Positions 1 to 64,000 of a stretch of DNA of 64,000 nucleotides are shown one piece after another (position 1 is the stretch's first letter; every line of letters starts with the position of its first letter). Made by a program: the position numbers and the translations under genes. The DNA is from Promethearchaeota archaeon (GTDB taxonomy: Archaea; Asgardarchaeota; Lokiarchaeia; Sigyniarchaeales; SOKP01), in contig JAEOTP010000016.1 in the NCBI GenBank assembly GCA_016839765.1, forward strand, positions 4,027-68,026, given 5' to 3'. A model generated the notes under the pieces. It had not been told where the DNA came from, did not search any database, and worked only from the letters and a program-made list of their open reading frames with translations.

Positions 1-41
1 TTTAATTTTGTTATAAAAAGAAATAAAAACTCATTAATTAA

Positions 42-635
42 ATGATATTGATGAAAAAAAAATTCGCTGGTACTCTATTTCTTGTAGTTGGAAATTCTGG
101 TTCTGGAAAAGATTCAACAATACAAGGAGCTGTCAAAAAATATCCTAATGATCTAAAAAAATTATATGTTCCAAAAAGGTATATCACACGACCTCCATCC
201 AAAACGGAAGAAAACATCTCAATTTCGCCCGTAGAATTCAAAATGATGTCTAAAGAAGGAAAATTTGCCCTTAAATGGCATATTTATGGATTAGACTATG
301 GGATACCTATTGAAATTGATGAGAAGCTTAAAAACGGTCATCCTGTAGTTGTAAATGTAAGTAGAACTATAATTCCAGAAGCAAGAGAAAGGTATGAAAA
401 TATTAAAGTCATATTTATCGAAGTTCCATTTGATATTACCTTAAAACGCCTTAAAGAACGAACTAGAGAAATAGGAAAAAGGTTAGAAGAAAGAATAGAA
501 AGAGCAAGAAATAATCAACAATTTTCAGAAGCAGATTTTATAGTTAATAATTCTGGTCTTCTTGATAATGCAATTGATCAATTTTTAGATTATGTGATAA
601 AAGTTGTTAAAGAAGTTAAAAGTGGAATGGAATAA
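42..635 (+). CDS. phnN: PhnN/guanylate-kinase-like P-loop kinase (ribose 1,5-bisphosphate phosphokinase family)
   Basis: Walker A GNSGSGKD, RYITRP, WHIYGLDYGIP and VVNVSR motifs typical of PhnN/Gmk-like kinases. Confidence 0.7.
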   Translation: MILMKKKFAGTLFLVVGNSGSGKDSTIQGAVKKYPNDLKKLYVPKRYITRPPSKTEENISISPVEFKMMSKEGKFALKWHIYGLDYGIPIEIDEKLKNGHPVVVNVSRTIIPEARERYENIKVIFIEVPFDITLKRLKERTREIGKRLEERIERARNNQQFSEADFIVNNSGLLDNAIDQFLDYVIKVVKEVKSGME

Positions 636-741
636 AAAAAATAAAATAAAATTTTTTTATTAACAAGAATTATATTTTTTTGTATTTAGATATTAGATTC
701 TAAATGATGGCTCGGTTCGTATAGTGGTTAGTATTGGGGAC

Positions 742-771
742 GATTCTTGAAAAATATTCAAGAATCCCCAC
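742..771 (+). other. tRNA-His intron 1 (position 32/33), 30 nt, BHB-type
   Basis: Intron stem ATTCTTGAA/TTCAAGAAT, central helix GGGG/CCCC and 3-nt bulges AC^G and AC^T. Cleavage after the second bulge nucleotide restores the CTGTGAA loop. Confidence 0.88.
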
Positions 772-784
772 TGTGAATCCTTAG

Positions 785-815
785 TGATTGGGGGAATTTC
801 TCTCCTTTCGGGGAA
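785..815 (+). other. tRNA-His intron 2 (variable loop, position 45/46), 31 nt, BHB-type
   Basis: Central helix CCTT/GGGG, bulges AG^T and AA^A, and an imperfect stem GATTGGGGG/TCTCCTTTC. Removal gives a 4-nt AGAC variable loop. Confidence 0.78.
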
Positions 816-961
816 ACGGGGGTTCGATTCCCCCACCGAGCCCTTCTTAATCTATAATTTCTATTTTTTGTTTTAAATTTAAGTATAATTACATAAAATG
901 GAAGATTAAAATCTGTAGAATTATTTTCTTATATAACTGATACTAATTAATATTTGTAATT

Positions 962-1417
962 ATGGGGATATTAGATCAAGAAAAACTTAGAGACATTCCA
1001 GGATGGGAAAAAAATGCGCCCATTCATATTTGTATGGATGCTGATTATCGAGGATTGACATTTTGTTGTAAACCAGGGCATTCACTAACATTTGGCATTA
1101 AGTGTAAAAGAGATCAAATTCTTGATGAGATCGGAATGACCCCACAGGAATTTATTAAGATTAAAGAGGAATTTTCAAAAGAAAATCAATGGAATTCAGA
1201 TTTAGTATGTTTTGGATCACTTTCTTATTGTTGTATGAGGAGAGGAGGCTGCCCAAGGAGAGATCCTGCTTTAGAGTTAAGATATCCTAATAAATCAAAG
1301 GAAGAGAGGATGAGAAAATATTTTCAAAAGAAGAAAGAGTTAGCAAAGAGAATTTTAGAAGCTGTAAATGATTCAAAAGGAAGAGAGAAAGTTAAGCCAT
1401 ATTTAAAATTTTTATAA
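962..1417 (+). CDS. Methanogenesis marker 9-like Cys-rich domain protein
   Basis: WEKNAPIHIC..DYRGLTFCCKP ... MTPQEFIKIKEEF ... CFGSLSYCC...C..RD follows the methanogenesis marker 9 pattern as I recall it (W..APSH.C.GGD.R.LAFCCPP ... CFGSL.WCC). Confidence 0.7.
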   Translation: MGILDQEKLRDIPGWEKNAPIHICMDADYRGLTFCCKPGHSLTFGIKCKRDQILDEIGMTPQEFIKIKEEFSKENQWNSDLVCFGSLSYCCMRRGGCPRRDPALELRYPNKSKEERMRKYFQKKKELAKRILEAVNDSKGREKVKPYLKFL

Positions 1418-1439
1418 ACTTCATTTTTATTAAGGTAAA

Positions 1440-2399
1440 ATGATAATTTCAATAACTCATGAGCATGATTTAGATGGATTAGGATCTCAAGCAATTATAA
1501 AAAGATATTTTGATTTCTTTTATACTGGAGAAAAGCAAGAATTTAAGCAATTCTTCGCTCATTATTTGGATTTTGTTGAAAAAGTTAAAAAAATCTTAAC
1601 TTCAGATTATCTCCCTTCTCAATTAATTATTACAGATATTGGTTTTAATGAGGATTTTAAAGAACTATTCCCAAAATTGGAAGAAGCAAAAAAAAAAGAC
1701 TGCAGGATACTATGGTTTGACCATCACTTAGTTAGTAATGAGATTAAAGAAAAAATTAAACATTTCACATTTCTTTATATGAATGATCCCTTGAGTTGTG
1801 CTGCCGAAATAGTTAAAGATTATTATTTGCCAAATGACTTAATTGCTATAAAAATAGCAGAATTAGCAAGGGATTCAGATTTTAAAACTAATAAATTTCA
1901 ATTCGCTGATGATTTGCAATTAATTATTGGATATAACCGTGGTGACAGTAAATTTCAAGAAAAATTTAAATTGGTTTCCTTATTATCTAGGGGAGATTTT
2001 CAAGAACCCTGGTTTAATACTCAATTAAAGGAGTTAAAAAGTTGGTTTAATGAAGAATCATTTTTTGCCATAAATCAAGCTAAAATTGTTAATATAAAGG
2101 ATTTTGGGGATTTGGCTATTTCATTTGCAAGAATTAGTGGAGGAAAAATTACTGATTTACTTAAAAAAGAATTTCCAAAAATGAGAGCATATATAGGAAT
2201 CGATACGAGATTTGATGAAATCATTATAAATAGCGAATACATTAATTGTAGAGACTTTGCCATTGAGTTTAATGGTGGAGGCCATAAATCAAGGGCAGGA
2301 TTTAAGTATAAACAAATTTTTTCAGAAAAAGGAGTAATAAATCAACAATTTATTCAAGATATTAAAATGAAATTTACTAAATTTAAAACTAAATACTGA
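1440..2399 (+). CDS. DHH/DHHA1 family phosphoesterase (NrnA/nanoRNase-like)
   Basis: HEHDLDG, ITD, WFDHH and C-terminal GGGH motifs. Confidence 0.88.
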   Translation: MIISITHEHDLDGLGSQAIIKRYFDFFYTGEKQEFKQFFAHYLDFVEKVKKILTSDYLPSQLIITDIGFNEDFKELFPKLEEAKKKDCRILWFDHHLVSNEIKEKIKHFTFLYMNDPLSCAAEIVKDYYLPNDLIAIKIAELARDSDFKTNKFQFADDLQLIIGYNRGDSKFQEKFKLVSLLSRGDFQEPWFNTQLKELKSWFNEESFFAINQAKIVNIKDFGDLAISFARISGGKITDLLKKEFPKMRAYIGIDTRFDEIIINSEYINCRDFAIEFNGGGHKSRAGFKYKQIFSEKGVINQQFIQDIKMKFTKFKTKY

Positions 2400-2616
2400 T
2401 CAATAAATTAAGATATTACGAAGGGATATATTGAAAAAATATTTAGATATTTCAATTTAATCGTGAAGATACGTTTCACGAAATCCTCTGAAAAGAACCT
2501 AATTAAATCGACACATTTTTTTTATTTGAGAACATTTATGAAATTTATAACTTACTTTTTTGACGAATGATAAAACACAAATTTTTTAAATAACAAAAGT
2601 TAAAATACAATTTAAT

Positions 2617-2760
2617 ATGCAGTGGGAAAAAGTTATTTCACACGGATACAGAGAAGATTTGTATATTTATAAAGTCTTGACGCCTCATAATGAGACTGCA
2701 GATGACGACAAAAAAATTTTAAAAAATATTCTTTTAGTAGAAATTGGTAGAGAGGAATAA
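2617..2760 (+). CDS. Small 47-aa ORF below the ORF-track cutoff (MQWEKVISHGYREDLYIYKVLTPHNETADDDKKILKNILLVEIGREE)
   Basis: ATG at 2617 and TAA at 2758-2760, in a GC-richer patch of an otherwise AT-rich spacer; convergent with hsp20. Function unknown. Confidence 0.3.
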   Translation: MQWEKVISHGYREDLYIYKVLTPHNETADDDKKILKNILLVEIGREE

Positions 2761-2769
2761 GATAAGGGT

Positions 2770-3438
2770 TTAATCTCCAATTTCTATATTAGTCGTTTTT
2801 TCATCAATTCTTTTTAATTTAATTTCAAGGATCCCATTAACATATCGTGCTTTAGCGTAATCAGAATTGATTGCGGAAGGCAATTTTACTTCCTTAAAAT
2901 ATTTTCTTTTTGATTCTGGCTTAGTTGATATTGTTAAAGAATCTGTTTTTGCTTCTAATAGTATATCATCTCTAGTAACACCAGGCATTTCTGCTATTAT
3001 AATAAGGTGATTTTCATCTTGATTAACTTCTACCATTGGTTCTCTTTTTTTTTTCACCTTTGTTTTGCCCGTGTAAGATTCGGGCTTTATATTACCAAAA
3101 GAATCAACAATTGGTTTTCCATCTGGTCCAGATGTTATATTAAAGCCATACATTATTGGTTCTTTAAAAAATTTCGATCGGTTCTTCCAAATCTCTCTTG
3201 TAAATTCTTCTGGAGAGAGTTTTTCTAGATCTTTGGGTAAACTTTTGGATATTTGCTTAAAAATTTCTTTAAAGATATGTTGAAATTGTTCTGAATTAAA
3301 AACTTTATTAATATCTACATCTTTAAAAAATTTTTTTGGGTCACCAAACAATTTGAATAAATCGATTGGATCCTTATAATCATCTTCCTCATCCTCGTCT
3401 TCATTTCTATCTTTTGGTGGCATGAACTCACAACTCAT
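2770..3438 (-). CDS. hsp20: Archaeal small heat-shock protein Hsp20
   Basis: YGFNIT.GPDGKP..FGN N-terminal motif plus an alpha-crystallin domain (EMPGV..DDI, Y.KE..LP, A.Y.NGILEIKL). The start may be the second ATG (MPPKD). Confidence 0.92.
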   Translation of the reverse strand: MSCEFMPPKDRNEDEDEEDDYKDPIDLFKLFGDPKKFFKDVDINKVFNSEQFQHIFKEIFKQISKSLPKDLEKLSPEEFTREIWKNRSKFFKEPIMYGFNITSGPDGKPIVDSFGNIKPESYTGKTKVKKKREPMVEVNQDENHLIIIAEMPGVTRDDILLEAKTDSLTISTKPESKRKYFKEVKLPSAINSDYAKARYVNGILEIKLKRIDEKTTNIEIGD

Positions 3439-3661
3439 TTACATATGTATAGATATTATGTTCAATTAAATTTTTAAATTTGAATTTAAATATAAATACA
3501 TAAAGTTAAAAAGTTAATAGCTTATATTCTAGAAAAAATTGTTTAGATTAATAAAGTTATTCCAAATAAAAATTTTGTAATTTTATATTAAAAATATTTG
3601 AGAGTGGATTGTTATTTATTCTGATTTAGATGAGGATGAGAAGGAACTTTATCTTGATGTT

Positions 3662-5425
3662 TTGAGAGAGGCGCCTTTATTACCTTTTTCTAATTTCGTA
3701 TCGCGTGGGGATATTCCCGACCGGATCGATATTGCAAGACCAAGAAGTTATATTGATCGTGAAGTTTATCGGCTTGTTCGTCAAACTTATAGAGATAAAT
3801 CATCACGATTAATACCAATTTTAGGATCAGCTGGTACGGGCAAAACACACGCATATCATTCCTTTAAAGATAAAGAACGAGAAAATAGAAAAAAATTAGA
3901 ACAAGTTACTGAAGAAGAAGAAATCGAAGTTAGTCAATTAGAGCCCGTAGATTGGAGTATCGTCTATGTTCCTAGCCCTCCAGCAAGTATTAGAGTTTTG
4001 CTACATGTATATACCTGTATGATTGAAGAATTAGGTGCTGAAATTCTTGATGTTGTCTCAGAAAGATTAGTAAAGGACAAATGGGGTGGTAAGAAAGGAG
4101 GAATCTTTCAAAAACCTAAAATTGATGAGGTTATTCAGAAAGGAATAAGAGAATTTCCTGGTGTTTTTGCAGATTGTGTAAAAGCATTAGTATTATACCA
4201 ACTAGATAAAAACAAAAAGGCTTTAGCAGAAAGATGGCTGCTTGGTGAAGATTTAGAAGATGACGAATTAAATGAATTAGGAATCAACAGTGTTGTTGAG
4301 GAAGATGATGTCTGTTTAGCCATGATTAAAATCATCACAGACAACTTAGATAGAGTTCTTATTCTTTATTTTGACGAGCTTGAATCGCCATATCGTATGC
4401 TTGGTGAAACAGCTGAGCAAAAATTTTTGGAAATCTTAAAAAGATTATATAATGAAGTAAAGGGGCTAGTTATTACCATTGCTGTTTTAAAAGAAATATG
4501 GCCTCGGATTTTAGAAATAGCAGATCCACCTTTACGTTCAAGAATGGAACCTGAACAAGATTTAAAACCATTTAGCTTAAATGATTTAAAGATCTTCTAT
4601 TCAAGGACTATGGAGGCTTTTTGGGACAATAATAATTTGAATCCTCCGCTTTATCCTTTGTTTCCTATAAATGAAAAAATAATAGAAATGATTTATGAAA
4701 AAACGCAAGGAAACCCAAGAAATTCTATAAAGCTTTGCAGGAGATTCATCGATAAAGTGGTGATGGAAGAAATGACTATAGAAGAATTAATGAAAGCTGG
4801 TTCAGAAATAGTTGCTTCCCCTAGGCCCCCAACCATGGAAACTGAAGAGGAAGTAATCGATTTTTCAAAACCAAGAGAAATTGTTAAGAAAACTATAGAA
4901 GAAATTTTAGCAGAAGAAGAATATGCGATAGATGTTAATCCCTCCTCTGTAGCTGGAGCAGCACTAAAAAGTATTATCAAGGTCGGTGAAGAAAAAAGTA
5001 TAAAATTTAAAACACAAATGGAATTTAAATTCAAGTTGGGTAAAAGAAGCCAAACTTTAGCAGCTCTAATTGACACAAAAGATAAAAAATGGGGCTTAGA
5101 AATCCCATCAATAAAAACTTTTGATAGAAGCGCGGGGGTTGCGGGTTATTATGCTGCAAAACGATTGAAAGACGCTATTGATGAAAATGCTATTGACGCT
5201 GCAATTTTAATAGTGCCAACAGGAAGTAGTGGAGCTAAATTTGAAATGATATTAGACAACAATCCAAACATCCGTAAAGTAGAGATCAATAATGAGTTAG
5301 GCGAACAATTAATTGCTAATGCATTATCTTATCCTACTAAGGAAGGATGGGAGATTGCAAAAATTATATTTCCAGATATAGGAGATTATAAGCCTCCTGA
5401 GGAAGAAACCCCTTCAGAAGATTAA
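3662..5425 (+). CDS. AAA+ P-loop ATPase with an uncharacterised C-terminal alpha/beta domain
   Basis: Walker A GSAGTGKT, Walker B LILYFDELE, Arg finger LRSRM and sensor-2 GNPRN. The frame is open upstream to 3602, so the true start may be earlier. Confidence 0.8.
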   Translation: MREAPLLPFSNFVSRGDIPDRIDIARPRSYIDREVYRLVRQTYRDKSSRLIPILGSAGTGKTHAYHSFKDKERENRKKLEQVTEEEEIEVSQLEPVDWSIVYVPSPPASIRVLLHVYTCMIEELGAEILDVVSERLVKDKWGGKKGGIFQKPKIDEVIQKGIREFPGVFADCVKALVLYQLDKNKKALAERWLLGEDLEDDELNELGINSVVEEDDVCLAMIKIITDNLDRVLILYFDELESPYRMLGETAEQKFLEILKRLYNEVKGLVITIAVLKEIWPRILEIADPPLRSRMEPEQDLKPFSLNDLKIFYSRTMEAFWDNNNLNPPLYPLFPINEKIIEMIYEKTQGNPRNSIKLCRRFIDKVVMEEMTIEELMKAGSEIVASPRPPTMETEEEVIDFSKPREIVKKTIEEILAEEEYAIDVNPSSVAGAALKSIIKVGEEKSIKFKTQMEFKFKLGKRSQTLAALIDTKDKKWGLEIPSIKTFDRSAGVAGYYAAKRLKDAIDENAIDAAILIVPTGSSGAKFEMILDNNPNIRKVEINNELGEQLIANALSYPTKEGWEIAKIIFPDIGDYKPPEEETPSED

Positions 5426-5486
5426 GAAAGTTAATGTAAAGAAAATATTATTTTTTCTACTTTTTAATACTTAATTGTCTTATTAT

Positions 5487-6413
5487 TTAAAGATTTTCGA
5501 AGAAATCTTTAAATTTTTTATCCATGCTAAATAACTCTTTTGCTGATTGATCAGCTCTTTTAAGTTCATTAGACATTTGAATTAATGATTCAGATAATTC
5601 TTGTTCTTCAAATGAATTTGATATATTAATTAACTTATTTACTGGTTTAATTAGTTCATGATATAAATGTAGTTTATTTTGGCGCAATAATTCAATGAGC
5701 TTCTCAATATCTCTAAGCAATAATTCTTTCTCCTTCATAAGATCAGGGAATTTTTCAATTTGTTCTGCTTTATTTTCCAAAAAAGACTTTATTTCAGTCT
5801 CTTGAATTAGTTCTGCTAATTCTGCTGCTTTTAAAAAGCTTTTCATTGCTTTTTTATATAATTTTTCGTGTAGTAGTTGTTCAGCAAGTTTAATTTCATC
5901 AGATAGCTTTTCAGGGATTTCTTCACCAAGATTAATTAATTCTCTTGCTTCTTGAAGTTTGCCATTATCAATCATCTTTTTAGTTTTATCATCAATAGTA
6001 TTCTTAACTAAAGCAGGTTCCTTTAATTTTTCCATCAGTGAGAAGATAGAATTCAATTCATCTTTAAGTAAATCTTCCATTTTCGCCCTATCTTTAGAGA
6101 AGTTTTGCACTATTTTTTCAGAAATCTGGTTGATAATACTTTTTAATGACATTAAATCTTCTTCTTCTTTCAGAATAAAAGCTATAAATAAATTATCTTT
6201 TTCGATAGATTTTGCATCAATCTTACTTGAAAAATACCTTAAATCATTTTGATGTGCTGATGCATTCATAAATTCTTTATCAACATGATTTTCTGTAAAT
6301 TCTTTTAAAATCTCAGATGATATTTTACTTTCTTGGGATAAATAATATTCTGCAATTACATTAGGTCCAAAAGATACATCTATCTCATAAAGAATAATTC
6401 CAACAGGCGACAT
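5487..6413 (-). CDS. Longin/uDENN-like domain protein with helical C-terminus (eukaryotic-signature-like)
   Basis: N-terminal GIILYEIDVSFGPNV (F-D/x-x-x-G-P pattern of uDENN/NPR2-type longins), then FSSK...FIAFILKEEE and alpha-helical repeats. Confidence 0.6.
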   Translation of the reverse strand: MSPVGIILYEIDVSFGPNVIAEYYLSQESKISSEILKEFTENHVDKEFMNASAHQNDLRYFSSKIDAKSIEKDNLFIAFILKEEEDLMSLKSIINQISEKIVQNFSKDRAKMEDLLKDELNSIFSLMEKLKEPALVKNTIDDKTKKMIDNGKLQEARELINLGEEIPEKLSDEIKLAEQLLHEKLYKKAMKSFLKAAELAELIQETEIKSFLENKAEQIEKFPDLMKEKELLLRDIEKLIELLRQNKLHLYHELIKPVNKLINISNSFEEQELSESLIQMSNELKRADQSAKELFSMDKKFKDFFENL

Positions 6414-6556
6414 TTTTTTTAACTCCTCATTAAATTGATATTTTTATATTTAATAGTTAATTAGCATTTAATTAAAAATTTTTATACCATCTTAATTATT
6501 TAGTTAATAGTCAAAATTAGGAATAAAAGATCGCGTTTTTAGTTAAAATTATATAT

Positions 6557-7240
6557 CTATTTTTTATATTTAAAAACTTCTTCTCCTTTCATTGAGTTAA
6601 TTGAGAGCCCTCTTTTATATCTTGCGTATTTTTCAAATTTTTCCTCAAATACAATATCAATTTCATCTAATGGTAAATCCGCATGTACACCCCTATCTTT
6701 TACATATTCACCAAAACGGTTCCCATTATCATCATAAGGAGGAAAGACTGCATCATTTTCCCCATCAAATTCAACCATTGGGAGAAAGCCTCCTTTAATA
6801 GCCGTAGCTTCATCAAAGGAAGGGGTTAATTTTATCCATCTATTATTCAAATAAAATTCACTATAACCGTGATAATACATAACATTATGTCCCATAAAGT
6901 CGATGACTCTTTGGGACACTTTATGATTTATTAAGTCTACTAAATGAATTCGGGCTGGAATTCCAACTGCTCTGGCAAATGAAGATAATAAAATGGATTT
7001 AGAAACGCAGAAACCATTTTTTCTGCGTAAAGTTACACTAGCTTTAAAATTTGATTTCGAATTGGGCAAATATGTTGCCATATTATATTTAATTTCATTT
7101 CTTACCCAGTAAAATAAAACAATTGCTTTTTCTTTATCTGTTTCTAAATCTTTTGTAATTTCTAATGCTTTATTTTTAACGATTTTTTTGTCAAAATCAT
7201 AAAATTCAGTTGGTTGAAGATATATTGAAAAATCCTCCAT
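6557..7240 (-). CDS. Transglutaminase-like protein
   Basis: Catalytic triad context GFCVSKS..L..FARAVGIPAR, YYHGYSEFY and W.KL.PSFD. Confidence 0.9.
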   Translation of the reverse strand: MEDFSIYLQPTEFYDFDKKIVKNKALEITKDLETDKEKAIVLFYWVRNEIKYNMATYLPNSKSNFKASVTLRRKNGFCVSKSILLSSFARAVGIPARIHLVDLINHKVSQRVIDFMGHNVMYYHGYSEFYLNNRWIKLTPSFDEATAIKGGFLPMVEFDGENDAVFPPYDDNGNRFGEYVKDRGVHADLPLDEIDIVFEEKFEKYARYKRGLSINSMKGEEVFKYKK

Positions 7241-7290
7241 GATTAGAAAAAAATGAGATTACTTTATAATTTTTTTATAATAATTAGGAA

Positions 7291-9141
7291 TTAAATTCCT
7301 AATTCTTCTAATTTTTCCTTTGTTGGCCATCCAGTTTCCCATTCCCAACCCCTTATTTCATAGTACTTTTTAAGGTTTTCGTCCAATTCAAGTTTATTTC
7401 CAGCAGTACCTCCATATGGAATAGGGGTCTTATTAATTTTTGTCAAGTGATCATCGCCTCTTGTTACCCCCAGTTTACAAGAAATTAATCGTTTAACATT
7501 ATTTGCTCTCTCTCCTGCTTTTAACATCTTTTTTTTGTTTCCCAAGCTTTTAAACCCAGTAGCTGCTTGAAATATTTTTGTAAGATGAGGAATGTTTACA
7601 TACGGTTTATTACAAATCACTCCAGAATCATACAAGTTAGCTAAATCTTGCATATTGATAACATCTTTTTCTCTCCCGTTGATATCAAATCTATCTGCTC
7701 TTTTTATACCCGTTATATTAGCACCATTCCCGTCAATATTATAAAATTCTCCTTTTTCGTGACTCGCACCACAGCAACATGTCATATAAGAAAGAGCTTG
7801 GCCATCATATGCTCTTGGATCATGCATAGGCATTTCCAGTCCTTTAACATGTGCTGCTAGCTCTGGATCAACTCCAAGTGCTTCTGCCATGATTTTCACT
7901 CCTTCAGAAAGTAATTTACCTATACCTTCTGTCTTGGAAATTTTCTCAACGAGTTTTAAGATCAGCTCACCATTTCCCCATTTGATATCTTCTAATTTAA
8001 TATCTGAAAGATGTTTTTTGATATTATCAATGCTAATTTTATTCTCAACAAGATAAATTAAGAACGCAATTGAAACACCCGCCGAAATTGTGTCAATTCC
8101 ATCAATATTACATAAGTGATTAGCTTCTAAAATTGGCTCCCATTCAAAATTACCGCATAATGGACCAAATGCTGCAAGTGTTTCATATTCAGGTCCATCA
8201 ATTTCTAACTCATTCCCATCTTTTTCATAAATCGTAGTTCTTCCACACCCTATAGTACAACCTGCACAATAGTAATTCAAAACAGGATACTTTTCCTTTA
8301 ACGCTCTTCCTGTAAGTTTTTCCGCAATAAATTCTGATTTGGTGAAATAATACGCAGGAACATCTCCAACGACCATTCCCATATCAGTATAACATGCTGT
8401 CCCATAATGGGACTGAAACTGCACAGCAAAAGAGGCTTCTATTCCTGCTCTAGCTAATGTTACAGATTTTTTCATTTGCTCAAAATCAGCATATTCAATT
8501 TTTTTAGTACCCTTCATAGCAATAGCTTTCAGTTTCCTATAACCCATAAGCGCTCCAAATCCGCATCTGCCTGCAGCCCTTCCTTCGTCATTGATAACAC
8601 AAGCATACTTTACTAAATTTTCTCCACCCTTTCCGATGCATGCGACACGAATCTTCTCATCCTTGAGCTCGTTTTTTATAATATCGATCGTTTCATATGT
8701 GCTTTTTCCCCAAATATTCTCAGCACTCTTAAATTCTATGATTCCATTATCTATAGCCAAGTATATAGGTTTCTCTGAATCTCCAGTTATTACGATCGCA
8801 TCAAATCCACTCCTTTTTAAGGCGATTGGAAATTGGCCTCCGGAGGTTGACTCTCCCCACACTCTGGTAAGTGGAGATATTCCAGTAACCGAATATCTTC
8901 CGCTTGAAGGCGTTATTGAGCCCGTAAGTGGTCCAGTAGCGAATATTAGAGGATTAATACTGGCATATGGATTCCGTTTCAACATTTCATAATCTTCATC
9001 AGATAATAAGTCGTAAGTGAGTTTTGCGGATAAACCAACACCACCAACAAAATTTTCAGCGACTTTAGGATCAAGTTCCTTTATTTCCACTTTCTTAGAA
9101 TCTAAATCAATATAGACAATTTTACCATTATATCCTAACAT
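7291..9141 (-). CDS. aor: Tungsten-dependent aldehyde:ferredoxin oxidoreductase
   Basis: GGVGL, SPLT..WGES.SGG, GRAAGRCG.GA.MG..KLKAI, C..C..GC, EYET, D.IS and HVKGLE.PMHDPR motifs. Confidence 0.95.
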   Translation of the reverse strand: MLGYNGKIVYIDLDSKKVEIKELDPKVAENFVGGVGLSAKLTYDLLSDEDYEMLKRNPYASINPLIFATGPLTGSITPSSGRYSVTGISPLTRVWGESTSGGQFPIALKRSGFDAIVITGDSEKPIYLAIDNGIIEFKSAENIWGKSTYETIDIIKNELKDEKIRVACIGKGGENLVKYACVINDEGRAAGRCGFGALMGYRKLKAIAMKGTKKIEYADFEQMKKSVTLARAGIEASFAVQFQSHYGTACYTDMGMVVGDVPAYYFTKSEFIAEKLTGRALKEKYPVLNYYCAGCTIGCGRTTIYEKDGNELEIDGPEYETLAAFGPLCGNFEWEPILEANHLCNIDGIDTISAGVSIAFLIYLVENKISIDNIKKHLSDIKLEDIKWGNGELILKLVEKISKTEGIGKLLSEGVKIMAEALGVDPELAAHVKGLEMPMHDPRAYDGQALSYMTCCCGASHEKGEFYNIDGNGANITGIKRADRFDINGREKDVINMQDLANLYDSGVICNKPYVNIPHLTKIFQAATGFKSLGNKKKMLKAGERANNVKRLISCKLGVTRGDDHLTKINKTPIPYGGTAGNKLELDENLKKYYEIRGWEWETGWPTKEKLEELGI

Positions 9142-9163
9142 TTCTCTCCTCTGATTTTATTTA

Positions 9164-10477
9164 TCACATGTAATATAGTTTCATTAAATCATCTATTTTA
9201 TTTTCATATACGATTTCAAAAATTTTATTAATCTGAGGCTTATCTAAATATCGTGAAGAAAAGAGAGTGTCCACATCGCTAAAAGCATTATTAATCAACT
9301 GATTCATTTTATTCATATATTCTTCCCGAGAAATCTTTGGTTTCTCAAGATGATTGATAGAAAGTGGACATTGAACTTTTTTCAGAAAGTCCTGCATTTT
9401 TCCCAATAATTCCTTTAAAATTTGATCATTTGCTTTTTTATTCACTTCAACTCCAAAAATTTTTGCTATATCTAGAAATCTATCTGTTACTTTTGCTTGG
9501 TATGCAACAGAAGCGCATAAAAATAATCCTACTGCTACACCATGATGGACATGGAAAATACCTCCAAAGGAATGACCTAAACTATGTTCTAAACCTGCAG
9601 AACCTGTATTTATAAACCCCAATCCTGCAATATAAGCAGCCATTTGCATTTTTTCACGGGCTTCAATATCATTTCTCCTTTTTACTGCCCGAGGTAGAAA
9701 TTCTAAGATCATTTCTATAGCTTTAATGTTATGCATATCCGTATAAGGAGTACTTCCATATAATACATACGATCCTATTGAATGCGCCAAAGCATCTATC
9801 CCAGTACCCATTGTTAAATAAGTCGGCATGGTTTTAGTGAATTCAGGGTTTAAAACTACGATATCAGGACAGAATTCATATAGAGGAACAGCTATTTTTT
9901 TGGGAGGATCTCTTCTTGTATCTGTGACCATCGCATTAAAAGAAGCCTCTGCTCCTGTTCCACTAGTTGTCGGTATAGCCGCTAAAAAATGAACTTTTTT
10001 GCGTAAACCCAAATATGAAGGCATCATCATAGTGTTAACATTCACTAACGGCTGTTCATAGTAAAGTAGAATTATTTTTGCCATATCTATAGCAGAACCA
10101 CCTCCTATAGCTATCATTATCTTTGGGTCATATTCTTTGCATATCTCAACAGCTTGCATTACTGATTTTAAAGGCACTTCAGGAATTACATTATCAAAAA
10201 TACAACTATCAATAGCTCTAAGCTTTTTTAATTGATTAGCAACTTTTTCACCGAATTTCCTTAGTTCTGGATCTACAATAATTAAAGTACGCTTTTCATC
10301 AGGATTTAAACACGCACCCAATAAAATTATGAAATCATTTAGACTGTTCGTTCCAGTAAATGTATACTTGGGCGACACAATAGCACAGTGATATCCGCGC
10401 ATTGCATTACTAGCTGCTTTTAAATATAAATTCCTTAAATTCGGATCTTCATACCAACTAATATCTCTTTTTGACAT
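9164..10477 (-). CDS. Iron-containing alcohol dehydrogenase
   Basis: IGGGSAID, IPTTSGTGAE, DALAH, GLEHSLGH and HVHHG metal ligands. Confidence 0.92.
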   Translation of the reverse strand: MSKRDISWYEDPNLRNLYLKAASNAMRGYHCAIVSPKYTFTGTNSLNDFIILLGACLNPDEKRTLIIVDPELRKFGEKVANQLKKLRAIDSCIFDNVIPEVPLKSVMQAVEICKEYDPKIMIAIGGGSAIDMAKIILLYYEQPLVNVNTMMMPSYLGLRKKVHFLAAIPTTSGTGAEASFNAMVTDTRRDPPKKIAVPLYEFCPDIVVLNPEFTKTMPTYLTMGTGIDALAHSIGSYVLYGSTPYTDMHNIKAIEMILEFLPRAVKRRNDIEAREKMQMAAYIAGLGFINTGSAGLEHSLGHSFGGIFHVHHGVAVGLFLCASVAYQAKVTDRFLDIAKIFGVEVNKKANDQILKELLGKMQDFLKKVQCPLSINHLEKPKISREEYMNKMNQLINNAFSDVDTLFSSRYLDKPQINKIFEIVYENKIDDLMKLYYM

Positions 10478-10611
10478 CTAATAACCTCAAAACTAACGAT
10501 TTTCTCATGTGGGATAAATTTTTTGTAATTTATAATTGTATCCAGAATGTAAATAGAAAATTAGACAAAAAAAGAAAATTTATTTAATAGATTTAAATAA
10601 AAAGAAAAAAA

Positions 10612-12030
10612 TTAAAGAGATTTAATTGCTTCCTTTACTGATTTTTCAAAAAGTATGCAAATCATATCTGCATCTTCATCATTAATAATAAGGGGAGGCT
10701 TAACTTTTAAAGTATTTTGAATGTAATAACCTGCTGTAGACATGATCTGCATTTGTTCACCAAAAAAGATTCCATTTTTCCATCCAATATGGATCAATTT
10801 GTTTAATAGCTCATTATGAGGTTCACGGGATTCACCATCTTTTATAAACTCCACACCAATAAATAAACCAGGCCCCCTAACATCACCTATCTGTGGAATA
10901 TCTTCTGAGAGATCTTTGATAAATGAGGATATTATCTTTCCTAATTTTGCTGCACTTTCCGGTATCTTATGTTTTTGTAAAATCTCAATATTAACTAAAC
11001 ATGCCGCCATTGCTAATGATGGTGAAGAAAACGTGGAATGTTCCTCAAATTCCGTTAACATCCGTAATTTAGGTTTTGCTACTGTAATTCCAATGGGAAC
11101 CCCCGCTGCGGCTGCTTTAGTTAAAGTCATAATATCGGGAGAGACATCTTTACCGTAAGTGGCTTCATACCATTCAGTTGCAAACATTTTTCCAGTACGC
11201 CCAAAACCTGTTTGAGCCTCATCATAAATTAACAAAATATTATTATTTCGACATATTTCCTTTAAACCCATTAAAAAGTCAACTGGAGCAGGAATTTGAC
11301 CTCCAGGACCTTGCATAGGTTCAATAATACAACCAATTGGGTTACCAGTAGCATACATTTCTATTTGTTGGCGAACCATTTCTAAACATTCTAAATTACA
11401 AGATTTATCTCTTATTCCCCCAAGACCTTCCTTATAATTCCATGGACATCGATAACAGTAAGGATAAAAAGTTCTGAGCCAATGCTCTGTTCCAAAACCA
11501 GAAAATCTCATGGGTAGCCGTTGAGAAGCTCCCATCATAACTAAACTTGAACCATGATAACCCCTTCGGAAAACAATAAATTGATCTCCCTTCTTATTAT
11601 TTATCATTGCCAATCTTATGGCGCATTCAAGAGCCCATCCTCCTCCAGAATTATTTACACTTACTCTTCCACCTTTCAATTGGCCTGGTACAATTTCCGC
11701 AATTTTATTAGCAAATCTAATCCTAATAGGCGTTAGAAAATATGACCATGCATGAGTGGTTATCTGAGATTGAAGACCTAATGTATAAGTTATATCCGGA
11801 TTATTATGCCCTAAATTATAAACCCATGCTTGAGATGTACAATCTAAAATCTCCCTTCCATCATGAGTTTTAAAATATATTGATCCTGGAGCTATAGCTC
11901 CCATATAAACAATATCTCGATCTTTAACTAAAAGATGATCTTTTTTACATCGTTCAATTTCATCTTGAGATAAGGGACTAAGTAAAATTTTATCGATCTC
12001 TTCTTTTGACAAATATCTTGGTTCTTGCAT
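10612..12030 (-). CDS. Class III PLP-dependent aminotransferase
   Basis: LDCTSQ..V.NLGH, F..GYHG, EPMQGPGG, DEAQTGFGRTG and the PLP lysine in PDIMTLTK. Confidence 0.93.
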   Translation of the reverse strand: MQEPRYLSKEEIDKILLSPLSQDEIERCKKDHLLVKDRDIVYMGAIAPGSIYFKTHDGREILDCTSQAWVYNLGHNNPDITYTLGLQSQITTHAWSYFLTPIRIRFANKIAEIVPGQLKGGRVSVNNSGGGWALECAIRLAMINNKKGDQFIVFRRGYHGSSLVMMGASQRLPMRFSGFGTEHWLRTFYPYCYRCPWNYKEGLGGIRDKSCNLECLEMVRQQIEMYATGNPIGCIIEPMQGPGGQIPAPVDFLMGLKEICRNNNILLIYDEAQTGFGRTGKMFATEWYEATYGKDVSPDIMTLTKAAAAGVPIGITVAKPKLRMLTEFEEHSTFSSPSLAMAACLVNIEILQKHKIPESAAKLGKIISSFIKDLSEDIPQIGDVRGPGLFIGVEFIKDGESREPHNELLNKLIHIGWKNGIFFGEQMQIMSTAGYYIQNTLKVKPPLIINDEDADMICILFEKSVKEAIKSL

Positions 12031-12117
12031 ACTATATCAAATAGATTTTTAATTATTATTAAAACTAATATGAACTAATATGAATGAACATTATATAAAA
12101 GTATTTTCCAACTAAAT

Positions 12118-13414
12118 TTAAATCTTCGAGGCGATAAAATCTATGATATCAACAACTTTAATTTTTTCTTTAACCATAGTATCCATTTCTTCATAAGCGT
12201 TGTTTAAGTTATTTATGCAAAATGGACAGCTAGTTGTTAAAATTTGAGCACTACTGTCAACTGCTTCTCTAATACGTTCTTTAGAGATTTTAACCGCTAA
12301 CTCTGGAAATTGGCTTTTTACCCCACCACCCGCGCCACAACACCAAGCATTATTTCTATTTCTCTTCATTTCTATTAATTCAATTCCTGGAATATTAGTA
12401 ATGACTTCACGAGGTATATCATAAAGATTCATGTGGCGACCTAAATGGCAAGGGTCGTGGTAAGTTACCTTTACTTTTTCTCCTTCTTCCTTTTTAAAAG
12501 GAATTTGATTATTATTAAGCAATTCAATTATTATTTCTGTTATATGCTTTACTTCAAATGGTAATTTTTCACCTAATAATTCAGGATAATCTTTTTTCCA
12601 CGTTCGATAACATCCTGCACAAGCGGTAAAGAGAGTCTTAGCACCCCTTTCCTTGAATTCTTCAATATTATGTTTAATCGTTTCAGTTAATGATTTTTCA
12701 TCACCAATACGTATGGCAATTGAGCCACAACACCATTCATCTTTGGTCATTGCTATTTCTTTTCCTGCCGCTTTTAAAATTTTCATCATATTTTTTAATG
12801 TTTCTACCTGTCTTAAAGGTATACTACATCCCCCAAAAAACATTAGTTCTCCCTTTTCCTTAATTTCGGGAAATTCTTTTATCCAATCGAATTTTTCATC
12901 TATATCCTCCCCATATGGATTTCTCATCTTATCATCGTTCATATATTCGACTAAATCACTATGTCTTTCAAGAGGAGCAAAACCAGCTTCAACCAAATCT
13001 TTTCTTAATGCATCCCAAACTTTAACATGATCAATCCAATTACACGTAGGGAGGGTAATATATTCATTTTGAGACATATGACATACTTCAGTACAATTTC
13101 CACATACCGAGCATTGATATACCCATTCTGCAAGCTCTCTACTCAATGGGATTTGTCCTTCTAATATACTCTTGAGGACATTCATCCTCCCTCTTGAAAA
13201 ATATAATTCAAATCCCTCATCTTCCATTGCCTCTTTAACGGGACATGTCAGATATCTCCCAACAACAGGTCGAATGGCGTAACCACAATCTCCACAACCC
13301 AGGCAGGGTTTACGATCGATATCATAAACCTTTCTGCGATCATGGATAATTTCCAAAACCTATACAAGAGAATATGGCTTTCCATTCCTTTTTTAGATGT
13401 TTTAATTCACTCAT
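12118..13414 (-). CDS. HdrD/GlcF-like Fe-S oxidoreductase subunit (2x ferredoxin motif + 2x CCG domain), intron-containing: join(13414..13362,13300..12118), 411 aa
   Basis: ATG at 13414, 10 nt after the SDR stop. The spliced N-terminus is MSELKHLKKEWKAIFSCMGCGDCGYAIRPVVGRYLTCPV. Downstream motifs are CSVCGNCTEVC, WCCGS, CAGC, YHDPCHLGR, CCGAGGG and SCPFC. The ORF track starts this gene at TTG 13356, inside intron A. Confidence 0.85.
13301..13331 (-). other. mRNA BHB intron B, 31 nt (AGGTTTATGATATCGATCGTAAACCCTGCCT)
   Basis: 10-bp stem GGTTTATGAT/ATCGTAAACC, 4-bp central helix GCAG/CTGC, 3-nt bulges AA^A and CT^G, and a 9-bp outer helix TCCATGATC/GGTTGTGGA (with G-U pairs). Confidence 0.85.
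13332..13361 (-). other. mRNA BHB intron A, 30 nt (AGGTTTTGGAAATTATCCATGATCGCAGAA)
   Basis: Stem GGTTTTGGA/TCCATGATC (8 of 9 pairs), central helix TTGT/GCAG, bulges AT^A and AA^G (after B is removed). It contains an in-frame TGA at 13342-13340. Confidence 0.8.
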
Positions 13415-13424
13415 ATTTTTCACA

Positions 13425-14288
13425 TTAAAATATATAAACTAGTTTTTCACTAATTTTCCATAATTTCGTTTGTAGAGATTCATCATAAGTCAATTTGTGT
13501 GATTTTACAGGTTTACAGTTCTTAAAATATTTTCCCGTAATTCCTTCCACTTCGGGCGATGATGCGAGATATACGGAAGTTCTTGCCGCTTCTTCTGGGC
13601 TTTTTGTCAATGGTGATATTAAAGAGAGAAAAATTTTGGAACGTTTTTTAGTTGGAGCTGTCATTTTTGTTCTTGCATGACCTGGATGAAGTGCATTTAC
13701 AGTTACACCAGTTCCATTTAATCTACGTGCCAATTCATATGTGAATAGTACTAACGCAAATTTAGCATTTGCATATGCTTTTTGAGAAGAATATTTTTCC
13801 TCAGACATTAAATCATCAAAATTTATTTTAAAATAGAGATGAATATTTGATGAAACATTTATAATTCGGGAAGGAGCGCTGTTTTTAATGACATCAAGTA
13901 AAGAATTTGTTAATAAGAAATGTGCCAAATAATCGACTGCAAATGTGCTCTCATATCCATTTTCAGTTTCTATTCTTTTTCTATTAAAGATACCGGCATT
14001 ATTTATTAAAACATGTAAATATTTGTAATTCTGTTTGAATTCTTTAGCCACATTTTCAACTGATTTTAAAGAAGCTAGATCTGCGATTAAAAGATCGATT
14101 TTTTCATTACCTGATTTATCTTTGATCTCATTTTGTGCTCTTTCTGCTTTTTCTCTATTTCGACATATCATTATGATATGATATCCCTTTATTGCTAGTT
14201 GCATGGCGGTTTCTATCCCAATACCAGCATTGGCTCCCGTAATCACACAAAATCTTTTGTTAGACTTATAATTTTTGTTAATCATCAT
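13425..14288 (-). CDS. Short-chain dehydrogenase/reductase (retinol dehydrogenase-like subfamily)
   Basis: TGANAGIG, LINNAG, SRIINVSS, YANAK and NALHPG motifs. Confidence 0.93.
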   Translation of the reverse strand: MMINKNYKSNKRFCVITGANAGIGIETAMQLAIKGYHIIMICRNREKAERAQNEIKDKSGNEKIDLLIADLASLKSVENVAKEFKQNYKYLHVLINNAGIFNRKRIETENGYESTFAVDYLAHFLLTNSLLDVIKNSAPSRIINVSSNIHLYFKINFDDLMSEEKYSSQKAYANAKFALVLFTYELARRLNGTGVTVNALHPGHARTKMTAPTKKRSKIFLSLISPLTKSPEEAARTSVYLASSPEVEGITGKYFKNCKPVKSHKLTYDESLQTKLWKISEKLVYIF

Positions 14289-14306
14289 TTCTAAAAATTA
14301 TTATTT

Positions 14307-15818
14307 TTACTCCCAAAAATTAAATTTACCTCTACTCAATATCATATTTGGGTCTAAATTTTTTTTAATAGATGTCATTAAGTTATAAAATTCTTCTGAA
14401 TAAGCTCCAATATCTACCATAAAACGAGATACATAATCACCCATCATATACCATTGCACTCCATGTCTAATTACTCTTTCTAAGAGAGATTTCCATAGCT
14501 TTATGTTAGTTTCTTTGATTAAATCATGGATTTCACCATCATAATACCTCCAAAAGCTTACAAAACCAGCTGTTATCTCAACATTATTACCATCTACTAA
14601 TGGTACAGGTCCACTACCTGAAATCGGCCGAACATTGGTAATATCGAAAATTTTTCGCATATCTGATTCGTGCTCAATATCCCATTGATCAATGTCTTGT
14701 AAAATTTTAGGAAATGCAGAAATTGGACAAAAACACTCTGCTGATAATGGTTGCATTGATGGGTACATCCCCCATAAATTATGATAAAATTGCCAATGCC
14801 CTTGTTCTGCATAATGCCATTTAGCAATATTACCGTCCTTAATCTCAGGGCCTAAAAATTCAGATTTCTTGCCTAATATTATCTCATCCAAATTTTTAAC
14901 TCGTTCTTCTAATTCTATCTTACTATTTGCTTCAATAGTATAAAAGAACATACCAAGTTTACGTTTTATACCTTCCCATAATGGAAACATACCTCGTTCG
15001 GATCCAATAGCAACAACTACATCCGGAATAAACATAGCATCATAAACATCTATGCCTTTTTGCCTAATTTCGGTCATGATTTGAGCTGCTGTCTCAGCAG
15101 ATTTTCGGGGCATCAAAAATGTTTTATAGTCTGCAAACTTTGGTTTAGGAAATATTTGTAGAGATACTTTTGTTTTAACCCCAAATATTCCATTGTCGCC
15201 ACAAAATAATCCAGCTAAGTCAGGTCCATTTCCAAATCTATTAAACGGATATTTCGAAAATTTATTTGCTTGAGAACCAGTCTCTATAATTTCACCAGTA
15301 GGTAAGACTACTTCTAACGAAACTAATTGATTTGTACAAGCTCCATATTTTGCACAACCACCACCTCCCACAGAATGATGGGAAATTCCTCCTCCAACAG
15401 AAGCAGACATTCCTGAACCAGGCCCCATACATCCTGTATAAAGCCCATAATGACAAAGATATTCATTTAATTTACCCCATGAGATTCCGGCTTCTATTGT
15501 AACGATTAGATTATCCTCATCCAAATTAATAATATTATTCATTCTTTTCATGTCTAGAACAATACCACCATCTCCAATGGGTTTACTGCCGCCAAACTCA
15601 CAGATTCCCCCACCGCGAGGTATGACCGGCATATTATTTTCATTCGCAACTTTAAGAATTTCTGAAATTTCTTTAGCATCTTTAGGTCTAATTACTATAT
15701 CAGGCACACCTTGTAATACAAGATCTACATTTCTAGAGTAAGCGTGTCGTACATAAATGCTGTTAGAGAGAAATTTTTTGGATACAATTTTTTCTAATTT
15801 TTGGTAAATTTCAGTCAT
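14307..15818 (-). CDS. FAD-binding oxidoreductase (GlcD/D-lactate dehydrogenase/VAO superfamily)
   Basis: PDIVIRP, PRGGG, VLDMKRMN.I, EAG, SVGG, LEVVLPTGE, GPDL.GLF.G..G.FGV.T and LDPNMILSRG motifs. Confidence 0.9.
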   Translation of the reverse strand: MTEIYQKLEKIVSKKFLSNSIYVRHAYSRNVDLVLQGVPDIVIRPKDAKEISEILKVANENNMPVIPRGGGICEFGGSKPIGDGGIVLDMKRMNNIINLDEDNLIVTIEAGISWGKLNEYLCHYGLYTGCMGPGSGMSASVGGGISHHSVGGGGCAKYGACTNQLVSLEVVLPTGEIIETGSQANKFSKYPFNRFGNGPDLAGLFCGDNGIFGVKTKVSLQIFPKPKFADYKTFLMPRKSAETAAQIMTEIRQKGIDVYDAMFIPDVVVAIGSERGMFPLWEGIKRKLGMFFYTIEANSKIELEERVKNLDEIILGKKSEFLGPEIKDGNIAKWHYAEQGHWQFYHNLWGMYPSMQPLSAECFCPISAFPKILQDIDQWDIEHESDMRKIFDITNVRPISGSGPVPLVDGNNVEITAGFVSFWRYYDGEIHDLIKETNIKLWKSLLERVIRHGVQWYMMGDYVSRFMVDIGAYSEEFYNLMTSIKKNLDPNMILSRGKFNFWE

Positions 15819-15951
15819 AATTTTAACTTAAATGGCTAAATTAGTTATCTTGTTAATTTTATTTAATAAAAATTAATTCTTTTTATATTTATAACTTAAC
15901 GAGTAGAAATTTTCATTTTTTAATATTTTACTATAAAAGGTTTTATAGAAG

Positions 15952-16545
15952 TTGAAAAAGAGAATAAAGTATACAATCATCTTAATAATTTTTTTGCTTC
16001 TAACAATTCCTATTTATTTTAATGTGTTTACAGATTTTTTTTTTATTAACGAATTTAATATAATTATATCTGTAATTCTTGTAATAGGTTTTTTGACACT
16101 CTTTTTAATCGGAAAAGTCATTGAAGTTTATGGTTATAATGCAGAAATTATTAAAGTAATGGAAAAGCATGATATCATAAATTCATTTGTTGAAGGTAAT
16201 AATAAAATTATCAGATGGTTAGGATTTCTTGTAATTATAATAATTGAAGAATTAGTTTTTAGATATTATTTAGTTGGACTATTAAACATTCAATCATATT
16301 TAGGAGAAATGCTAATAATCCTAATCTCAAGTATAATCTTTTCAATCTTTCATATCCATACTTGGTTTTCTTATAAAAATGTAAGAATTTTGACTATCTT
16401 TCTTATCTATTCATTTTTCTTAGGATTATTTAATGGATATCTTCTTCTAACTTTAGGAATAATCCCTTGTATTCTAGTTCATTATAGTCTAGCTTCTATT
16501 CTATATTATGGTATTTATAAACGTTATTTTAAAGTTAAAACATAA
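15952..16545 (+). CDS. CPBP (CAAX protease/Abi) intramembrane glutamic endopeptidase
   Basis: Multiple TM segments; EELVFR, FSIFH and ILVH motifs. Confidence 0.85.
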   Translation: MKKRIKYTIILIIFLLLTIPIYFNVFTDFFFINEFNIIISVILVIGFLTLFLIGKVIEVYGYNAEIIKVMEKHDIINSFVEGNNKIIRWLGFLVIIIIEELVFRYYLVGLLNIQSYLGEMLIILISSIIFSIFHIHTWFSYKNVRILTIFLIYSFFLGLFNGYLLLTLGIIPCILVHYSLASILYYGIYKRYFKVKT

Positions 16546-16572
16546 AAAAAAATAATAAAAATATATTATAAA

Positions 16573-18303
16573 TTATTTATTCCTTAAGGCTTTCTTGTCT
16601 ACTTTACCAACAGTAGTCAATGGCATTTCTTTTATAATTTCGATAAATCTAGGAACCTTATATTTAGCTAAATTTTCTTGAGCGAATTTCATTATATCTG
16701 CCTTAGTTTCTTGTGAAGCTTCATATCCTTCCTTTAATAAAACATATAATTTTACTAACTCTGAACCCGGACGATCTGGATCTGGAATGCCCACACTAGA
16801 ACAAAGCTCAATTGCAGGATGTTTATTCATCTTATCGTCAACCTCTACGCTAAAGACTTTATAACCACTAACAATTATCATATCTTTTGTACGATCGACA
16901 ATTGTAATATATCCATCCTCATCCATAACTCCAACATCACCGGAATAAAACCAACCATCTTTAAGAGCATTTTCTGTTTCTTTTGGTTTATTCCAATAGC
17001 CACTAAATATTTGAGGACCTCGTATAGCAATCTCTCCTGGAGTACCTAAGGGAACTTCTTTACTCCTGTCCGTTACATCTACTAATTTCACTTCTGTATT
17101 AGGAAATGGAACTCCTACAGTCCCAATTTTCTTTTTACCAAGGTAAGGATTCATTGTAACTCCAGGAGATGCTTCAGTCATCCCATAAGCTTCCACTACT
17201 TTACCTTTACCTGCGACTTCCTCAAATTCATTTATACTCTTTGTTGGGAATGGAGCTGCACCTGAGATATAACCTTGAACCGAACTCAGATCTATTTTTT
17301 TAAATTTCCGATTTTTTAAAAGCATCATATAGAGAGTTGGAACATTATACATTAGTAATATTCTACCTTCATACTCTTTTATTTTACTTGTCATATAATT
17401 TGTATCACGAGGATCTGGTACTAAAATTTGAGCCCAAGCCATATAAACTGTTTGTATGCAAAATTGTAAACCTGCTAAATGAAAGAATGGAAATCCAGAA
17501 ATATTTATAGCGCTACCTGGATCTGCTGAAGGTTCAAACCAATGTTCTACGATTTGTAACATTGATATTAGGTTTCTATGTGTTAATATTGCTCCTTTTG
17601 GAGGACCTGTAGTTCCACCTGTATATTGGAGAAGTAGCGTAGTATCAGGTTCAATTATTACATCAGGTCCTTCATCACCTGAATATTTTTCCATTATTTC
17701 ATTATAAGTAAAATATTTCAAACCCTCTATAGGTAAAACTTTCCCGAAAGGAACTTTTCCAATTTTTATTAATTGCTCTTTCATTGATGGTTCTAAATCC
17801 AAAATATCGGCTACATTTGTTGTTATTACAATCTTAACTTCTATACCTCCCATTAGAAGCGCTTCCCTAACTTTTTCCTCATAAAAAGAATCGAGTGTTA
17901 TAATCGCAGCAGCTCCACAATCTTTTAATTGATAGTTGATCTCATTTGGAGATAAGAGGAAATTCATCCCTGATGCAGCACAACTTGCACAGAAAGTACC
18001 AAATAATGCTACAATGAATTGAGGAATATTTGGCAGATTGATAACTACTCTATCCCCCTTTTTTATTCCATTTTGAGCAAGAAAGTTCGCAAAACTATTA
18101 ATAAACCTTCCAGCTTCTCTAAAAGAAGCGCATGCACCTTGAAAATCATAACAAAGACTATCTGGATATTTATCAACTGTCCTTCTAAGCATTTCTGCTA
18201 ATGAATAGATTTCTAAATCTAATATAGGTTTAACATGTTCATCATAAGATTTTAACCATATTTTATTGGAATATGGACTGCCTTCCATCATTTTCTCAGC
18301 CAT
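16573..18303 (-). CDS. Long-chain fatty-acid--CoA ligase (AMP-binding)
   Basis: YTGGTTGPPKG, YGMTE, GWFYSGD, DRTKDMI.VSG.KV and GKVDK motifs. Confidence 0.93.
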   Translation of the reverse strand: MAEKMMEGSPYSNKIWLKSYDEHVKPILDLEIYSLAEMLRRTVDKYPDSLCYDFQGACASFREAGRFINSFANFLAQNGIKKGDRVVINLPNIPQFIVALFGTFCASCAASGMNFLLSPNEINYQLKDCGAAAIITLDSFYEEKVREALLMGGIEVKIVITTNVADILDLEPSMKEQLIKIGKVPFGKVLPIEGLKYFTYNEIMEKYSGDEGPDVIIEPDTTLLLQYTGGTTGPPKGAILTHRNLISMLQIVEHWFEPSADPGSAINISGFPFFHLAGLQFCIQTVYMAWAQILVPDPRDTNYMTSKIKEYEGRILLMYNVPTLYMMLLKNRKFKKIDLSSVQGYISGAAPFPTKSINEFEEVAGKGKVVEAYGMTEASPGVTMNPYLGKKKIGTVGVPFPNTEVKLVDVTDRSKEVPLGTPGEIAIRGPQIFSGYWNKPKETENALKDGWFYSGDVGVMDEDGYITIVDRTKDMIIVSGYKVFSVEVDDKMNKHPAIELCSSVGIPDPDRPGSELVKLYVLLKEGYEASQETKADIMKFAQENLAKYKVPRFIEIIKEMPLTTVGKVDKKALRNK

Positions 18304-18400
18304 TATTGATCATTTAAAAAATTTTTTAAGCAAATTTAACTACTTTTAATAGTATTTCTATTGTCGGATTTATATTTAAAATTAATTATATGTTTTCTCG

Positions 18401-19474
18401 TTGATATATGTGTCTGATGAAACTTATTTGAAACTAAGAGATTTTCTAAATCAATTTCCTTTAGGGTTTCCTGAAACTTCTTCTCAAGTTGAATTAAAAA
18501 TCTTAAAAAGGCTTTTTAATGAAGAAGAAGCAGAAATAGCGATAGTATTAACCCATATTCCTGAAGAGGCACAAAAAATTGCTAAAAGGATTGAGATGGA
18601 TGTTAAATATTTGGAAGAAAAATTAGAATTAATGGCAAAAAAAGGGTTAATCTTTAGAATGAAAAGGGATAATAAAACCCTCTTTAATGCTATCCCTTTT
18701 ATGATTGGTTTATATGAATATTCCGTTAAAAAAGTAGATAAAGAGCTTGCTAAGTATTATAAAGAATATTATGATGCTGCATATCAAGATGAAATGGGTT
18801 TAAGCAATGTCCCGGGATTTAAAGTAGTCCCTATTGAAGAAACAATTGAACCAAATACTACACTTTATCCTTACCATAAATTAAAAGAGAGTATTAAAAA
18901 TGCAAGAGTAATATCTGTAACAGATTGCATTTGTCGTAAGGAAGCAAAATTAAATGGAGAAGGATGCGATTATCCTATTGAAACCTGTCTTAGTTTTGGA
19001 GTCGCTGCCGAATACTATATTGAAAATGGGATAGGAAGAGAAATAACTGCTGATGAGGCAATCAAAATTATCGAACAAGCTGATGAAGCTGGCTTAGTTC
19101 ATGCTGGAGCAAACTCTAAACATTTATCAAATATATGTAATTGCTGTCCTTGTTGTTGCGGATCAATGAAAGGAATTACAAAGAAAGGACTTGACAAACA
19201 TAAATTTATGAATGCCATGTTTGAATCAATTATAGATGAAGAAATCTGTATTAATTGCGGAACATGTGTTGAACGGTGTCCTGTAGGAGCTATAGAAATG
19301 GAAAATATCGCTGTTGTATCAAGAAAAAAGTGTCTTGGATGTGGATTATGCGCTACAGCGTGTCCTGAAGACGCAATAACTTTACAGTTGAGAGAAGATG
19401 GAGAGGAACCTTTCAATCGAGTGATGGAGATGGGTTTGGCAATCCTAAAAGGAAAAAGAGAGAATCTTAATTAA
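18401..19474 (+). CDS. 4Fe-4S dicluster protein with N-terminal winged-helix-like region
   Basis: DCICR, CLSFG, ICNCCPCCC and C-terminal CINCGTCVERCP / CLGCGLCATACP ferredoxin motifs. Confidence 0.85.
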   Translation: MIYVSDETYLKLRDFLNQFPLGFPETSSQVELKILKRLFNEEEAEIAIVLTHIPEEAQKIAKRIEMDVKYLEEKLELMAKKGLIFRMKRDNKTLFNAIPFMIGLYEYSVKKVDKELAKYYKEYYDAAYQDEMGLSNVPGFKVVPIEETIEPNTTLYPYHKLKESIKNARVISVTDCICRKEAKLNGEGCDYPIETCLSFGVAAEYYIENGIGREITADEAIKIIEQADEAGLVHAGANSKHLSNICNCCPCCCGSMKGITKKGLDKHKFMNAMFESIIDEEICINCGTCVERCPVGAIEMENIAVVSRKKCLGCGLCATACPEDAITLQLREDGEEPFNRVMEMGLAILKGKRENLN

Positions 19475-19571
19475 ATTCATTTGAAAATCAAAAATTCTAT
19501 AGTATCTTTTTTTATTAAATCAGCAATTCATAAGTTATTCTTAATAACTTAAAATAATTTGATTCATAATT

Positions 19572-20735
19572 ATGAGTAAAGTTGGCATTGCCACACTTCC
19601 TCTACATGGTTCTAAAGCTCCTGGTTGGCTTTTAAAAAGAATGGTTATTTTAGGAAGGCCAATTTTCAAAATCTTATATGATATGGAAGGGGCAGATGGT
19701 ATAATTCGTCGATTATCTGATACATTTTGGTTTCAAGGTTTGGCTTGTATTCTAGGGTTTGACTGGCATTCAAGTGGTTGTACTACAGTCTTAGGAGGTG
19801 TCTTAAAACAGATTATTACTCCTGAGGAGCATGGATTAATTATTGCGGGGGGAAAAGGAAAAACTTCTTTAAAAATAAAAGAACACTTAAAAAATAATGC
19901 AAAAAGGTTGGATTTTAGTGATGAAAACATTGAAGAACTAAGCAATATTAGCAGACTGGTGGCAAAAGTAGACAATGCCGCAATTCAGGATGGCTTTTCT
20001 TTATATCATCACTTAATGTTAGTTTCGGAAAAAAATTGGGGAATTATTCAACAAGGGCTTGATACAAATATAAGAAAAGCTAGAAGGTATCATTGGATAT
20101 CTGAAGGATTAGAAAGTTATTTGGATGATCCTCATAGTGATATTAACACAGAAGTATATAAAGATAAAGTACTCAATATGGCATCAAAAGAGAGTTCAGA
20201 TTGCAGAAAAGTTTCTATTGATCTAATATCAGAGGGATCAAAATCAATTCGGCGTTATTTGACAAAACTAAAAAATAAAAACCAAACAAGTTTACAGGAT
20301 TTTATGATAAATAGTGATAAAATCAAATTACAAAAGATTTCAAACTTGAATATGCCAATACCATTCACCTTAAAATGGGAATGCGTGGAAATGGCCAAAG
20401 AACTGACTACAAATGATTATACAGAATTATTAAAAATTCAAGGGATCGGTCCTGGAATGATAAGAGCTTTAGCTCTTATATCAGAATTTATATGGGGTCA
20501 GCCTCCAAGCTGGAAGGACCCTGCCAAGTATTCTTTTGCTGTTGGAGGGAAAGATGGAATTCCCTATCCTGTGAATTTAAAAAGAATGGAACAATGTGCT
20601 GAGATTTTAGAAGAAGCAATAGATTTATCTCACTTAAAGGAGAATGAAAAACTTAATGCTTTAAAAAGATTACATAAATATAAGAGTAGAGCTAACGACT
20701 ATTTTCTACCTAATAGGGAAATGACATTTTATTGA
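19572..20735 (+). CDS. DUF763 family protein
   Basis: LPLHG.KAP.WL..RM, RLSD.FWFQ....LGFDWHSSG.TT, LVAKVD....QDG..LYHH and FAVGGKDG.PYPV motifs. Confidence 0.88.
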   Translation: MSKVGIATLPLHGSKAPGWLLKRMVILGRPIFKILYDMEGADGIIRRLSDTFWFQGLACILGFDWHSSGCTTVLGGVLKQIITPEEHGLIIAGGKGKTSLKIKEHLKNNAKRLDFSDENIEELSNISRLVAKVDNAAIQDGFSLYHHLMLVSEKNWGIIQQGLDTNIRKARRYHWISEGLESYLDDPHSDINTEVYKDKVLNMASKESSDCRKVSIDLISEGSKSIRRYLTKLKNKNQTSLQDFMINSDKIKLQKISNLNMPIPFTLKWECVEMAKELTTNDYTELLKIQGIGPGMIRALALISEFIWGQPPSWKDPAKYSFAVGGKDGIPYPVNLKRMEQCAEILEEAIDLSHLKENEKLNALKRLHKYKSRANDYFLPNREMTFY

Positions 20736-20767
20736 AAATAAAATAAAAAAAGAGAAATAAAAAGAGT

Positions 20768-21292
20768 TTAATATTGTTCTACTTCAATTATATTGGCTTT
20801 GAATCCTTTACCGCAATGAGCACAATAGGCTACTCTTCTATCAGCTAATTGCTGATGCATTCTTTCAGTAAACTCAGCACCACATTCAGTACAGTAAGCA
20901 GCATTAGATTCAAGTTCATAAAATTCTTTTATTACTGGTCGTATATGTTCTACTTCTGGTTCTTTTTGTACTTGGGGAAAAACTTGTTGTTCTTCTTGTT
21001 CTTGTTTAATTGGTCTGGGTTTACCTGAAATGAGATAATATAATGCCTCAAATAGTTTGTAGAATAGGAGTCCAATACTTTTTAGGAGAAGATAGGTACC
21101 TTTTAGAATATAATAAACTAAGTATGCAACTCCTTTTAATATATAGTAAACCAGAATGACAGTAAGAACCAATATCGCAGCAATTCCAATAACAACTAAT
21201 ACTTGACCATAAAGAGGAATAGTTAAAAACCAATTCATAAATTCTTCCCAATAATACATAGCAGTTTCAGCAACCTTATTCCAATCAACCAT
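20768..21292 (-). CDS. Membrane protein with C-terminal zinc ribbon
   Basis: Long hydrophobic N-terminal half; CTECG ... CAHCG. Confidence 0.7.
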   Translation of the reverse strand: MVDWNKVAETAMYYWEEFMNWFLTIPLYGQVLVVIGIAAILVLTVILVYYILKGVAYLVYYILKGTYLLLKSIGLLFYKLFEALYYLISGKPRPIKQEQEEQQVFPQVQKEPEVEHIRPVIKEFYELESNAAYCTECGAEFTERMHQQLADRRVAYCAHCGKGFKANIIEVEQY

Positions 21293-21419
21293 CTATTTAC
21301 CACCTTTATTGAAATTTTTTGTATTTTTAATTATTGAGTGTTTTTAGCGGAATAAAAAAAATTTGGAGTCCAATTTTTGGGATTATCCTAAATAGGTTAA
21401 AAAATAAGGTGTACTAAAT

Positions 21420-22805
21420 TTAACAATTTGATTTCTTAAAATCGTACATCATTTTAAATGCTTTAATGGTATGATTTATTTGAGTCATTATAGGAATGTT
21501 ATATTTATCAGTATATTTTAAAAAATAATCTACAACCCATCTTGAACCAAAAACGCAAGTGATAATTGGTTTCTCGTATTTATATGAAAGTTTTTTCATA
21601 TCTTTCATATGGGGCATAATTGGTATAGAAAAGGTTTGAAGCGGTTTTTTAGGGACTGCAAAAATATATAATAATGCATCAACATTTTTATCTTCAAATA
21701 AAGCATTTAAAGCAGGGCGAAATGTAGAGAATAACGAGGGTCCTAAATCCACAGGGTTATTTATCGATGTCCATGTGGGAGAAATTGATTCTAAAGCTTT
21801 AACCGTATGTTTATCTAATATTGCGAGTTTTAATCCTAACTTTTCAATTAGATCGCATGCAAGTATACCTAAACTTCCCGATGTAGTTATTATTGCAATA
21901 TTTTTTCCCTTAGGTAGAGGTTGATTGGCAAACACTTGTGCGATATTAAACATCTCAAAAAAATCAGTAACTCGAAATACATTTGGAAATTTTTTAAAAA
22001 CTGCATCATATATTTTATCATTACCAGCAATAGAGCCTGTATGGCTTTTTATTGCTCTTGATCCTGAATCACTACGTCCATTTTTTAAGATTAATACTGG
22101 TTTACTCATCTTTTTGAAAACTTTTAATAATTCTTGACCTCTTTTAACCCCCTCTAAGTAAATTGTGATTACATCTGTATTTGGATCCTTTTCAAGGTAT
22201 TCTAGCATATCAACCTCATCAACATCAACTTTATTCCCTAAAGTTATTGATTTAGAAAAACTAATTTTTTGATTAGACCCCCAATCAATAAAGATATTCC
22301 CTAATACTCCAGATTGAGCAATTATCGAAATTTTTCCTCCCTCTAATGTGTCACTAAAGTCTACTTCAGCACTAGTGAACTTGTTATAGAAATTCGTTAC
22401 ACCAACGCAGTTTGGACCTATAATCCTGATTCCAGTAGTTTTGGCAATTCTTTCAATTTCATTTTGGATTTCAATATACTTTTTAATCCCTGTTTCAGTA
22501 AATCCAGCAGATTCGATAATAATACCCTTAACTCCTTTTTCCACACAATTTTTTACTGATTCAAGGACCATATCGTTATTAACAATAATAATTGCTAAGT
22601 CAATATCCTCCGGAATTTCCGCAACATTTTTATAAGTCTTATGCCCAAAAATAGTATCTTTATTAGGGTTCACTGGATAAGTTTTAAAATCAGATTGTAA
22701 GAGATATTCGGTTGTCCAATATCCAAATTTAAATGATTCTGAAGCACCAATAAGGGCAATAGATTTTGGTTCAAAAAATACATCCATATTAGAAATAGAA
22801 ATCAC
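21420..22805 (-). CDS. acdA: ADP-forming acyl-CoA synthetase alpha subunit (CoA-binding)
   Basis: PKSIALIGAS, YPVNP, IIGPNC.G, QSG, GNKVDV, YLEG, LKNGRS..GSRAIKSHTG (phospho-His) and NNPVDL. The start is probably the internal ATG (MDVFF). Confidence 0.88.
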   Translation of the reverse strand: MISISNMDVFFEPKSIALIGASESFKFGYWTTEYLLQSDFKTYPVNPNKDTIFGHKTYKNVAEIPEDIDLAIIIVNNDMVLESVKNCVEKGVKGIIIESAGFTETGIKKYIEIQNEIERIAKTTGIRIIGPNCVGVTNFYNKFTSAEVDFSDTLEGGKISIIAQSGVLGNIFIDWGSNQKISFSKSITLGNKVDVDEVDMLEYLEKDPNTDVITIYLEGVKRGQELLKVFKKMSKPVLILKNGRSDSGSRAIKSHTGSIAGNDKIYDAVFKKFPNVFRVTDFFEMFNIAQVFANQPLPKGKNIAIITTSGSLGILACDLIEKLGLKLAILDKHTVKALESISPTWTSINNPVDLGPSLFSTFRPALNALFEDKNVDALLYIFAVPKKPLQTFSIPIMPHMKDMKKLSYKYEKPIITCVFGSRWVVDYFLKYTDKYNIPIMTQINHTIKAFKMMYDFKKSNC

Positions 22806-22935
22806 GATTTAACTTTTTAATTTAGAAATTAATATATAGATTACCTTGAGCAAATAAAAATTATTGTGAAGTTATAATTATTCCAGAATAAACTTAACAG
22901 AAATCAAATTTAAAAATAAAAAAGAATTTTGATTT

Positions 22936-23559
22936 TTATTTACTATGATTTTTTCGTTTCTCTCTCATTATTGTAAAAATTATAGTGATGCATGTTATTA
23001 CGCTACTTCCTAAAAGAAGAGGAATATCATAACTAGGAATTCCTCTAGGAGTTTCATACACATCTTCAAAAGAATATGAGAAGTTTGTGCTTAGCATATC
23101 TTCATCTGCGTTTAAAAAGATAAAATAATAGCCCACTTCTCCAGTACCTTTTCCCCAATATGGATTTTCCCAAGTTCGATCTTGAACTGATACCTCATCT
23201 TTAGAGAGAACTATATAATCTGATTGATAGAGATCATAAAAAAGGCTAAAATCTTCATTTTGATCGTAAAAATCTCCTATAGAACTATCTGAGATTGCTA
23301 AAAAATCGATTAAAACATTTATGTTTGAACTAGTGTAATTGTATTTAACACCCTTAAGATGTAACCCTCCATAATATCCAAGTGATATATATTCTCCAAA
23401 ATCTAACGGTACATCGCTCGCTACGGAATTAATATTCAAAGTATATGGTGAACCTTTTGTGTTAATCCCCGAAGAATAAATATAACTAAAGAAAGGTAAG
23501 AGTGTACTAATTAATCCTATAAAACAAAGAATAAATTTATAGTTTAGATTTTTCTTCAT
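22936..23559 (-). CDS. Secreted/surface protein with Loki-CTERM-like C-terminal anchor
   Basis: N-terminal hydrophobic signal; C-terminal GIPSYD, then a TM helix and a basic tail REKRK. Confidence 0.65.
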   Translation of the reverse strand: MKKNLNYKFILCFIGLISTLLPFFSYIYSSGINTKGSPYTLNINSVASDVPLDFGEYISLGYYGGLHLKGVKYNYTSSNINVLIDFLAISDSSIGDFYDQNEDFSLFYDLYQSDYIVLSKDEVSVQDRTWENPYWGKGTGEVGYYFIFLNADEDMLSTNFSYSFEDVYETPRGIPSYDIPLLLGSSVITCITIIFTIMREKRKNHSK

Positions 23560-23775
23560 GATTTTTGCCTCACAGAGACGTTTTTGATGTTATTAAATAA
23601 TAATAAAAATTCGTAATCGAATATTTAATATTTGTTATCATATTAAATTTTCAAAAAAAGTAATTCTAAATTAGAAATAGAAACCACTTTTTAGTCGGAC
23701 TATTTAACTTTTAATTTAGAAACAAATATATAAATTACCTTAAGTAAATACGAAATTATTTTTAGTGAAGTAATT

Positions 23776-24303
23776 TTGGTAATTGTTAACATTATATGTC
23801 CGATATGTAAAAAGTGTAAGGGTATCAATATTCCCGAGTTCATAAATCCTCAAAAATCACATTTACTTACCATCTCAATACCAAAAGGAATGATTTGTGA
23901 ACATCATTTTCAGGTATTTGTAGACAAAAACTATAACATTCGGGGATACCAAAAAGTAGACATCGAATTAAAAAATAGTGTTATTAATAGAGATTTGGAG
24001 GACCATGACATATCAAAGCACTTCACAATTGAAGATAATCTTATTAAATTTGATCCAAAATCTATTAATTACAACAAGGAAGACGCTTTAGAAATAGAAG
24101 ATAAATTTGATAAGAATAAAGTGATGTCTCTAAAAGACATTTATAATGAATTTTGGGAATTTATTGATAATAAAAATTCCTTTTTCAGTGAGTTTATAAA
24201 ACATGATAAAAGAAGAAAAATTTCAGACCTAGAAAATGAGAATTTGAATGTTAAGGATTTTATCTTGAGTCTCGAAAATGAAATCCAAAACAATAATCCC
24301 TAA
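23776..24303 (+). CDS. Hypothetical protein with N-terminal Cys/His zinc-binding motif
   Basis: ICPIC ... IPKGMICEHHFQVFVDKNY.IRGYQKVD. Confidence 0.65.
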   Translation: MVIVNIICPICKKCKGINIPEFINPQKSHLLTISIPKGMICEHHFQVFVDKNYNIRGYQKVDIELKNSVINRDLEDHDISKHFTIEDNLIKFDPKSINYNKEDALEIEDKFDKNKVMSLKDIYNEFWEFIDNKNSFFSEFIKHDKRRKISDLENENLNVKDFILSLENEIQNNNP

Positions 24304-24501
24304 AAAAAAGGAGAATTTGAATTTTTAAAACTGTTATCTTTTTTTAAAATATTTGTATACTGACATTAAGTTTTTAAGATAGAAAATTTACTAATCTTTT
24401 ATATAGAGCTACATAATTTCTAAAATTTAATCATTTAAAAATAAATTTTAATCATTCTTGATTAAGATTTAATTTAATTAACCCTTTGAGAGTATTATGG
24501 A

Positions 24502-25656
24502 ATGAATATCGGTGGATTAATTAAAAAAGAGTTTGGAAGAATTAAATCTGATAAAAGAACTTTAATTTTATTATTTGTTATTCCCGTTATTCTAATTATC
24601 ATATTTGGTCTTACTACTGGAGTAGGGCCAACTAAATTTTTTACCGCAGCAATTATAACTCGGGATGAGATGCCTACTTATGATAATTTTCCCACAAATT
24701 CATCTCAATTTGACGATATATTTATATCAATTATGCAACATAATACAACCACTTGGGATCTTCATCAATTTTTTAATTGCACTAATTTAGAAGATTATGA
24801 TAATGCTTTTGACAAATGTATTCAATTTATTAAAAACGATATTGTGGATGCGTTTATTGTGTTACCTGAAAATTTCTCTGAATCTGTGGAAAACAAAATA
24901 AATCCAGTAGTAATTTATTACATCGATGGTTCAGATATGACTGCTACTAGTTCAATTGAAGTAGCCATCCAAGAACCAATTGCGCTATTTAGAGTGCAAG
25001 CTGATTTACTCGAAAATTTCACAATTATGGTTCCTTATTTAGAATTTGATGTTCCATTCTGGGAATCCCAATTATTAAATTATGCTCTACCCATGATTCT
25101 TCCAATAATAATACTTGGTACTACAATGAATCTAACCTCTCTCTCTATTGTATCCGAAGGTCCCTTACCTAGGATGCTGATTACTCCAACAACAAAGAGG
25201 GAAATTATTTTAAGCAAATTAATAGCAAATACAGCAATCATGATCCTCCAATCTACTGAAATTTTTATAATGTCAGCATTTTTCGGTCTTTATAGCCTTG
25301 GCTCCCTCTTCAATTTATATTTAGTTCTTATTATGATTGGTTTTTGTGGTATTTGCATGGGATTGTTTATATCTGCACTTAGCCCAACAGAACAAGGAGC
25401 AAATCAAATGTATCTCATAATGTTCATCGTTATAATTATGTTTTCCGGATCCTTTATACCACCAGAGCTAATTTCACCAGAGATGCAGTATGTTATTAAT
25501 ATACTTCCCTTAAGTCATGCTTTTCCTTTAGTAACGGACATAATATTAAAGGGTTTAGGGCTAAATTTAGAGCATGTATTAGTTCTGAATCTCAATTCCG
25601 TAATTTTTGTACTTTTAGCTTATGTAATTTATCGATTTAAAAAGATTGAGGTGTAA
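24502..25656 (+). CDS. ABC-2 type permease with extracytoplasmic loop
   Basis: GLIKKEF..IK.DKR, single N-terminal TM, ectodomain, five C-terminal TMs, R.LITPT.KREIILSK, FSG.FIP and ILPLSH. Confidence 0.9.
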   Translation: MNIGGLIKKEFGRIKSDKRTLILLFVIPVILIIIFGLTTGVGPTKFFTAAIITRDEMPTYDNFPTNSSQFDDIFISIMQHNTTTWDLHQFFNCTNLEDYDNAFDKCIQFIKNDIVDAFIVLPENFSESVENKINPVVIYYIDGSDMTATSSIEVAIQEPIALFRVQADLLENFTIMVPYLEFDVPFWESQLLNYALPMILPIIILGTTMNLTSLSIVSEGPLPRMLITPTTKREIILSKLIANTAIMILQSTEIFIMSAFFGLYSLGSLFNLYLVLIMIGFCGICMGLFISALSPTEQGANQMYLIMFIVIIMFSGSFIPPELISPEMQYVINILPLSHAFPLVTDIILKGLGLNLEHVLVLNLNSVIFVLLAYVIYRFKKIEV

Positions 25657-26893
25657 GACAATAGGATCCAGAAGAAGAGCCAAAAAGTTAAGACCTACCA
25701 CAACGAAAAAAAAAAGTATTAAATTACGAGGCTCTTTGTATAGAATTATTCGCCAAATTAAAAAGGAGTTTAAGCTTCTATGGACAGATAAATTCAATTT
25801 AATTCTTGCAATTATTATACCCCCTGTAGTTATCCTCCTCTTTGGGTCCATGTTAAATGCCATACCTCCAACACCCCAGCCTGTTCCATGTGTGGTTATT
25901 TCTTATGATTCTAATACCATTATAAATCCAAATAACTATACAGAATCACGAATAAATAATTATACCATCCCCTACGTGAACGCAGTAAATAAATCAGAAT
26001 TATTAAAACTAGAGCATTTTTATAATGCAAGTGAGGAAATCTACGCTATGGAAACCGCAAGGATGCAATTAATCTCTGGAAAAATTAAGGTAATAATTTC
26101 AATCCCCACAGATTTTTCAGAGTTCATTATATGGGGGCTTCCAGCATTAATTGATTGTATTCCTGATTCTTCAGATGTTCAACATATTCAAGATAATTTA
26201 AATGCGGTATATGATTCTGTGAAGATTTTTATAAATGAGAATAACTTAACTCCGCAATTTATAATCCAAGGTTATGAAGAATTTGCAATACCAGAAGGAT
26301 ATAGTCTTAGATTTAATTATAATGCAACTTTATTACTTTCCTTTATAGCATTTGGCGTATCGATGGTTTTAACAATTCTAGTTGTTGTTCAAGAAAAACC
26401 TGTAGCAAGATTATTACTTACTCCTGTAAAAAGAACTGAGATACTCCTTTCGAAATATTTTGCCTATATGCTTGTTTTAGTTCTCCAAATAATATTGTTA
26501 ATTATTAGCACTATGGTATGTGGATTATATCTTGTAGGAAGTTTATTAAATTTCTTTTTAGCTCTTTATATAGTAGGATTTAGTGGTTTATCAATGGGAT
26601 TGTTTATAAGTAGTATAAGTAAAACAAAAACAGAAGCAAATCAGTTATTTTTTGCTTTTATGATTGTTATTTTATTACTTAGCGGGATTTTTATTCCTAT
26701 TGATGCCATGCCGATATATCTACAAGTATTTGCTTACATACTACCTTTATCCCATGGAGATCCTATGATAAAAAGTGTAGTGACAAAGGGTAAATCTGTA
26801 TTTGGATTTGATTTTTATGTACTTCTAGGCATAAGCTTCCTTTTTCTTATAATATCTTTTATAATATTTAAAAAAAGGAGATACGAGGTGTAA
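25646..26893 (+). CDS. ABC-2 type permease (second subunit); likely true start ATA 25661
   Basis: KKEFKLLWTDK, RLLLTPVKRTEILLSK, LSGIFIPID.MP and ILPLSH. GAGGTG (25648-25653) lies 7 nt before the in-frame ATA at 25661. Confidence 0.88.
   Translation: MRCKTIGSRRRAKKLRPTTTKKKSIKLRGSLYRIIRQIKKEFKLLWTDKFNLILAIIIPPVVILLFGSMLNAIPPTPQPVPCVVISYDSNTIINPNNYTESRINNYTIPYVNAVNKSELLKLEHFYNASEEIYAMETARMQLISGKIKVIISIPTDFSEFIIWGLPALIDCIPDSSDVQHIQDNLNAVYDSVKIFINENNLTPQFIIQGYEEFAIPEGYSLRFNYNATLLLSFIAFGVSMVLTILVVVQEKPVARLLLTPVKRTEILLSKYFAYMLVLVLQIILLIISTMVCGLYLVGSLLNFFLALYIVGFSGLSMGLFISSISKTKTEANQLFFAFMIVILLLSGIFIPIDAMPIYLQVFAYILPLSHGDPMIKSVVTKGKSVFGFDFYVLLGISFLFLIISFIIFKKRRYEV
25648..25653 (+). promoter_or_regulatory. 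Shine-Dalgarno GAGGTG embedded in the last codons (Glu-Val-stop) of the upstream permease
   Basis: The same GAGGTG recurs at 26885, 27902, 31077 and 36017, each 4-7 nt before a downstream start. Confidence 0.6.
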
Positions 26894-26905
26894 GATATAA
26901 GCTCA

Positions 26906-27895
26906 TTGATTCCAAAAAGACCAATGGTTGAAGTTAATAATTTAAATGTAATTTTTGGTAAGGCACATATAGTTCATAATGTTTCGTTTACAGTAAATGA
27001 AGGCGAAGTTATAGGGTTATTCGGAATTTCGGGAGCAGGAAAAACAACAATTATAAGAGTTTTAACATGTCAAATTGATAAAAAGAATTGGAATGGTAAT
27101 GTACGGGTTACAGGTTTATCCCCAGCAAATAAAAAAAACCATCCCAAAATTCTTAGTAATATTGGCTATGTTCCTCAACTTGAACTATTAAATTTATATT
27201 TTGAATTAAGCCCCCTAGTGAATGTAGAAGTATTTACTTCTACTTATGGAATGTCAAAAAAACAAGCGCGAAGAATAGCTAAAGAATTATTTGAAATCTT
27301 AGATATCCCAAAGGATACTTGGAAGAAACGAGTAAAACATATGAGTGGAGGAGAAAAGAAAAGACTATCTATGGCTATTGGTTTAATTCATAATCCAAAT
27401 GTTTTATTTCTTGACGAACCCACTACTGGCGTTGATGCCTCTAAACGCTACGATATTCTTAGCTATTTGAAGAAGCTTAACAAGAAATTAAAAACCACGA
27501 TGTTTATAATCACACATGACTTAGAAGCCGCATTAATATGTGATAAAACTGCAATATTGCGAGAAGGCAAATTATTAGAGTTTGAAACACCCCAAAAATT
27601 AATTTTATCTTTACCAAGTGAGGGTTTAGTTGCAAGATTTACAGTTGAAAATTTAAATGAAGAATTAATTGATATGATAAAAAAGTTTGAACCGATAAGA
27701 AAAGTATTACGAGTAGGAAATGAGGTTATTGAGATTTTGATGGACGATTTTGAACAAAATTTACCAAATCTTATACAATTCTTAATTAATAAAGGTATCA
27801 AAATTAAATCAATGAGTAGGGATATAGCCAGTTTTAGGAGGTTCTTTCAAATTAGGATTCAAGAAGAAGAGGAAAAAGAAAAAACTTTAAATTAA
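26906..27895 (+). CDS. ABC transporter ATP-binding protein; possible start ATA 26897
   Basis: Walker A GISGAGKT, Q-loop GYVPQ, signature MSGGEKKR, Walker B LFLDEPT and H-loop ITHD. Confidence 0.95.
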   Translation: MIPKRPMVEVNNLNVIFGKAHIVHNVSFTVNEGEVIGLFGISGAGKTTIIRVLTCQIDKKNWNGNVRVTGLSPANKKNHPKILSNIGYVPQLELLNLYFELSPLVNVEVFTSTYGMSKKQARRIAKELFEILDIPKDTWKKRVKHMSGGEKKRLSMAIGLIHNPNVLFLDEPTTGVDASKRYDILSYLKKLNKKLKTTMFIITHDLEAALICDKTAILREGKLLEFETPQKLILSLPSEGLVARFTVENLNEELIDMIKKFEPIRKVLRVGNEVIEILMDDFEQNLPNLIQFLINKGIKIKSMSRDIASFRRFFQIRIQEEEEKEKTLN

Positions 27896-27911
27896 AAAAA
27901 AGAGGTGTTGA

Positions 27912-30900
27912 TTGATTATAAAACTGAGCCGAACGGGTAAAAGAAGACTAAAAAATTTTGTTCTCTTACTTCTTCTTATTGGAACTCCAATCTTCACCTT
28001 CATTCTTGTAAACACTCGCTTTATTTCATATATTGATGAAGAAAGTGTGGAATATGTCAAAAGAAATGCTGCCTTATTTACAAAGTCCCATCAAAATGAT
28101 GACGGATTATTTTTAGAACCAGACTTAGATACTAATTTTAGAGCCATTGATTCTATTAATTTCACCCATGTGAATAATACAGATTCTCGTTTAATAAATC
28201 CCAACAATTTAAGAAATGATTTAATTAAAAAACTGGCCCCAAATTTCTTTTTCGACTACATATTTGAAAAACAAAATATTAATGGAGCCTATTCAGATAT
28301 AGGTGGTTTAGGGAATATGATTTCTACCTATGAAGCAATAAAAACAATTGAGGTGGCAAATAAATCTTACCTTAATCGTAAAATAATGGAAAATAAAACA
28401 ATCGAAATTATTAATTATCTAAATGATTCATTGAATGGAAATGGGTTGGGATTTAAGGTTGCTCCCCTTTTGAATTATTCGGACATCATCTCAACATCTT
28501 ATGCAATTGAATTAGCCCAAATTCTTTCGGGAGCTTCGATATTAAATAATAAAAATATAAGTAAATATATAAATTCTACATGGGTAATAACAGGGGGGTA
28601 TGCTTTGACTAATTTCTCCTTAATTCCTACTCCTGAAACCACTTTTCATGGAATTCGAGCATATATTGGCATGAATATGACTTATGATAATGCGAGTGAA
28701 TTTGCTATTTCATCCTATATTAACTCATCATATAATATGGATGGGGGTTTTAGAAATAGTCTTGGGCTGATTTCTGACATTGAATCAACATATTACTGTT
28801 TAGCATCTTTAGATTTATTAAATTTACCTATAATTAATGAAAATACTACTCTTAATTTCATTTTAAATTGCAGTAATCCAGACGGAGGTTTTAGTCAGCA
28901 TCCAGTTTTTACAACACCATCAGACTTTAATTATGGTTGGGCTGCAATGAAAGCCTTATCAATTTTAGAAAAATTATATAACTTTACACCCAGTATTGAA
29001 AATAGAATAAATGAAATAAAACTTAATTATTATAACTGGTTGCATGATCACCAAGCAATAAATTCTTTATTTGGTCATATCACTTTAGAATATAATTATT
29101 TTGGAGTTTTAGCATTAAGAAATTATAGTCCTGAAAATCTATATGAATGGATTAATACCACACAGACCGATAATATATTAGCTTATGTTTATAATTGTTA
29201 TAATATAGAGGATGGTGGCTTTGGTTCAAGACCGGATTTAAATTCTACTCTTTTTTCAACGTATTGTGCCCTGAATTTAATCAACTTTATTGAACCGTAT
29301 GAGTTAAATCAATTTCACGAGCAAAATAAATCAAAAACCATACACTATTTAGTAGGTCTCCAAAATCCTGATGGAGGTTTTAGAGTCGGAAATGATATTG
29401 ATTTTTTACTTTCCTTATTCGGCCCGTATTATAACTATTTCCTAAATTTAATCAATACAAATGTTTCTATGGTGGAAAGTACGTATTGGGCATTAATTTC
29501 GCTTGACATACTTCAAAGTAGTCATTTAATTGATCGAAATAACCTTTCACATTGGATAAAATCATGTCAAAATCCAGACGGAGGTTTTTCAATTTTTATT
29601 GGATTTCATAGTGATATAATCTCTACATATTTTGGTCTTGAAATATTTAACCAATTTTTTTCTTCTGAACCAATGGCCAAGATTGCTGTAATTGAATTCT
29701 TAAAACTTGCGCAAATGTCTGATGGAAGTTTTTCAATATTACCCGCTATAGGTCAATTCATAGAATTACCATCAACATTTTTAGTTACATATTTAGCGTC
29801 TAAGGCTCTCTACGATTACCGTTTTCAACCAGAAGATATTCAAGGAGCATTAAATTGGTATAGAGAATGCATAAGTGAAACAACTGGGGGTTTTGGAGAT
29901 AACCCGGGTTTTGGAGGAGATTTAAGAAATGCCGCTTATGGAATAGTTATAATTGATGAACTAAAACATGATCAGGCTTTTGATTCTAAACCATGGAATG
30001 ATTTGTTATTTTATATTCTTATTGTTGAGCTTATAGGTTTCGGATTATTTATCTTATTGAAGTTATATCAGAGGCTTTCTATTCCACAGAGGATAAAATT
30101 ATTATTTGGAATAGGAGAAAAGTTAACTCCGTCATACCTGCAACAATTTCCTGCTATAAACTGCGAAAATTTTAGTGTATATGCTGGTGGGACATTGATA
30201 GTTGATTCAGTATCAATGAGTATATCGCATGGTAAAATTCTTGGCATTCTAGGAGAAAGTGGAGCTGGGAAGTCAACATTTATAAAGGGTTTACTAGGTA
30301 TGAGAAAAACCACAGGATTTTGCCAAATTTATGGAATGAACATGAGTAAGAGAACATCAAAAAGAATACGACCCATTTATGGTTATGTACCTCAAGATTT
30401 GGGAAAACTTTATCATAATTTCACCACTTTAGAAAATTTATTATATTTTGGGAATCAATATGGATTGACTGAAAAAGAGATAATAAGTAAATCTAAAAGG
30501 ATACTGAGAAGCTTAGATATTGAAGACAAGATGCAAGAATTAGTAAAAAATTTATCTGGGGGCGAAAAAAGGCGAGTTAGTATTGCTATTGGTTTGACAC
30601 ATTCCCCAATTTTTCTTATTTTAGATGAACCAACTTCTGGATTAGATCCAATAATAAGGGAGAGTTTATGGCTAACACTTACAAAAATTAATGAGCAATT
30701 TAAAACCACACTAATAGTTATCACACATTATCCAGAAGAATCGCGTTTTTGTAATGATGTAGCAATTTTCGGGAGAAAACGGGGCATGATTGATTTTGGA
30801 AAGCCAAAAGAACTGCTAGATCAATTACCAGGGAAAGGACGCTCAGTGGAGCTACAGTTTTATAAGCCTATTGAAAATGCCATAGAATCGCTTGAATCTA

Positions 30901-31103
30901 TTGAAGGCATCGAAAAGGTTTTAGAAAATAAGGTTGGAACAAATTTTTCAATCTTTACCAACTTAAATGTAAATGAATTATTTAATAAAATAGAAAATGT
31001 AATTGGTAACGATTCTGTTCAATTATTAAAACAAATAGATTCAAAGATGGAACAATTCTTTAGATATAAAGCTATGGAGGTGCCTAAAATTGAAAAGCTT
31101 TAA
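27912..31103 (+). CDS. Fusion: TM - prenyltransferase/squalene-cyclase-like alpha/alpha repeat ectodomain - TM - ABC ATPase
   Basis: About eight (C/Q)xNxDGGF-type repeats with ..STY.AL helices between two TM segments. The NBD has GESGAGKS, LSGGEKRR, LILDEPT and ITHY. Confidence 0.85.
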   Translation: MIIKLSRTGKRRLKNFVLLLLLIGTPIFTFILVNTRFISYIDEESVEYVKRNAALFTKSHQNDDGLFLEPDLDTNFRAIDSINFTHVNNTDSRLINPNNLRNDLIKKLAPNFFFDYIFEKQNINGAYSDIGGLGNMISTYEAIKTIEVANKSYLNRKIMENKTIEIINYLNDSLNGNGLGFKVAPLLNYSDIISTSYAIELAQILSGASILNNKNISKYINSTWVITGGYALTNFSLIPTPETTFHGIRAYIGMNMTYDNASEFAISSYINSSYNMDGGFRNSLGLISDIESTYYCLASLDLLNLPIINENTTLNFILNCSNPDGGFSQHPVFTTPSDFNYGWAAMKALSILEKLYNFTPSIENRINEIKLNYYNWLHDHQAINSLFGHITLEYNYFGVLALRNYSPENLYEWINTTQTDNILAYVYNCYNIEDGGFGSRPDLNSTLFSTYCALNLINFIEPYELNQFHEQNKSKTIHYLVGLQNPDGGFRVGNDIDFLLSLFGPYYNYFLNLINTNVSMVESTYWALISLDILQSSHLIDRNNLSHWIKSCQNPDGGFSIFIGFHSDIISTYFGLEIFNQFFSSEPMAKIAVIEFLKLAQMSDGSFSILPAIGQFIELPSTFLVTYLASKALYDYRFQPEDIQGALNWYRECISETTGGFGDNPGFGGDLRNAAYGIVIIDELKHDQAFDSKPWNDLLFYILIVELIGFGLFILLKLYQRLSIPQRIKLLFGIGEKLTPSYLQQFPAINCENFSVYAGGTLIVDSVSMSISHGKILGILGESGAGKSTFIKGLLGMRKTTGFCQIYGMNMSKRTSKRIRPIYGYVPQDLGKLYHNFTTLENLLYFGNQYGLTEKEIISKSKRILRSLDIEDKMQELVKNLSGGEKRRVSIAIGLTHSPIFLILDEPTSGLDPIIRESLWLTLTKINEQFKTTLIVITHYPEESRFCNDVAIFGRKRGMIDFGKPKELLDQLPGKGRSVELQFYKPIENAIESLESIEGIEKVLENKVGTNFSIFTNLNVNELFNKIENVIGNDSVQLLKQIDSKMEQFFRYKAMEVPKIEKL

Positions 31104-32793
31104 AATGAGCGAACTAGAGCGCCTTAGACTAAAAACTTTAGACGCTATACGCTTTTCTAAACGATTTTGGATGACATATAGGGAAAATACTTTTGGAATT
31201 GCCTCTATTATAAATTTAGTTTATAAAAAGTCTTTTTTTGAAGTTTTATTCTTTACAAATAAAGATGTTCTAGAGAAGGGAGTCCCTTTATTAAAAATTT
31301 ATACTCCTATCGAAGAGCAAATAGATTTTGATGAAATCATAGTAGAACCTGATTTTGATGATGATGGACTTGTTAGTCCGGTGAAAATCATCGGTCGAAT
31401 GAGAAAGCTTATAAGAAGAGAGTTTCAGAAACATTTAGCATTCTTGGATAAAGAAATAGAACTTCTTGATGAAATATATGAAAATTTCCCCATAGATAAT
31501 ATTCCTTACCATAGAGAAATAGGCATTTATTTCCCTGATTTTGTAGTAAAGCTTAACATAAATTTTGAAAAATTTCCATCTATTCCTTCCTTTTCTTTTT
31601 CAAAAACTCTTTCAAGAATTGTAAGTGAAAGAGAATTTAACGAATCTGCTATTATCACAGACTGGAATGAATTAAACCCACCTCATATATATGAGTTAGT
31701 AGAAAAATTAACTCAAATTGTAACCGATCGTTTAAAAGTAGAACCTATAAAATTTAATTCTCAACACCTTGTGGTTGATAATTTTTCAATAGGGGGTAAT
31801 ATAAAAGACATCTCATTTAAGATCCATAGAGGTAAATCAATAGGGATTGTTTATGATAAAGAATTGTTCGAGAATGCGGAGCATAGTTTGACATTATTAA
31901 AACTTTTTGAGGCTATATCAGGTGAACATCCTAATTTTTCAGGCAGAATTGAGATCTTTGGTAGATATGTTCAATTATTACCCGCATATGATATGGAGAG
32001 AATTTTTATCTTACCCCAAGCTTATGAGTCAAAATTAACTAAAATGAAGCTTAAAAAAGCAGTTCAATATAGTATAGATATTAAGGGTATCCTTAAAGAA
32101 AGAAAAGTTGCTTTGGATAAGGTTTTAAAAAATGCAGGATTAACTTCTAAAATGGGAGATATCGTGAATGATCTTCTTACAGAAGCACCTCTTTTACAAT
32201 TTACTCGGAGGAAAGAATTTATTAAAAATGCTTTAACAGCCACGGGTTTGTGGAATAAAAAGAAAAAAAGATTTTCTCAATTAACACCTTTAGAATTTTT
32301 ACTATTTTCAATTGGAAGAGCATTGCTTCAATCACCTATAATTGTAATGTTTTCAATACCTTTTGGATTACTTAATAGAATAGACTTTGAGAAATTCAAC
32401 AAATATATGAATCGCATAAAAGAAGTATTCCATATAATACTTATTTTTCATGGCCCAGAAGGAATTGCTTCAAAATGTGATCAAATTCTAACTGTTTCTC
32501 AAAGTGTATCTAAAATAGGAACCCATGAGGACTACATCAATGCACTACCATATGCGGGTGAATATATTACAGTTGAATTCAATAATGCAGATGAGAATTT
32601 AATTAAGAAAATAAATGAATTCGAAGAAGTTAATAGAATAATTGAAGAAAGGAAAAATGAAAAATATAAGATATACATAAAAGAAAATCCAGATAAATTA
32701 ATAATAAATTTAACAGAATTGTTTGGAGCAAATCTTTTTAGCTTCAAAATTTCAAAAGCATCAATAGGTGATTATTTAGAATTTAACCAATAA
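31090..32793 (+). CDS. Degenerate ABC ATPase with N-terminal RWD/UBC-like region
   Basis: The NBD scaffold is recognisable (ISFKIHRGKSIG, FSGRIEIFG, ILPQ, SIGRALLQSP), but Walker A GK, LSGG and Walker B DE are lost. The N-terminal region has KLNINFEKFPSIP ... WNELNPPHIYELV. Confidence 0.7.
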   Translation: MKSFKMSELERLRLKTLDAIRFSKRFWMTYRENTFGIASIINLVYKKSFFEVLFFTNKDVLEKGVPLLKIYTPIEEQIDFDEIIVEPDFDDDGLVSPVKIIGRMRKLIRREFQKHLAFLDKEIELLDEIYENFPIDNIPYHREIGIYFPDFVVKLNINFEKFPSIPSFSFSKTLSRIVSEREFNESAIITDWNELNPPHIYELVEKLTQIVTDRLKVEPIKFNSQHLVVDNFSIGGNIKDISFKIHRGKSIGIVYDKELFENAEHSLTLLKLFEAISGEHPNFSGRIEIFGRYVQLLPAYDMERIFILPQAYESKLTKMKLKKAVQYSIDIKGILKERKVALDKVLKNAGLTSKMGDIVNDLLTEAPLLQFTRRKEFIKNALTATGLWNKKKKRFSQLTPLEFLLFSIGRALLQSPIIVMFSIPFGLLNRIDFEKFNKYMNRIKEVFHIILIFHGPEGIASKCDQILTVSQSVSKIGTHEDYINALPYAGEYITVEFNNADENLIKKINEFEEVNRIIEERKNEKYKIYIKENPDKLIINLTELFGANLFSFKISKASIGDYLEFNQ

Positions 32794-32809
32794 ATTATGA
32801 GGTAATTGT

Positions 32810-33613
32810 ATGTTTAAGAGTCTTTATATTATGGATGAAAATGGAATTGTTTTATATTCTAAAAATTTTATGAGAGAGAAGTATGATGATAATATTTTAG
32901 TAGGATTTTTCGCATCAATCGCTAATTTTAGCAGGGAAGCATTAGGAAGTGTAATTAAAAACGTTGATTTAGGACAAAATAATAAGCTTATCTTACTTCC
33001 CATCTCAGAAGAAAATCTACTAGGAGCTGTAATTGTTAGTTCAAATGATAATAACCAGTTAATTTTAACTATTTTAAGAGATATTTTACAAGATTTTATT
33101 GATACTTTCGCTCCAGATTTCGATCCTGAAAAAATTTTTGAGGAGGAAATGGAAAAAATAATCCAAAATAATATGAAAGGTAAAATAATGCAATCACCAA
33201 AAATTAGATTTTTACTTGCTTGGTTAATTGCGGCACCATTATCGTATCTACTTATTTTTTTAAGTATTTTCGCTACGGATTTTCTTTATTCTATTTTTCG
33301 GCTGAACCAATATTTAAATCCTGCCCAAATTTTAACTCGCTTTACGCCATCCTTAATTTTATTATCAACAGTAAATATAGTCATACTATTTCTGCTTCCA
33401 AACTTAATCCTTGGGTATCTTTCTCCCAATTGGAAAATCGCTACAGTAAATTCTTTTATACATTTGGCGGTTACAATAACGTTATATTTCTTTTCTATAG
33501 AACCTAACTTTGCATACATAATTGTAGGATACCTCCCCTTAGCGTTAATTTTTTCATTGTTCTTCCTTTTCATCGGTATTCGTTATTCTTCAAAAAAATT
33601 CTTAAAAAAATAA
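32810..33613 (+). CDS. Longin-like domain fused to multi-pass membrane domain
   Basis: KSLYIMDENGIVLYSKNF ... LVGFFASIANFSRE ... IKNVDLG longin pattern followed by about four TM helices. Confidence 0.7.
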   Translation: MFKSLYIMDENGIVLYSKNFMREKYDDNILVGFFASIANFSREALGSVIKNVDLGQNNKLILLPISEENLLGAVIVSSNDNNQLILTILRDILQDFIDTFAPDFDPEKIFEEEMEKIIQNNMKGKIMQSPKIRFLLAWLIAAPLSYLLIFLSIFATDFLYSIFRLNQYLNPAQILTRFTPSLILLSTVNIVILFLLPNLILGYLSPNWKIATVNSFIHLAVTITLYFFSIEPNFAYIIVGYLPLALIFSLFFLFIGIRYSSKKFLKK

Positions 33614-33778
33614 TTAAAATTAATCTTAATTCTATCATTTTCTACTCATTTGTGTATAAAAAATTTCATAATACGAATCATTAAATAACCCAATTTTTAT
33701 CTATCTATTTAGCTAGAAAAGGGTTAACAATTAGGTCAAACTTATCTTCTGATAGAGATAAAGACTGTTGATAATATT

Positions 33779-36028
33779 TTGAGCAATAAAAATCTTAAGT
33801 TGGACTTTAATGTCGGAAATTATAAGTCTATTTTTAATACTATACCTACTCCCACTTATATCTGGAAAGTAGATAATGATGATTTCAAATTAATTGATTG
33901 TAATAAAGCAGCAGAAATTATTACTGAAGGAAAAATTTTAGATTATTTAGGTTTAAGTTTAATAGACATATATGATGAAGATTCTGAAGTCTCTAAGGAT
34001 CTAAAAAAGTGTTTTTATGAAAAAATTAATTTTTCAAAAGAAATGCTTTATAAATATAAGAGTACTGGTAAACAGAAGGTTCTTTATACAACCTATAACT
34101 TTATACCACCGAATCTTGTTATTGTCTTTACAGAAGATATCAGTAAACAAAAAGAAGCAGAAAGTTTATTGAAAAAGACTGAAGGCGAAAAATCTATAAT
34201 ATTAGAAAGCATTTCAGAGCATATTGTTTATCAAGATTTAAATAATAGAATTATCTGGACAAATAAAGCCGCAGCAGATTCAGTTGGTTTAACTAGCGAT
34301 CAATTAATTGGAAAAAAATGTCATAAGATTTGGAATAACCGTGATGATAAATGTCCTGGTTGTCCAGTTATTTCTGCAGTTGAAACTTGTAAACCGACTA
34401 TGGCAGAAATGACTACTCCAGATGGCAGAGTATGGTTAGTTAAAGGATTTCCCGTTTTTGATGAAAAAGGAAATGTTATAGCCGCTGTTGAAATCACTAA
34501 TGAAATTACAAAGATTAAACAGGCTGAAGAAAAATTAAAAGTTTCAGAACTACAATATCGTAATACAATTGATTCAATGGGCGATGCTATACACGTCATT
34601 GATAAAGATTTAAGACTTATTCTTATTAATCCAGCAATTATAAGATGGCTTGAGGTTTTAGGTTTACAAACCGATGTTATAGGTAAAAAACTAAATGAGG
34701 CCTTTCCTTTTTTACCTGAAAAAGTTCTTGATGAATACAAACAGGTATTAGATTCTGGAGAAACCCTTATTACGGACGAGGAGACTTTTATTAAGGGAAA
34801 AACTTACTGTACTGAATCTCGAAAGATTCCAATAATTAGTAAGGGAAAGATAAATCAAATTGTAACTATTGTCCGTGATTTTGGTGAAAGGAAAATCTCT
34901 GAGCAAAAATTAAAAGCATCAGAAAAAAAGTTTCGTCACCTTTTTGACACTTCTCCTTATGGCATAGTATTGTTAGATCTTAAAGGCGATATAATCGATT
35001 GTAACACATCTACAAATAGGTTTTTATCAAAACATACGATAGATGATTTGATTGGTAGAAATTTTAGAGAAATTTGGTTCATTCATGAAAAAAACAAAAA
35101 TTTAATATCTTTTTTCGAAAACATAATTGAAAGAGTAATAAATGGTGAAAAGATTAAAAATTTGGAATTCCCTATAAATAGATCACTTGGAGGTATAATT
35201 TGGGTAAATAGTAGTATATCATTGACAAAGTTAGGAGACGAATCATTAATACAATTCATATTAGAGGATATTTCAGATAAAAAAAAAGCTGCAACCGAGT
35301 TAAAAGAATCAGAAAAAAGATATCGTGAAGCTTTTAATCGTTCTAATTTTTATAAGGATCTTTTCGCTCATGATATAAATAATATTTTTCAAAATATTCA
35401 ATCATCCTCTGAATTACTCTCTTTATTATTAGATGAAATGAATATTACTAAAGGAAATAATTTTGTAGATATTATTAAAGATCAAATTATTAGAGGCTCA
35501 ACTTTAATTTCAAATGTAAGGAAACTTTCAGAAATTGAAGAAATTGAATCTCCATTGAAAAAAGTTGAATTATTTGGAGTTCTTAATGAAGTTAAGAATT
35601 ATATCATTAAATCCTTTCAAAATAGAAAGATTAATCTTGAAATTCTCTCTGATGAAAAGCAAATATTTGTTAATGCAAATGAGATATTACCAGATGTATT
35701 TGAAAATATTTTAATTAATGCTATAAGATATAACCAAAACTCTTTAATAGAATTAATGATAAGGGTGTCTAAAGACATTTCTGATGGAAAAAATTTCATT
35801 CGAATGGAATTTATCGACAACGGTATCGGCATTCCAAATGAAATGAAAGAAAAAGTTTTTCAGAGAGGTTATAATCACAGGGGTATTATTAAGGGCTTGG
35901 GGCTGGGATTAACACTTGTAAAGAAAGTAATTGGAATTTACAATGGACAAATTTGGGTCGAAGATAAAGTTATTGGTGATTACACTCAAGGAAGTAAATT
36001 TATATTATTAATCCCAGAGGTGGAGTAA
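33779..36028 (+). CDS. Cytoplasmic multi-PAS sensor histidine kinase
   Basis: About four PAS repeats, H-box FAHDINN, N-box FENILINAIRY, DNGIGIP and GLGLGL; no TM segment. Confidence 0.93.
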   Translation: MSNKNLKLDFNVGNYKSIFNTIPTPTYIWKVDNDDFKLIDCNKAAEIITEGKILDYLGLSLIDIYDEDSEVSKDLKKCFYEKINFSKEMLYKYKSTGKQKVLYTTYNFIPPNLVIVFTEDISKQKEAESLLKKTEGEKSIILESISEHIVYQDLNNRIIWTNKAAADSVGLTSDQLIGKKCHKIWNNRDDKCPGCPVISAVETCKPTMAEMTTPDGRVWLVKGFPVFDEKGNVIAAVEITNEITKIKQAEEKLKVSELQYRNTIDSMGDAIHVIDKDLRLILINPAIIRWLEVLGLQTDVIGKKLNEAFPFLPEKVLDEYKQVLDSGETLITDEETFIKGKTYCTESRKIPIISKGKINQIVTIVRDFGERKISEQKLKASEKKFRHLFDTSPYGIVLLDLKGDIIDCNTSTNRFLSKHTIDDLIGRNFREIWFIHEKNKNLISFFENIIERVINGEKIKNLEFPINRSLGGIIWVNSSISLTKLGDESLIQFILEDISDKKKAATELKESEKRYREAFNRSNFYKDLFAHDINNIFQNIQSSSELLSLLLDEMNITKGNNFVDIIKDQIIRGSTLISNVRKLSEIEEIESPLKKVELFGVLNEVKNYIIKSFQNRKINLEILSDEKQIFVNANEILPDVFENILINAIRYNQNSLIELMIRVSKDISDGKNFIRMEFIDNGIGIPNEMKEKVFQRGYNHRGIIKGLGLGLTLVKKVIGIYNGQIWVEDKVIGDYTQGSKFILLIPEVE

Positions 36029-36029
36029 T

Positions 36030-36410
36030 TTGACTTCAATTTTGATTGTAGAGGATGACATATACCTGCAAAAATTATATGAAATGATGTTAAAAACCCA
36101 AGGATTTAAGATAATTGGCAAAGCAGGGAATGGCTCTGAAGCAATTAATATTTTTAAGGCTCTACGAAATAAACCTGACATTGTTTTGATGGATCACAGA
36201 ATGCCCATTAAAAATGGAATCGATACTACTCTCGAACTTACTAGATTAAATTCTCATACTAAAATTATATTTATTAGCGCAGATAATTCCGTGAAAAAAC
36301 AGGCGCTCTCAATTGGAGCAAAGAGTTTTATTGAAAAACCGTTCAGTATTGATCAACTAAATAATGTAATTAAGAAAGTTATAGAAAACTCTAAAGTTGT
36401 GAATAATTAA
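36030..36410 (+). CDS. Stand-alone response regulator (receiver domain)
   Basis: ILIVEDD, PDIVLMDHRMP (phospho-Asp), ISA and KPF. Confidence 0.95.
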   Translation: MTSILIVEDDIYLQKLYEMMLKTQGFKIIGKAGNGSEAINIFKALRNKPDIVLMDHRMPIKNGIDTTLELTRLNSHTKIIFISADNSVKKQALSIGAKSFIEKPFSIDQLNNVIKKVIENSKVVNN

Positions 36411-36613
36411 GCAAAAGCAAAGCGGTTATTCTATTTTGATTTTGAAAAAAAAATTATGATTTTTAAATAATTTTTTTATCTTTATAAGAAATCATCATTG
36501 CAATTATAAGAAAAAATCTTCCTTTTTTTGAAAAACCCCATAACAAATTTAAAATTCAGTACTTAATTTTCTAAAATAATTTGTTAAACTTAAAAAATCA
36601 AAAAATATGAAGA

Positions 36614-38122
36614 TTGGTTAAAAGGTTAAGGTTTATGAGCTATAAATTAGCAGATGAAAAAGATTTAGAAGCTATGATTGGTATTGTGGGAAAAGATTAT
36701 GCTACCAATAACAAGGCAATTACAGCGTCATATCTTTCCAAATCTGTAATGGGATTAGAGTCACAAATTCCTGATATCGTCATACGCCCTAAATACGTAG
36801 AAGAGATTCGTAAAATACTACTTTACTGCTCTGCAGAAAAAATTGCAGTCTCACCGATTTCAGCCGGACTATCTGGCGGTTTTGCGTGTCCGACTATTAA
36901 GCCTGCTGGAGTTATGCTTGATTTAGGTAGAATGAATAGAATTATCGAAGTCGATACAGAAAATCGATATGTCGTAGTCGAACCGGGAGTCACGATTGGA
37001 GAGCTGTGGGCTTACATGCACAAGAATTATCCAGAGTGGGCGCCTCCCGTACCAGACGGTGCTCCACCAGCTTCTACCGTAATGGGTGATGCTATCGATC
37101 GAGGGTTTTCCCTTTACACTAGTTCCGTTGGTCCACAAGGTGATAATTTTATGTGCGGTGAGATAGTGTTTCCAAATGGAGATATTGTGCGAACCGGTTC
37201 TTGGGCTCTTCCATTTGCGAAACCGTTCTATAAATACGGACTAGGTCCAGATATCTGGTCCTTTTTAATGGGTTCACAAGGAGCTCTAGGCGTAATGACT
37301 AAAGTTGCAGTTAAAATATATCCACATCCAAAATTTAAGACTGTAGTTGTGTGGGGCATGTCCAATCCTGAGGATATGCAGAACTTAACACTTGAAATTG
37401 GAAAACAAGAATTTGGAATTGCACACAACACCGTTATGGTTCAAGGTGGGAACTATCCATTAGTAATGACACGTTGGCCAAAAGATAAAGTTCCTCACGA
37501 TTATGAATTCTACGAACAGCTAGGAATTAGTAAGTGGTGGATGAATTGGGAGTGCTGGGCACAAACTCAAGAAGAGTTAGATTATGTGGTTAATAGAATC
37601 AATAAAATGGCTGAAGATTTTAAGAAAAATAGAGCTAAAGATCCTGATGGTATAAAACCTCAGGAACTACATCCCAAACAAATCGCAAGCAGATTGAAGA
37701 AACCCAATAAGATTGCGATTCCTTATTCATTCTGGGAGGCAGGATTTTTATTCATTACGTTCTATACACCATGGAACGAATGCGCCCATTTTGCTGAAAT
37801 GTACTGTAAAGCTATGGAAGATCGAGGATTTCCACCAGTAATGTGGATTGCTAGTATTGAGCGTTGTAGGCAAGCAATTTGTATGCCAATTATTTGTTTC
37901 GATAGCACAAAACAATCAGATTTCGAAAAAGTTCAAGAGATGAATAGAGAAACAACAGAATACGCGCTTAAGCAAGGGTGGTTGAATTATCGTCCAGATC
38001 CATACATCCATGCACCTCTCACTTATTCTCAAGCAGGAATGTATTGGAAATATTTGAGGATGATGAAGAAAATGTTTGATCCTAATATGATAATGCATCC
38101 CGGAAGACTTGCTCTTCCTTAA
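36614..38122 (+). CDS. FAD-binding oxidoreductase (GlcD/VAO superfamily); likely start ATG 36636
   Basis: PDIVIRP, MLDLGRMNRIIEVD, VEPGVT, G.IVRTGS, GPD....MGSQG..GVMT and FDPNMIMHPG. Confidence 0.9.
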   Translation: MVKRLRFMSYKLADEKDLEAMIGIVGKDYATNNKAITASYLSKSVMGLESQIPDIVIRPKYVEEIRKILLYCSAEKIAVSPISAGLSGGFACPTIKPAGVMLDLGRMNRIIEVDTENRYVVVEPGVTIGELWAYMHKNYPEWAPPVPDGAPPASTVMGDAIDRGFSLYTSSVGPQGDNFMCGEIVFPNGDIVRTGSWALPFAKPFYKYGLGPDIWSFLMGSQGALGVMTKVAVKIYPHPKFKTVVVWGMSNPEDMQNLTLEIGKQEFGIAHNTVMVQGGNYPLVMTRWPKDKVPHDYEFYEQLGISKWWMNWECWAQTQEELDYVVNRINKMAEDFKKNRAKDPDGIKPQELHPKQIASRLKKPNKIAIPYSFWEAGFLFITFYTPWNECAHFAEMYCKAMEDRGFPPVMWIASIERCRQAICMPIICFDSTKQSDFEKVQEMNRETTEYALKQGWLNYRPDPYIHAPLTYSQAGMYWKYLRMMKKMFDPNMIMHPGRLALP

Positions 38123-38144
38123 TTGAGTAAGGAGGTAAAAAAAA

Positions 38145-39569
38145 ATGGCTAAAACTGGAATGGAAAGATTAAAAGAATTAGAGAAGGAAATATATAAGTG
38201 TATTCACTGTAAAGCATGTAGATTTGCTTATTCGGGAGAGCCCAGTAGAGAAGGGATAGGGGAATATACAGGTAAACAGGGTACAGTTCTTTATGAAGGA
38301 ATGGTTGACGCATGTCCAGCTGGAATAGAATACGGTTGGGAAGCGTTTTGGAACGCCGGTAAAATTTGGATTGCTCGTTCAATTTTAAGCGGAGATTTAG
38401 ATTTTTCTGATGAAGTAAGGGATGTTATAATGCCTTGTATTACTTGTGGACAATGCAGTGCTCAATGTGATAATAAAATTCCAACTGTTGATATTATCGA
38501 ATCATTACGAGCAGCATGTAATGAAGCGGGTATTCCAATGATAGAAAAGCATGAATTAGTGGATAGGCTTGTAAAGGAACTCAATAATCCTTACGGTGGA
38601 AAAGCTGCAGAACGCTTTAAATGGGCAAAAGATGCCGGATTAGAGAAATTTGTTGATAATAAAGAAGCAAAAATTGGCTACTATGTAGGTTGTACTGCAT
38701 CATACCGTCAAGTGGAAGTCGCAATAGCAACTGCGAAACTTTTTGAAATGTTGGGCATCAACTTTACTTTAGTTGGTGATGAGGTATGTTGTGGAAGTCC
38801 TTTCTTTAGAATAGGAGCTGTTGACACTGCACAAGAACTAATGAACAAAAATCTCGAGGCTTTTAAAGGTTTAGAAATGGTTTACTTCAGTTGTGCTGGA
38901 TGTTATAGGACAATCACTTTAGATTATCCAAAATGGATGCCTGAGGGTTCCAAACTACCTTTCAAAACACAACACGCATTTGAATTAGTCACTCGATTAA
39001 TCCAACAAGAAAAAATCAAATTCAAGCCAAATAAAGAGTTAAAAGGAAAGATAGTTACCTATCACGACCCGTGCCATACTGGTCGTCATTTCGGAGTTGA
39101 TTTTGAGCAAGAACTTATCAAACAAAGCAAGAATTTAATGTTCGATATGAGAAAAATCAAAGAGAAAATTGATAAATGGTTTGAAATTCCAAGAATTATT
39201 CTTAGAAAGCTTGAAGAGGATGTTGGAATCGAATTTAGAGAAATGTATCGTATAAAACTGAATAGTATGTGCTGTGGGGCAGGTGGTGGTGTCCGTGCTG
39301 GATATCCTGATTTCTCAATACGCACTGCTAGTTTACGATGTGATGAAGCAAATGCAGTAGAAGCAGATATTTTGACAACCGAATGTCCTTTTTGCTGGAG
39401 GAATCTAACGGATGCTAATGAACTATACAATCATGGCATGAAAGTTATGGGTGTTTTACAAATGATTACTGAATATAATTTATTAGAAATCTTAGATAAT
39501 CCGACTGAAAAAGATTTCTTGACCTCCTCTATAAGGGAACTTGAAGCAGATTCCGAAAAGAAGAAATAA
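38145..39569 (+). CDS. HdrD/GlcF-like Fe-S protein with two CCG domains (intronless paralogue of 12118-13414)
   Basis: CIHCKAC...CP, CITCGQCSAQC, VCCGS, CAGC, YHDPCH, CCGAGGG and ECPFC. Confidence 0.92.
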   Translation: MAKTGMERLKELEKEIYKCIHCKACRFAYSGEPSREGIGEYTGKQGTVLYEGMVDACPAGIEYGWEAFWNAGKIWIARSILSGDLDFSDEVRDVIMPCITCGQCSAQCDNKIPTVDIIESLRAACNEAGIPMIEKHELVDRLVKELNNPYGGKAAERFKWAKDAGLEKFVDNKEAKIGYYVGCTASYRQVEVAIATAKLFEMLGINFTLVGDEVCCGSPFFRIGAVDTAQELMNKNLEAFKGLEMVYFSCAGCYRTITLDYPKWMPEGSKLPFKTQHAFELVTRLIQQEKIKFKPNKELKGKIVTYHDPCHTGRHFGVDFEQELIKQSKNLMFDMRKIKEKIDKWFEIPRIILRKLEEDVGIEFREMYRIKLNSMCCGAGGGVRAGYPDFSIRTASLRCDEANAVEADILTTECPFCWRNLTDANELYNHGMKVMGVLQMITEYNLLEILDNPTEKDFLTSSIRELEADSEKKK

Positions 39570-39776
39570 GGAACTTATTAACTACTAAACTATTTTTTTG
39601 TTTTTCTTATTTTTTATATATTGTCATTTACCTCAAATTTTTCAATTAATAATTGGACAATATTGGGAAAATAGCCAATATTTAAATTGATAGATTTTCT
39701 AGTGTTCTGTTAAGGTATAATTTAAATAATAATTTTAAAATATTATTAAAATAGGAATTCAATTTTGTGAAGGTTT

Positions 39777-41285
39777 ATGAAAAAGAAAAAAGCAATTGCG
39801 ATTATTGCTGCTTTAGTTATTGTAGCGGGAGTAACTACTACGTTACTGCTGGTATTTCTATTTCCCAGTCCAGGAGTATATACAGGTCAAAGGAAAGCAT
39901 TAATCTGCTGTAGTGCAAATGATTTTTTTGGTTCAGAACCTGAGGAACCATTTAATGATGGACATGATTCTAATTTAAATAACATTATTAAAGATGAAGG
40001 GAATTGGTCATTTACTAATATAGAAAATTGTTTAGGACAACATACTATGCTTGAAGCTTATGAAGGGCCTCTAAATGGCAGTTTGCTTATGAAAGCTATT
40101 ATAGATGGACCATTCTCAGGGATTTTTTCTCTTAATTGGACACAATCTGGTTATACTCTTTATGAATATGCTTATTATAATATTTCAGCCATGATTAAAA
40201 TTATAGATACAGGAGGATTAATAGGTAAGGGGGCTCGAATTGGATTACAATGGCTGGATTCCGATGGAGATGTAACTAGAACTGACTGGTCAAATTATAT
40301 TAATAATACAAATTCAGAATGGGCATTTTTAAATTCTACAGGAGTTTGCAATAATGAAACAGGAAAAGAAATAACGGAATTAAAACTTGTGTTATGTGTA
40401 AATTTCACATTATCTATTGCTTTAACAGATTATATTTTCTTTGATTACATCAAAATAGATAAGTGGGTTTTAGTAGATTTAGACAATCCTACTGATCCTG
40501 GTACTCCTCCTCCGCCTCCAGGCATAAATTCAGATGGATTCCCTGCTCAGGCATTACAAGTATATTGGATATTGAAAAATCATGGTTATACAGATGAAAA
40601 TATCTTTTTGATGTTATATTATAAGGATGATGCAGATGGAATTATTGATATTAAGTTAGGTGGTAAACCAGATGATTTAGTTGGTGCAGTTATTGATTTA
40701 GCTAATAACAGTGTAAATGCTACAAGTTTCAAACAAGAGTTAAATGTTTCTTATGCAGGTTCTTTTGCTTCCACCATACAACCACAAGATTATCTAATTA
40801 TATATATGTGTGATCATGGTTCAAATAAAATACCTGGTCAAGCTCCCAATGCTACATTCCATTTTGAAGCGGATAATAGTTTTATTACAGAATTAGAATT
40901 TTATAATTTAGTTAAGCAAATAAATTGTCAGAGAATAATGATAAATGTAGATTGCTGTTTTAGTGGTAATTTTCTAAATCAAAATATTGTTGGTCAGAGC
41001 TGGTATGATATTGAAAATTGTATCATGGTTAGCGCTTCTTCGAATTTACTTGCTTGGTATTATATAAATAATAAAAATCTTGATGGATTTGCAGGTTCCT
41101 GGTTCTTTCATATGTTTTGGGATGCGTTAAATCAGTCTGCGACTATTTACGATGCTTTTAATCATGCCAATATCTGGCCTCCAGCTGCTCGTGGAATGCC
41201 ATTATTTTTGATTCAGAATCCAATGTGGGATGATAATATGGGTATTAATAAAACATTAAGCTTCGATAGCGATCCTCCATTATAG
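39777..41285 (+). CDS. Membrane-anchored C13 (legumain/GPI8-like, caspase-haemoglobinase fold) peptidase with inserted beta-sandwich domain
   Basis: N-terminal TM; GYTDENIFLMLY, catalytic His in IYMCDHGS and Cys in VDCCFSG. Confidence 0.75.
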   Translation: MKKKKAIAIIAALVIVAGVTTTLLLVFLFPSPGVYTGQRKALICCSANDFFGSEPEEPFNDGHDSNLNNIIKDEGNWSFTNIENCLGQHTMLEAYEGPLNGSLLMKAIIDGPFSGIFSLNWTQSGYTLYEYAYYNISAMIKIIDTGGLIGKGARIGLQWLDSDGDVTRTDWSNYINNTNSEWAFLNSTGVCNNETGKEITELKLVLCVNFTLSIALTDYIFFDYIKIDKWVLVDLDNPTDPGTPPPPPGINSDGFPAQALQVYWILKNHGYTDENIFLMLYYKDDADGIIDIKLGGKPDDLVGAVIDLANNSVNATSFKQELNVSYAGSFASTIQPQDYLIIYMCDHGSNKIPGQAPNATFHFEADNSFITELEFYNLVKQINCQRIMINVDCCFSGNFLNQNIVGQSWYDIENCIMVSASSNLLAWYYINNKNLDGFAGSWFFHMFWDALNQSATIYDAFNHANIWPPAARGMPLFLIQNPMWDDNMGINKTLSFDSDPPL

Positions 41286-41426
41286 AGAACTGTATATTTA
41301 ATTTTTATTTTTTTTATCTTTTAGTCTATTTATTAATCATTTTTTGCTACAATTTAGTTCTATCAATGACAAAAAATAAATGTAAAAATTATCATTATAA
41401 TTAAAAGGATTTATGGGGTTTTTTAT

Positions 41427-44400
41427 TTGTCAAACGTAGAAAAGAAAACTGCGTATCCGTATATTACGGAATTCAAAAGAGAACCTTTTGAATCGTTTGT
41501 ACTAATAGATAGGAAAAAAATTGGGAGTTTCCATCTAAGTTATTATAATAAAATCATAAATCTTTATCAATCAAAAGTTAAAACGCTATTTAAAGAGCCT
41601 AGTTTAGACTTAGAGTATTTATATTGGTTTCTCTTATTAGGGAAATATCTGAAAGAGGATCTCACTACTCAAAAACATGAGTTTTATGCTTTCATTAAAA
41701 ATTGTGAAGTGGATATTTTAGAGAAGCATCAAATAAGTTTTAAATTAAATCCTCAATCTAAAGCTGTACCTGATATTTGGTCTTTATATTATGCCCTATC
41801 TAGTTTGCATATATTAGGATTGCTAGAAGAATATCTTCTCTCAAAAGGAAGTAATGATCTTGTAAGAAAAGTTAAAAATTTTATATATGAACATAAAAAA
41901 GGTGAAATTTTTCTCCACTGTCTTGATAAACAATGTGATATTCATAAAAAACCATTTTCTTCAAAGACTTTTTATTATATCCTTGAAATTCTCACACTTA
42001 TAGGTTCAGATGTTAGAGTATTTAAAGAACAATTCCGTATATATTTGAATAGCAGAAAAAAAATTCCTTCCATGCTATTCAAATATCTATCTCTTAAGTA
42101 TTTAAATCTGGATTTAGAAGTAAAAGATAAAGAGCTTCAATATTTCCATCAATTTCAAAAATATGATGGTGGATTTAACTTCTCTAACGGAGAAGGAAAT
42201 ATAGATGATACTTTTTGGATAATTTATACTTTTGATCATTTTTCATGGCTAATGGATTACAACCCTGCCAGAATCTATTCATTCATCAACGAAAATATTC
42301 AAACACTTTTTGAAAGTAGTAATGAACAAGCTTCACTCATATTCCTTAATTTGTCCAAGGTCACAATACTTTTATCTTTTATATGGAAAAAGTTTATTGG
42401 AGAGATTGAAAGGCTGATTTTTAAAGAAATAGAAAAAAATGGATTCGTAGATATTAAACACATAAAAACAGCTTTTGGATTAACCCATGGAATTGAAGAG
42501 ATCATCCTATATATTAATTTAAGTTATAATTTTAAGCTAAAAATCATAAGTAATACATTAGAATTTAATAATTTTCTTATAACCCTCAATGATGGATTAA
42601 AAGTAATTGCGAATGAAATATGTAATCAGTTAAAGGAAAATAGCATAATATCTCTTTCTGACATTCTAAAGAATTATAAATCATCTTATCATTTTGAATC
42701 ATTGAAAATGAAAGAGGATATTATTCCTCTAATTAATGATATGATGGAAAAGAATTTTTTCAAGGGAAATATTCGAACTAAATCAAAATTTCTAGGAAAA
42801 TCAAAATATTACTTTTACTTGGATTTTCTTCTAGATGATGTTATAACTTCTGACATGAAAATAAATACAGAGAAGGTATTAGAAGAAAAAGAAAAATTGG
42901 GTGATATTAAGAATGATATCTATAATATGACTTTAATTTTAAAAAATACCTCCACACAGATTAAAGAAGAAATTGAATCCTATTTACTTCTAGACGAAAT
43001 CGACTATGCAAAAGAACGATTGAGATTTATTTTGAGAAATGCATTATTGGAAGCTGATTTTCTAAATGAAAATATTGAAAATTCATTTAGTCAAGATATG
43101 AGATATATCAATATTCAAGCAGTATTAGCAACTGAAATTAATCAATGGAAAAAAGCATACTCTATAATGCAGAAGAAGCTAAATGCAGTTGAGAAATATT
43201 TAAAAGAAAAAATTTCCGAAAAAGAAGAATTAAAAAAATTTAATGTTATTTTAGATGAATTAAATAATAGAATTTTTGAAATTGGGGAATTTATTAAAAA
43301 AGAATTAGATTCATTTAGAAAATATTTTAGAGAGAAGCTTGAATCTGGTTTTATTAACGATAAATATAATTTAATAATTGGTGAATTTAATAAAATCTCG
43401 AATTATGTAGAGAAGTATGATCATACAATTTATAAAATATCACAACAAATTACGATAAAAGAAGAGAAAGTTTTCAAGAAACATAAGGGAATTATCGATA
43501 ATTGGGTTAACTTAAAAGAAGAATTTGAGTCGATCTTCAATTATTATGCTGAAGGATTTAAATTTTTCGAGCAAACAATTGAAAAAATTGATGGAATTAA
43601 TGATGAAACTGAAAAAGAAATATCTTATATAAAACAAAAAGCAGATGAAAAAATTTCTCAGAATCAATTCAAAGAAGCTTTTGAGATTATAAAAAAGGAT
43701 TCTGAAAGCTTATTAAATCAAAAAATAAAGGAAATAAAGGATCTCAAAATAATTGTCTTAAATCAAATTAAAGCTAATCAAAAACTATTCCTTCTTTTTC
43801 AATATTTAAAAGAAAAATTGGATGTAATAGAAGAATCAATTATAAATTTGGTAGCAGAACAAGTTCAATCGCTAAAGGATGAAGTATTGGAAGAGAGAAA
43901 TAGGGCTAAAATTGAAGATTTTGATAATTTTATATCTGAACAAATTCAGAGATTCAAGATTAGATTAAAATTTTACAAAACTAAACTAAGTGAAGCAAAA
44001 AGTATAAAAATCAAGGATGTAATTGATGGCTTTGACAGAATAATCATAGAATTAGATGATAAGTATAAAATCTTCTTGAAAAAATTAAATAATTTAAAAA
44101 CAATAATACAAAATTTTGATCAAAATTCGATTACAGTTATCCAATGGGAAAATTTTTATGATTATCTAACAACTGAGATTAATAATTTGAAAGAGAATCA
44201 TGTTAATCAAATTATCATTAGTGAAATAGAGATCTGGTCTAAAGAGAAAAAAACTAATAAAGTAGATATAACAGAGCTTGCAAATAAATTAAATTTAAAA
44301 TGCAAATCAGTAATACCTCTCATTAAAGAAATGATAGAATTCTCTAAAATTGAGGGTGATTTAAATGAAGAAAAGAAATCAATGATTGTTCATAATGATG

Positions 44401-45833
44401 ATTATTATAAAAATAAGGAATTAAACACTTATATTGATACTAAGCTTTTGAAATTTCATCAAGAAAAAATTGGGAAGATTTTAGCACTCTATGATTCAGG
44501 AGTTAGAAATAAAAAATTAGCAGTTAATATACTAGAACTAGAGAATAGAATCAAAGAATATTCAGATTTAGAGAACAAAATTAGAATTCAATATGAAGAT
44601 AAAGTAAACCAACTTCAAATTATTGAAGAGAGAGAAGAAAATCTTAACACTAAAAAAGAACTAGAAAATATAATAACAAATGGAAAGATGGCAATTCAAA
44701 AAATAAAAGCCAATTTAAATTTCTTTAATGAGTTCCAAATTTTTATTTCAGAAGAATATAATTTATTAACATTAGATTTTGTGAATAACCTTATCAAAGC
44801 TTTTGAAAATATCGAACATTTTGGTTCTTATGTAAAAGCTATTGAACATTTTGAATCTAAAAAAAGTAAATTTGATGTTAAGGTAAAACATATTGAGGAA
44901 AAGATTAATGAAAAACTAAAAGGGTCACTAACTAAAAATTCTAGTTTCAAACGGCTCGAAACTGAAATAAGGGAGTTTTATGTCCTCAAAAAGAATGAAT
45001 TTGGAGCTTTTTACAAAGCTAAATTGGATAAAATCAATGAAGATATTAATATATTGAAGGATGATACCTACCGAAGTGAATTATTAGACAAAATAAATAA
45101 AATAAAAATACGTTTAAGTCAATTATTAGGAACACTTCAGACTAGAGTTGAAGATTACATAGAATATAAAGAATTTAAAAGAGCTCATGTGAAAGTACAA
45201 AAAAGAGAAAAGAAAATCGAGGTAGAAATTAGAGACGTTTCAAAAAACATAAAAAATTTAGTTAGAGAATATGAAAGAAAGTCAAAGAATTTCGAAACTA
45301 AGAATAGGTATTTACTAGATGATTTTGAGCAGTTTATTAAAGGTTTTCATGATTTAATGAATGAAAAAGTTAAATCTCTAGATGAGATGATAATCAAATC
45401 ATATGTTTCAATGGCGATTAAAGCTGTGGCAGACCAATATTTGACAATAAGCTTTTTACAGAACGAGTTAAAAATAAAGAAACAGAAAATTCAAGAGCAT
45501 TTAATTTCTTTAATAAGTTCAGGGAAATTAGAAGGAAAATATGATCCTCGTATTGGATTGTATTATGAAAATCCAGATCTATTAGATAAAGTAGATGAAT
45601 CTGAACTAGAGGTTATGAAGAAAATGAATTTTAGATTTTATATGTTCTGGAGGCGCCTAAGGAGTTTTGCAAGCCAAAACTATAGTATATTTGCATTCCT
45701 AGCGGCAATTTTATCTATTACCCTCTCATTATTCAATTTTACCGGTCCAGCTATATTTATACTATTATTCGTTTTAGTAATAATACTTGCTTTATATCTA
45801 TTAATTAAACGAAAAAAGCAAGAAAAAATCTGA
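41427..45833 (+). CDS. 1468-aa tail-anchored protein: prenyltransferase-like repeats, coiled coils, PCI-like winged-helix domains, C-terminal TM
   Basis: PDIWSLYYALSSL and QFQKYDGGF...IDDTFW repeats, long K/E-rich heptads, wH-like VDITELANKLNL..I and FLQNELKI...LISLISSGKLEGKYD, and a hydrophobic C-terminus followed by KRKK. Confidence 0.7.
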   Translation: MSNVEKKTAYPYITEFKREPFESFVLIDRKKIGSFHLSYYNKIINLYQSKVKTLFKEPSLDLEYLYWFLLLGKYLKEDLTTQKHEFYAFIKNCEVDILEKHQISFKLNPQSKAVPDIWSLYYALSSLHILGLLEEYLLSKGSNDLVRKVKNFIYEHKKGEIFLHCLDKQCDIHKKPFSSKTFYYILEILTLIGSDVRVFKEQFRIYLNSRKKIPSMLFKYLSLKYLNLDLEVKDKELQYFHQFQKYDGGFNFSNGEGNIDDTFWIIYTFDHFSWLMDYNPARIYSFINENIQTLFESSNEQASLIFLNLSKVTILLSFIWKKFIGEIERLIFKEIEKNGFVDIKHIKTAFGLTHGIEEIILYINLSYNFKLKIISNTLEFNNFLITLNDGLKVIANEICNQLKENSIISLSDILKNYKSSYHFESLKMKEDIIPLINDMMEKNFFKGNIRTKSKFLGKSKYYFYLDFLLDDVITSDMKINTEKVLEEKEKLGDIKNDIYNMTLILKNTSTQIKEEIESYLLLDEIDYAKERLRFILRNALLEADFLNENIENSFSQDMRYINIQAVLATEINQWKKAYSIMQKKLNAVEKYLKEKISEKEELKKFNVILDELNNRIFEIGEFIKKELDSFRKYFREKLESGFINDKYNLIIGEFNKISNYVEKYDHTIYKISQQITIKEEKVFKKHKGIIDNWVNLKEEFESIFNYYAEGFKFFEQTIEKIDGINDETEKEISYIKQKADEKISQNQFKEAFEIIKKDSESLLNQKIKEIKDLKIIVLNQIKANQKLFLLFQYLKEKLDVIEESIINLVAEQVQSLKDEVLEERNRAKIEDFDNFISEQIQRFKIRLKFYKTKLSEAKSIKIKDVIDGFDRIIIELDDKYKIFLKKLNNLKTIIQNFDQNSITVIQWENFYDYLTTEINNLKENHVNQIIISEIEIWSKEKKTNKVDITELANKLNLKCKSVIPLIKEMIEFSKIEGDLNEEKKSMIVHNDDYYKNKELNTYIDTKLLKFHQEKIGKILALYDSGVRNKKLAVNILELENRIKEYSDLENKIRIQYEDKVNQLQIIEEREENLNTKKELENIITNGKMAIQKIKANLNFFNEFQIFISEEYNLLTLDFVNNLIKAFENIEHFGSYVKAIEHFESKKSKFDVKVKHIEEKINEKLKGSLTKNSSFKRLETEIREFYVLKKNEFGAFYKAKLDKINEDINILKDDTYRSELLDKINKIKIRLSQLLGTLQTRVEDYIEYKEFKRAHVKVQKREKKIEVEIRDVSKNIKNLVREYERKSKNFETKNRYLLDDFEQFIKGFHDLMNEKVKSLDEMIIKSYVSMAIKAVADQYLTISFLQNELKIKKQKIQEHLISLISSGKLEGKYDPRIGLYYENPDLLDKVDESELEVMKKMNFRFYMFWRRLRSFASQNYSIFAFLAAILSITLSLFNFTGPAIFILLFVLVIILALYLLIKRKKQEKI

Positions 45834-45856
45834 TTTTCAAATTATATTGACTCTTC

Positions 45857-48010
45857 TTATTCACAATCGGAAATTAATTGGACCATTTCAGCTTGTTTAT
45901 TAATATAACCTAAATAACATGCTTGATTAAAATGTATATAAAATTTATCGTCATAGATCTCTTCTGCGCGGGCAAGATCCTGAAATGCTGAAAAGTTGAG
46001 TATTCCATTTTGCCCATAAATTTTTATTATATTTATGAGAGTTCTTATATTCTTATTTATACTATGATTTTTTTTCTTAAATTGATTAATTTTGCTTCCT
46101 TTTATTTTTAATAAAGATTTTTTTAATTTACCTTTATCTAATTTAATTAAATCATTGATATGTATTATTCCATATTCTTTAAATTCTTGACATTCATTAC
46201 TTTTAGCAAAATTGTCAATTTCTGTAATAATATCTTCAAGCGAACGATTAGCAAGAATTAATTTTTCTCTCTCTCTACGTTCTTTAAAATTTTTGATAAA
46301 ATCTAAGTTATCAACATAAATTATTCTTTTTTGAAAATCAATTTCATGCCTTTCAAGATTTTTGCTTAATTCTAAAGTTGTGGGTTTTGAAAGAATATAA
46401 TTCATTGTCTTTTCCTTTCGAGTGGCAACTTTATGAAAAGGCACATCTACAGTTCCTTCAGTAATAAGGATGTAGCATCTACCTGAAGATTTTCTTCCAG
46501 TTCTTCCTCTTCTTTGAATTAAACGAATTTCAGATGGAACGGGTTCATAGAAAATTATTGCATCTACATTTGGAATATCAAGACCTTCTTCTGCCACACT
46601 AGTTGCGATTAATATATTGATTTCTCCCGATCTAAATTTATCAAGAATATCTAATTGCTTGTATTGAGAAAATCCAAAATCATTAAACTTAGATGCTTGA
46701 CCAATAAATTTCTCTACTTTTAATTTTGTTTTAAATTGATTTGTGATTTTATTTTTTAGATACTCTGCCATTTCGCGAAATTGGGTGAAAATTAAGATTT
46801 TATGATTGTTGTATTCTTGAAATTCCTCTTGAATTATTGATATCACTTTTTCTATTTTAGGATGAGATAATTGCTCATCTGATGTATTTCCTAGCAGATT
46901 TTCTATGAATTTATAGTGTTCTGAATTAATAATTCTTTTTGCTGATAATATATCCTTATCTGACTTTGATTTTATTCTTTCTAAGAACGATTTAAATAAG
47001 GAGTAATTTTGGGTTTCAAGTAAATCTTTACCATGAAGAAGACTAATACAACTAGAACAATAAGAATAAACGGTTTGAATGTTAAGCGCTTCTTCTCTAA
47101 TTATATCAATAACCTTTGGGACTTGATAATATAATAAACTGATATAATCTTCCTCTGATAAGTCAGGTTCATACCCGTTTTCATATCTTAATGATAAAGT
47201 TAAATCTCGAGCGATTCCTAGAAACTCTACTTTTGAATAATACTTTTTATTGGGGACAATTAATTTCCAATCGAAAAATAGTCTTAAATATCTCTCAAAT
47301 AAGTTATACCAAATAGCACTAATTTCCAAAACCTTAATTGGAACATTTACAAACTCTAAAAAAGTATTAATATTATAGATGTATTTTTTTACATCCCCGT
47401 CATCATAGGATTTGAAGATAACATTTTCAATGAATAGATTATCACATAATTGTTGGATGCATGAATAATCTTTACCTGGAGATGCTGTTAATGCTAATAT
47501 TAATGGATCTGAACATGTATTTATATATTCATTTGAAATGAAATTATAAGCATAATTGCCTTTAGTTCGATGTCCTTCATCAAAAATTAATAAAGAGATA
47601 TGTTTTAGATTGTATCTACCTCTTTCAATATCATTTTTAATCACTTGAGGAGTAGAAATTATCACTTTTGAGTTATTAAATAGAGTTATTCTTTTTTCTG
47701 GCTGAATTTTTCCTGTAAATGCAGTAATCTTTTCTATCTCAATATCTAAAAATTTTTGGCATGATGATTTATGTTGAGAAACTAATGGTCTAGTGGGAGC
47801 TAAAATTATTATTTTTGACTTTGGGTACTTTTCTAAAGATTTTGCGATGAGTAAAATGCCAATAATTGTCTTTCCTAAACCAGTTGGTAAAACAACCAGA
47901 GTATTTTTATTGGTACATCGTTTTACAATGTTCTCTTGATAGTGTCGATAAATTACTTTGTTCTCTTTCAAGAAAGATTCATTAAAATACTCCAGTTTTT
48001 GACTTTGCAT
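45857..48010 (-). CDS. Hef/FANCM-like SF2 helicase without recognisable ERCC4 nuclease domain
   Basis: VLPTGLGKT, LAPTRPLV.QH, STPQ, DEGHR, LTASPG, ATSVAEEGLDIP and IQRRGRTGR. Confidence 0.9.
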   Translation of the reverse strand: MQSQKLEYFNESFLKENKVIYRHYQENIVKRCTNKNTLVVLPTGLGKTIIGILLIAKSLEKYPKSKIIILAPTRPLVSQHKSSCQKFLDIEIEKITAFTGKIQPEKRITLFNNSKVIISTPQVIKNDIERGRYNLKHISLLIFDEGHRTKGNYAYNFISNEYINTCSDPLILALTASPGKDYSCIQQLCDNLFIENVIFKSYDDGDVKKYIYNINTFLEFVNVPIKVLEISAIWYNLFERYLRLFFDWKLIVPNKKYYSKVEFLGIARDLTLSLRYENGYEPDLSEEDYISLLYYQVPKVIDIIREEALNIQTVYSYCSSCISLLHGKDLLETQNYSLFKSFLERIKSKSDKDILSAKRIINSEHYKFIENLLGNTSDEQLSHPKIEKVISIIQEEFQEYNNHKILIFTQFREMAEYLKNKITNQFKTKLKVEKFIGQASKFNDFGFSQYKQLDILDKFRSGEINILIATSVAEEGLDIPNVDAIIFYEPVPSEIRLIQRRGRTGRKSSGRCYILITEGTVDVPFHKVATRKEKTMNYILSKPTTLELSKNLERHEIDFQKRIIYVDNLDFIKNFKERREREKLILANRSLEDIITEIDNFAKSNECQEFKEYGIIHINDLIKLDKGKLKKSLLKIKGSKINQFKKKNHSINKNIRTLINIIKIYGQNGILNFSAFQDLARAEEIYDDKFYIHFNQACYLGYINKQAEMVQLISDCE

Positions 48011-48254
48011 GTTAAGGAAAACTTTACATAATTCTATTTAAAAGAGACAACTCTGAAAGATTTTTATAAAATAGGGTAGAATATTATTTTAACCAATTGA
48101 CATAATTTTTGAGAAAAATGACAGAAACTAGTTTTAACAAGTTAACTTGTTAATTGAAATTACCATCCTAATTATAGCTTTAAATAATATCTTCTCTAAA
48201 TTATATTTAGAAATATTAGATATCTAATTTTAATTCAATAGAGTTTATAGAATC

Positions 48255-49592
48255 ATGACTGAATTTGAAGATATAAGAGATACTGAAAGTAGTAAAAAAA
48301 AATATTTGATTTTTGCCTCACCTAGATTTGGAGTAAATATTACTGCAACTATAGTAGATTTTGCTTTACTCACTCTTTATAGTATTGGCTTTAACTTACC
48401 AGCTTGGCAAGTTTTATTGGCTACTGCTATAGGAAAGTTGAGTATTGCTGCTTCTCAATTTCTTTTAGGTTGGATAAGTGATGCTAAATATACTCGATGG
48501 GGAAGGAGAAAACCATATATACTAGTTTTTAGTCCACTTTTCGGTATTTCATTCATATTTCTACTATTACCCAACTTATTCATTGATAGTTCTGATTTAA
48601 TCAGTTTGTTTATATGGTTTTTAATATGGAACATAGCTTATCAAGTTAGTTATGGAGTAACATCACCTTACGAATCATGGGTGGCTGAACAATTCAATTT
48701 ATCAGAGCGGCCGACGGTCTCTCAGTATATGAACATTTTTAACTACATTGGGGTGGGTATTGCAACTGTTTTTACCTTTACTCTCTTAAAGTCTTTTAAG
48801 GATCAAATTGAATCTAATCCTGATATTGTTCCCACCGAATTCTTAATCACAATTTTATCTTTTGGTGCGATTTTGATAATCCTCTTTTACCTCATCGTCT
48901 TTTTCTTCCCAACTGAACCACATTATGAAATTAAATCATCATTAATGGAAAATTTAAAAGAGATAGTAAAAAATAAAAATTATATAATGGTAAACTTAAT
49001 GCAAGGGATAGCTAGTATTGGAATTGCCATTGTTGCTCCTACTATCCTGGCATTTATAGAGGCAATCTTAGATTTTGATACAACGGAATATATAATTGGC
49101 GCTGCAGTTTTAGTCTTAAGTATTTTGATTTTTCTTTACATATGGAAAAAACAGATAGAAAAGAGAGGTAAGAAAAAAACCCTCTTGATTATTTTTCTTT
49201 GTGCTGCTGTAATTTTGCCTTTTTCGTTAGTAGGCCTTATTCCAATGCAAAATACTTTAATATATGGCATATTATTCTTAATTGGGATCGCACTCTCTCT
49301 TGGTGGCTGGTATCTTTTTCCTTATATTATGTATGCTGATTTAGCAGAAGATAGTGAAAAAAAAACCGGTGAATTAAAAGCAGGAATATATAAAGGATTC
49401 TCAAGTATTTTATTAAATATTTTTCAAGCATTAGGTTTAGGACTTTCAGCAGGAATAACTTATCTAATAGGTGATGACTTATTTTATGTATGGTGGGGTC
49501 CTCTTGTCGCTCTTATCCTACTATTTTCTTACTTTTTTACGAAAAAGTATATTACTCTAGACTTCGAATGGGAAGAAAAACAAAGAAAATAA
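48255..49592 (+). CDS. MFS transporter, GPH (Na+/melibiose symporter-like) family
   Basis: About 12 TM segments; GWISDAKYTRWGRRKPY and YADLAED...G..KAGIY. Confidence 0.88.
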   Translation: MTEFEDIRDTESSKKKYLIFASPRFGVNITATIVDFALLTLYSIGFNLPAWQVLLATAIGKLSIAASQFLLGWISDAKYTRWGRRKPYILVFSPLFGISFIFLLLPNLFIDSSDLISLFIWFLIWNIAYQVSYGVTSPYESWVAEQFNLSERPTVSQYMNIFNYIGVGIATVFTFTLLKSFKDQIESNPDIVPTEFLITILSFGAILIILFYLIVFFFPTEPHYEIKSSLMENLKEIVKNKNYIMVNLMQGIASIGIAIVAPTILAFIEAILDFDTTEYIIGAAVLVLSILIFLYIWKKQIEKRGKKKTLLIIFLCAAVILPFSLVGLIPMQNTLIYGILFLIGIALSLGGWYLFPYIMYADLAEDSEKKTGELKAGIYKGFSSILLNIFQALGLGLSAGITYLIGDDLFYVWWGPLVALILLFSYFFTKKYITLDFEWEEKQRK

Positions 49593-49685
49593 TAAATCTT
49601 TTTTTTTAATTTTTATTTAAGTTAATGATATCTTCTATCTTTAAGCTCTTTGAAACAGCTATTAGATAAAAAATAAGATGATCAA

Positions 49686-51266
49686 TTAAATTTTAACGGT
49701 GATTTTTGTCGGTTTTTGTTTTTTTCTAGTATAAATGATATTTTCGATTTTTTTATCAGATTTTTTAGGTATGAATATTGTATCGGGTATTCCGTGTTCC
49801 ATAAATTCTTTTAATTCATCAGAAATTATCGATTTACTCATTCCCATTGAATGAAGCATATCATTTCCGCTTTTAATCACAGTTTTAGCAAAGCGTGGTA
49901 TATTTCGGCCCATCCAATTAAATTTACCAAAAGGATTAGTATATCTTTTTATGAGCATTTGAAGCCAACCCTTACTAAGATAATATGCAGAATATGCTTC
50001 GCCTACTAAGTTATACATTTCATTAGTTGTTAATTGTTCTGTACGCATCATTGGATGAAATAAATCATAATACCTATAATCCTTAGTTGTAACCATTTTT
50101 TTTTCCGACATTTCATTGTAGAACTCCGTTCCTGGAAATGCTGTAATGGGAGTAAATTGAATACAGGTTAGATTAAGGGATCTTGCAAATTGAATATTTT
50201 GTCTTACCATCGTTTTAGTTTCACCTGGAAATCCAATAATAACACCTCCAAATATTGAAATTCCCTGGTCTTGAAGCATAGATACAACATTTTTAATCAT
50301 TTCAGGAGTAGTATTTTGTTTATTCATCGCATCAAGGCTTTGTTGGTGAACTGATTCAATCCCTAGAAAAACTTGTCTCATGCCCGCCTTAGCCATTAAA
50401 TCAACTAACCAAGGATTTCGATATAATGAATCAACTCGGGACTGGCAGGAAAAAAACATTTTATTTGGGACTCCCGAACGAATCATAGTTTCGAGTATTT
50501 TTTTTGTCCGTTTTATTTTAATAGTAAAATTATCTTCACAGAAAAAGATAAAATCGTTTTTCCAATTAATATCATAAATTTCTCGCATGATTCTTTTAGT
50601 TGATTTTGTTCTATAAGTTACAGATTTATTTGAATTCCTCCACATTTTAATAATGCAACAGAATTTACAATTATGAGGACAACCACGTGAAGTTTCAAGT
50701 TGAGCTACTCTTGCACCTAAATAAATATATTTTGCATCATCTAATAAATCTCTTCGAGGCATTGGAAAGTTATCTAAATTACTTTCTAATTGACGCTCTT
50801 TATTATGTTTTACTATTCCATCTTTATCCTTATATGATAAACCATCAATTTGATTTAATAAAATATTATTTCGATTACCGTCAAGATAATCAATTACTTC
50901 TTTAAAAGTATGTTCTCCCTCACCCCGAATGGTGAAATCTACGTCCTTATGCCGTGCTACAAATTTGGGTGCCAAAGTAGGATGATATCCGCCTAATATT
51001 GTATGACAACCTTGTTCTTTAGCCATTTGTGCGACCTCAAATGCGTGATATATTTGAGGTGTCATACTTGTAATAGCTACTACATCATATCGGTTTAAAT
51101 CACTGCGAAATCTCTTTTCATGATATTTATCCACTTTAAAATCAAATAATTTTGCATCATGTTCAGGAACCATTGCAGCGATGGAAATAAGGCTTAAAGG
51201 TGCACCCTTAATAATAGCATCCAACCCTGATTCCAATCGAGCAGGATTAACGTAAAGAATTTTCAT
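49686..51266 (-). CDS. Cobalamin-binding radical SAM protein
   Basis: ILGGYHPT, IRGEGE, ETSRGCPHNCKFC, GIES and GFPGET. Confidence 0.92.
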   Translation of the reverse strand: MKILYVNPARLESGLDAIIKGAPLSLISIAAMVPEHDAKLFDFKVDKYHEKRFRSDLNRYDVVAITSMTPQIYHAFEVAQMAKEQGCHTILGGYHPTLAPKFVARHKDVDFTIRGEGEHTFKEVIDYLDGNRNNILLNQIDGLSYKDKDGIVKHNKERQLESNLDNFPMPRRDLLDDAKYIYLGARVAQLETSRGCPHNCKFCCIIKMWRNSNKSVTYRTKSTKRIMREIYDINWKNDFIFFCEDNFTIKIKRTKKILETMIRSGVPNKMFFSCQSRVDSLYRNPWLVDLMAKAGMRQVFLGIESVHQQSLDAMNKQNTTPEMIKNVVSMLQDQGISIFGGVIIGFPGETKTMVRQNIQFARSLNLTCIQFTPITAFPGTEFYNEMSEKKMVTTKDYRYYDLFHPMMRTEQLTTNEMYNLVGEAYSAYYLSKGWLQMLIKRYTNPFGKFNWMGRNIPRFAKTVIKSGNDMLHSMGMSKSIISDELKEFMEHGIPDTIFIPKKSDKKIENIIYTRKKQKPTKITVKI

Positions 51267-51565
51267 TTTTTTTTAACTTTTTATGTTGTTATTTTTTGTT
51301 AAATTAACTCTTTTCACTCATTAGGAGAAAATTTAAAACATAAAATTAATTAATTACTATTATAAAATAAATGATCCTTAAAATAATTGTTGAATCTACA
51401 TAATTGTTGTTGATTCTATATAGAAGTTTTGTGACAAAACGTCTTAATACTACTTTTTTGAGCTTCTATCAATATCCTACTGTAAAGTATTTCAAATTAA
51501 TTTTATAGACAAAAATATAAAAATCAAATTGACTTACTTTCTTGTAAACTTTGTGAGATGATGAT

Positions 51566-51997
51566 ATACCTAATATAGAAAGAAAAATTGATGTTAATGC
51601 TCCACCTAACATAATTTATGATTGTTTGACAGATATCTCCCTAATTCCTAAATGGAATTCTACCGTAAAAGAAATCACTCAAACTGGACCAAATGAAGGA
51701 TCTATCAAATCAACTAGTGGAGATTATACGTTTACTATTATAGAACGAAAAGAAAATGAAATCCTCACAAGTACAGCAGAAAGCGAGTATTTTACCTCAT
51801 ATGGATATGTTTTAAAGGCGAAGGGTGACTTGACAGAAGTATCTGCATGGATTAATTATAAAATCGTAGAACATGAAGAAATATTAGGAAGAAGTATACT
51901 ATTCATTTTAAATGACTTAAAGGAGTTTGCTGAATACCTTGAAGATGGTGGAGATCCAGATGAATATGATAAAAAGAAAATATTAGTAAGCCATTAA
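51566..51997 (+). CDS. SRPBCC/START-like protein; start extended to ATA 51566 (143 aa)
   Basis: The frame is open from 51557. IPNIERKIDVNAPPNIIYDCLTD....PKWN is the canonical SRPBCC N-terminus, which the ORF-track TTG start at 51626 would truncate. Confidence 0.75.
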   Translation: MPNIERKIDVNAPPNIIYDCLTDISLIPKWNSTVKEITQTGPNEGSIKSTSGDYTFTIIERKENEILTSTAESEYFTSYGYVLKAKGDLTEVSAWINYKIVEHEEILGRSILFILNDLKEFAEYLEDGGDPDEYDKKKILVSH

Positions 51998-52007
51998 TTT
52001 CGCCCTC

Positions 52008-52445
52008 TTGTTTGAAAATTATATTAACAAATATATTTATTTGCACTTTTCTTATCTAGATATATTGAGATATCATCCAGAAACCGTCGAGAAATTTTTA
52101 TTTAGTTTGCAAAATACAAATTCAGCAATTAAGGGAGTCATTTTGCTTTCTGTCGAAGGTTTACCAATTGCATCTACTCTATCTAAAAATATTAATAAAA
52201 GTCAGTTATCTGCTCTTTCTGCTACAATATTAGCAGTAGGAAAGAAAGGAAATACTGAAATGGCTAATGGAGAATTCAATCATTTATATATTAAAGGATC
52301 TAAAGGGGGTGTTTTGGTTTTTCAATTAAGTAAATTTGAGGTAATTGTCGTACTTACGAAAGAAAATGTTAACCTAAAAACGCTCCTAAAAAGTGTAAGT
52401 AACTTTCAATATGAGGGGCATACTTTATTTCGTCTTGAACATTAA
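52008..52445 (+). CDS. Roadblock/LC7 (MglB-like) domain protein
   Basis: IKGVILLSVEGLPIAS, LSALSATIL and GEFNHLYIKGSKG. The true start may be downstream of 52008. Confidence 0.85.
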   Translation: MFENYINKYIYLHFSYLDILRYHPETVEKFLFSLQNTNSAIKGVILLSVEGLPIASTLSKNINKSQLSALSATILAVGKKGNTEMANGEFNHLYIKGSKGGVLVFQLSKFEVIVVLTKENVNLKTLLKSVSNFQYEGHTLFRLEH

Positions 52446-52545
52446 GATAGAGGGAGTAAATTTAAAATTAAAAAAAAACATAACAAAATTCAAAATTAAA
52501 AAAAAATAATGAATTAAATTTAAGATATTTTGTTTCCTATTTACT

Positions 52546-52755
52546 TTAGAAGTATTTAATGGCTAAAAGGATGTCGTCTCGAGTTACTTTCTTTCTTTTT
52601 GAATGCTTTGTTAAACTCAAGGCAGATTTAGTTATTTTTTCAGCTGCCATACCCATCCAATCAACTAGTTCATCCACTGCGTCACGGGCAACAATTATTG
52701 CGCCATTATGTTTCATTAATCTTCTAATAGGACTCCAACTAATATATTCAGACAT
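52546..52755 (-). CDS. Archaeal histone (HMf/HMt family)
   Basis: SPIRRLMK..GA..VA.DAV ... A...TKHSKRKKVTRDDI histone-fold signature, 69 aa. Confidence 0.92.
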   Translation of the reverse strand: MSEYISWSPIRRLMKHNGAIIVARDAVDELVDWMGMAAEKITKSALSLTKHSKRKKVTRDDILLAIKYF

Positions 52756-53194
52756 TTTCTATTCCTCCACTTTTTTATTATTATATTGATATTTTTATTG
52801 ATTTTTGTTATTATTTAATGGTTAGTTAAATAGTAATATATCTTCTATATATTTAAAGATTTTGATGCATACATGATTTTATGAGGAATAAAATGAAAAA
52901 AATATCACGACAAAATTCAGAAATGGTAAAAAGATCAATCTCGTAAAAGTTAGATTTTTTTTATGGAAATTAGAGTTTCGTTAAATATTAAAATTATAAG
53001 ATATAGTAAGATGTCTATTTTCTTCCTCTTTCACTAAACCATGTTTATCTTAAGAAAGATAAAAAATTTGATCAAATTCTGAGATGCTCAATTAAGAATT
53101 TTTGTGTTTTCAATAAGTTAGTAAGTTTCAATTTATATGGAAAAATTGAGGCGAATTAATCAAGTTAATTAAGATTATCCATGAGTTTTAGGAT

Positions 53195-53560
53195 TTGATT
53201 GATATGAGGAAAGAAATCAAAAAAGATTTTATTAATCTCGATTTTTATGAAGGTTTAAGGGCTTATTTTAGCAGCGCTTATACATTTGATCAATGGGGAT
53301 CGACTTGGCAATACGATCAATTGCTTTTTGTTGATGGATATGTAATTTCATCCGATTTATATTATGATTGGACTTTCAATGACAAATTAATAACTCGTGT
53401 ATTATAGGTTGCTCACTGGGATGATGTTCCTGATAGAATTTATCAGTATCTCCTAGAATTGGAGGTGTCTGGAGTAATATCCTACGGAAATTTCTTTTTA
53501 GTGTTTGCAGGGATTACAATTATCTCATTAATTTATGTCTATAAAAAGAAAGAGGTTTAA
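53195..53560 (+). pseudogene. C-terminal remnant of a Loki-CTERM-anchored surface protein with in-frame TAG at 53405
   Basis: The frame continues past TAG as VAHWDD...SGVISYGNFFLVFAGITIISLIYVYKKKEV to TAA 53558. No signal peptide or intact N-terminus is present. Confidence 0.6.
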
Positions 53561-53641
53561 AGTTAAATTAATTCTCTTTCTTAAATTTTTTTTTCGTAAG
53601 CTCTGAAGATAAGATTATAAAAATAACAAATTCTTAAAAAA

Positions 53642-54634
53642 CTAAGACCATATTATTTTTTCATATTTGCATTTAGTACATTCTACGGATTCCCCTTTTT
53701 TTGGAAAAAAAGGTAAGACGGTTCCACAATAATTGCATTCTAAATCATAAATTTGGTCTAAAGTTTCTATTATATTTTCAATTACTAATCGATTTGAGAA
53801 TTCAGTTACGAAATTTGTTAAAATAGAAATAATTATATGAGGATTTTGGGAAGCTACCAACACCTCGATCTTATTAGATTTAAGTTGTCCAATTACTAAT
53901 AGATCAGCCCCTGAAACTAACTCTGTTCCGAAATACCAAGCAATTCTTTTCTCATTATCTTTAATAATTAGTTGAAAGTTGTGATCTTCAATTGTTTGGT
54001 TAAGTTGATAAAATAAATAATCGAAATCATGAATGTTTTCGATACCAATTCCAAAACTCTTAATGCCCCGCTTTATATCTGTTAATTGAAGAAAGCTCCG
54101 TACTTCAGAGCTAGGTAAAATTTTTCTTTCGACAGAGATTGGATCAAATTTTATTGTAACGGGGTCTGAGTCAAGAGCTCGTACAAAATCTGCATTATTT
54201 ATGAAAGTAACGTATGATCTAATTTCGCCATTTTCTTCTAATAACAATGGAGTAAAAAAATTATTTATTTGCTTTTGGGAATTTTCATCTAATTTTTCAA
54301 ACTCAATTCGAATCTGCTTTTCATTTTCTTCAATTAAATCAGAATCTATAATAACCTTTGGTGGGTTACTCCTATTTAGTTGTAAAAAGTCGGGATATCT
54401 TATTCTAATTTTAATTTCTGTAATAGGAGCCATACTTTGGTTGATAATAAGGAGTGAATAAAGGTAATTTCCTCCAAAAGGTTCTAGCTTACATACTAAT
54501 TTTATCTTATTCTCTTGATCTATATATTCTAATGATACTACTTCTTGTTTTTGAGTTTGTTGTGATTTAACATCTCTAAATACGACTAATCCTTGAATGT
54601 CTTTTGGATTGTTATCATCAGGGTTATTTTTCAT
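53642..54634 (-). CDS. Hypothetical: Ig-like sandwich + alpha/beta platform + C-terminal zinc ribbon (adaptin-appendage-like architecture)
   Basis: Beta-rich LYSLLIINQS.APITEIKIRI...QKQINNFFTP, then a KSFG...AWYFGT platform and CNYCG...CTKC. Confidence 0.55.
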   Translation of the reverse strand: MKNNPDDNNPKDIQGLVVFRDVKSQQTQKQEVVSLEYIDQENKIKLVCKLEPFGGNYLYSLLIINQSMAPITEIKIRIRYPDFLQLNRSNPPKVIIDSDLIEENEKQIRIEFEKLDENSQKQINNFFTPLLLEENGEIRSYVTFINNADFVRALDSDPVTIKFDPISVERKILPSSEVRSFLQLTDIKRGIKSFGIGIENIHDFDYLFYQLNQTIEDHNFQLIIKDNEKRIAWYFGTELVSGADLLVIGQLKSNKIEVLVASQNPHIIISILTNFVTEFSNRLVIENIIETLDQIYDLECNYCGTVLPFFPKKGESVECTKCKYEKIIWS

Positions 54635-54760
54635 GGCACTATTAGTATATAACCGACATAAAGAATTTCTATCGTTATTATTAAAAAAGAATATTCTTCC
54701 TTTTATTTTTTTTGACCTTATATTTTTTTTATATATGGATTCTAAATATATATAAAGGTT

Positions 54761-55456
54761 ATGAAAGATTTTGAAGAATTAGATCCTCTCTTTGAGAGCA
54801 AAACAATTAAACCTTCTTTCGATTATGTTCATGTTATTTTAGCTATATTATTATTTGGAGATAACCCTGAAGGTTTGGGAAGATATCGTCTAAAAGAAGA
54901 ATTAATAATAGGAGGAGGTACAGCAAAATCTCTTGTTAAAAAATTAAAGGAAGAGGGCGGTTTTATAGAAGTTCATGTTAAGAATAGTAATAATAAGCAA
55001 CAAATAAAGTCAAAAGGACATGTGTTGACTGAAAGGGGTCTACAGATTCTAATGAAAATTAAAAATAAAATCCCCTTATTAGATGAAGGAGATGTTTCTA
55101 GTTTAAAAAATTTCATAATCAATTCTGAGATTTCAAAATTATATTATTGTTTGGTTAGAGGTGCTGCTGATCGTTTAAAAAGTGGTGTTGAACAAAGAGA
55201 TGCCGCAATTAGATTAGGGGGATTAGGAGCTACTTGCCTTATTTATAATGGAAATGAATTATTATTTCCCTCGTTTTCCTCAGGACAGGAAAATTATGGA
55301 GTAAAAATAAACGATAAAGTTCAATTATACTTCAAAACAAAATTAGTTAATGTAAATATATCTTTTGAAAGAGGAGATGTTATTATTATAGGATCTGGTG
55401 TTAATATAAGAAAAGCAAGGTTAGCGGCTTTGAATGCTGCACTAACTTTATTATAA
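54761..55456 (+). CDS. DUF4443/DUF2111-like winged-helix protein
   Basis: GLGRYRLKEEL.IG.GTAKSL, GH.LTE.G, SGVEQRDAAI..GG.GATCL and GDVIIIG. Confidence 0.7.
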   Translation: MKDFEELDPLFESKTIKPSFDYVHVILAILLFGDNPEGLGRYRLKEELIIGGGTAKSLVKKLKEEGGFIEVHVKNSNNKQQIKSKGHVLTERGLQILMKIKNKIPLLDEGDVSSLKNFIINSEISKLYYCLVRGAADRLKSGVEQRDAAIRLGGLGATCLIYNGNELLFPSFSSGQENYGVKINDKVQLYFKTKLVNVNISFERGDVIIIGSGVNIRKARLAALNAALTLL

Positions 55457-55461
55457 AGAGG

Positions 55462-55971
55462 GTGCTATATATTAGAAACTTAAAATTTGAGAAAGATATA
55501 AAACTTTTCATCAATCAAGATATTTATAAAAAGATAGAACAATGTGTTGATAAAGCTTATCCTAACGAGGCATGTGGTCTAATTTATGGAAAAATTGAAG
55601 AAATCAAGAAAATCAATTTCGAAAATGATTATTCTTATTATTATTATACTAAAAAATTTGAGTGTATAGAATCCTCATTTGAAAGTCCTGTAGCTTTTCT
55701 AATGGATGATTATCTCAAATTAAAAGAAATATCTGAAAAATTTTTAAAAAACTTCAATTTACAATTAATAAGTATCTTTCATTCTCATCCAGGTGGAGCT
55801 TATCCAAGTGGCGTTGATATACCATATATGAGAAGTTACTATGAAGGTAAAATTATAAAATTTAAACATATTATTTGGACAATAATGGATGCTCAAAACA
55901 AAGTATTAAATGGTTTTATCTATATTTTTGATGAACTTAGACAAATTAATATAGATTTTCTTAAGAAGTAG
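55462..55971 (+). CDS. JAB/MPN (JAMM, M67) metalloprotease
   Basis: PNEACGLI and FHSHPGGAYPSGVD (intact E...HxH...S..D). Confidence 0.88.
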   Translation: MLYIRNLKFEKDIKLFINQDIYKKIEQCVDKAYPNEACGLIYGKIEEIKKINFENDYSYYYYTKKFECIESSFESPVAFLMDDYLKLKEISEKFLKNFNLQLISIFHSHPGGAYPSGVDIPYMRSYYEGKIIKFKHIIWTIMDAQNKVLNGFIYIFDELRQINIDFLKK

Positions 55972-55985
55972 TTATTTAAAAAAAA

Positions 55986-56627
55986 TCATTGAATTTGTTT
56001 ATAACCATCTTTAGTAATAATACATAATTGAATTTTAAATCCAGATGCAGCGTCTCTTTCACGAGAGCTAGAAATAGCTGTTTTCACTAATTCAATTCCT
56101 ACATTTGAAGTCATACCAGGCTTCCAATCAGCTTCTAATACACCTAAGGAGAAAGGTCCTCCAGACCCAAAAGCTATAAAATTTTCTTCTTCATAAAGGG
56201 TGCCTAACAAGTCAACTCCATAAAGTTTACCCTTCTTCTCTTTTACTGAGTAACCCCCAATTATCATCATAGCGAGATAATATGATCTGCCACTGAATAA
56301 AATGTTTCTTGTAACGCTAGCAATATGCTTAGGCTCAGGAACTTTTTCCTCTTCAACTTCTTTTAATTTAGATAATGCTGTGAGTTGATTAACTATATAC
56401 TGGCAATCCGCTACCCCTCCAGAAATAGTTGCACATGTATAATCATTTATCTTAAAAAGTTTCTGAGCTTGTTTTGTAGCAACAGTATATCCTGCAGTAG
56501 CTTGAGATTCCGTTCCTACTACGATACCATCCTTTACGATTATTCCAACCGTTGTAGTACTTGATTTAATGATTTTTTCTAAAGAATTTTTATCTAAATT
56601 TAATTTTTTTGCAATATTTTCCATCAT
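55986..56627 (-). CDS. psmB: Proteasome beta subunit
   Basis: Propeptide followed by TTTVGI, ESQATAG, K.FKI, SGGVADCQ and GSG. Confidence 0.95.
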   Translation of the reverse strand: MMENIAKKLNLDKNSLEKIIKSSTTTVGIIVKDGIVVGTESQATAGYTVATKQAQKLFKINDYTCATISGGVADCQYIVNQLTALSKLKEVEEEKVPEPKHIASVTRNILFSGRSYYLAMMIIGGYSVKEKKGKLYGVDLLGTLYEEENFIAFGSGGPFSLGVLEADWKPGMTSNVGIELVKTAISSSRERDAASGFKIQLCIITKDGYKQIQ

Positions 56628-56791
56628 TTTTCTATTATACTTTAAATTACTTTTCTGATAAACTAATTGTTATAATGAATAAATTAATTTTTAGTATATT
56701 TATTTTACTTTTACAGATTATAAACATTTAAATACAAAAATTTTAAAGAAATCATTACCTTTACTACTTACTAATTTAATGATGGTATGTC

Positions 56792-57169
56792 ATGGCTCGT
56801 TCTCAAGCAAGATCAAAAAGAAAATACACAGGAAAAAAATATAAACACTTTAGAAAGAAGAGAAAAAGAGAATTAGAACGCCCTCCCATAGAAACCAGAG
56901 TAGGAGAAGAAAAGAAGAAAAAGCAGAGAGTATTGGGAGGAAATCAAAAGCTTAAATTATTTTCATCTCTATACTTGAATGTTACAGATCCTAATAGCAA
57001 TCAAACTTCCAAGGTGAGAATTTTAAGATTTGATAGTAATGACGCTTCTAAGGATTATAACCGAAGACACATTTTAACTAAAGGTGCGATTGTTGAAACA
57101 GAGCTAGGAAAAGCAAAAGTAACATCTAGACCCGGACAGCACGGAGTTTTAAATGGTGTTTTAATCTAA
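56792..57169 (+). CDS. rps8e: 30S ribosomal protein S8e
   Basis: RSKRK.TG.KY..FRKKRKRELERP, RVLGGN.K, ILTKGAIVETELG.A.VTSRPGQHG.LNG. Confidence 0.97.
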   Translation: MARSQARSKRKYTGKKYKHFRKKRKRELERPPIETRVGEEKKKKQRVLGGNQKLKLFSSLYLNVTDPNSNQTSKVRILRFDSNDASKDYNRRHILTKGAIVETELGKAKVTSRPGQHGVLNGVLI

Positions 57170-57541
57170 TTATTCTTGAATCTTTATATTTTTAACATTT
57201 GCTTTCTTACCTTCAACTATTTCTGTGTTTTTACTCTCACAAAACTTACATTGAAATAATTGAAGTCCAGTTAATTGAGCTTCTTCACTTAAAGTTACTG
57301 TTGATACTTTTCCACATTCCCTACATTTTATTTTACCAGGTACGATCTCAATTTTTAATTCTGCTCCCTCTGCAATTGAGCCAGAAGTTGCCATCTTAAA
57401 TGATTGGCGTAGAAGTTGGGGAACAATTAAAGTTAATTCACCAACTTCTAAATATACTTCAGTAATTTTTTGAGCATTATATTTTAGAGCAGTAGCTTCT
57501 GCTATTTTAAAAATATCATAGGCAAAGGCAAATTCATGCAT
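57170..57541 (-). CDS. hypA: Hydrogenase maturation nickel metallochaperone HypA
   Basis: MHE N-terminus, VGELT, CRECG ... CKFC and EIVEG. Confidence 0.93.
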   Translation of the reverse strand: MHEFAFAYDIFKIAEATALKYNAQKITEVYLEVGELTLIVPQLLRQSFKMATSGSIAEGAELKIEIVPGKIKCRECGKVSTVTLSEEAQLTGLQLFQCKFCESKNTEIVEGKKANVKNIKIQE

Positions 57542-57550
57542 AATAACGAT

Positions 57551-57847
57551 TTATCTCTTGGATTGTGTCTTTTTTAATTCCTTTGCTAATTCAATTAATA
57601 CTTTAGATTTTTTCTTTCCTTTAGTATCTACTAAGATTCTTCCTGGTTCATCCCACCAAGTTCTCGAATATTTATAATTCTTTTCATGTTGAACATTATA
57701 CCCTAAACGCTTAGCAGCATTGTAAAGATCATTTGAATGTATTTTTTCTACGGCAAATTTTCTAGGAATACGCCTACCCTCTGCTCTACTCCTCTTTAAA
57801 TCAAAATATTGAGGCCAGAAGATAATAAAAGGTTTCCGAGAGCGCAT
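57551..57847 (-). CDS. srp19: Signal recognition particle subunit SRP19
   Basis: IFWPQYFD..RSR.EGRRIP, Y.R.WW..PGR and KSKVL..LA. Confidence 0.93.
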   Translation of the reverse strand: MRSRKPFIIFWPQYFDLKRSRAEGRRIPRKFAVEKIHSNDLYNAAKRLGYNVQHEKNYKYSRTWWDEPGRILVDTKGKKKSKVLIELAKELKKTQSKR

Positions 57848-58033
57848 GAAATTATCAAGGTTTTCTATTTTTAAAAATTATAAGTTTAAAAACCCTCTAA
57901 AGAATTTAAAAATTATTAGTACATTGTATAAGGATAATTAAAAATAAATAGAATTTAAGATTTTTAAGTATACAAAACTAAGATAACGCTATTCCAAGTT
58001 CTAAACTCTGAAACTGACATCCCTTTTTTGAAT

Positions 58034-58137
58034 GGGAGGGTGGTCTAGCTTGGTATGATACATTAGCTTGGTTCTTTCAAACTAAATCTAATCGGCTGGG
58101 GGCCGAGTGGTCGGGGGTTCAATTCCCCCCTCTCCCA
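58034..58137 (+). tRNA. tRNA-Pro(GGG) with a non-canonical intron at 27/28
   Basis: Acceptor GGGAGGG/CTCTCCC, D-arm GTCT-AGCTTGGTA-TGAT, T-arm GGGGG-TTCAATT-CCCCC and discriminator A58137. Removing 58062-58091 gives anticodon arm CTCGG-CTGGGGG-CCGAG. CCA is not encoded. Confidence 0.9.
58062..58091 (+). other. tRNA-Pro intron (27/28), 30 nt, relaxed BHB
   Basis: Stem TTAGCTTGG/TCAAACTAA (8 of 9 pairs), central TGAT/ATCT (3 pairs + U-U) and bulges AC^A and AA^T. Confidence 0.8.
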
Positions 58138-58261
58138 TCAACTTTTTTTAAAATATTTTTCTATAAATAACAATTATTAAATTATCGATTGGTGTAACTT
58201 TTTAAGTATCATTATGTTATTTTTTAATTAAAAACCATTTTTATAAGAGAGTGATTCTAAC

Positions 58262-58567
58262 ATGAGTGAAATTCAAGAAACAGATAAAGCTATGCGAGTT
58301 TTCGCAGTTATTGGGGGAATTGTTTCTATTATAGAAACTATCTTAATAATGACCGGAACAGCGATATTGCCTTACGCGGGAATATGGGGGATTTGGGTGT
58401 TGATCTTATCGCTATTGGTTTCAGTTTTAGTGATTGGATTAGGGATTAGGCCAATTCATTATACTCCAACATTTCTAGGAATCTTAGGAGTAGGCTTAAT
58501 TGTCTGTGCTGTTTTGATTGGGGGGATTATAGTACTTTTAGCCACACTTATTGGAGCCATTAGTTAG
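58262..58567 (+). CDS. Small multi-pass membrane protein
   Basis: 101 aa, almost entirely hydrophobic helices. Confidence 0.7.
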   Translation: MSEIQETDKAMRVFAVIGGIVSIIETILIMTGTAILPYAGIWGIWVLILSLLVSVLVIGLGIRPIHYTPTFLGILGVGLIVCAVLIGGIIVLLATLIGAIS

Positions 58568-58593
58568 TATTTCAAATTATATTTTTTCCTTTT

Positions 58594-59457
58594 TTATTGA
58601 TTTAAGTTTACTAGTGCTAGGCTGAGTATTAAAGCACCTTCTATTTCAGATGTTTTACCTACTCTTGATGTATCTATGATTGTAGAATCTAAACCCACAT
58701 AAATAGCTCCATATGCTTTACCACCACCTAAATGAACTAAGGTACGATAGATTAAGTTTCCAGAAATACCGTCTGGAGCAATGATTAAATTTGATTTATT
58801 TTTAAGGCTGGCTTCGATTAATATTTCATCATGTTTAATATTCAATTTAGGATATTTATCCTTAAGATGGTTTACTATTTGTTTAGCTATAGTAATAGTT
58901 TTATCCACATATACATCACGGCCAATATCACCAAGCCTACCTCCACTCAAAATACTTATTCCTGGCTCAATGTCTAAAGATTGAAATAGGATAATCGCAT
59001 TTTCAATAAAATGAATTTTTTTTTGATAATCATTGCACTCATCAATGCCAACAGGTCCAAAAAAGAATTGTTTTCCATCAAAAGACTCAAGTAAAGCTAA
59101 ACGGTTTATTTCTGAAATGTTTAATTTGTGCTTTAAATGCATTAAAAATTTACTAGAACTCAAATTTCCCCTTATTATAGCATTTATGATATTTTCTTTT
59201 AAATAATATATAATTTCTTCTTCTGGCTCACTACTTTCGATTAATTCAATATTATTTTTAGAAGTGCTTGAATTGTTTAATATTTGTGATACTGCTTTTG
59301 GTTCACCAAAAAAATAGATTTTCGATGAATTTTTCTTTAAAAAATATTGAGTTGTTTTAAAAACTTTTAAATTTTGAGATTGCTCACTTCCAAGACCAAT
59401 TCCAATATTAGCAATTTTTCCTTTGGCTAATGATTCAAAAAAATTTAAAATATTCAT
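58594..59457 (-). CDS. mtxX: MtxX / methanogenesis marker 4 family (phosphotransacetylase-like fold)
   Basis: IRGNLSS, RLALLE, FFFGPVGIDE, LSGGRLGD.GR, ILIE, APDGISGNLIYRTL.HLGGG..YGA and IDTSR. Confidence 0.82.
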   Translation of the reverse strand: MNILNFFESLAKGKIANIGIGLGSEQSQNLKVFKTTQYFLKKNSSKIYFFGEPKAVSQILNNSSTSKNNIELIESSEPEEEIIYYLKENIINAIIRGNLSSSKFLMHLKHKLNISEINRLALLESFDGKQFFFGPVGIDECNDYQKKIHFIENAIILFQSLDIEPGISILSGGRLGDIGRDVYVDKTITIAKQIVNHLKDKYPKLNIKHDEILIEASLKNKSNLIIAPDGISGNLIYRTLVHLGGGKAYGAIYVGLDSTIIDTSRVGKTSEIEGALILSLALVNLNQ

Positions 59458-59477
59458 AAAACACTAAAATATGCAAT

Positions 59478-60560
59478 TTAAATAAGACTAAAATAGATAT
59501 AAGCTATAATTATCGTTATTGCATTATAAAAACCATGCATAATAATAACAGCAATAAGATTTTCTTTTCTCCAATAAAATAAAAATCCCAACAATAGGGA
59601 TAATGCAAAGTATGGGAAAAAGTTTAGTAAAAAAGAAAGTAGATAATCTATTGGAGTAGCATTTCCTATTTGGAAAATTCCTATTAAATGGATTAAGGAG
59701 AAGAGTACTGCTGTGATAATAAGCCCTCCGTATTTTCCAACAGTCCTTACTAAACCTTTTTGCATGAATCCTCTAAATAACAATTCTTCTGAAGTACCGA
59801 CGATTGATATCATAATAATAGCCAGAAATATCAGAGCTAAAATGTCAGAATTAGCAAGAATTATATCTATTTCATTTAATGATCCACCTCCCGTAAATAC
59901 AATATCCACACCAAGAATTAATTCCAAAATAATTTCAATAAGGAATGACACTAAAAACACTAAAATTATTCCCAAAACTGCAAATCCTAAACCAATAAAG
60001 ACTTCTTTTATAGGTTTAAAATTATCATTGCCCTTTAGGGTGAATCCTAATAAAGTTAAACGATTATTGAATTTAGGATTTTGAAGATACTTTCCAACAT
60101 AGTAAACTGGAACTAATATAAATATTAATTCAGTAAACGAAAGTATAGCAACAAAATATGGATTAAACATCAAGGCCGTAAGCTCTTCCAAATTCGATAC
60201 AAATGGAAGAAAAAATGACGTTATTATAGTTGTTAAAGAAATCATTAAAATAAAAGCAAGTATAGGAATACCTATTGAGTAAAAGCTACCCCACAATTGT
60301 TTTTCTCCAAGATTTAGAATATCCTCATCTGCAATTTTTTTTTGATCCCATTCAGATCTATATGGATAAATGCCTAGATCTGGAGGTGATGATTGATGTG
60401 AAATAACATTGCTTTTAATATACTCTAAGTCTACTCCACATTTAATACAAAATTTTTGTCTATCTATTTCTGGAAGTTTAAATCCACATGAAGGACAGAA
60501 TGTCCAAACTTTTTTACTTAGAAATATATTTTCCTTGTGTTCTTCTTCATTCATATTCAT
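59478..60560 (-). CDS. Zinc-ribbon + CPBP intramembrane protease
   Basis: CPSCG...FCIKCG, then TM helices with SEELLFRG, FSLIH and IMHG.YN. Confidence 0.85.
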   Translation of the reverse strand: MNMNEEEHKENIFLSKKVWTFCPSCGFKLPEIDRQKFCIKCGVDLEYIKSNVISHQSSPPDLGIYPYRSEWDQKKIADEDILNLGEKQLWGSFYSIGIPILAFILMISLTTIITSFFLPFVSNLEELTALMFNPYFVAILSFTELIFILVPVYYVGKYLQNPKFNNRLTLLGFTLKGNDNFKPIKEVFIGLGFAVLGIILVFLVSFLIEIILELILGVDIVFTGGGSLNEIDIILANSDILALIFLAIIMISIVGTSEELLFRGFMQKGLVRTVGKYGGLIITAVLFSLIHLIGIFQIGNATPIDYLLSFLLNFFPYFALSLLLGFLFYWRKENLIAVIIMHGFYNAITIIIAYIYFSLI

Positions 60561-60648
60561 TTTTATATTATGAATTCACCTAATAATAATTATTTGTTCT
60601 AAATTAAAAATTGATTTGAAATGACAACTAAACAAATAGAACCCGTTT

Positions 60649-62409
60649 TTAATGTGTAAAATAGCAAAATAATTCATTATTATCTCTTTCAATTGGATTA
60701 ACAAATCCATATCTTTCAAACTGCACAGGTTTATTTAAGGGAATGCTTACAAGATTTACTTCCCCAAATCCCTTCGAAATAGTACCGTCTGGTTTTAAAA
60801 TTGATATATTTATATATTCATCTTTAGGAACCCAGTGGATTATTGTAAAATCTCTATTTAATTCTAAACTATAATATTTTGCTTTTACTTTCTTATTCTT
60901 TAAATCCAAAGAATCAATTTCAATGTTTAATAAATCTTTTAGCCGAATAATATCTTTGGATTTCAGCTTTTCAGCATCTCTCTCTGAGATGAAAATGTAT
61001 ATCTTTCCATTTTTTGCTTTTCCTTTTATTTTTCTATTTCCTTTATCAGGATTTGATGGTAATAATAAAGGTTCTGCGCAATATTCTAAGAAAGGAATTT
61101 TTGAAATTTCAATTAATATTGGGTTTTCTACATAAAAATATCTATCTGAAATTTCATCGATTATAGCTTTGTTTTTTGAATATAACCAATCCTCATCAAA
61201 CGTGATACCTGAAAGTGACATTCCAAGATCATATAAAGCTTCTCGTAATGCTTTTGGTTTTATTCCTCTTTTTGCCAAGGATTGTAGACTCCAGGTTCTT
61301 GGATCTTCCCACCCTTCATATTTACCATTTTGTATATTATTTCTTGCTTCTGTTTTACTTAATTTCATATTTGGAAATTTTATTCTTCCATAATGCAAAA
61401 ATTCCGCTTTTTGCCAATTAAAATGATCCCAAATAAAATCTTCAATAAAATCTTCTTTAACTAAATCTATCCCTCTGAGAATGTGCGATACACCAATTAA
61501 ATGGTCATCAATCGCCCAAGAAAATTCCAGCATTGGCCAAACAATGTATTTTTTTCCTGTTCGAGGATGTTCTGCTTCAGAAATCCTCATAATAATTTGA
61601 TCTCTTAAAGCAGGGTCCTTTTGGTCCATACCAGTTTTTAATCTCACTACAGCCTCACCCTCGCTATACTTTTTATGGAGCATATTATTCCATTCCTCTA
61701 GGTTCTTTTCAATAGATTGATCCCTGTGAGGACAATTTCTTTGGTGTTTTTTGTATTTTTCTCTAAATATGTCAGCAGGGCAAAAGCAAACGTATGCGAT
61801 ATTATCATTTAATAGCTTTTCGCAGTATTCATAAAAAATCTCTAATCTTTCACTTTTATAATAAACTTTTGAATATTTAACTCCCAACCAGTTTAATCCT
61901 TCTTCTATTAGCTCATAAGCTTCAAGAATTACATATTTTGCCTTAGGGCTGTCCCTCAATGATTGTGGACTTCCTATTGTATCATCAAAAAATAGAATCA
62001 ACTTCCCGTTGTATCTCCTTACATATTCATCATTTAATATAACCATTCTAGCATTTCCAATGTGTAGCGCACCACTAGGATAAGGTGCTAACCGCATTAC
62101 AATTTTTTTAAAATTAGTAATATTTTGTAAATCTGGTAAAATTTTTTCCTCCTCTTTCGATTCTTTTTTATCTAATGCATGCGGATCTAGTTGTAATAGC
62201 TTTTCTTTTTGTTGCTCGATACTTAATTTTGAGATTTCTTGGATAATATCATCTAAGAGCGGATTTATTTCTTTCGTTTGGGATCTTAAATCTGGTCTTT
62301 GTGCCATTAACTTTCCCATTACTGCCTTTTTATTAGGTTTACCTTGAAATTCAATGGCATTTTTAAGGCCACTTATCCATAATATTTCTTTGATTTCTTT
62401 CTCATTCAT
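60649..62409 (-). CDS. gltX: Glutamate--tRNA ligase (archaeal type)
   Basis: RLAPYPSG.LHIGN, DDT, RLKT, DPALRD..MRI, SHILRG.D and KLSK. Confidence 0.95.
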   Translation of the reverse strand: MNEKEIKEILWISGLKNAIEFQGKPNKKAVMGKLMAQRPDLRSQTKEINPLLDDIIQEISKLSIEQQKEKLLQLDPHALDKKESKEEEKILPDLQNITNFKKIVMRLAPYPSGALHIGNARMVILNDEYVRRYNGKLILFFDDTIGSPQSLRDSPKAKYVILEAYELIEEGLNWLGVKYSKVYYKSERLEIFYEYCEKLLNDNIAYVCFCPADIFREKYKKHQRNCPHRDQSIEKNLEEWNNMLHKKYSEGEAVVRLKTGMDQKDPALRDQIIMRISEAEHPRTGKKYIVWPMLEFSWAIDDHLIGVSHILRGIDLVKEDFIEDFIWDHFNWQKAEFLHYGRIKFPNMKLSKTEARNNIQNGKYEGWEDPRTWSLQSLAKRGIKPKALREALYDLGMSLSGITFDEDWLYSKNKAIIDEISDRYFYVENPILIEISKIPFLEYCAEPLLLPSNPDKGNRKIKGKAKNGKIYIFISERDAEKLKSKDIIRLKDLLNIEIDSLDLKNKKVKAKYYSLELNRDFTIIHWVPKDEYINISILKPDGTISKGFGEVNLVSIPLNKPVQFERYGFVNPIERDNNELFCYFTH

Positions 62410-62550
62410 ATATCAGAATCAACAAAATGGAGGGATGATCTACTAAATCTTAATTTTATTAATAATATATAGTTTTCAAAAAGATAATTTTTTTAGCAAT
62501 TCTTAAATAACAATAATGGTAATAGTCATCTAAAAAGTAGAAGTAAAAAA

Positions 62551-62835
62551 ATGTTTTATCGGGGATATATACTAATAAGACTTAAAACCATAGGTGCCGA
62601 ATGGAAAGTCGTTGAGAAGCTTTCAAGTCTCAAATCAACTGAATCCGAAGAAAATTGGCAAGTGACTTATGTTACACCTGTTTATGGAGGGTGGGATCTT
62701 GTTGTTGAATGCTCATTCACTAAATTACAAGAGTTAGATAAAATTGTGGCTTATATGCGGGTAGATGATCAATTATCTCAGTGGATTGAAGAAACGACTA
62801 CATTAGTATCAAGTAAACCAGATTATTTTGGGTAA
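62551..62835 (+). CDS. Stand-alone Lrp/AsnC-type ligand-binding (RAM) domain protein
   Basis: GYILI.......W.VV..L, VYGGWDLVVE, ELDKIV...R and IEETTTL. Confidence 0.6.
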   Translation: MFYRGYILIRLKTIGAEWKVVEKLSSLKSTESEENWQVTYVTPVYGGWDLVVECSFTKLQELDKIVAYMRVDDQLSQWIEETTTLVSSKPDYFG

Positions 62836-62840
62836 TTTAA

Positions 62841-63512
62841 TCACCTAAATTCATTGATTTCTTTATCTATAATATGTTTTATTACATTTTCAAAAAGGCT
62901 TAAACCCATATGTTTATAACCCTCTACTGAAAAATGTATTCCATCTCCTGTTGTAAATTCTGGTTTTAAGTAATTTTCCTCGTCTTTCATATAAGAATAA
63001 TCAGTAAAAGGAATATTATTTTTTATGAAAAATTCTTTTAATTCTTCATTAAAATCAGATTGAATTATATCATATCTTTGACTTGAAGCTCTTTTAGTTA
63101 TTGGGGGGATCAATCCTCCAATAGAGAATATTTTGTTATCTTTTGAGATTCTATGAAGATCCATTATGTTTTTAAGTATTTTCTGAGTAGAACTGCTCCA
63201 ACCCAAATCATTCGTTCCAATTATTATGATTGAATAATTTGGTTTTGGATTATATGCTATTAAATCATCAATTCTGTATAACAAGCCAGTGGAAGTATCT
63301 CCAGGTATCCCTTTATTTACAAAAATTATCTCTTTTGAGATAGATACCTTTTCTTTATTTATTTTTTTTTCAATATATTCATCGCAGTATTCTTTTAACC
63401 AATATTCATATTGAGACTGAATATTTCCATTTCCCCTTGAAATTCCATCTGAATGGGGATAATATCCAGGCCAACCAGCTGTTAATGAATTACCAAAGCA
63501 TAAAAAAATCAT
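62841..63512 (-). CDS. SGNH/GDSL hydrolase
   Basis: FGNSLTAG, NKGIPGDTS, IGTND and DGIHFS.EGY. Confidence 0.9.
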   Translation of the reverse strand: MIFLCFGNSLTAGWPGYYPHSDGISRGNGNIQSQYEYWLKEYCDEYIEKKINKEKVSISKEIIFVNKGIPGDTSTGLLYRIDDLIAYNPKPNYSIIIIGTNDLGWSSSTQKILKNIMDLHRISKDNKIFSIGGLIPPITKRASSQRYDIIQSDFNEELKEFFIKNNIPFTDYSYMKDEENYLKPEFTTGDGIHFSVEGYKHMGLSLFENVIKHIIDKEINEFR

Positions 63513-63517
63513 TTAAA

Positions 63518-64000
63518 CTACTTCTGAACTATATTTAATAATAGCATTATATCCTGAAGACTTACTTTTGATAAATTTTTTACAATAAGATCAGCATTAA
63601 GGAGTTCATTTTTTCTATGAGTGGTAGTAAGAGCAATTGATTTCATTCCCGCCCGATTTGCGGCCTCAATGCCTACTGGAGCGTCTTCTATAACAAGACA
63701 ATTTTTAGGTTCTGTTTTCAATTTTTTAGCAGAGATTAAAAAGACATCTGGTGATGGTTTTCCATTTTTAACTTCGGCAGCGGTAATTAATACATCAAAA
63801 TCTTCTTTTAATTGTAAAGTATTAATTAATAATTCCACATTTTCACGAGGTCCACTTGAACCAACTGCCAATTTGAAACCATACGATTTAAGTTCTTGGA
63901 TGATTCGTTTCACTCCAGGCAATGGTTTTAATTTATCTTTTACCATTTCTCTATAATATTGTTCTTTTAGAGCTGCCCATTTTTCGACGAGTTCTTGGTC
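63518..64000 (-). CDS. HAD-superfamily phosphatase (beta-PGM-like), 5'-truncated by the window edge
   Basis: PLPGV, AVGSS, GKPSPDVFL and VIEDAPVGIEAA.RAGM. The frame stays open to 64000 (DQELVEKWAALKEQYYREM). Confidence 0.9.
   Translation of the reverse strand, partial: DQELVEKWAALKEQYYREMVKDKLKPLPGVKRIIQELKSYGFKLAVGSSGPRENVELLINTLQLKEDFDVLITAAEVKNGKPSPDVFLISAKKLKTEPKNCLVIEDAPVGIEAANRAGMKSIALTTTHRKNELLNADLIVKNLSKVSLQDIMLLLNIVQK

Follow-up and report, generated by a model that had tools for sequence, protein, structure and literature searches.

Why should a toroid of the prenyltransferase and terpene cyclase type be joined covalently, across a membrane, to the ATPase of an ABC transporter? 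The question arises from a single forward-strand gene in the window, by which we mean the whole 64,000-nucleotide stretch of Promethearchaeota archaeon DNA that was analysed (contig JAEOTP010000016.1, positions 4,027 to 68,026). To our knowledge, the ATPase subunits of ABC transporters are cytoplasmic, with domains outside the cell residing on the permease or on separate accessories; by that standard, it would be unusual for an ATPase chain to span the membrane and bear an ectodomain of 657 aa. A literature search found no paper on a toroid–ABC ATPase fusion. The gene starts with TTG, preceded by a Shine-Dalgarno-like GAGGTG 5 nt upstream, and AlphaFold models the full-length protein with a pLDDT of 86. 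The original prediction was right about the reading frame, domain order and topology, after corrections to the repeat count, the sequons and the gene cluster. The comparison with Pfam that it proposed returned two families: Prenyltrans (PF00432, E=2.9e-37) between the two transmembrane (TM) segments and ABC_tran (PF00005, E=1.8e-25) at aa 765-909, sequence matches that far exceed chance. The fusion, with its gene neighbourhood set out in Table 1, probably represents a novel type of accessory to an exporter.

Table 1 Features of the fusion gene and its neighbours (positions in the window)
Feature	Position	Strand	Basis
Small protein, 175 aa, N-terminal Cys cluster (CPICKKCKG...CEHH)	23776..24303	+	translation, tblastn
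ABC-2 permease 1, 384 aa: TM1, ~150-aa extracytoplasmic loop, 5 TM	24502..25656	+	ABC2_membrane_3 E=2.8e-27, hydropathy, conserved position
ABC-2 permease 2, 415 aa; 11-nt overlap with permease 1	25646..26893	+	ABC2_membrane_3 E=2.9e-27, conserved position
Stand-alone ABC ATPase, 329 aa	26906..27895	+	Pfam, NCBIfam DrrA type E=1.8e-56, conserved position
Fusion gene, 1063 aa: TM1, putative double-toroid ectodomain, TM2, linker, ABC ATPase, C-terminal domain	27912..31103	+	ORF list, Pfam, AlphaFold, relatives
TM1 / signal anchor, aa 15-34, preceded by basic KLSRTGKRRLK	27954..28013	+	hydropathy, model, charge
Repeats 1-6, aa 36-355, putative N-terminal alpha6/alpha6 toroid	28017..28976	+	repeat units
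Repeats 7-12, aa 356-692, putative C-terminal toroid with motif GGxGDxPxFGGDLRN (aa 659-673)	28977..29987	+	
TM2, aa 693-721, followed by basic KLYQRLSIPQRIK	29988..30074	+	hydropathy, model, charge
Linker, aa 722-745, low model confidence	30075..30146	+	pLDDT, conservation dip
ABC nucleotide-binding domain, aa 746-980	30147..30851	+	Pfam ABC_tran, NCBIfam DrrA/NodI/RbbA type, Foldseek
Walker A GESGAGKST, aa 781-789	30252-30278	+	
ABC signature LSGGEKRR, aa 881-888	30552-30575	+	
Walker B D905-E906 (ILDEP)	30624-30629	+	
H-loop H939	30726-30728	+	
ABC-2-type C-terminal alpha/beta domain of the ATPase, aa 981-1063	30852..31100	+	model, Foldseek
p567: ~230-aa conserved N-terminal domain and degenerate ABC ATPase; 14-nt overlap with fusion gene	31090..32793	+	profile, alignment, conserved position
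p267: ~125-aa soluble N-terminal domain and ~4 TM, orphan	32810..33613	+	alignment, hydropathy, conserved position

The membrane disposition of the protein follows from its only two hydrophobic segments above the Kyte-Doolittle threshold (aa 15-33, peak 2.43; aa 698-716, peak 2.72), which AlphaFold models as long helices (7-34 and 693-721). Averaged over 68 relatives, net charge changes from +2.0 before TM1 to -1.6 after it, and from -2.1 on the outer side of TM2 to +3.5 on its inner side, a positive-inside pattern compatible with an internal N-terminus, an external toroid and an internal ATPase, and thus bearing out the placement originally claimed. W695, within TM2, is invariant in 68 close relatives. 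The numerous N-x-S/T sequons cited in the original prediction are indeed twice as dense outside as inside (2.2 versus 1.0 per 100 aa); once composition is allowed for, however, the cytoplasmic ATPase (2.0-fold) is as enriched as the ectodomain (1.6-fold), so the sequons by themselves lend the topology no support. Between TM2 and the ATPase, about 15 residues (723-737) fall below a pLDDT of 50 in the full-length model, and conservation across the family drops to 0.62. As modelled, this linker has the appearance of a tether rather than of a stiff element for transmission, which tempers the direct coupling to the motor first proposed, although a partly conserved consensus (LGIGxKL..SYL..FP) suggests that it may be more than a passive one.

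The ectodomain is all-helical and is modelled with a pLDDT of 93, confident enough for direct construct design. Rather than the roughly eight repeats first counted, it comprises 12 structural units, each an outer helix, an xNxDGGF-type bridge and an inner helix, with a strict DGGF-like motif in seven. Twelve such helix hairpins suggest two alpha6/alpha6 toroids, a division that, like a putative cavity lined with aromatic residues, we infer from the repeat count and Foldseek rather than from coordinates; at the sequence level, one half weakly resembles the other (BLASTP E=2e-6). The leading Foldseek matches are RabGGTase, GGTase3 and FTase beta (E 7e-10 to 1e-6), followed by squalene-hopene cyclase (SHC) and oxidosqualene cyclase (OSC), which, together with the model confidence, upholds the prenyltransferase/cyclase type of fold proposed at the outset. 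Foldseek assigns a probability of 1.0 to the matches with RabGGTase and FTase beta, aligning 316 columns of FTase beta 1ft2_B at an rmsd of 4.3; the two-domain enzymes SHC (1sqc) and OSC (1w6k) align over about 750 columns with a TMq of only 0.41-0.42 and an rmsd of 12-13 A. Sequence comparison gives a similar ranking, the family profile matching RabGGTase beta best (E=2.4e-28), then drimenyl-diphosphate synthase (DMS; E=8e-11) and SHC (E=2e-3). The C-terminal half alone matches RabGGTase beta with E=9e-19 (phmmer against PDB) and is the best-conserved part of the ectodomain (0.71-0.78, against about 0.6 for the N-terminal half); D663, F667, G668 and N673 in its last repeat are invariant in 78 sequences.

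On the inner side, the claim of a nucleotide-binding domain with all catalytic motifs stands: Walker A, the Q-loop (Q828), signature, Walker B and H939 are all there, with little or no variation among 68-120 relatives, and by these predicted motifs the ATPase is catalytically complete. It matches NCBIfam drrA with E=7.9e-45; this match and that of the neighbouring ATPase fall short of the curated equivalog cut-offs, so that both assignments hold at family level only. With its C-terminal domain, the ATPase matches TM_1403, ABCA3/4/7/1, CbiO and NosF in Foldseek, covering 309 columns of TM_1403 (4yer_A) at a TMt of 0.78.

The fusion has at least 120 full-length relatives of common architecture, and independent assemblies yield more than 160 protein clusters with this architecture, at 27-92% identity. 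In a search of 1.84 billion representative proteins, those matching the ectodomain end to end were all about 1040-1150 aa long; all nine that were scanned contain both Prenyltrans and ABC_tran, and all ten that were checked have two TM segments. The same search returned no stand-alone full-length ectodomain, and its short matches all stop at a protein end, like fragments. The halves, which the original prediction allowed might prove to be separate genes in all relatives, were thus not found apart. All named or located relatives belong to Asgard archaea.

The gene is the fourth of six that are tightly packed, in the order permease, permease, stand-alone ATPase, fusion, p567 and p267, with successive intergenic gaps of -11, 12, 16, -14 and 16 nt. 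This order is kept in every related locus with enough flanking sequence, in genomes labelled Loki-, Thor-, Hod- and Hermod-; the six genes form a unit conserved across several Asgard lineages. Both permeases lie near RbbA, SagH, NodJ and DrrB, and the stand-alone ATPase has intact motifs (GISGAGKTT, MSGGEKKR, LFLDEP and ITHD). The pseudo-ATPase p567 lacks Walker A, the LSGGQ signature and the Walker B Glu; it has no Pfam match, and its family profile finds the MacB ATPase domain (E=1.4e-9) in the signature-to-H-loop region only. For p267 there are 145 relatives, all of about 267 aa and all named ones Asgard; it has no PDB, Pfam or FtsX match and no outside domain.

These neighbours place the fusion, at family level, among the ABC-2 (type V) exporters: it and the adjacent ATPase are of the DrrA type, with the C-terminal domain usual in that group, and the permeases match ABC2_membrane_3 (E ~3e-27) and share with those of ABCA1/3/4/7, YbhFSR, LnrLMN and NatAB-type exporters the layout of TM1, extracytoplasmic domain and TM2-6. 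The direction of transport is assumed to be outward, by analogy with the family type. Known exporters of this type with large outside domains handle hydrophobic or lipidic cargo. They bear these domains on the permease chain, whereas the Asgard system has an additional and much larger one on an ATPase chain, through two TM segments of its own, as well as two added accessories, the pseudo-ATPase and the 4-TM orphan. Anchored extracytoplasmic domains that take or pass cargo also occur in LptC (of LptB2FGC), MlaD (of MlaFEDB) and NosD (of NosDFY). We infer that the closest analogies are the extracellular domains of ABCA proteins and these single-pass accessories; the latter, however, are separate polypeptides of beta-jellyroll, MCE and beta-helix folds, whereas here a toroid is covalently joined to the ATPase. 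Uncharacterised secreted prokaryotic Prenyltrans-repeat proteins (e.g. P0143, P0146-P0154) are likewise long, non-cytosolic-looking and rich in Prenyltrans/SQHop repeats, but they lack an ABC domain, combine instead with collagen, Ig-like or TED-like domains, and match the fusion by repeat only (3-7 stretches, E of at least 1e-28), not end to end.

Our preferred reading, which we put forward tentatively and rate at a little under an even chance, is that the fusion is one of two ATPase subunits of a heteromeric Asgard ABC-2 exporter, with the toroids as a non-catalytic module that binds or accepts cargo. Two permeases and two complete ATPases would form the transporter core; TM2 would dock beside the permeases, holding the toroids above their extracytoplasmic loops. 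There the toroids would form a chamber that binds or accepts the hydrophobic cargo leaving the permeases. That cargo would most plausibly be an isoprenoid-based lipid or a polyprenol-linked compound, in view of the toroid fold and the isoprenoid membranes of archaea. An isoprenoid ligand is here drawn from the fold, which does not in itself imply isoprenoid binding: the toroid superfamily also has non-isoprenoid binders, such as the thioester domains of complement and alpha2-macroglobulin. The thioester motif CGEQ is absent from the fusion sequence, and the Pfam family TED_complement matches it weakly (E=0.14), as it does three of nine relatives, with 2.8e-6 at best. Since the linker looks flexible, the covalent link to the ATPase may serve mainly to set stoichiometry and position.

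An unlikely alternative, though the strongest of those considered, is that ATP binding and hydrolysis by the fused ATPase act through TM2 to reshape the toroids outside. As in MacB, LolCDE and FtsEX, the work would then be done on a substrate or partner in the extracytoplasmic space, and no cargo need be moved across the membrane. An unbroken chain from ATPase through TM2 to toroid is the most direct physical coupling possible, and the layout TM1, ectodomain, TM2 is reminiscent of helices one and two in MacB and FtsX. Furthermore, the best-conserved part of the ectodomain is the half nearest the membrane, and the genes overlapping and following the fusion gene encode the pseudo-ATPase and the 4-TM protein, which would complete a set of 2+4 TM segments and an ATPase pair. 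The likeness ends at this layout: MacB, FtsEX and LolCDE (type VII) have FtsX-type 4-TM permeases whose own chain bears the ectodomain between TM1 and TM2, whereas the permeases of the cluster are of the 6-TM ABC-2 type. The predicted disorder of residues 723-737 would make the linker a poor transmitter of force, and a pair of the fusion with p567 would have no canonical ATP site, so that hydrolysis more likely requires the stand-alone ATPase.

It is improbable, and more so than mechanical coupling, that the toroid is itself an extracytoplasmic enzyme, a prenyltransferase or class II terpene cyclase acting on an exported isoprenoid substrate. The best matches in both sequence and fold are enzymes (RabGGTase, FTase beta, drimenyl-diphosphate synthase, SHC and OSC), and the acidic/amide motif D663, D670 and N673 in the last repeat is invariant. 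The residues of known catalysis tell against it. Taking as reference the Zn ligands of RabGGTase beta (D238/C240/H290) and FTase beta (D297, C299, H362), HMMER alignments place M/E/S (fusion protein) and L/E/S (consensus of the family) where the D/C/H triad would be; Cys and His are missing from the equivalent positions in all 12 repeats, and the family alignment of the ectodomain contains no conserved His. Its only near-invariant Cys residues, C429 and C653, occupy the generic xxCxN..DGGF position shared with RabGGTase beta. The class II cyclase motif DxDD is absent from the fusion sequence; its nearest approximation, DLDT in repeat 1, is not maintained in the family (consensus xIDxN). Prenyl diphosphate donors, moreover, are cytoplasmic, and the neighbours scanned (19572 to 41285), the cluster among them, include no gene for a prenyltransferase alpha subunit (PPTA repeats). 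Prenyltransferase beta subunits (RabGGTase/GGTase-II, GGTase-III, FTase and GGTase-I) share with the fusion the alpha6/alpha6 toroid and hairpin repeats of the xxCQxxxGGF type, but have one cytosolic toroid with the Zn triad, where the fusion has a putative tandem of two, extracytoplasmic and membrane-anchored, with an ABC ATPase and no alpha subunit nearby. Class II terpene cyclases (beta-gamma) have two toroids per chain, as the fusion may, though the domain arrangement matches only loosely; they are monotopic proteins of the cytoplasmic face with DxDD, whereas the fusion is bitopic. Judged against known motifs, the toroid is most likely non-catalytic, although a new active site would be compatible with the lack of known motifs; the modifying role offered as an option in the original prediction is accordingly not supported.

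Comparably improbable is a role in sensing or capture. Here the toroid, on binding some external molecule, would gate the ATPase, whether as a tethered binding protein for uptake or within a sensing ABC system that passes a signal on to a pathway. In the window, a PAS histidine kinase and a response regulator lie 3' of the cluster, with one or both in that position in about 11 of 33 related loci, and ABC importers include ones with tethered or fused binding domains, a precedent for such an arrangement. Conversely, the kinase has no TM segment, is missing from many loci and lies 165 nt from the cluster, and the permeases and ATPases are of the exporter-type ABC-2 rather than importer types. Finally, the notion that toroid and ATPase, the former a secreted protein, were brought together by chance, misassembly or misannotation draws formally on nothing but the TTG start and the metagenome-type genome, has a negligible probability, and is refuted by the conserved cluster and by full-length relatives from independent assemblies that keep both TM segments, with no stand-alone full-length ectodomain among them.

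The architecture of the fusion offers a concrete starting point for asking how type-V exporters position their outside domains. Asgard archaea are the closest known prokaryotic relatives of eukaryotes, and their surface biology is almost unknown. Occurrence of the cluster in several Asgard lineages, and nowhere else among 1.84 billion representatives, makes it a candidate lineage-specific system for the envelope or for lipid handling. It is tempting to go further and speculate, on a slender chance, that all six proteins form an Asgard-only envelope machine, in which an ABC-2 exporter passes an isoprenoid lipid or polyprenol-linked cargo to the toroid welded to its motor while the pseudo-ATPase and the 4-TM protein regulate from inside. 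Such a machine would be a previously unknown way to build an ABC lipid exporter, and might bear on membrane and surface remodelling in the archaeal ancestors of eukaryotes and on the origin of the eukaryotic prenyltransferase-beta fold.

Some features of the locus stand apart from these considerations. Our preferred reading gives no role to p567 or p267 and does not account for the D663/D670/N673 motif. The 175-aa protein with the Cys cluster, which has no family match, is loosely associated with the cluster, adjoining it on the 5' or 3' side in about 20 of 33 related loci by tblastn.

The fusion is encoded by the longest reading frame of its neighbourhood in the ORF list, which specifies 1063 aa and opens on a TTG codon with GAGGTG lying 5 nt upstream. 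A hydropathy scan revealed exactly two membrane-type segments (aa 15-33 and aa 698-716); Pfam placed Prenyltrans (PF00432, E=2.9e-37) in three stretches between them and ABC_tran (PF00005, E=1.8e-25, aa 765-909) C-terminal to the second. The ATPase part carries Walker A (GESGAGKST), Q828, signature (LSGGEKRR), Walker B (ILDEP) and H939, all of them invariant or nearly so among relatives. Since two TM segments, this order of Pfam matches and a complete set of ATPase motifs occur in one reading frame, the architecture of the original prediction, a TM segment, toroid repeats, a second TM segment and an intact ATPase, is confirmed. In NCBIfam the ATPase part is matched best by DrrA, RbbA and NodI, models of the ABC-2 exporter type, with all scores below the equivalog cut-offs; the fusion belongs among the ABC ATPases, and its assignment to ABC-2 systems is a family-level one.

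Over 68 relatives, net charge passes from +2.0 before TM1 to -1.6 after it, and from -2.1 before TM2 to +3.5 after it, a pattern that by the positive-inside rule points to an internal N-terminus, external toroids and an internal ATPase. External toroids would also be expected because the ATPase must be cytoplasmic and one helix lies between it and the toroids, so that the placement proposed at the outset is borne out on both counts. The numerous N-x-S/T sequons first remarked upon in the ectodomain (the 657-aa part between the TM segments) are indeed there, at twice the density of the cytoplasmic part, but were rejected as evidence of topology, because enrichment over shuffled composition is equally high in the cytoplasmic ATPase (2.0x, against 1.6x in the ectodomain). 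Hence, in an AT-rich genome with ATPase sequons enriched about twofold, sequon counts are a poor guide to topology. Sequons are conserved at three positions of the ATPase part itself (N753, N836 and N880).

The full-length AlphaFold model, built on an alignment of 68 sequences, reached a mean pLDDT of 86. Its two TM helices flank an all-helical region, and a very-low-confidence segment precedes a classical ATPase fold and a C-terminal alpha/beta domain. As ATPase domains filled the Foldseek match list of this model and left the ectodomain uninformative, the ectodomain was modelled alone, with 78 sequences that included distant relatives (pLDDT 93.3, pTM 0.92). Read against the sequence, its helices fall into 12 units, each with an outer helix, an xNxDGGF-type bridge and an inner helix, and seven of these units bear a strict DGGF-like motif; the predicted repeats are thus present, although their number is 12 and not about eight. 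Because a toroid of this superfamily comprises six units, this count suggests two tandem toroids. Sequence similarity between the two halves is weak (E=2e-6).

Against the PDB, RabGGTase, GGTase-III and FTase beta headed the Foldseek matches of the ectodomain (E 7e-10 to 1e-6; 316 columns at an rmsd of 4.3 A for FTase beta 1ft2_B). The two-domain squalene-hopene and oxidosqualene cyclases aligned over ~750 columns with a TMq of just 0.41-0.42, and drimenyl-diphosphate synthase formed the third group. The family profile matched PDB sequences of RabGGTase beta (E=2.4e-28), FTase beta (E=2e-16), GGTase-I beta (E=5e-11), drimenyl-diphosphate synthase (E=8e-11), SHC (E=2e-3) and the complement C4 thioester domain (E=0.66). 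Pfam, Foldseek and profile matches therefore agree on a toroid fold of the prenyltransferase/cyclase type, as originally proposed. Background on the fold superfamilies can be found in PMC12324236.

A modifying role for the toroid, which had been suggested together with the fold, is not supported. The RabGGTase beta Zn ligands D238, C240 and H290 align (HMMER) to M/E/S in the fusion and to L/E/S in the family consensus; as other registers are possible in repeats, the equivalent positions were listed for all 12 repeats, and in none of these does a Cys or His occupy them. The only near-invariant cysteines of the ectodomain, C429 and C653, both lie at the xxCxN..DGGF outer-helix position, where Cys is also found in RabGGTase beta repeats (SCQ, ACQ). 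The ectodomain has no conserved His, and both DxDD and CGEQ are absent from the fusion sequence. Judged by known catalytic signatures, the ectodomain does not qualify as a protein prenyltransferase, as a class II cyclase or as a thioester protein. Its last repeat carries an invariant, family-specific motif, GGxGDxPxFGGDLRN (D663, F667, G668, D670, N673); Q553 and Q601 are likewise invariant in the family.

A word-indexed search among 5.8 billion proteins returned 161 relatives. Nearly all of the 120 listed are ~1000-1067 aa long, with PF00432 and PF00005 and 50-92% identity, and every organism named among the matches listed is Asgard (Promethearchaeota/Lokiarchaeota, Thor-, Hermod- and Hodarchaeota). 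With the ectodomain alone, an exhaustive phmmer search of 1.84 billion cluster representatives gave 578 matches; about a dozen run end to end, all in proteins of 1040-1153 aa, with an ABC domain in nine of nine scanned and both TM segments in ten of ten checked. Shorter strong matches stop at a protein end, like fragments, and those weaker than E ~1e-28 are repeat-by-repeat only, in proteins of other architectures; where a distant relative carries an organism name, it is once more Asgard. With one genome taken for each GTDB species, a scan that used two peptide patterns from a five-sequence alignment and favoured closer relatives recovered at least 29 loci, all in archaeal genomes and Asgard wherever labelled. 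Across these searches, ectodomain and ATPase were never found as separate genes in relatives. Since the end-to-end relatives are fusion-sized and those scanned carry the ABC domain, the protein stands as a fusion and not as a chance joining. It is conserved and has so far been seen in Asgard archaea only.

The fusion is the fourth gene of a tightly packed six-gene cluster with successive gaps of -11, 12, 16, -14 and 16 nt. Both permeases are ABC2_membrane_3 proteins with one TM segment, an outside loop and five further TM segments. When the six proteins were compared by tblastn with 33 related loci, gene order was identical at every locus with enough flank, and was kept down to ~45-50% identity across Loki-, Thor-, Hod- and Hermod-labelled genomes. 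One locus, L007 (JBHLPZ010000016.1), is labelled Candidatus Odinarchaeota; its cluster proteins are 88-97% identical to those of the window, like those of Promethearchaeia-labelled genomes, and its label or binning is probably wrong.

Of the two genes after the fusion, the first encodes p567, whose N-terminal domain (~230 aa) is very well conserved and has no detectable relatives. Its C-terminal part is a degenerate ABC ATPase, matched by the family profile to the MacB ATPase domain over the signature-to-H-loop region (E=1.4e-9); with Walker A, LSGGQ and the Walker B Glu all missing, p567 is by its motifs a pseudo-ABC ATPase. By eye, the N-terminal domain contains a string, FP.F...L.INFEKYP..P.F.FS, reminiscent of E2/UEV/RWD-type motifs. 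The second product, p267, consists of a soluble domain of ~125 aa and ~4 TM segments and matched nothing in Pfam or the PDB. All 145 relatives measure ~267 aa, and every named one is Asgard; on these sequences it is an Asgard-only orphan. A by-eye likeness of its N-terminal domain to longin or roadblock domains is unsupported: Sybindin matched weakly in one of 13 members (E=0.03) and there was no PDB match.

Positions of the cluster genes, neighbouring genes and segments of the fusion model
Feature	Sequence	Positions	Strand
~175-aa Cys-cluster protein	window, nt	23776-24303	+
Gene 1, ABC-2 permease	window, nt	24502-25656	+
Gene 2, ABC-2 permease	window, nt	25646-26893	+
Gene 3, complete stand-alone ATPase	window, nt	26906-27895	+
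Gene 4, fusion	window, nt	27912-31103	+
Gene 5, p567	window, nt	31090-32793	+
Gene 6, p267	window, nt	32810-33613	+
Soluble multi-PAS histidine kinase without TM	window, nt	33779-36028	+
Single-domain response regulator	window, nt	36030-36410	+
FAD_binding_4 oxidase	window, nt	36614-38122	+
Fer4/CCG iron-sulfur protein	window, nt	38145-39569	+
502-aa Peptidase_C13 protein	window, nt	39777-41285	+
1468-aa ORF	window, nt	41427-45833	+
Arf/Rag-like small GTPase	L001, nt	453-1658	-
Arf/Rag-like small GTPase	L002, nt	1648-2205	-
TM1, helix	fusion, aa	7-34	
All-helical region	fusion, aa	36-690	
TM2, single long helix	fusion, aa	693-721	
Very-low-confidence segment	fusion, aa	723-737	
C-terminal alpha/beta domain	fusion, aa	~980-1055	

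Taken as a whole, the cluster supplies two complete ATPases and two exporter-type permeases, and one ATPase chain bears a large toroid ectodomain without known catalytic residues. On this basis the most likely mechanism, which we put forward tentatively, is a type-V exporter with a toroid acceptor chamber. The two permeases and two complete ATPases would assemble as the exporter, TM2 of the fusion would pack beside permease helices, and the toroids would sit above the permease loops, forming a chamber to bind or accept hydrophobic cargo once it is extruded. By analogy, a cargo of isoprenoid type is plausible, because the best-known ligands of the fold are isoprenoids and because archaea build both their lipids and their glycan carriers from isoprenoids. 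The low-confidence linker would fit a tether better than a rigid rod for transmission, although it keeps a partly conserved motif, which counts against a purely tether reading. A device for mechanotransmission is unlikely: the covalent chain of ATPase, TM2 and toroid would suit it, as would a pseudo-ATPase gene that overlaps the fusion gene and is followed by a 4-TM gene, but the linker looks flexible and a canonical ATP site would be lacking from a pair of fusion and p567. That the toroid is a new enzyme seems improbable, and we rate a sensor or capture module just as low. An artefact is practically out of the question for so conserved an arrangement.

The proposed exporter would find its closest working analogue in ABC-2 exporters of lipids and hydrophobic compounds with outside domains, the ABCA proteins, and would also resemble ABC systems with anchored accessory acceptors such as LptC, MlaD and NosD; these analogies draw on general knowledge of those systems and on ATPase fold matches. 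Prenyltransferase beta subunits have the fold in common with the ectodomain, whereas their defining catalytic and partner features are absent here. To our knowledge, there is no precedent for an outside domain borne on the ATPase chain. Full-text searches of the literature gave no description of the fusion or cluster, and database names for relatives are derived from domains only, for example 'prenyltransferase/squalene oxidase repeat-containing protein'. The feature has proved real, and it represents a conserved, uncharacterised and new architecture within ABC-2 exporter systems that is so far Asgard-only. While its function is something we infer, the system itself is well defined and open to direct testing.

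Several neighbours of the cluster merit mention. The Cys-cluster protein (N-terminal CPICKKCKG...CEHH), for which no family match was found, adjoins the cluster in most related loci (L004, L007, L009-L018, L022, L024, L025, L028, L029 and L033), either upstream or downstream of it depending on the locus. Beyond a gap of 165 nt on the other side lies the histidine kinase, followed by the response regulator; one or both also occur downstream in ~11 of the 33 related loci. The oxidase and iron-sulfur protein form a GlcD/GlcF-like pair that recurs downstream, with 74-98% identity, in most of the related loci; this may reflect synteny rather than a functional link. The 502-aa protein matches Peptidase_C13 (E=5.7e-9), the legumain/GPI-transamidase family, which is better known from eukaryotes. 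The 1468-aa ORF has a high content of Lys, Ile, Leu and Glu, C-terminal hydrophobic segments and no Pfam match, and GC content is at its lowest in the window where it lies (~25% versus ~30%). Toroid-like strings seen by eye had made it a candidate second toroid protein, yet it gave no match to the family profile and is unrelated to the toroid family. A promoter/terminator scan gave counts at chance level, its consensus being bacterial and uninformative for an archaeon, and a tRNA scan of the window found none. At a distance of a few kb, the cluster is preceded by small GTPase genes in two related loci, L001 and L002; as Asgard genomes commonly contain such genes, this may be coincidence.

A Ribophorin II lead was dropped for the ectodomain family, which yielded no such match either among its members or in its profile against the PDB. 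Elsewhere, two unrelated prokaryotic multi-toroid proteins from outside the window (P0143 and P0146) weakly match Pfam Ribophorin_II_N (E ~1e-6), which hints at a relationship between Prenyltrans repeats and the Ribophorin_II N-terminal domain, a luminal domain of an OST subunit.
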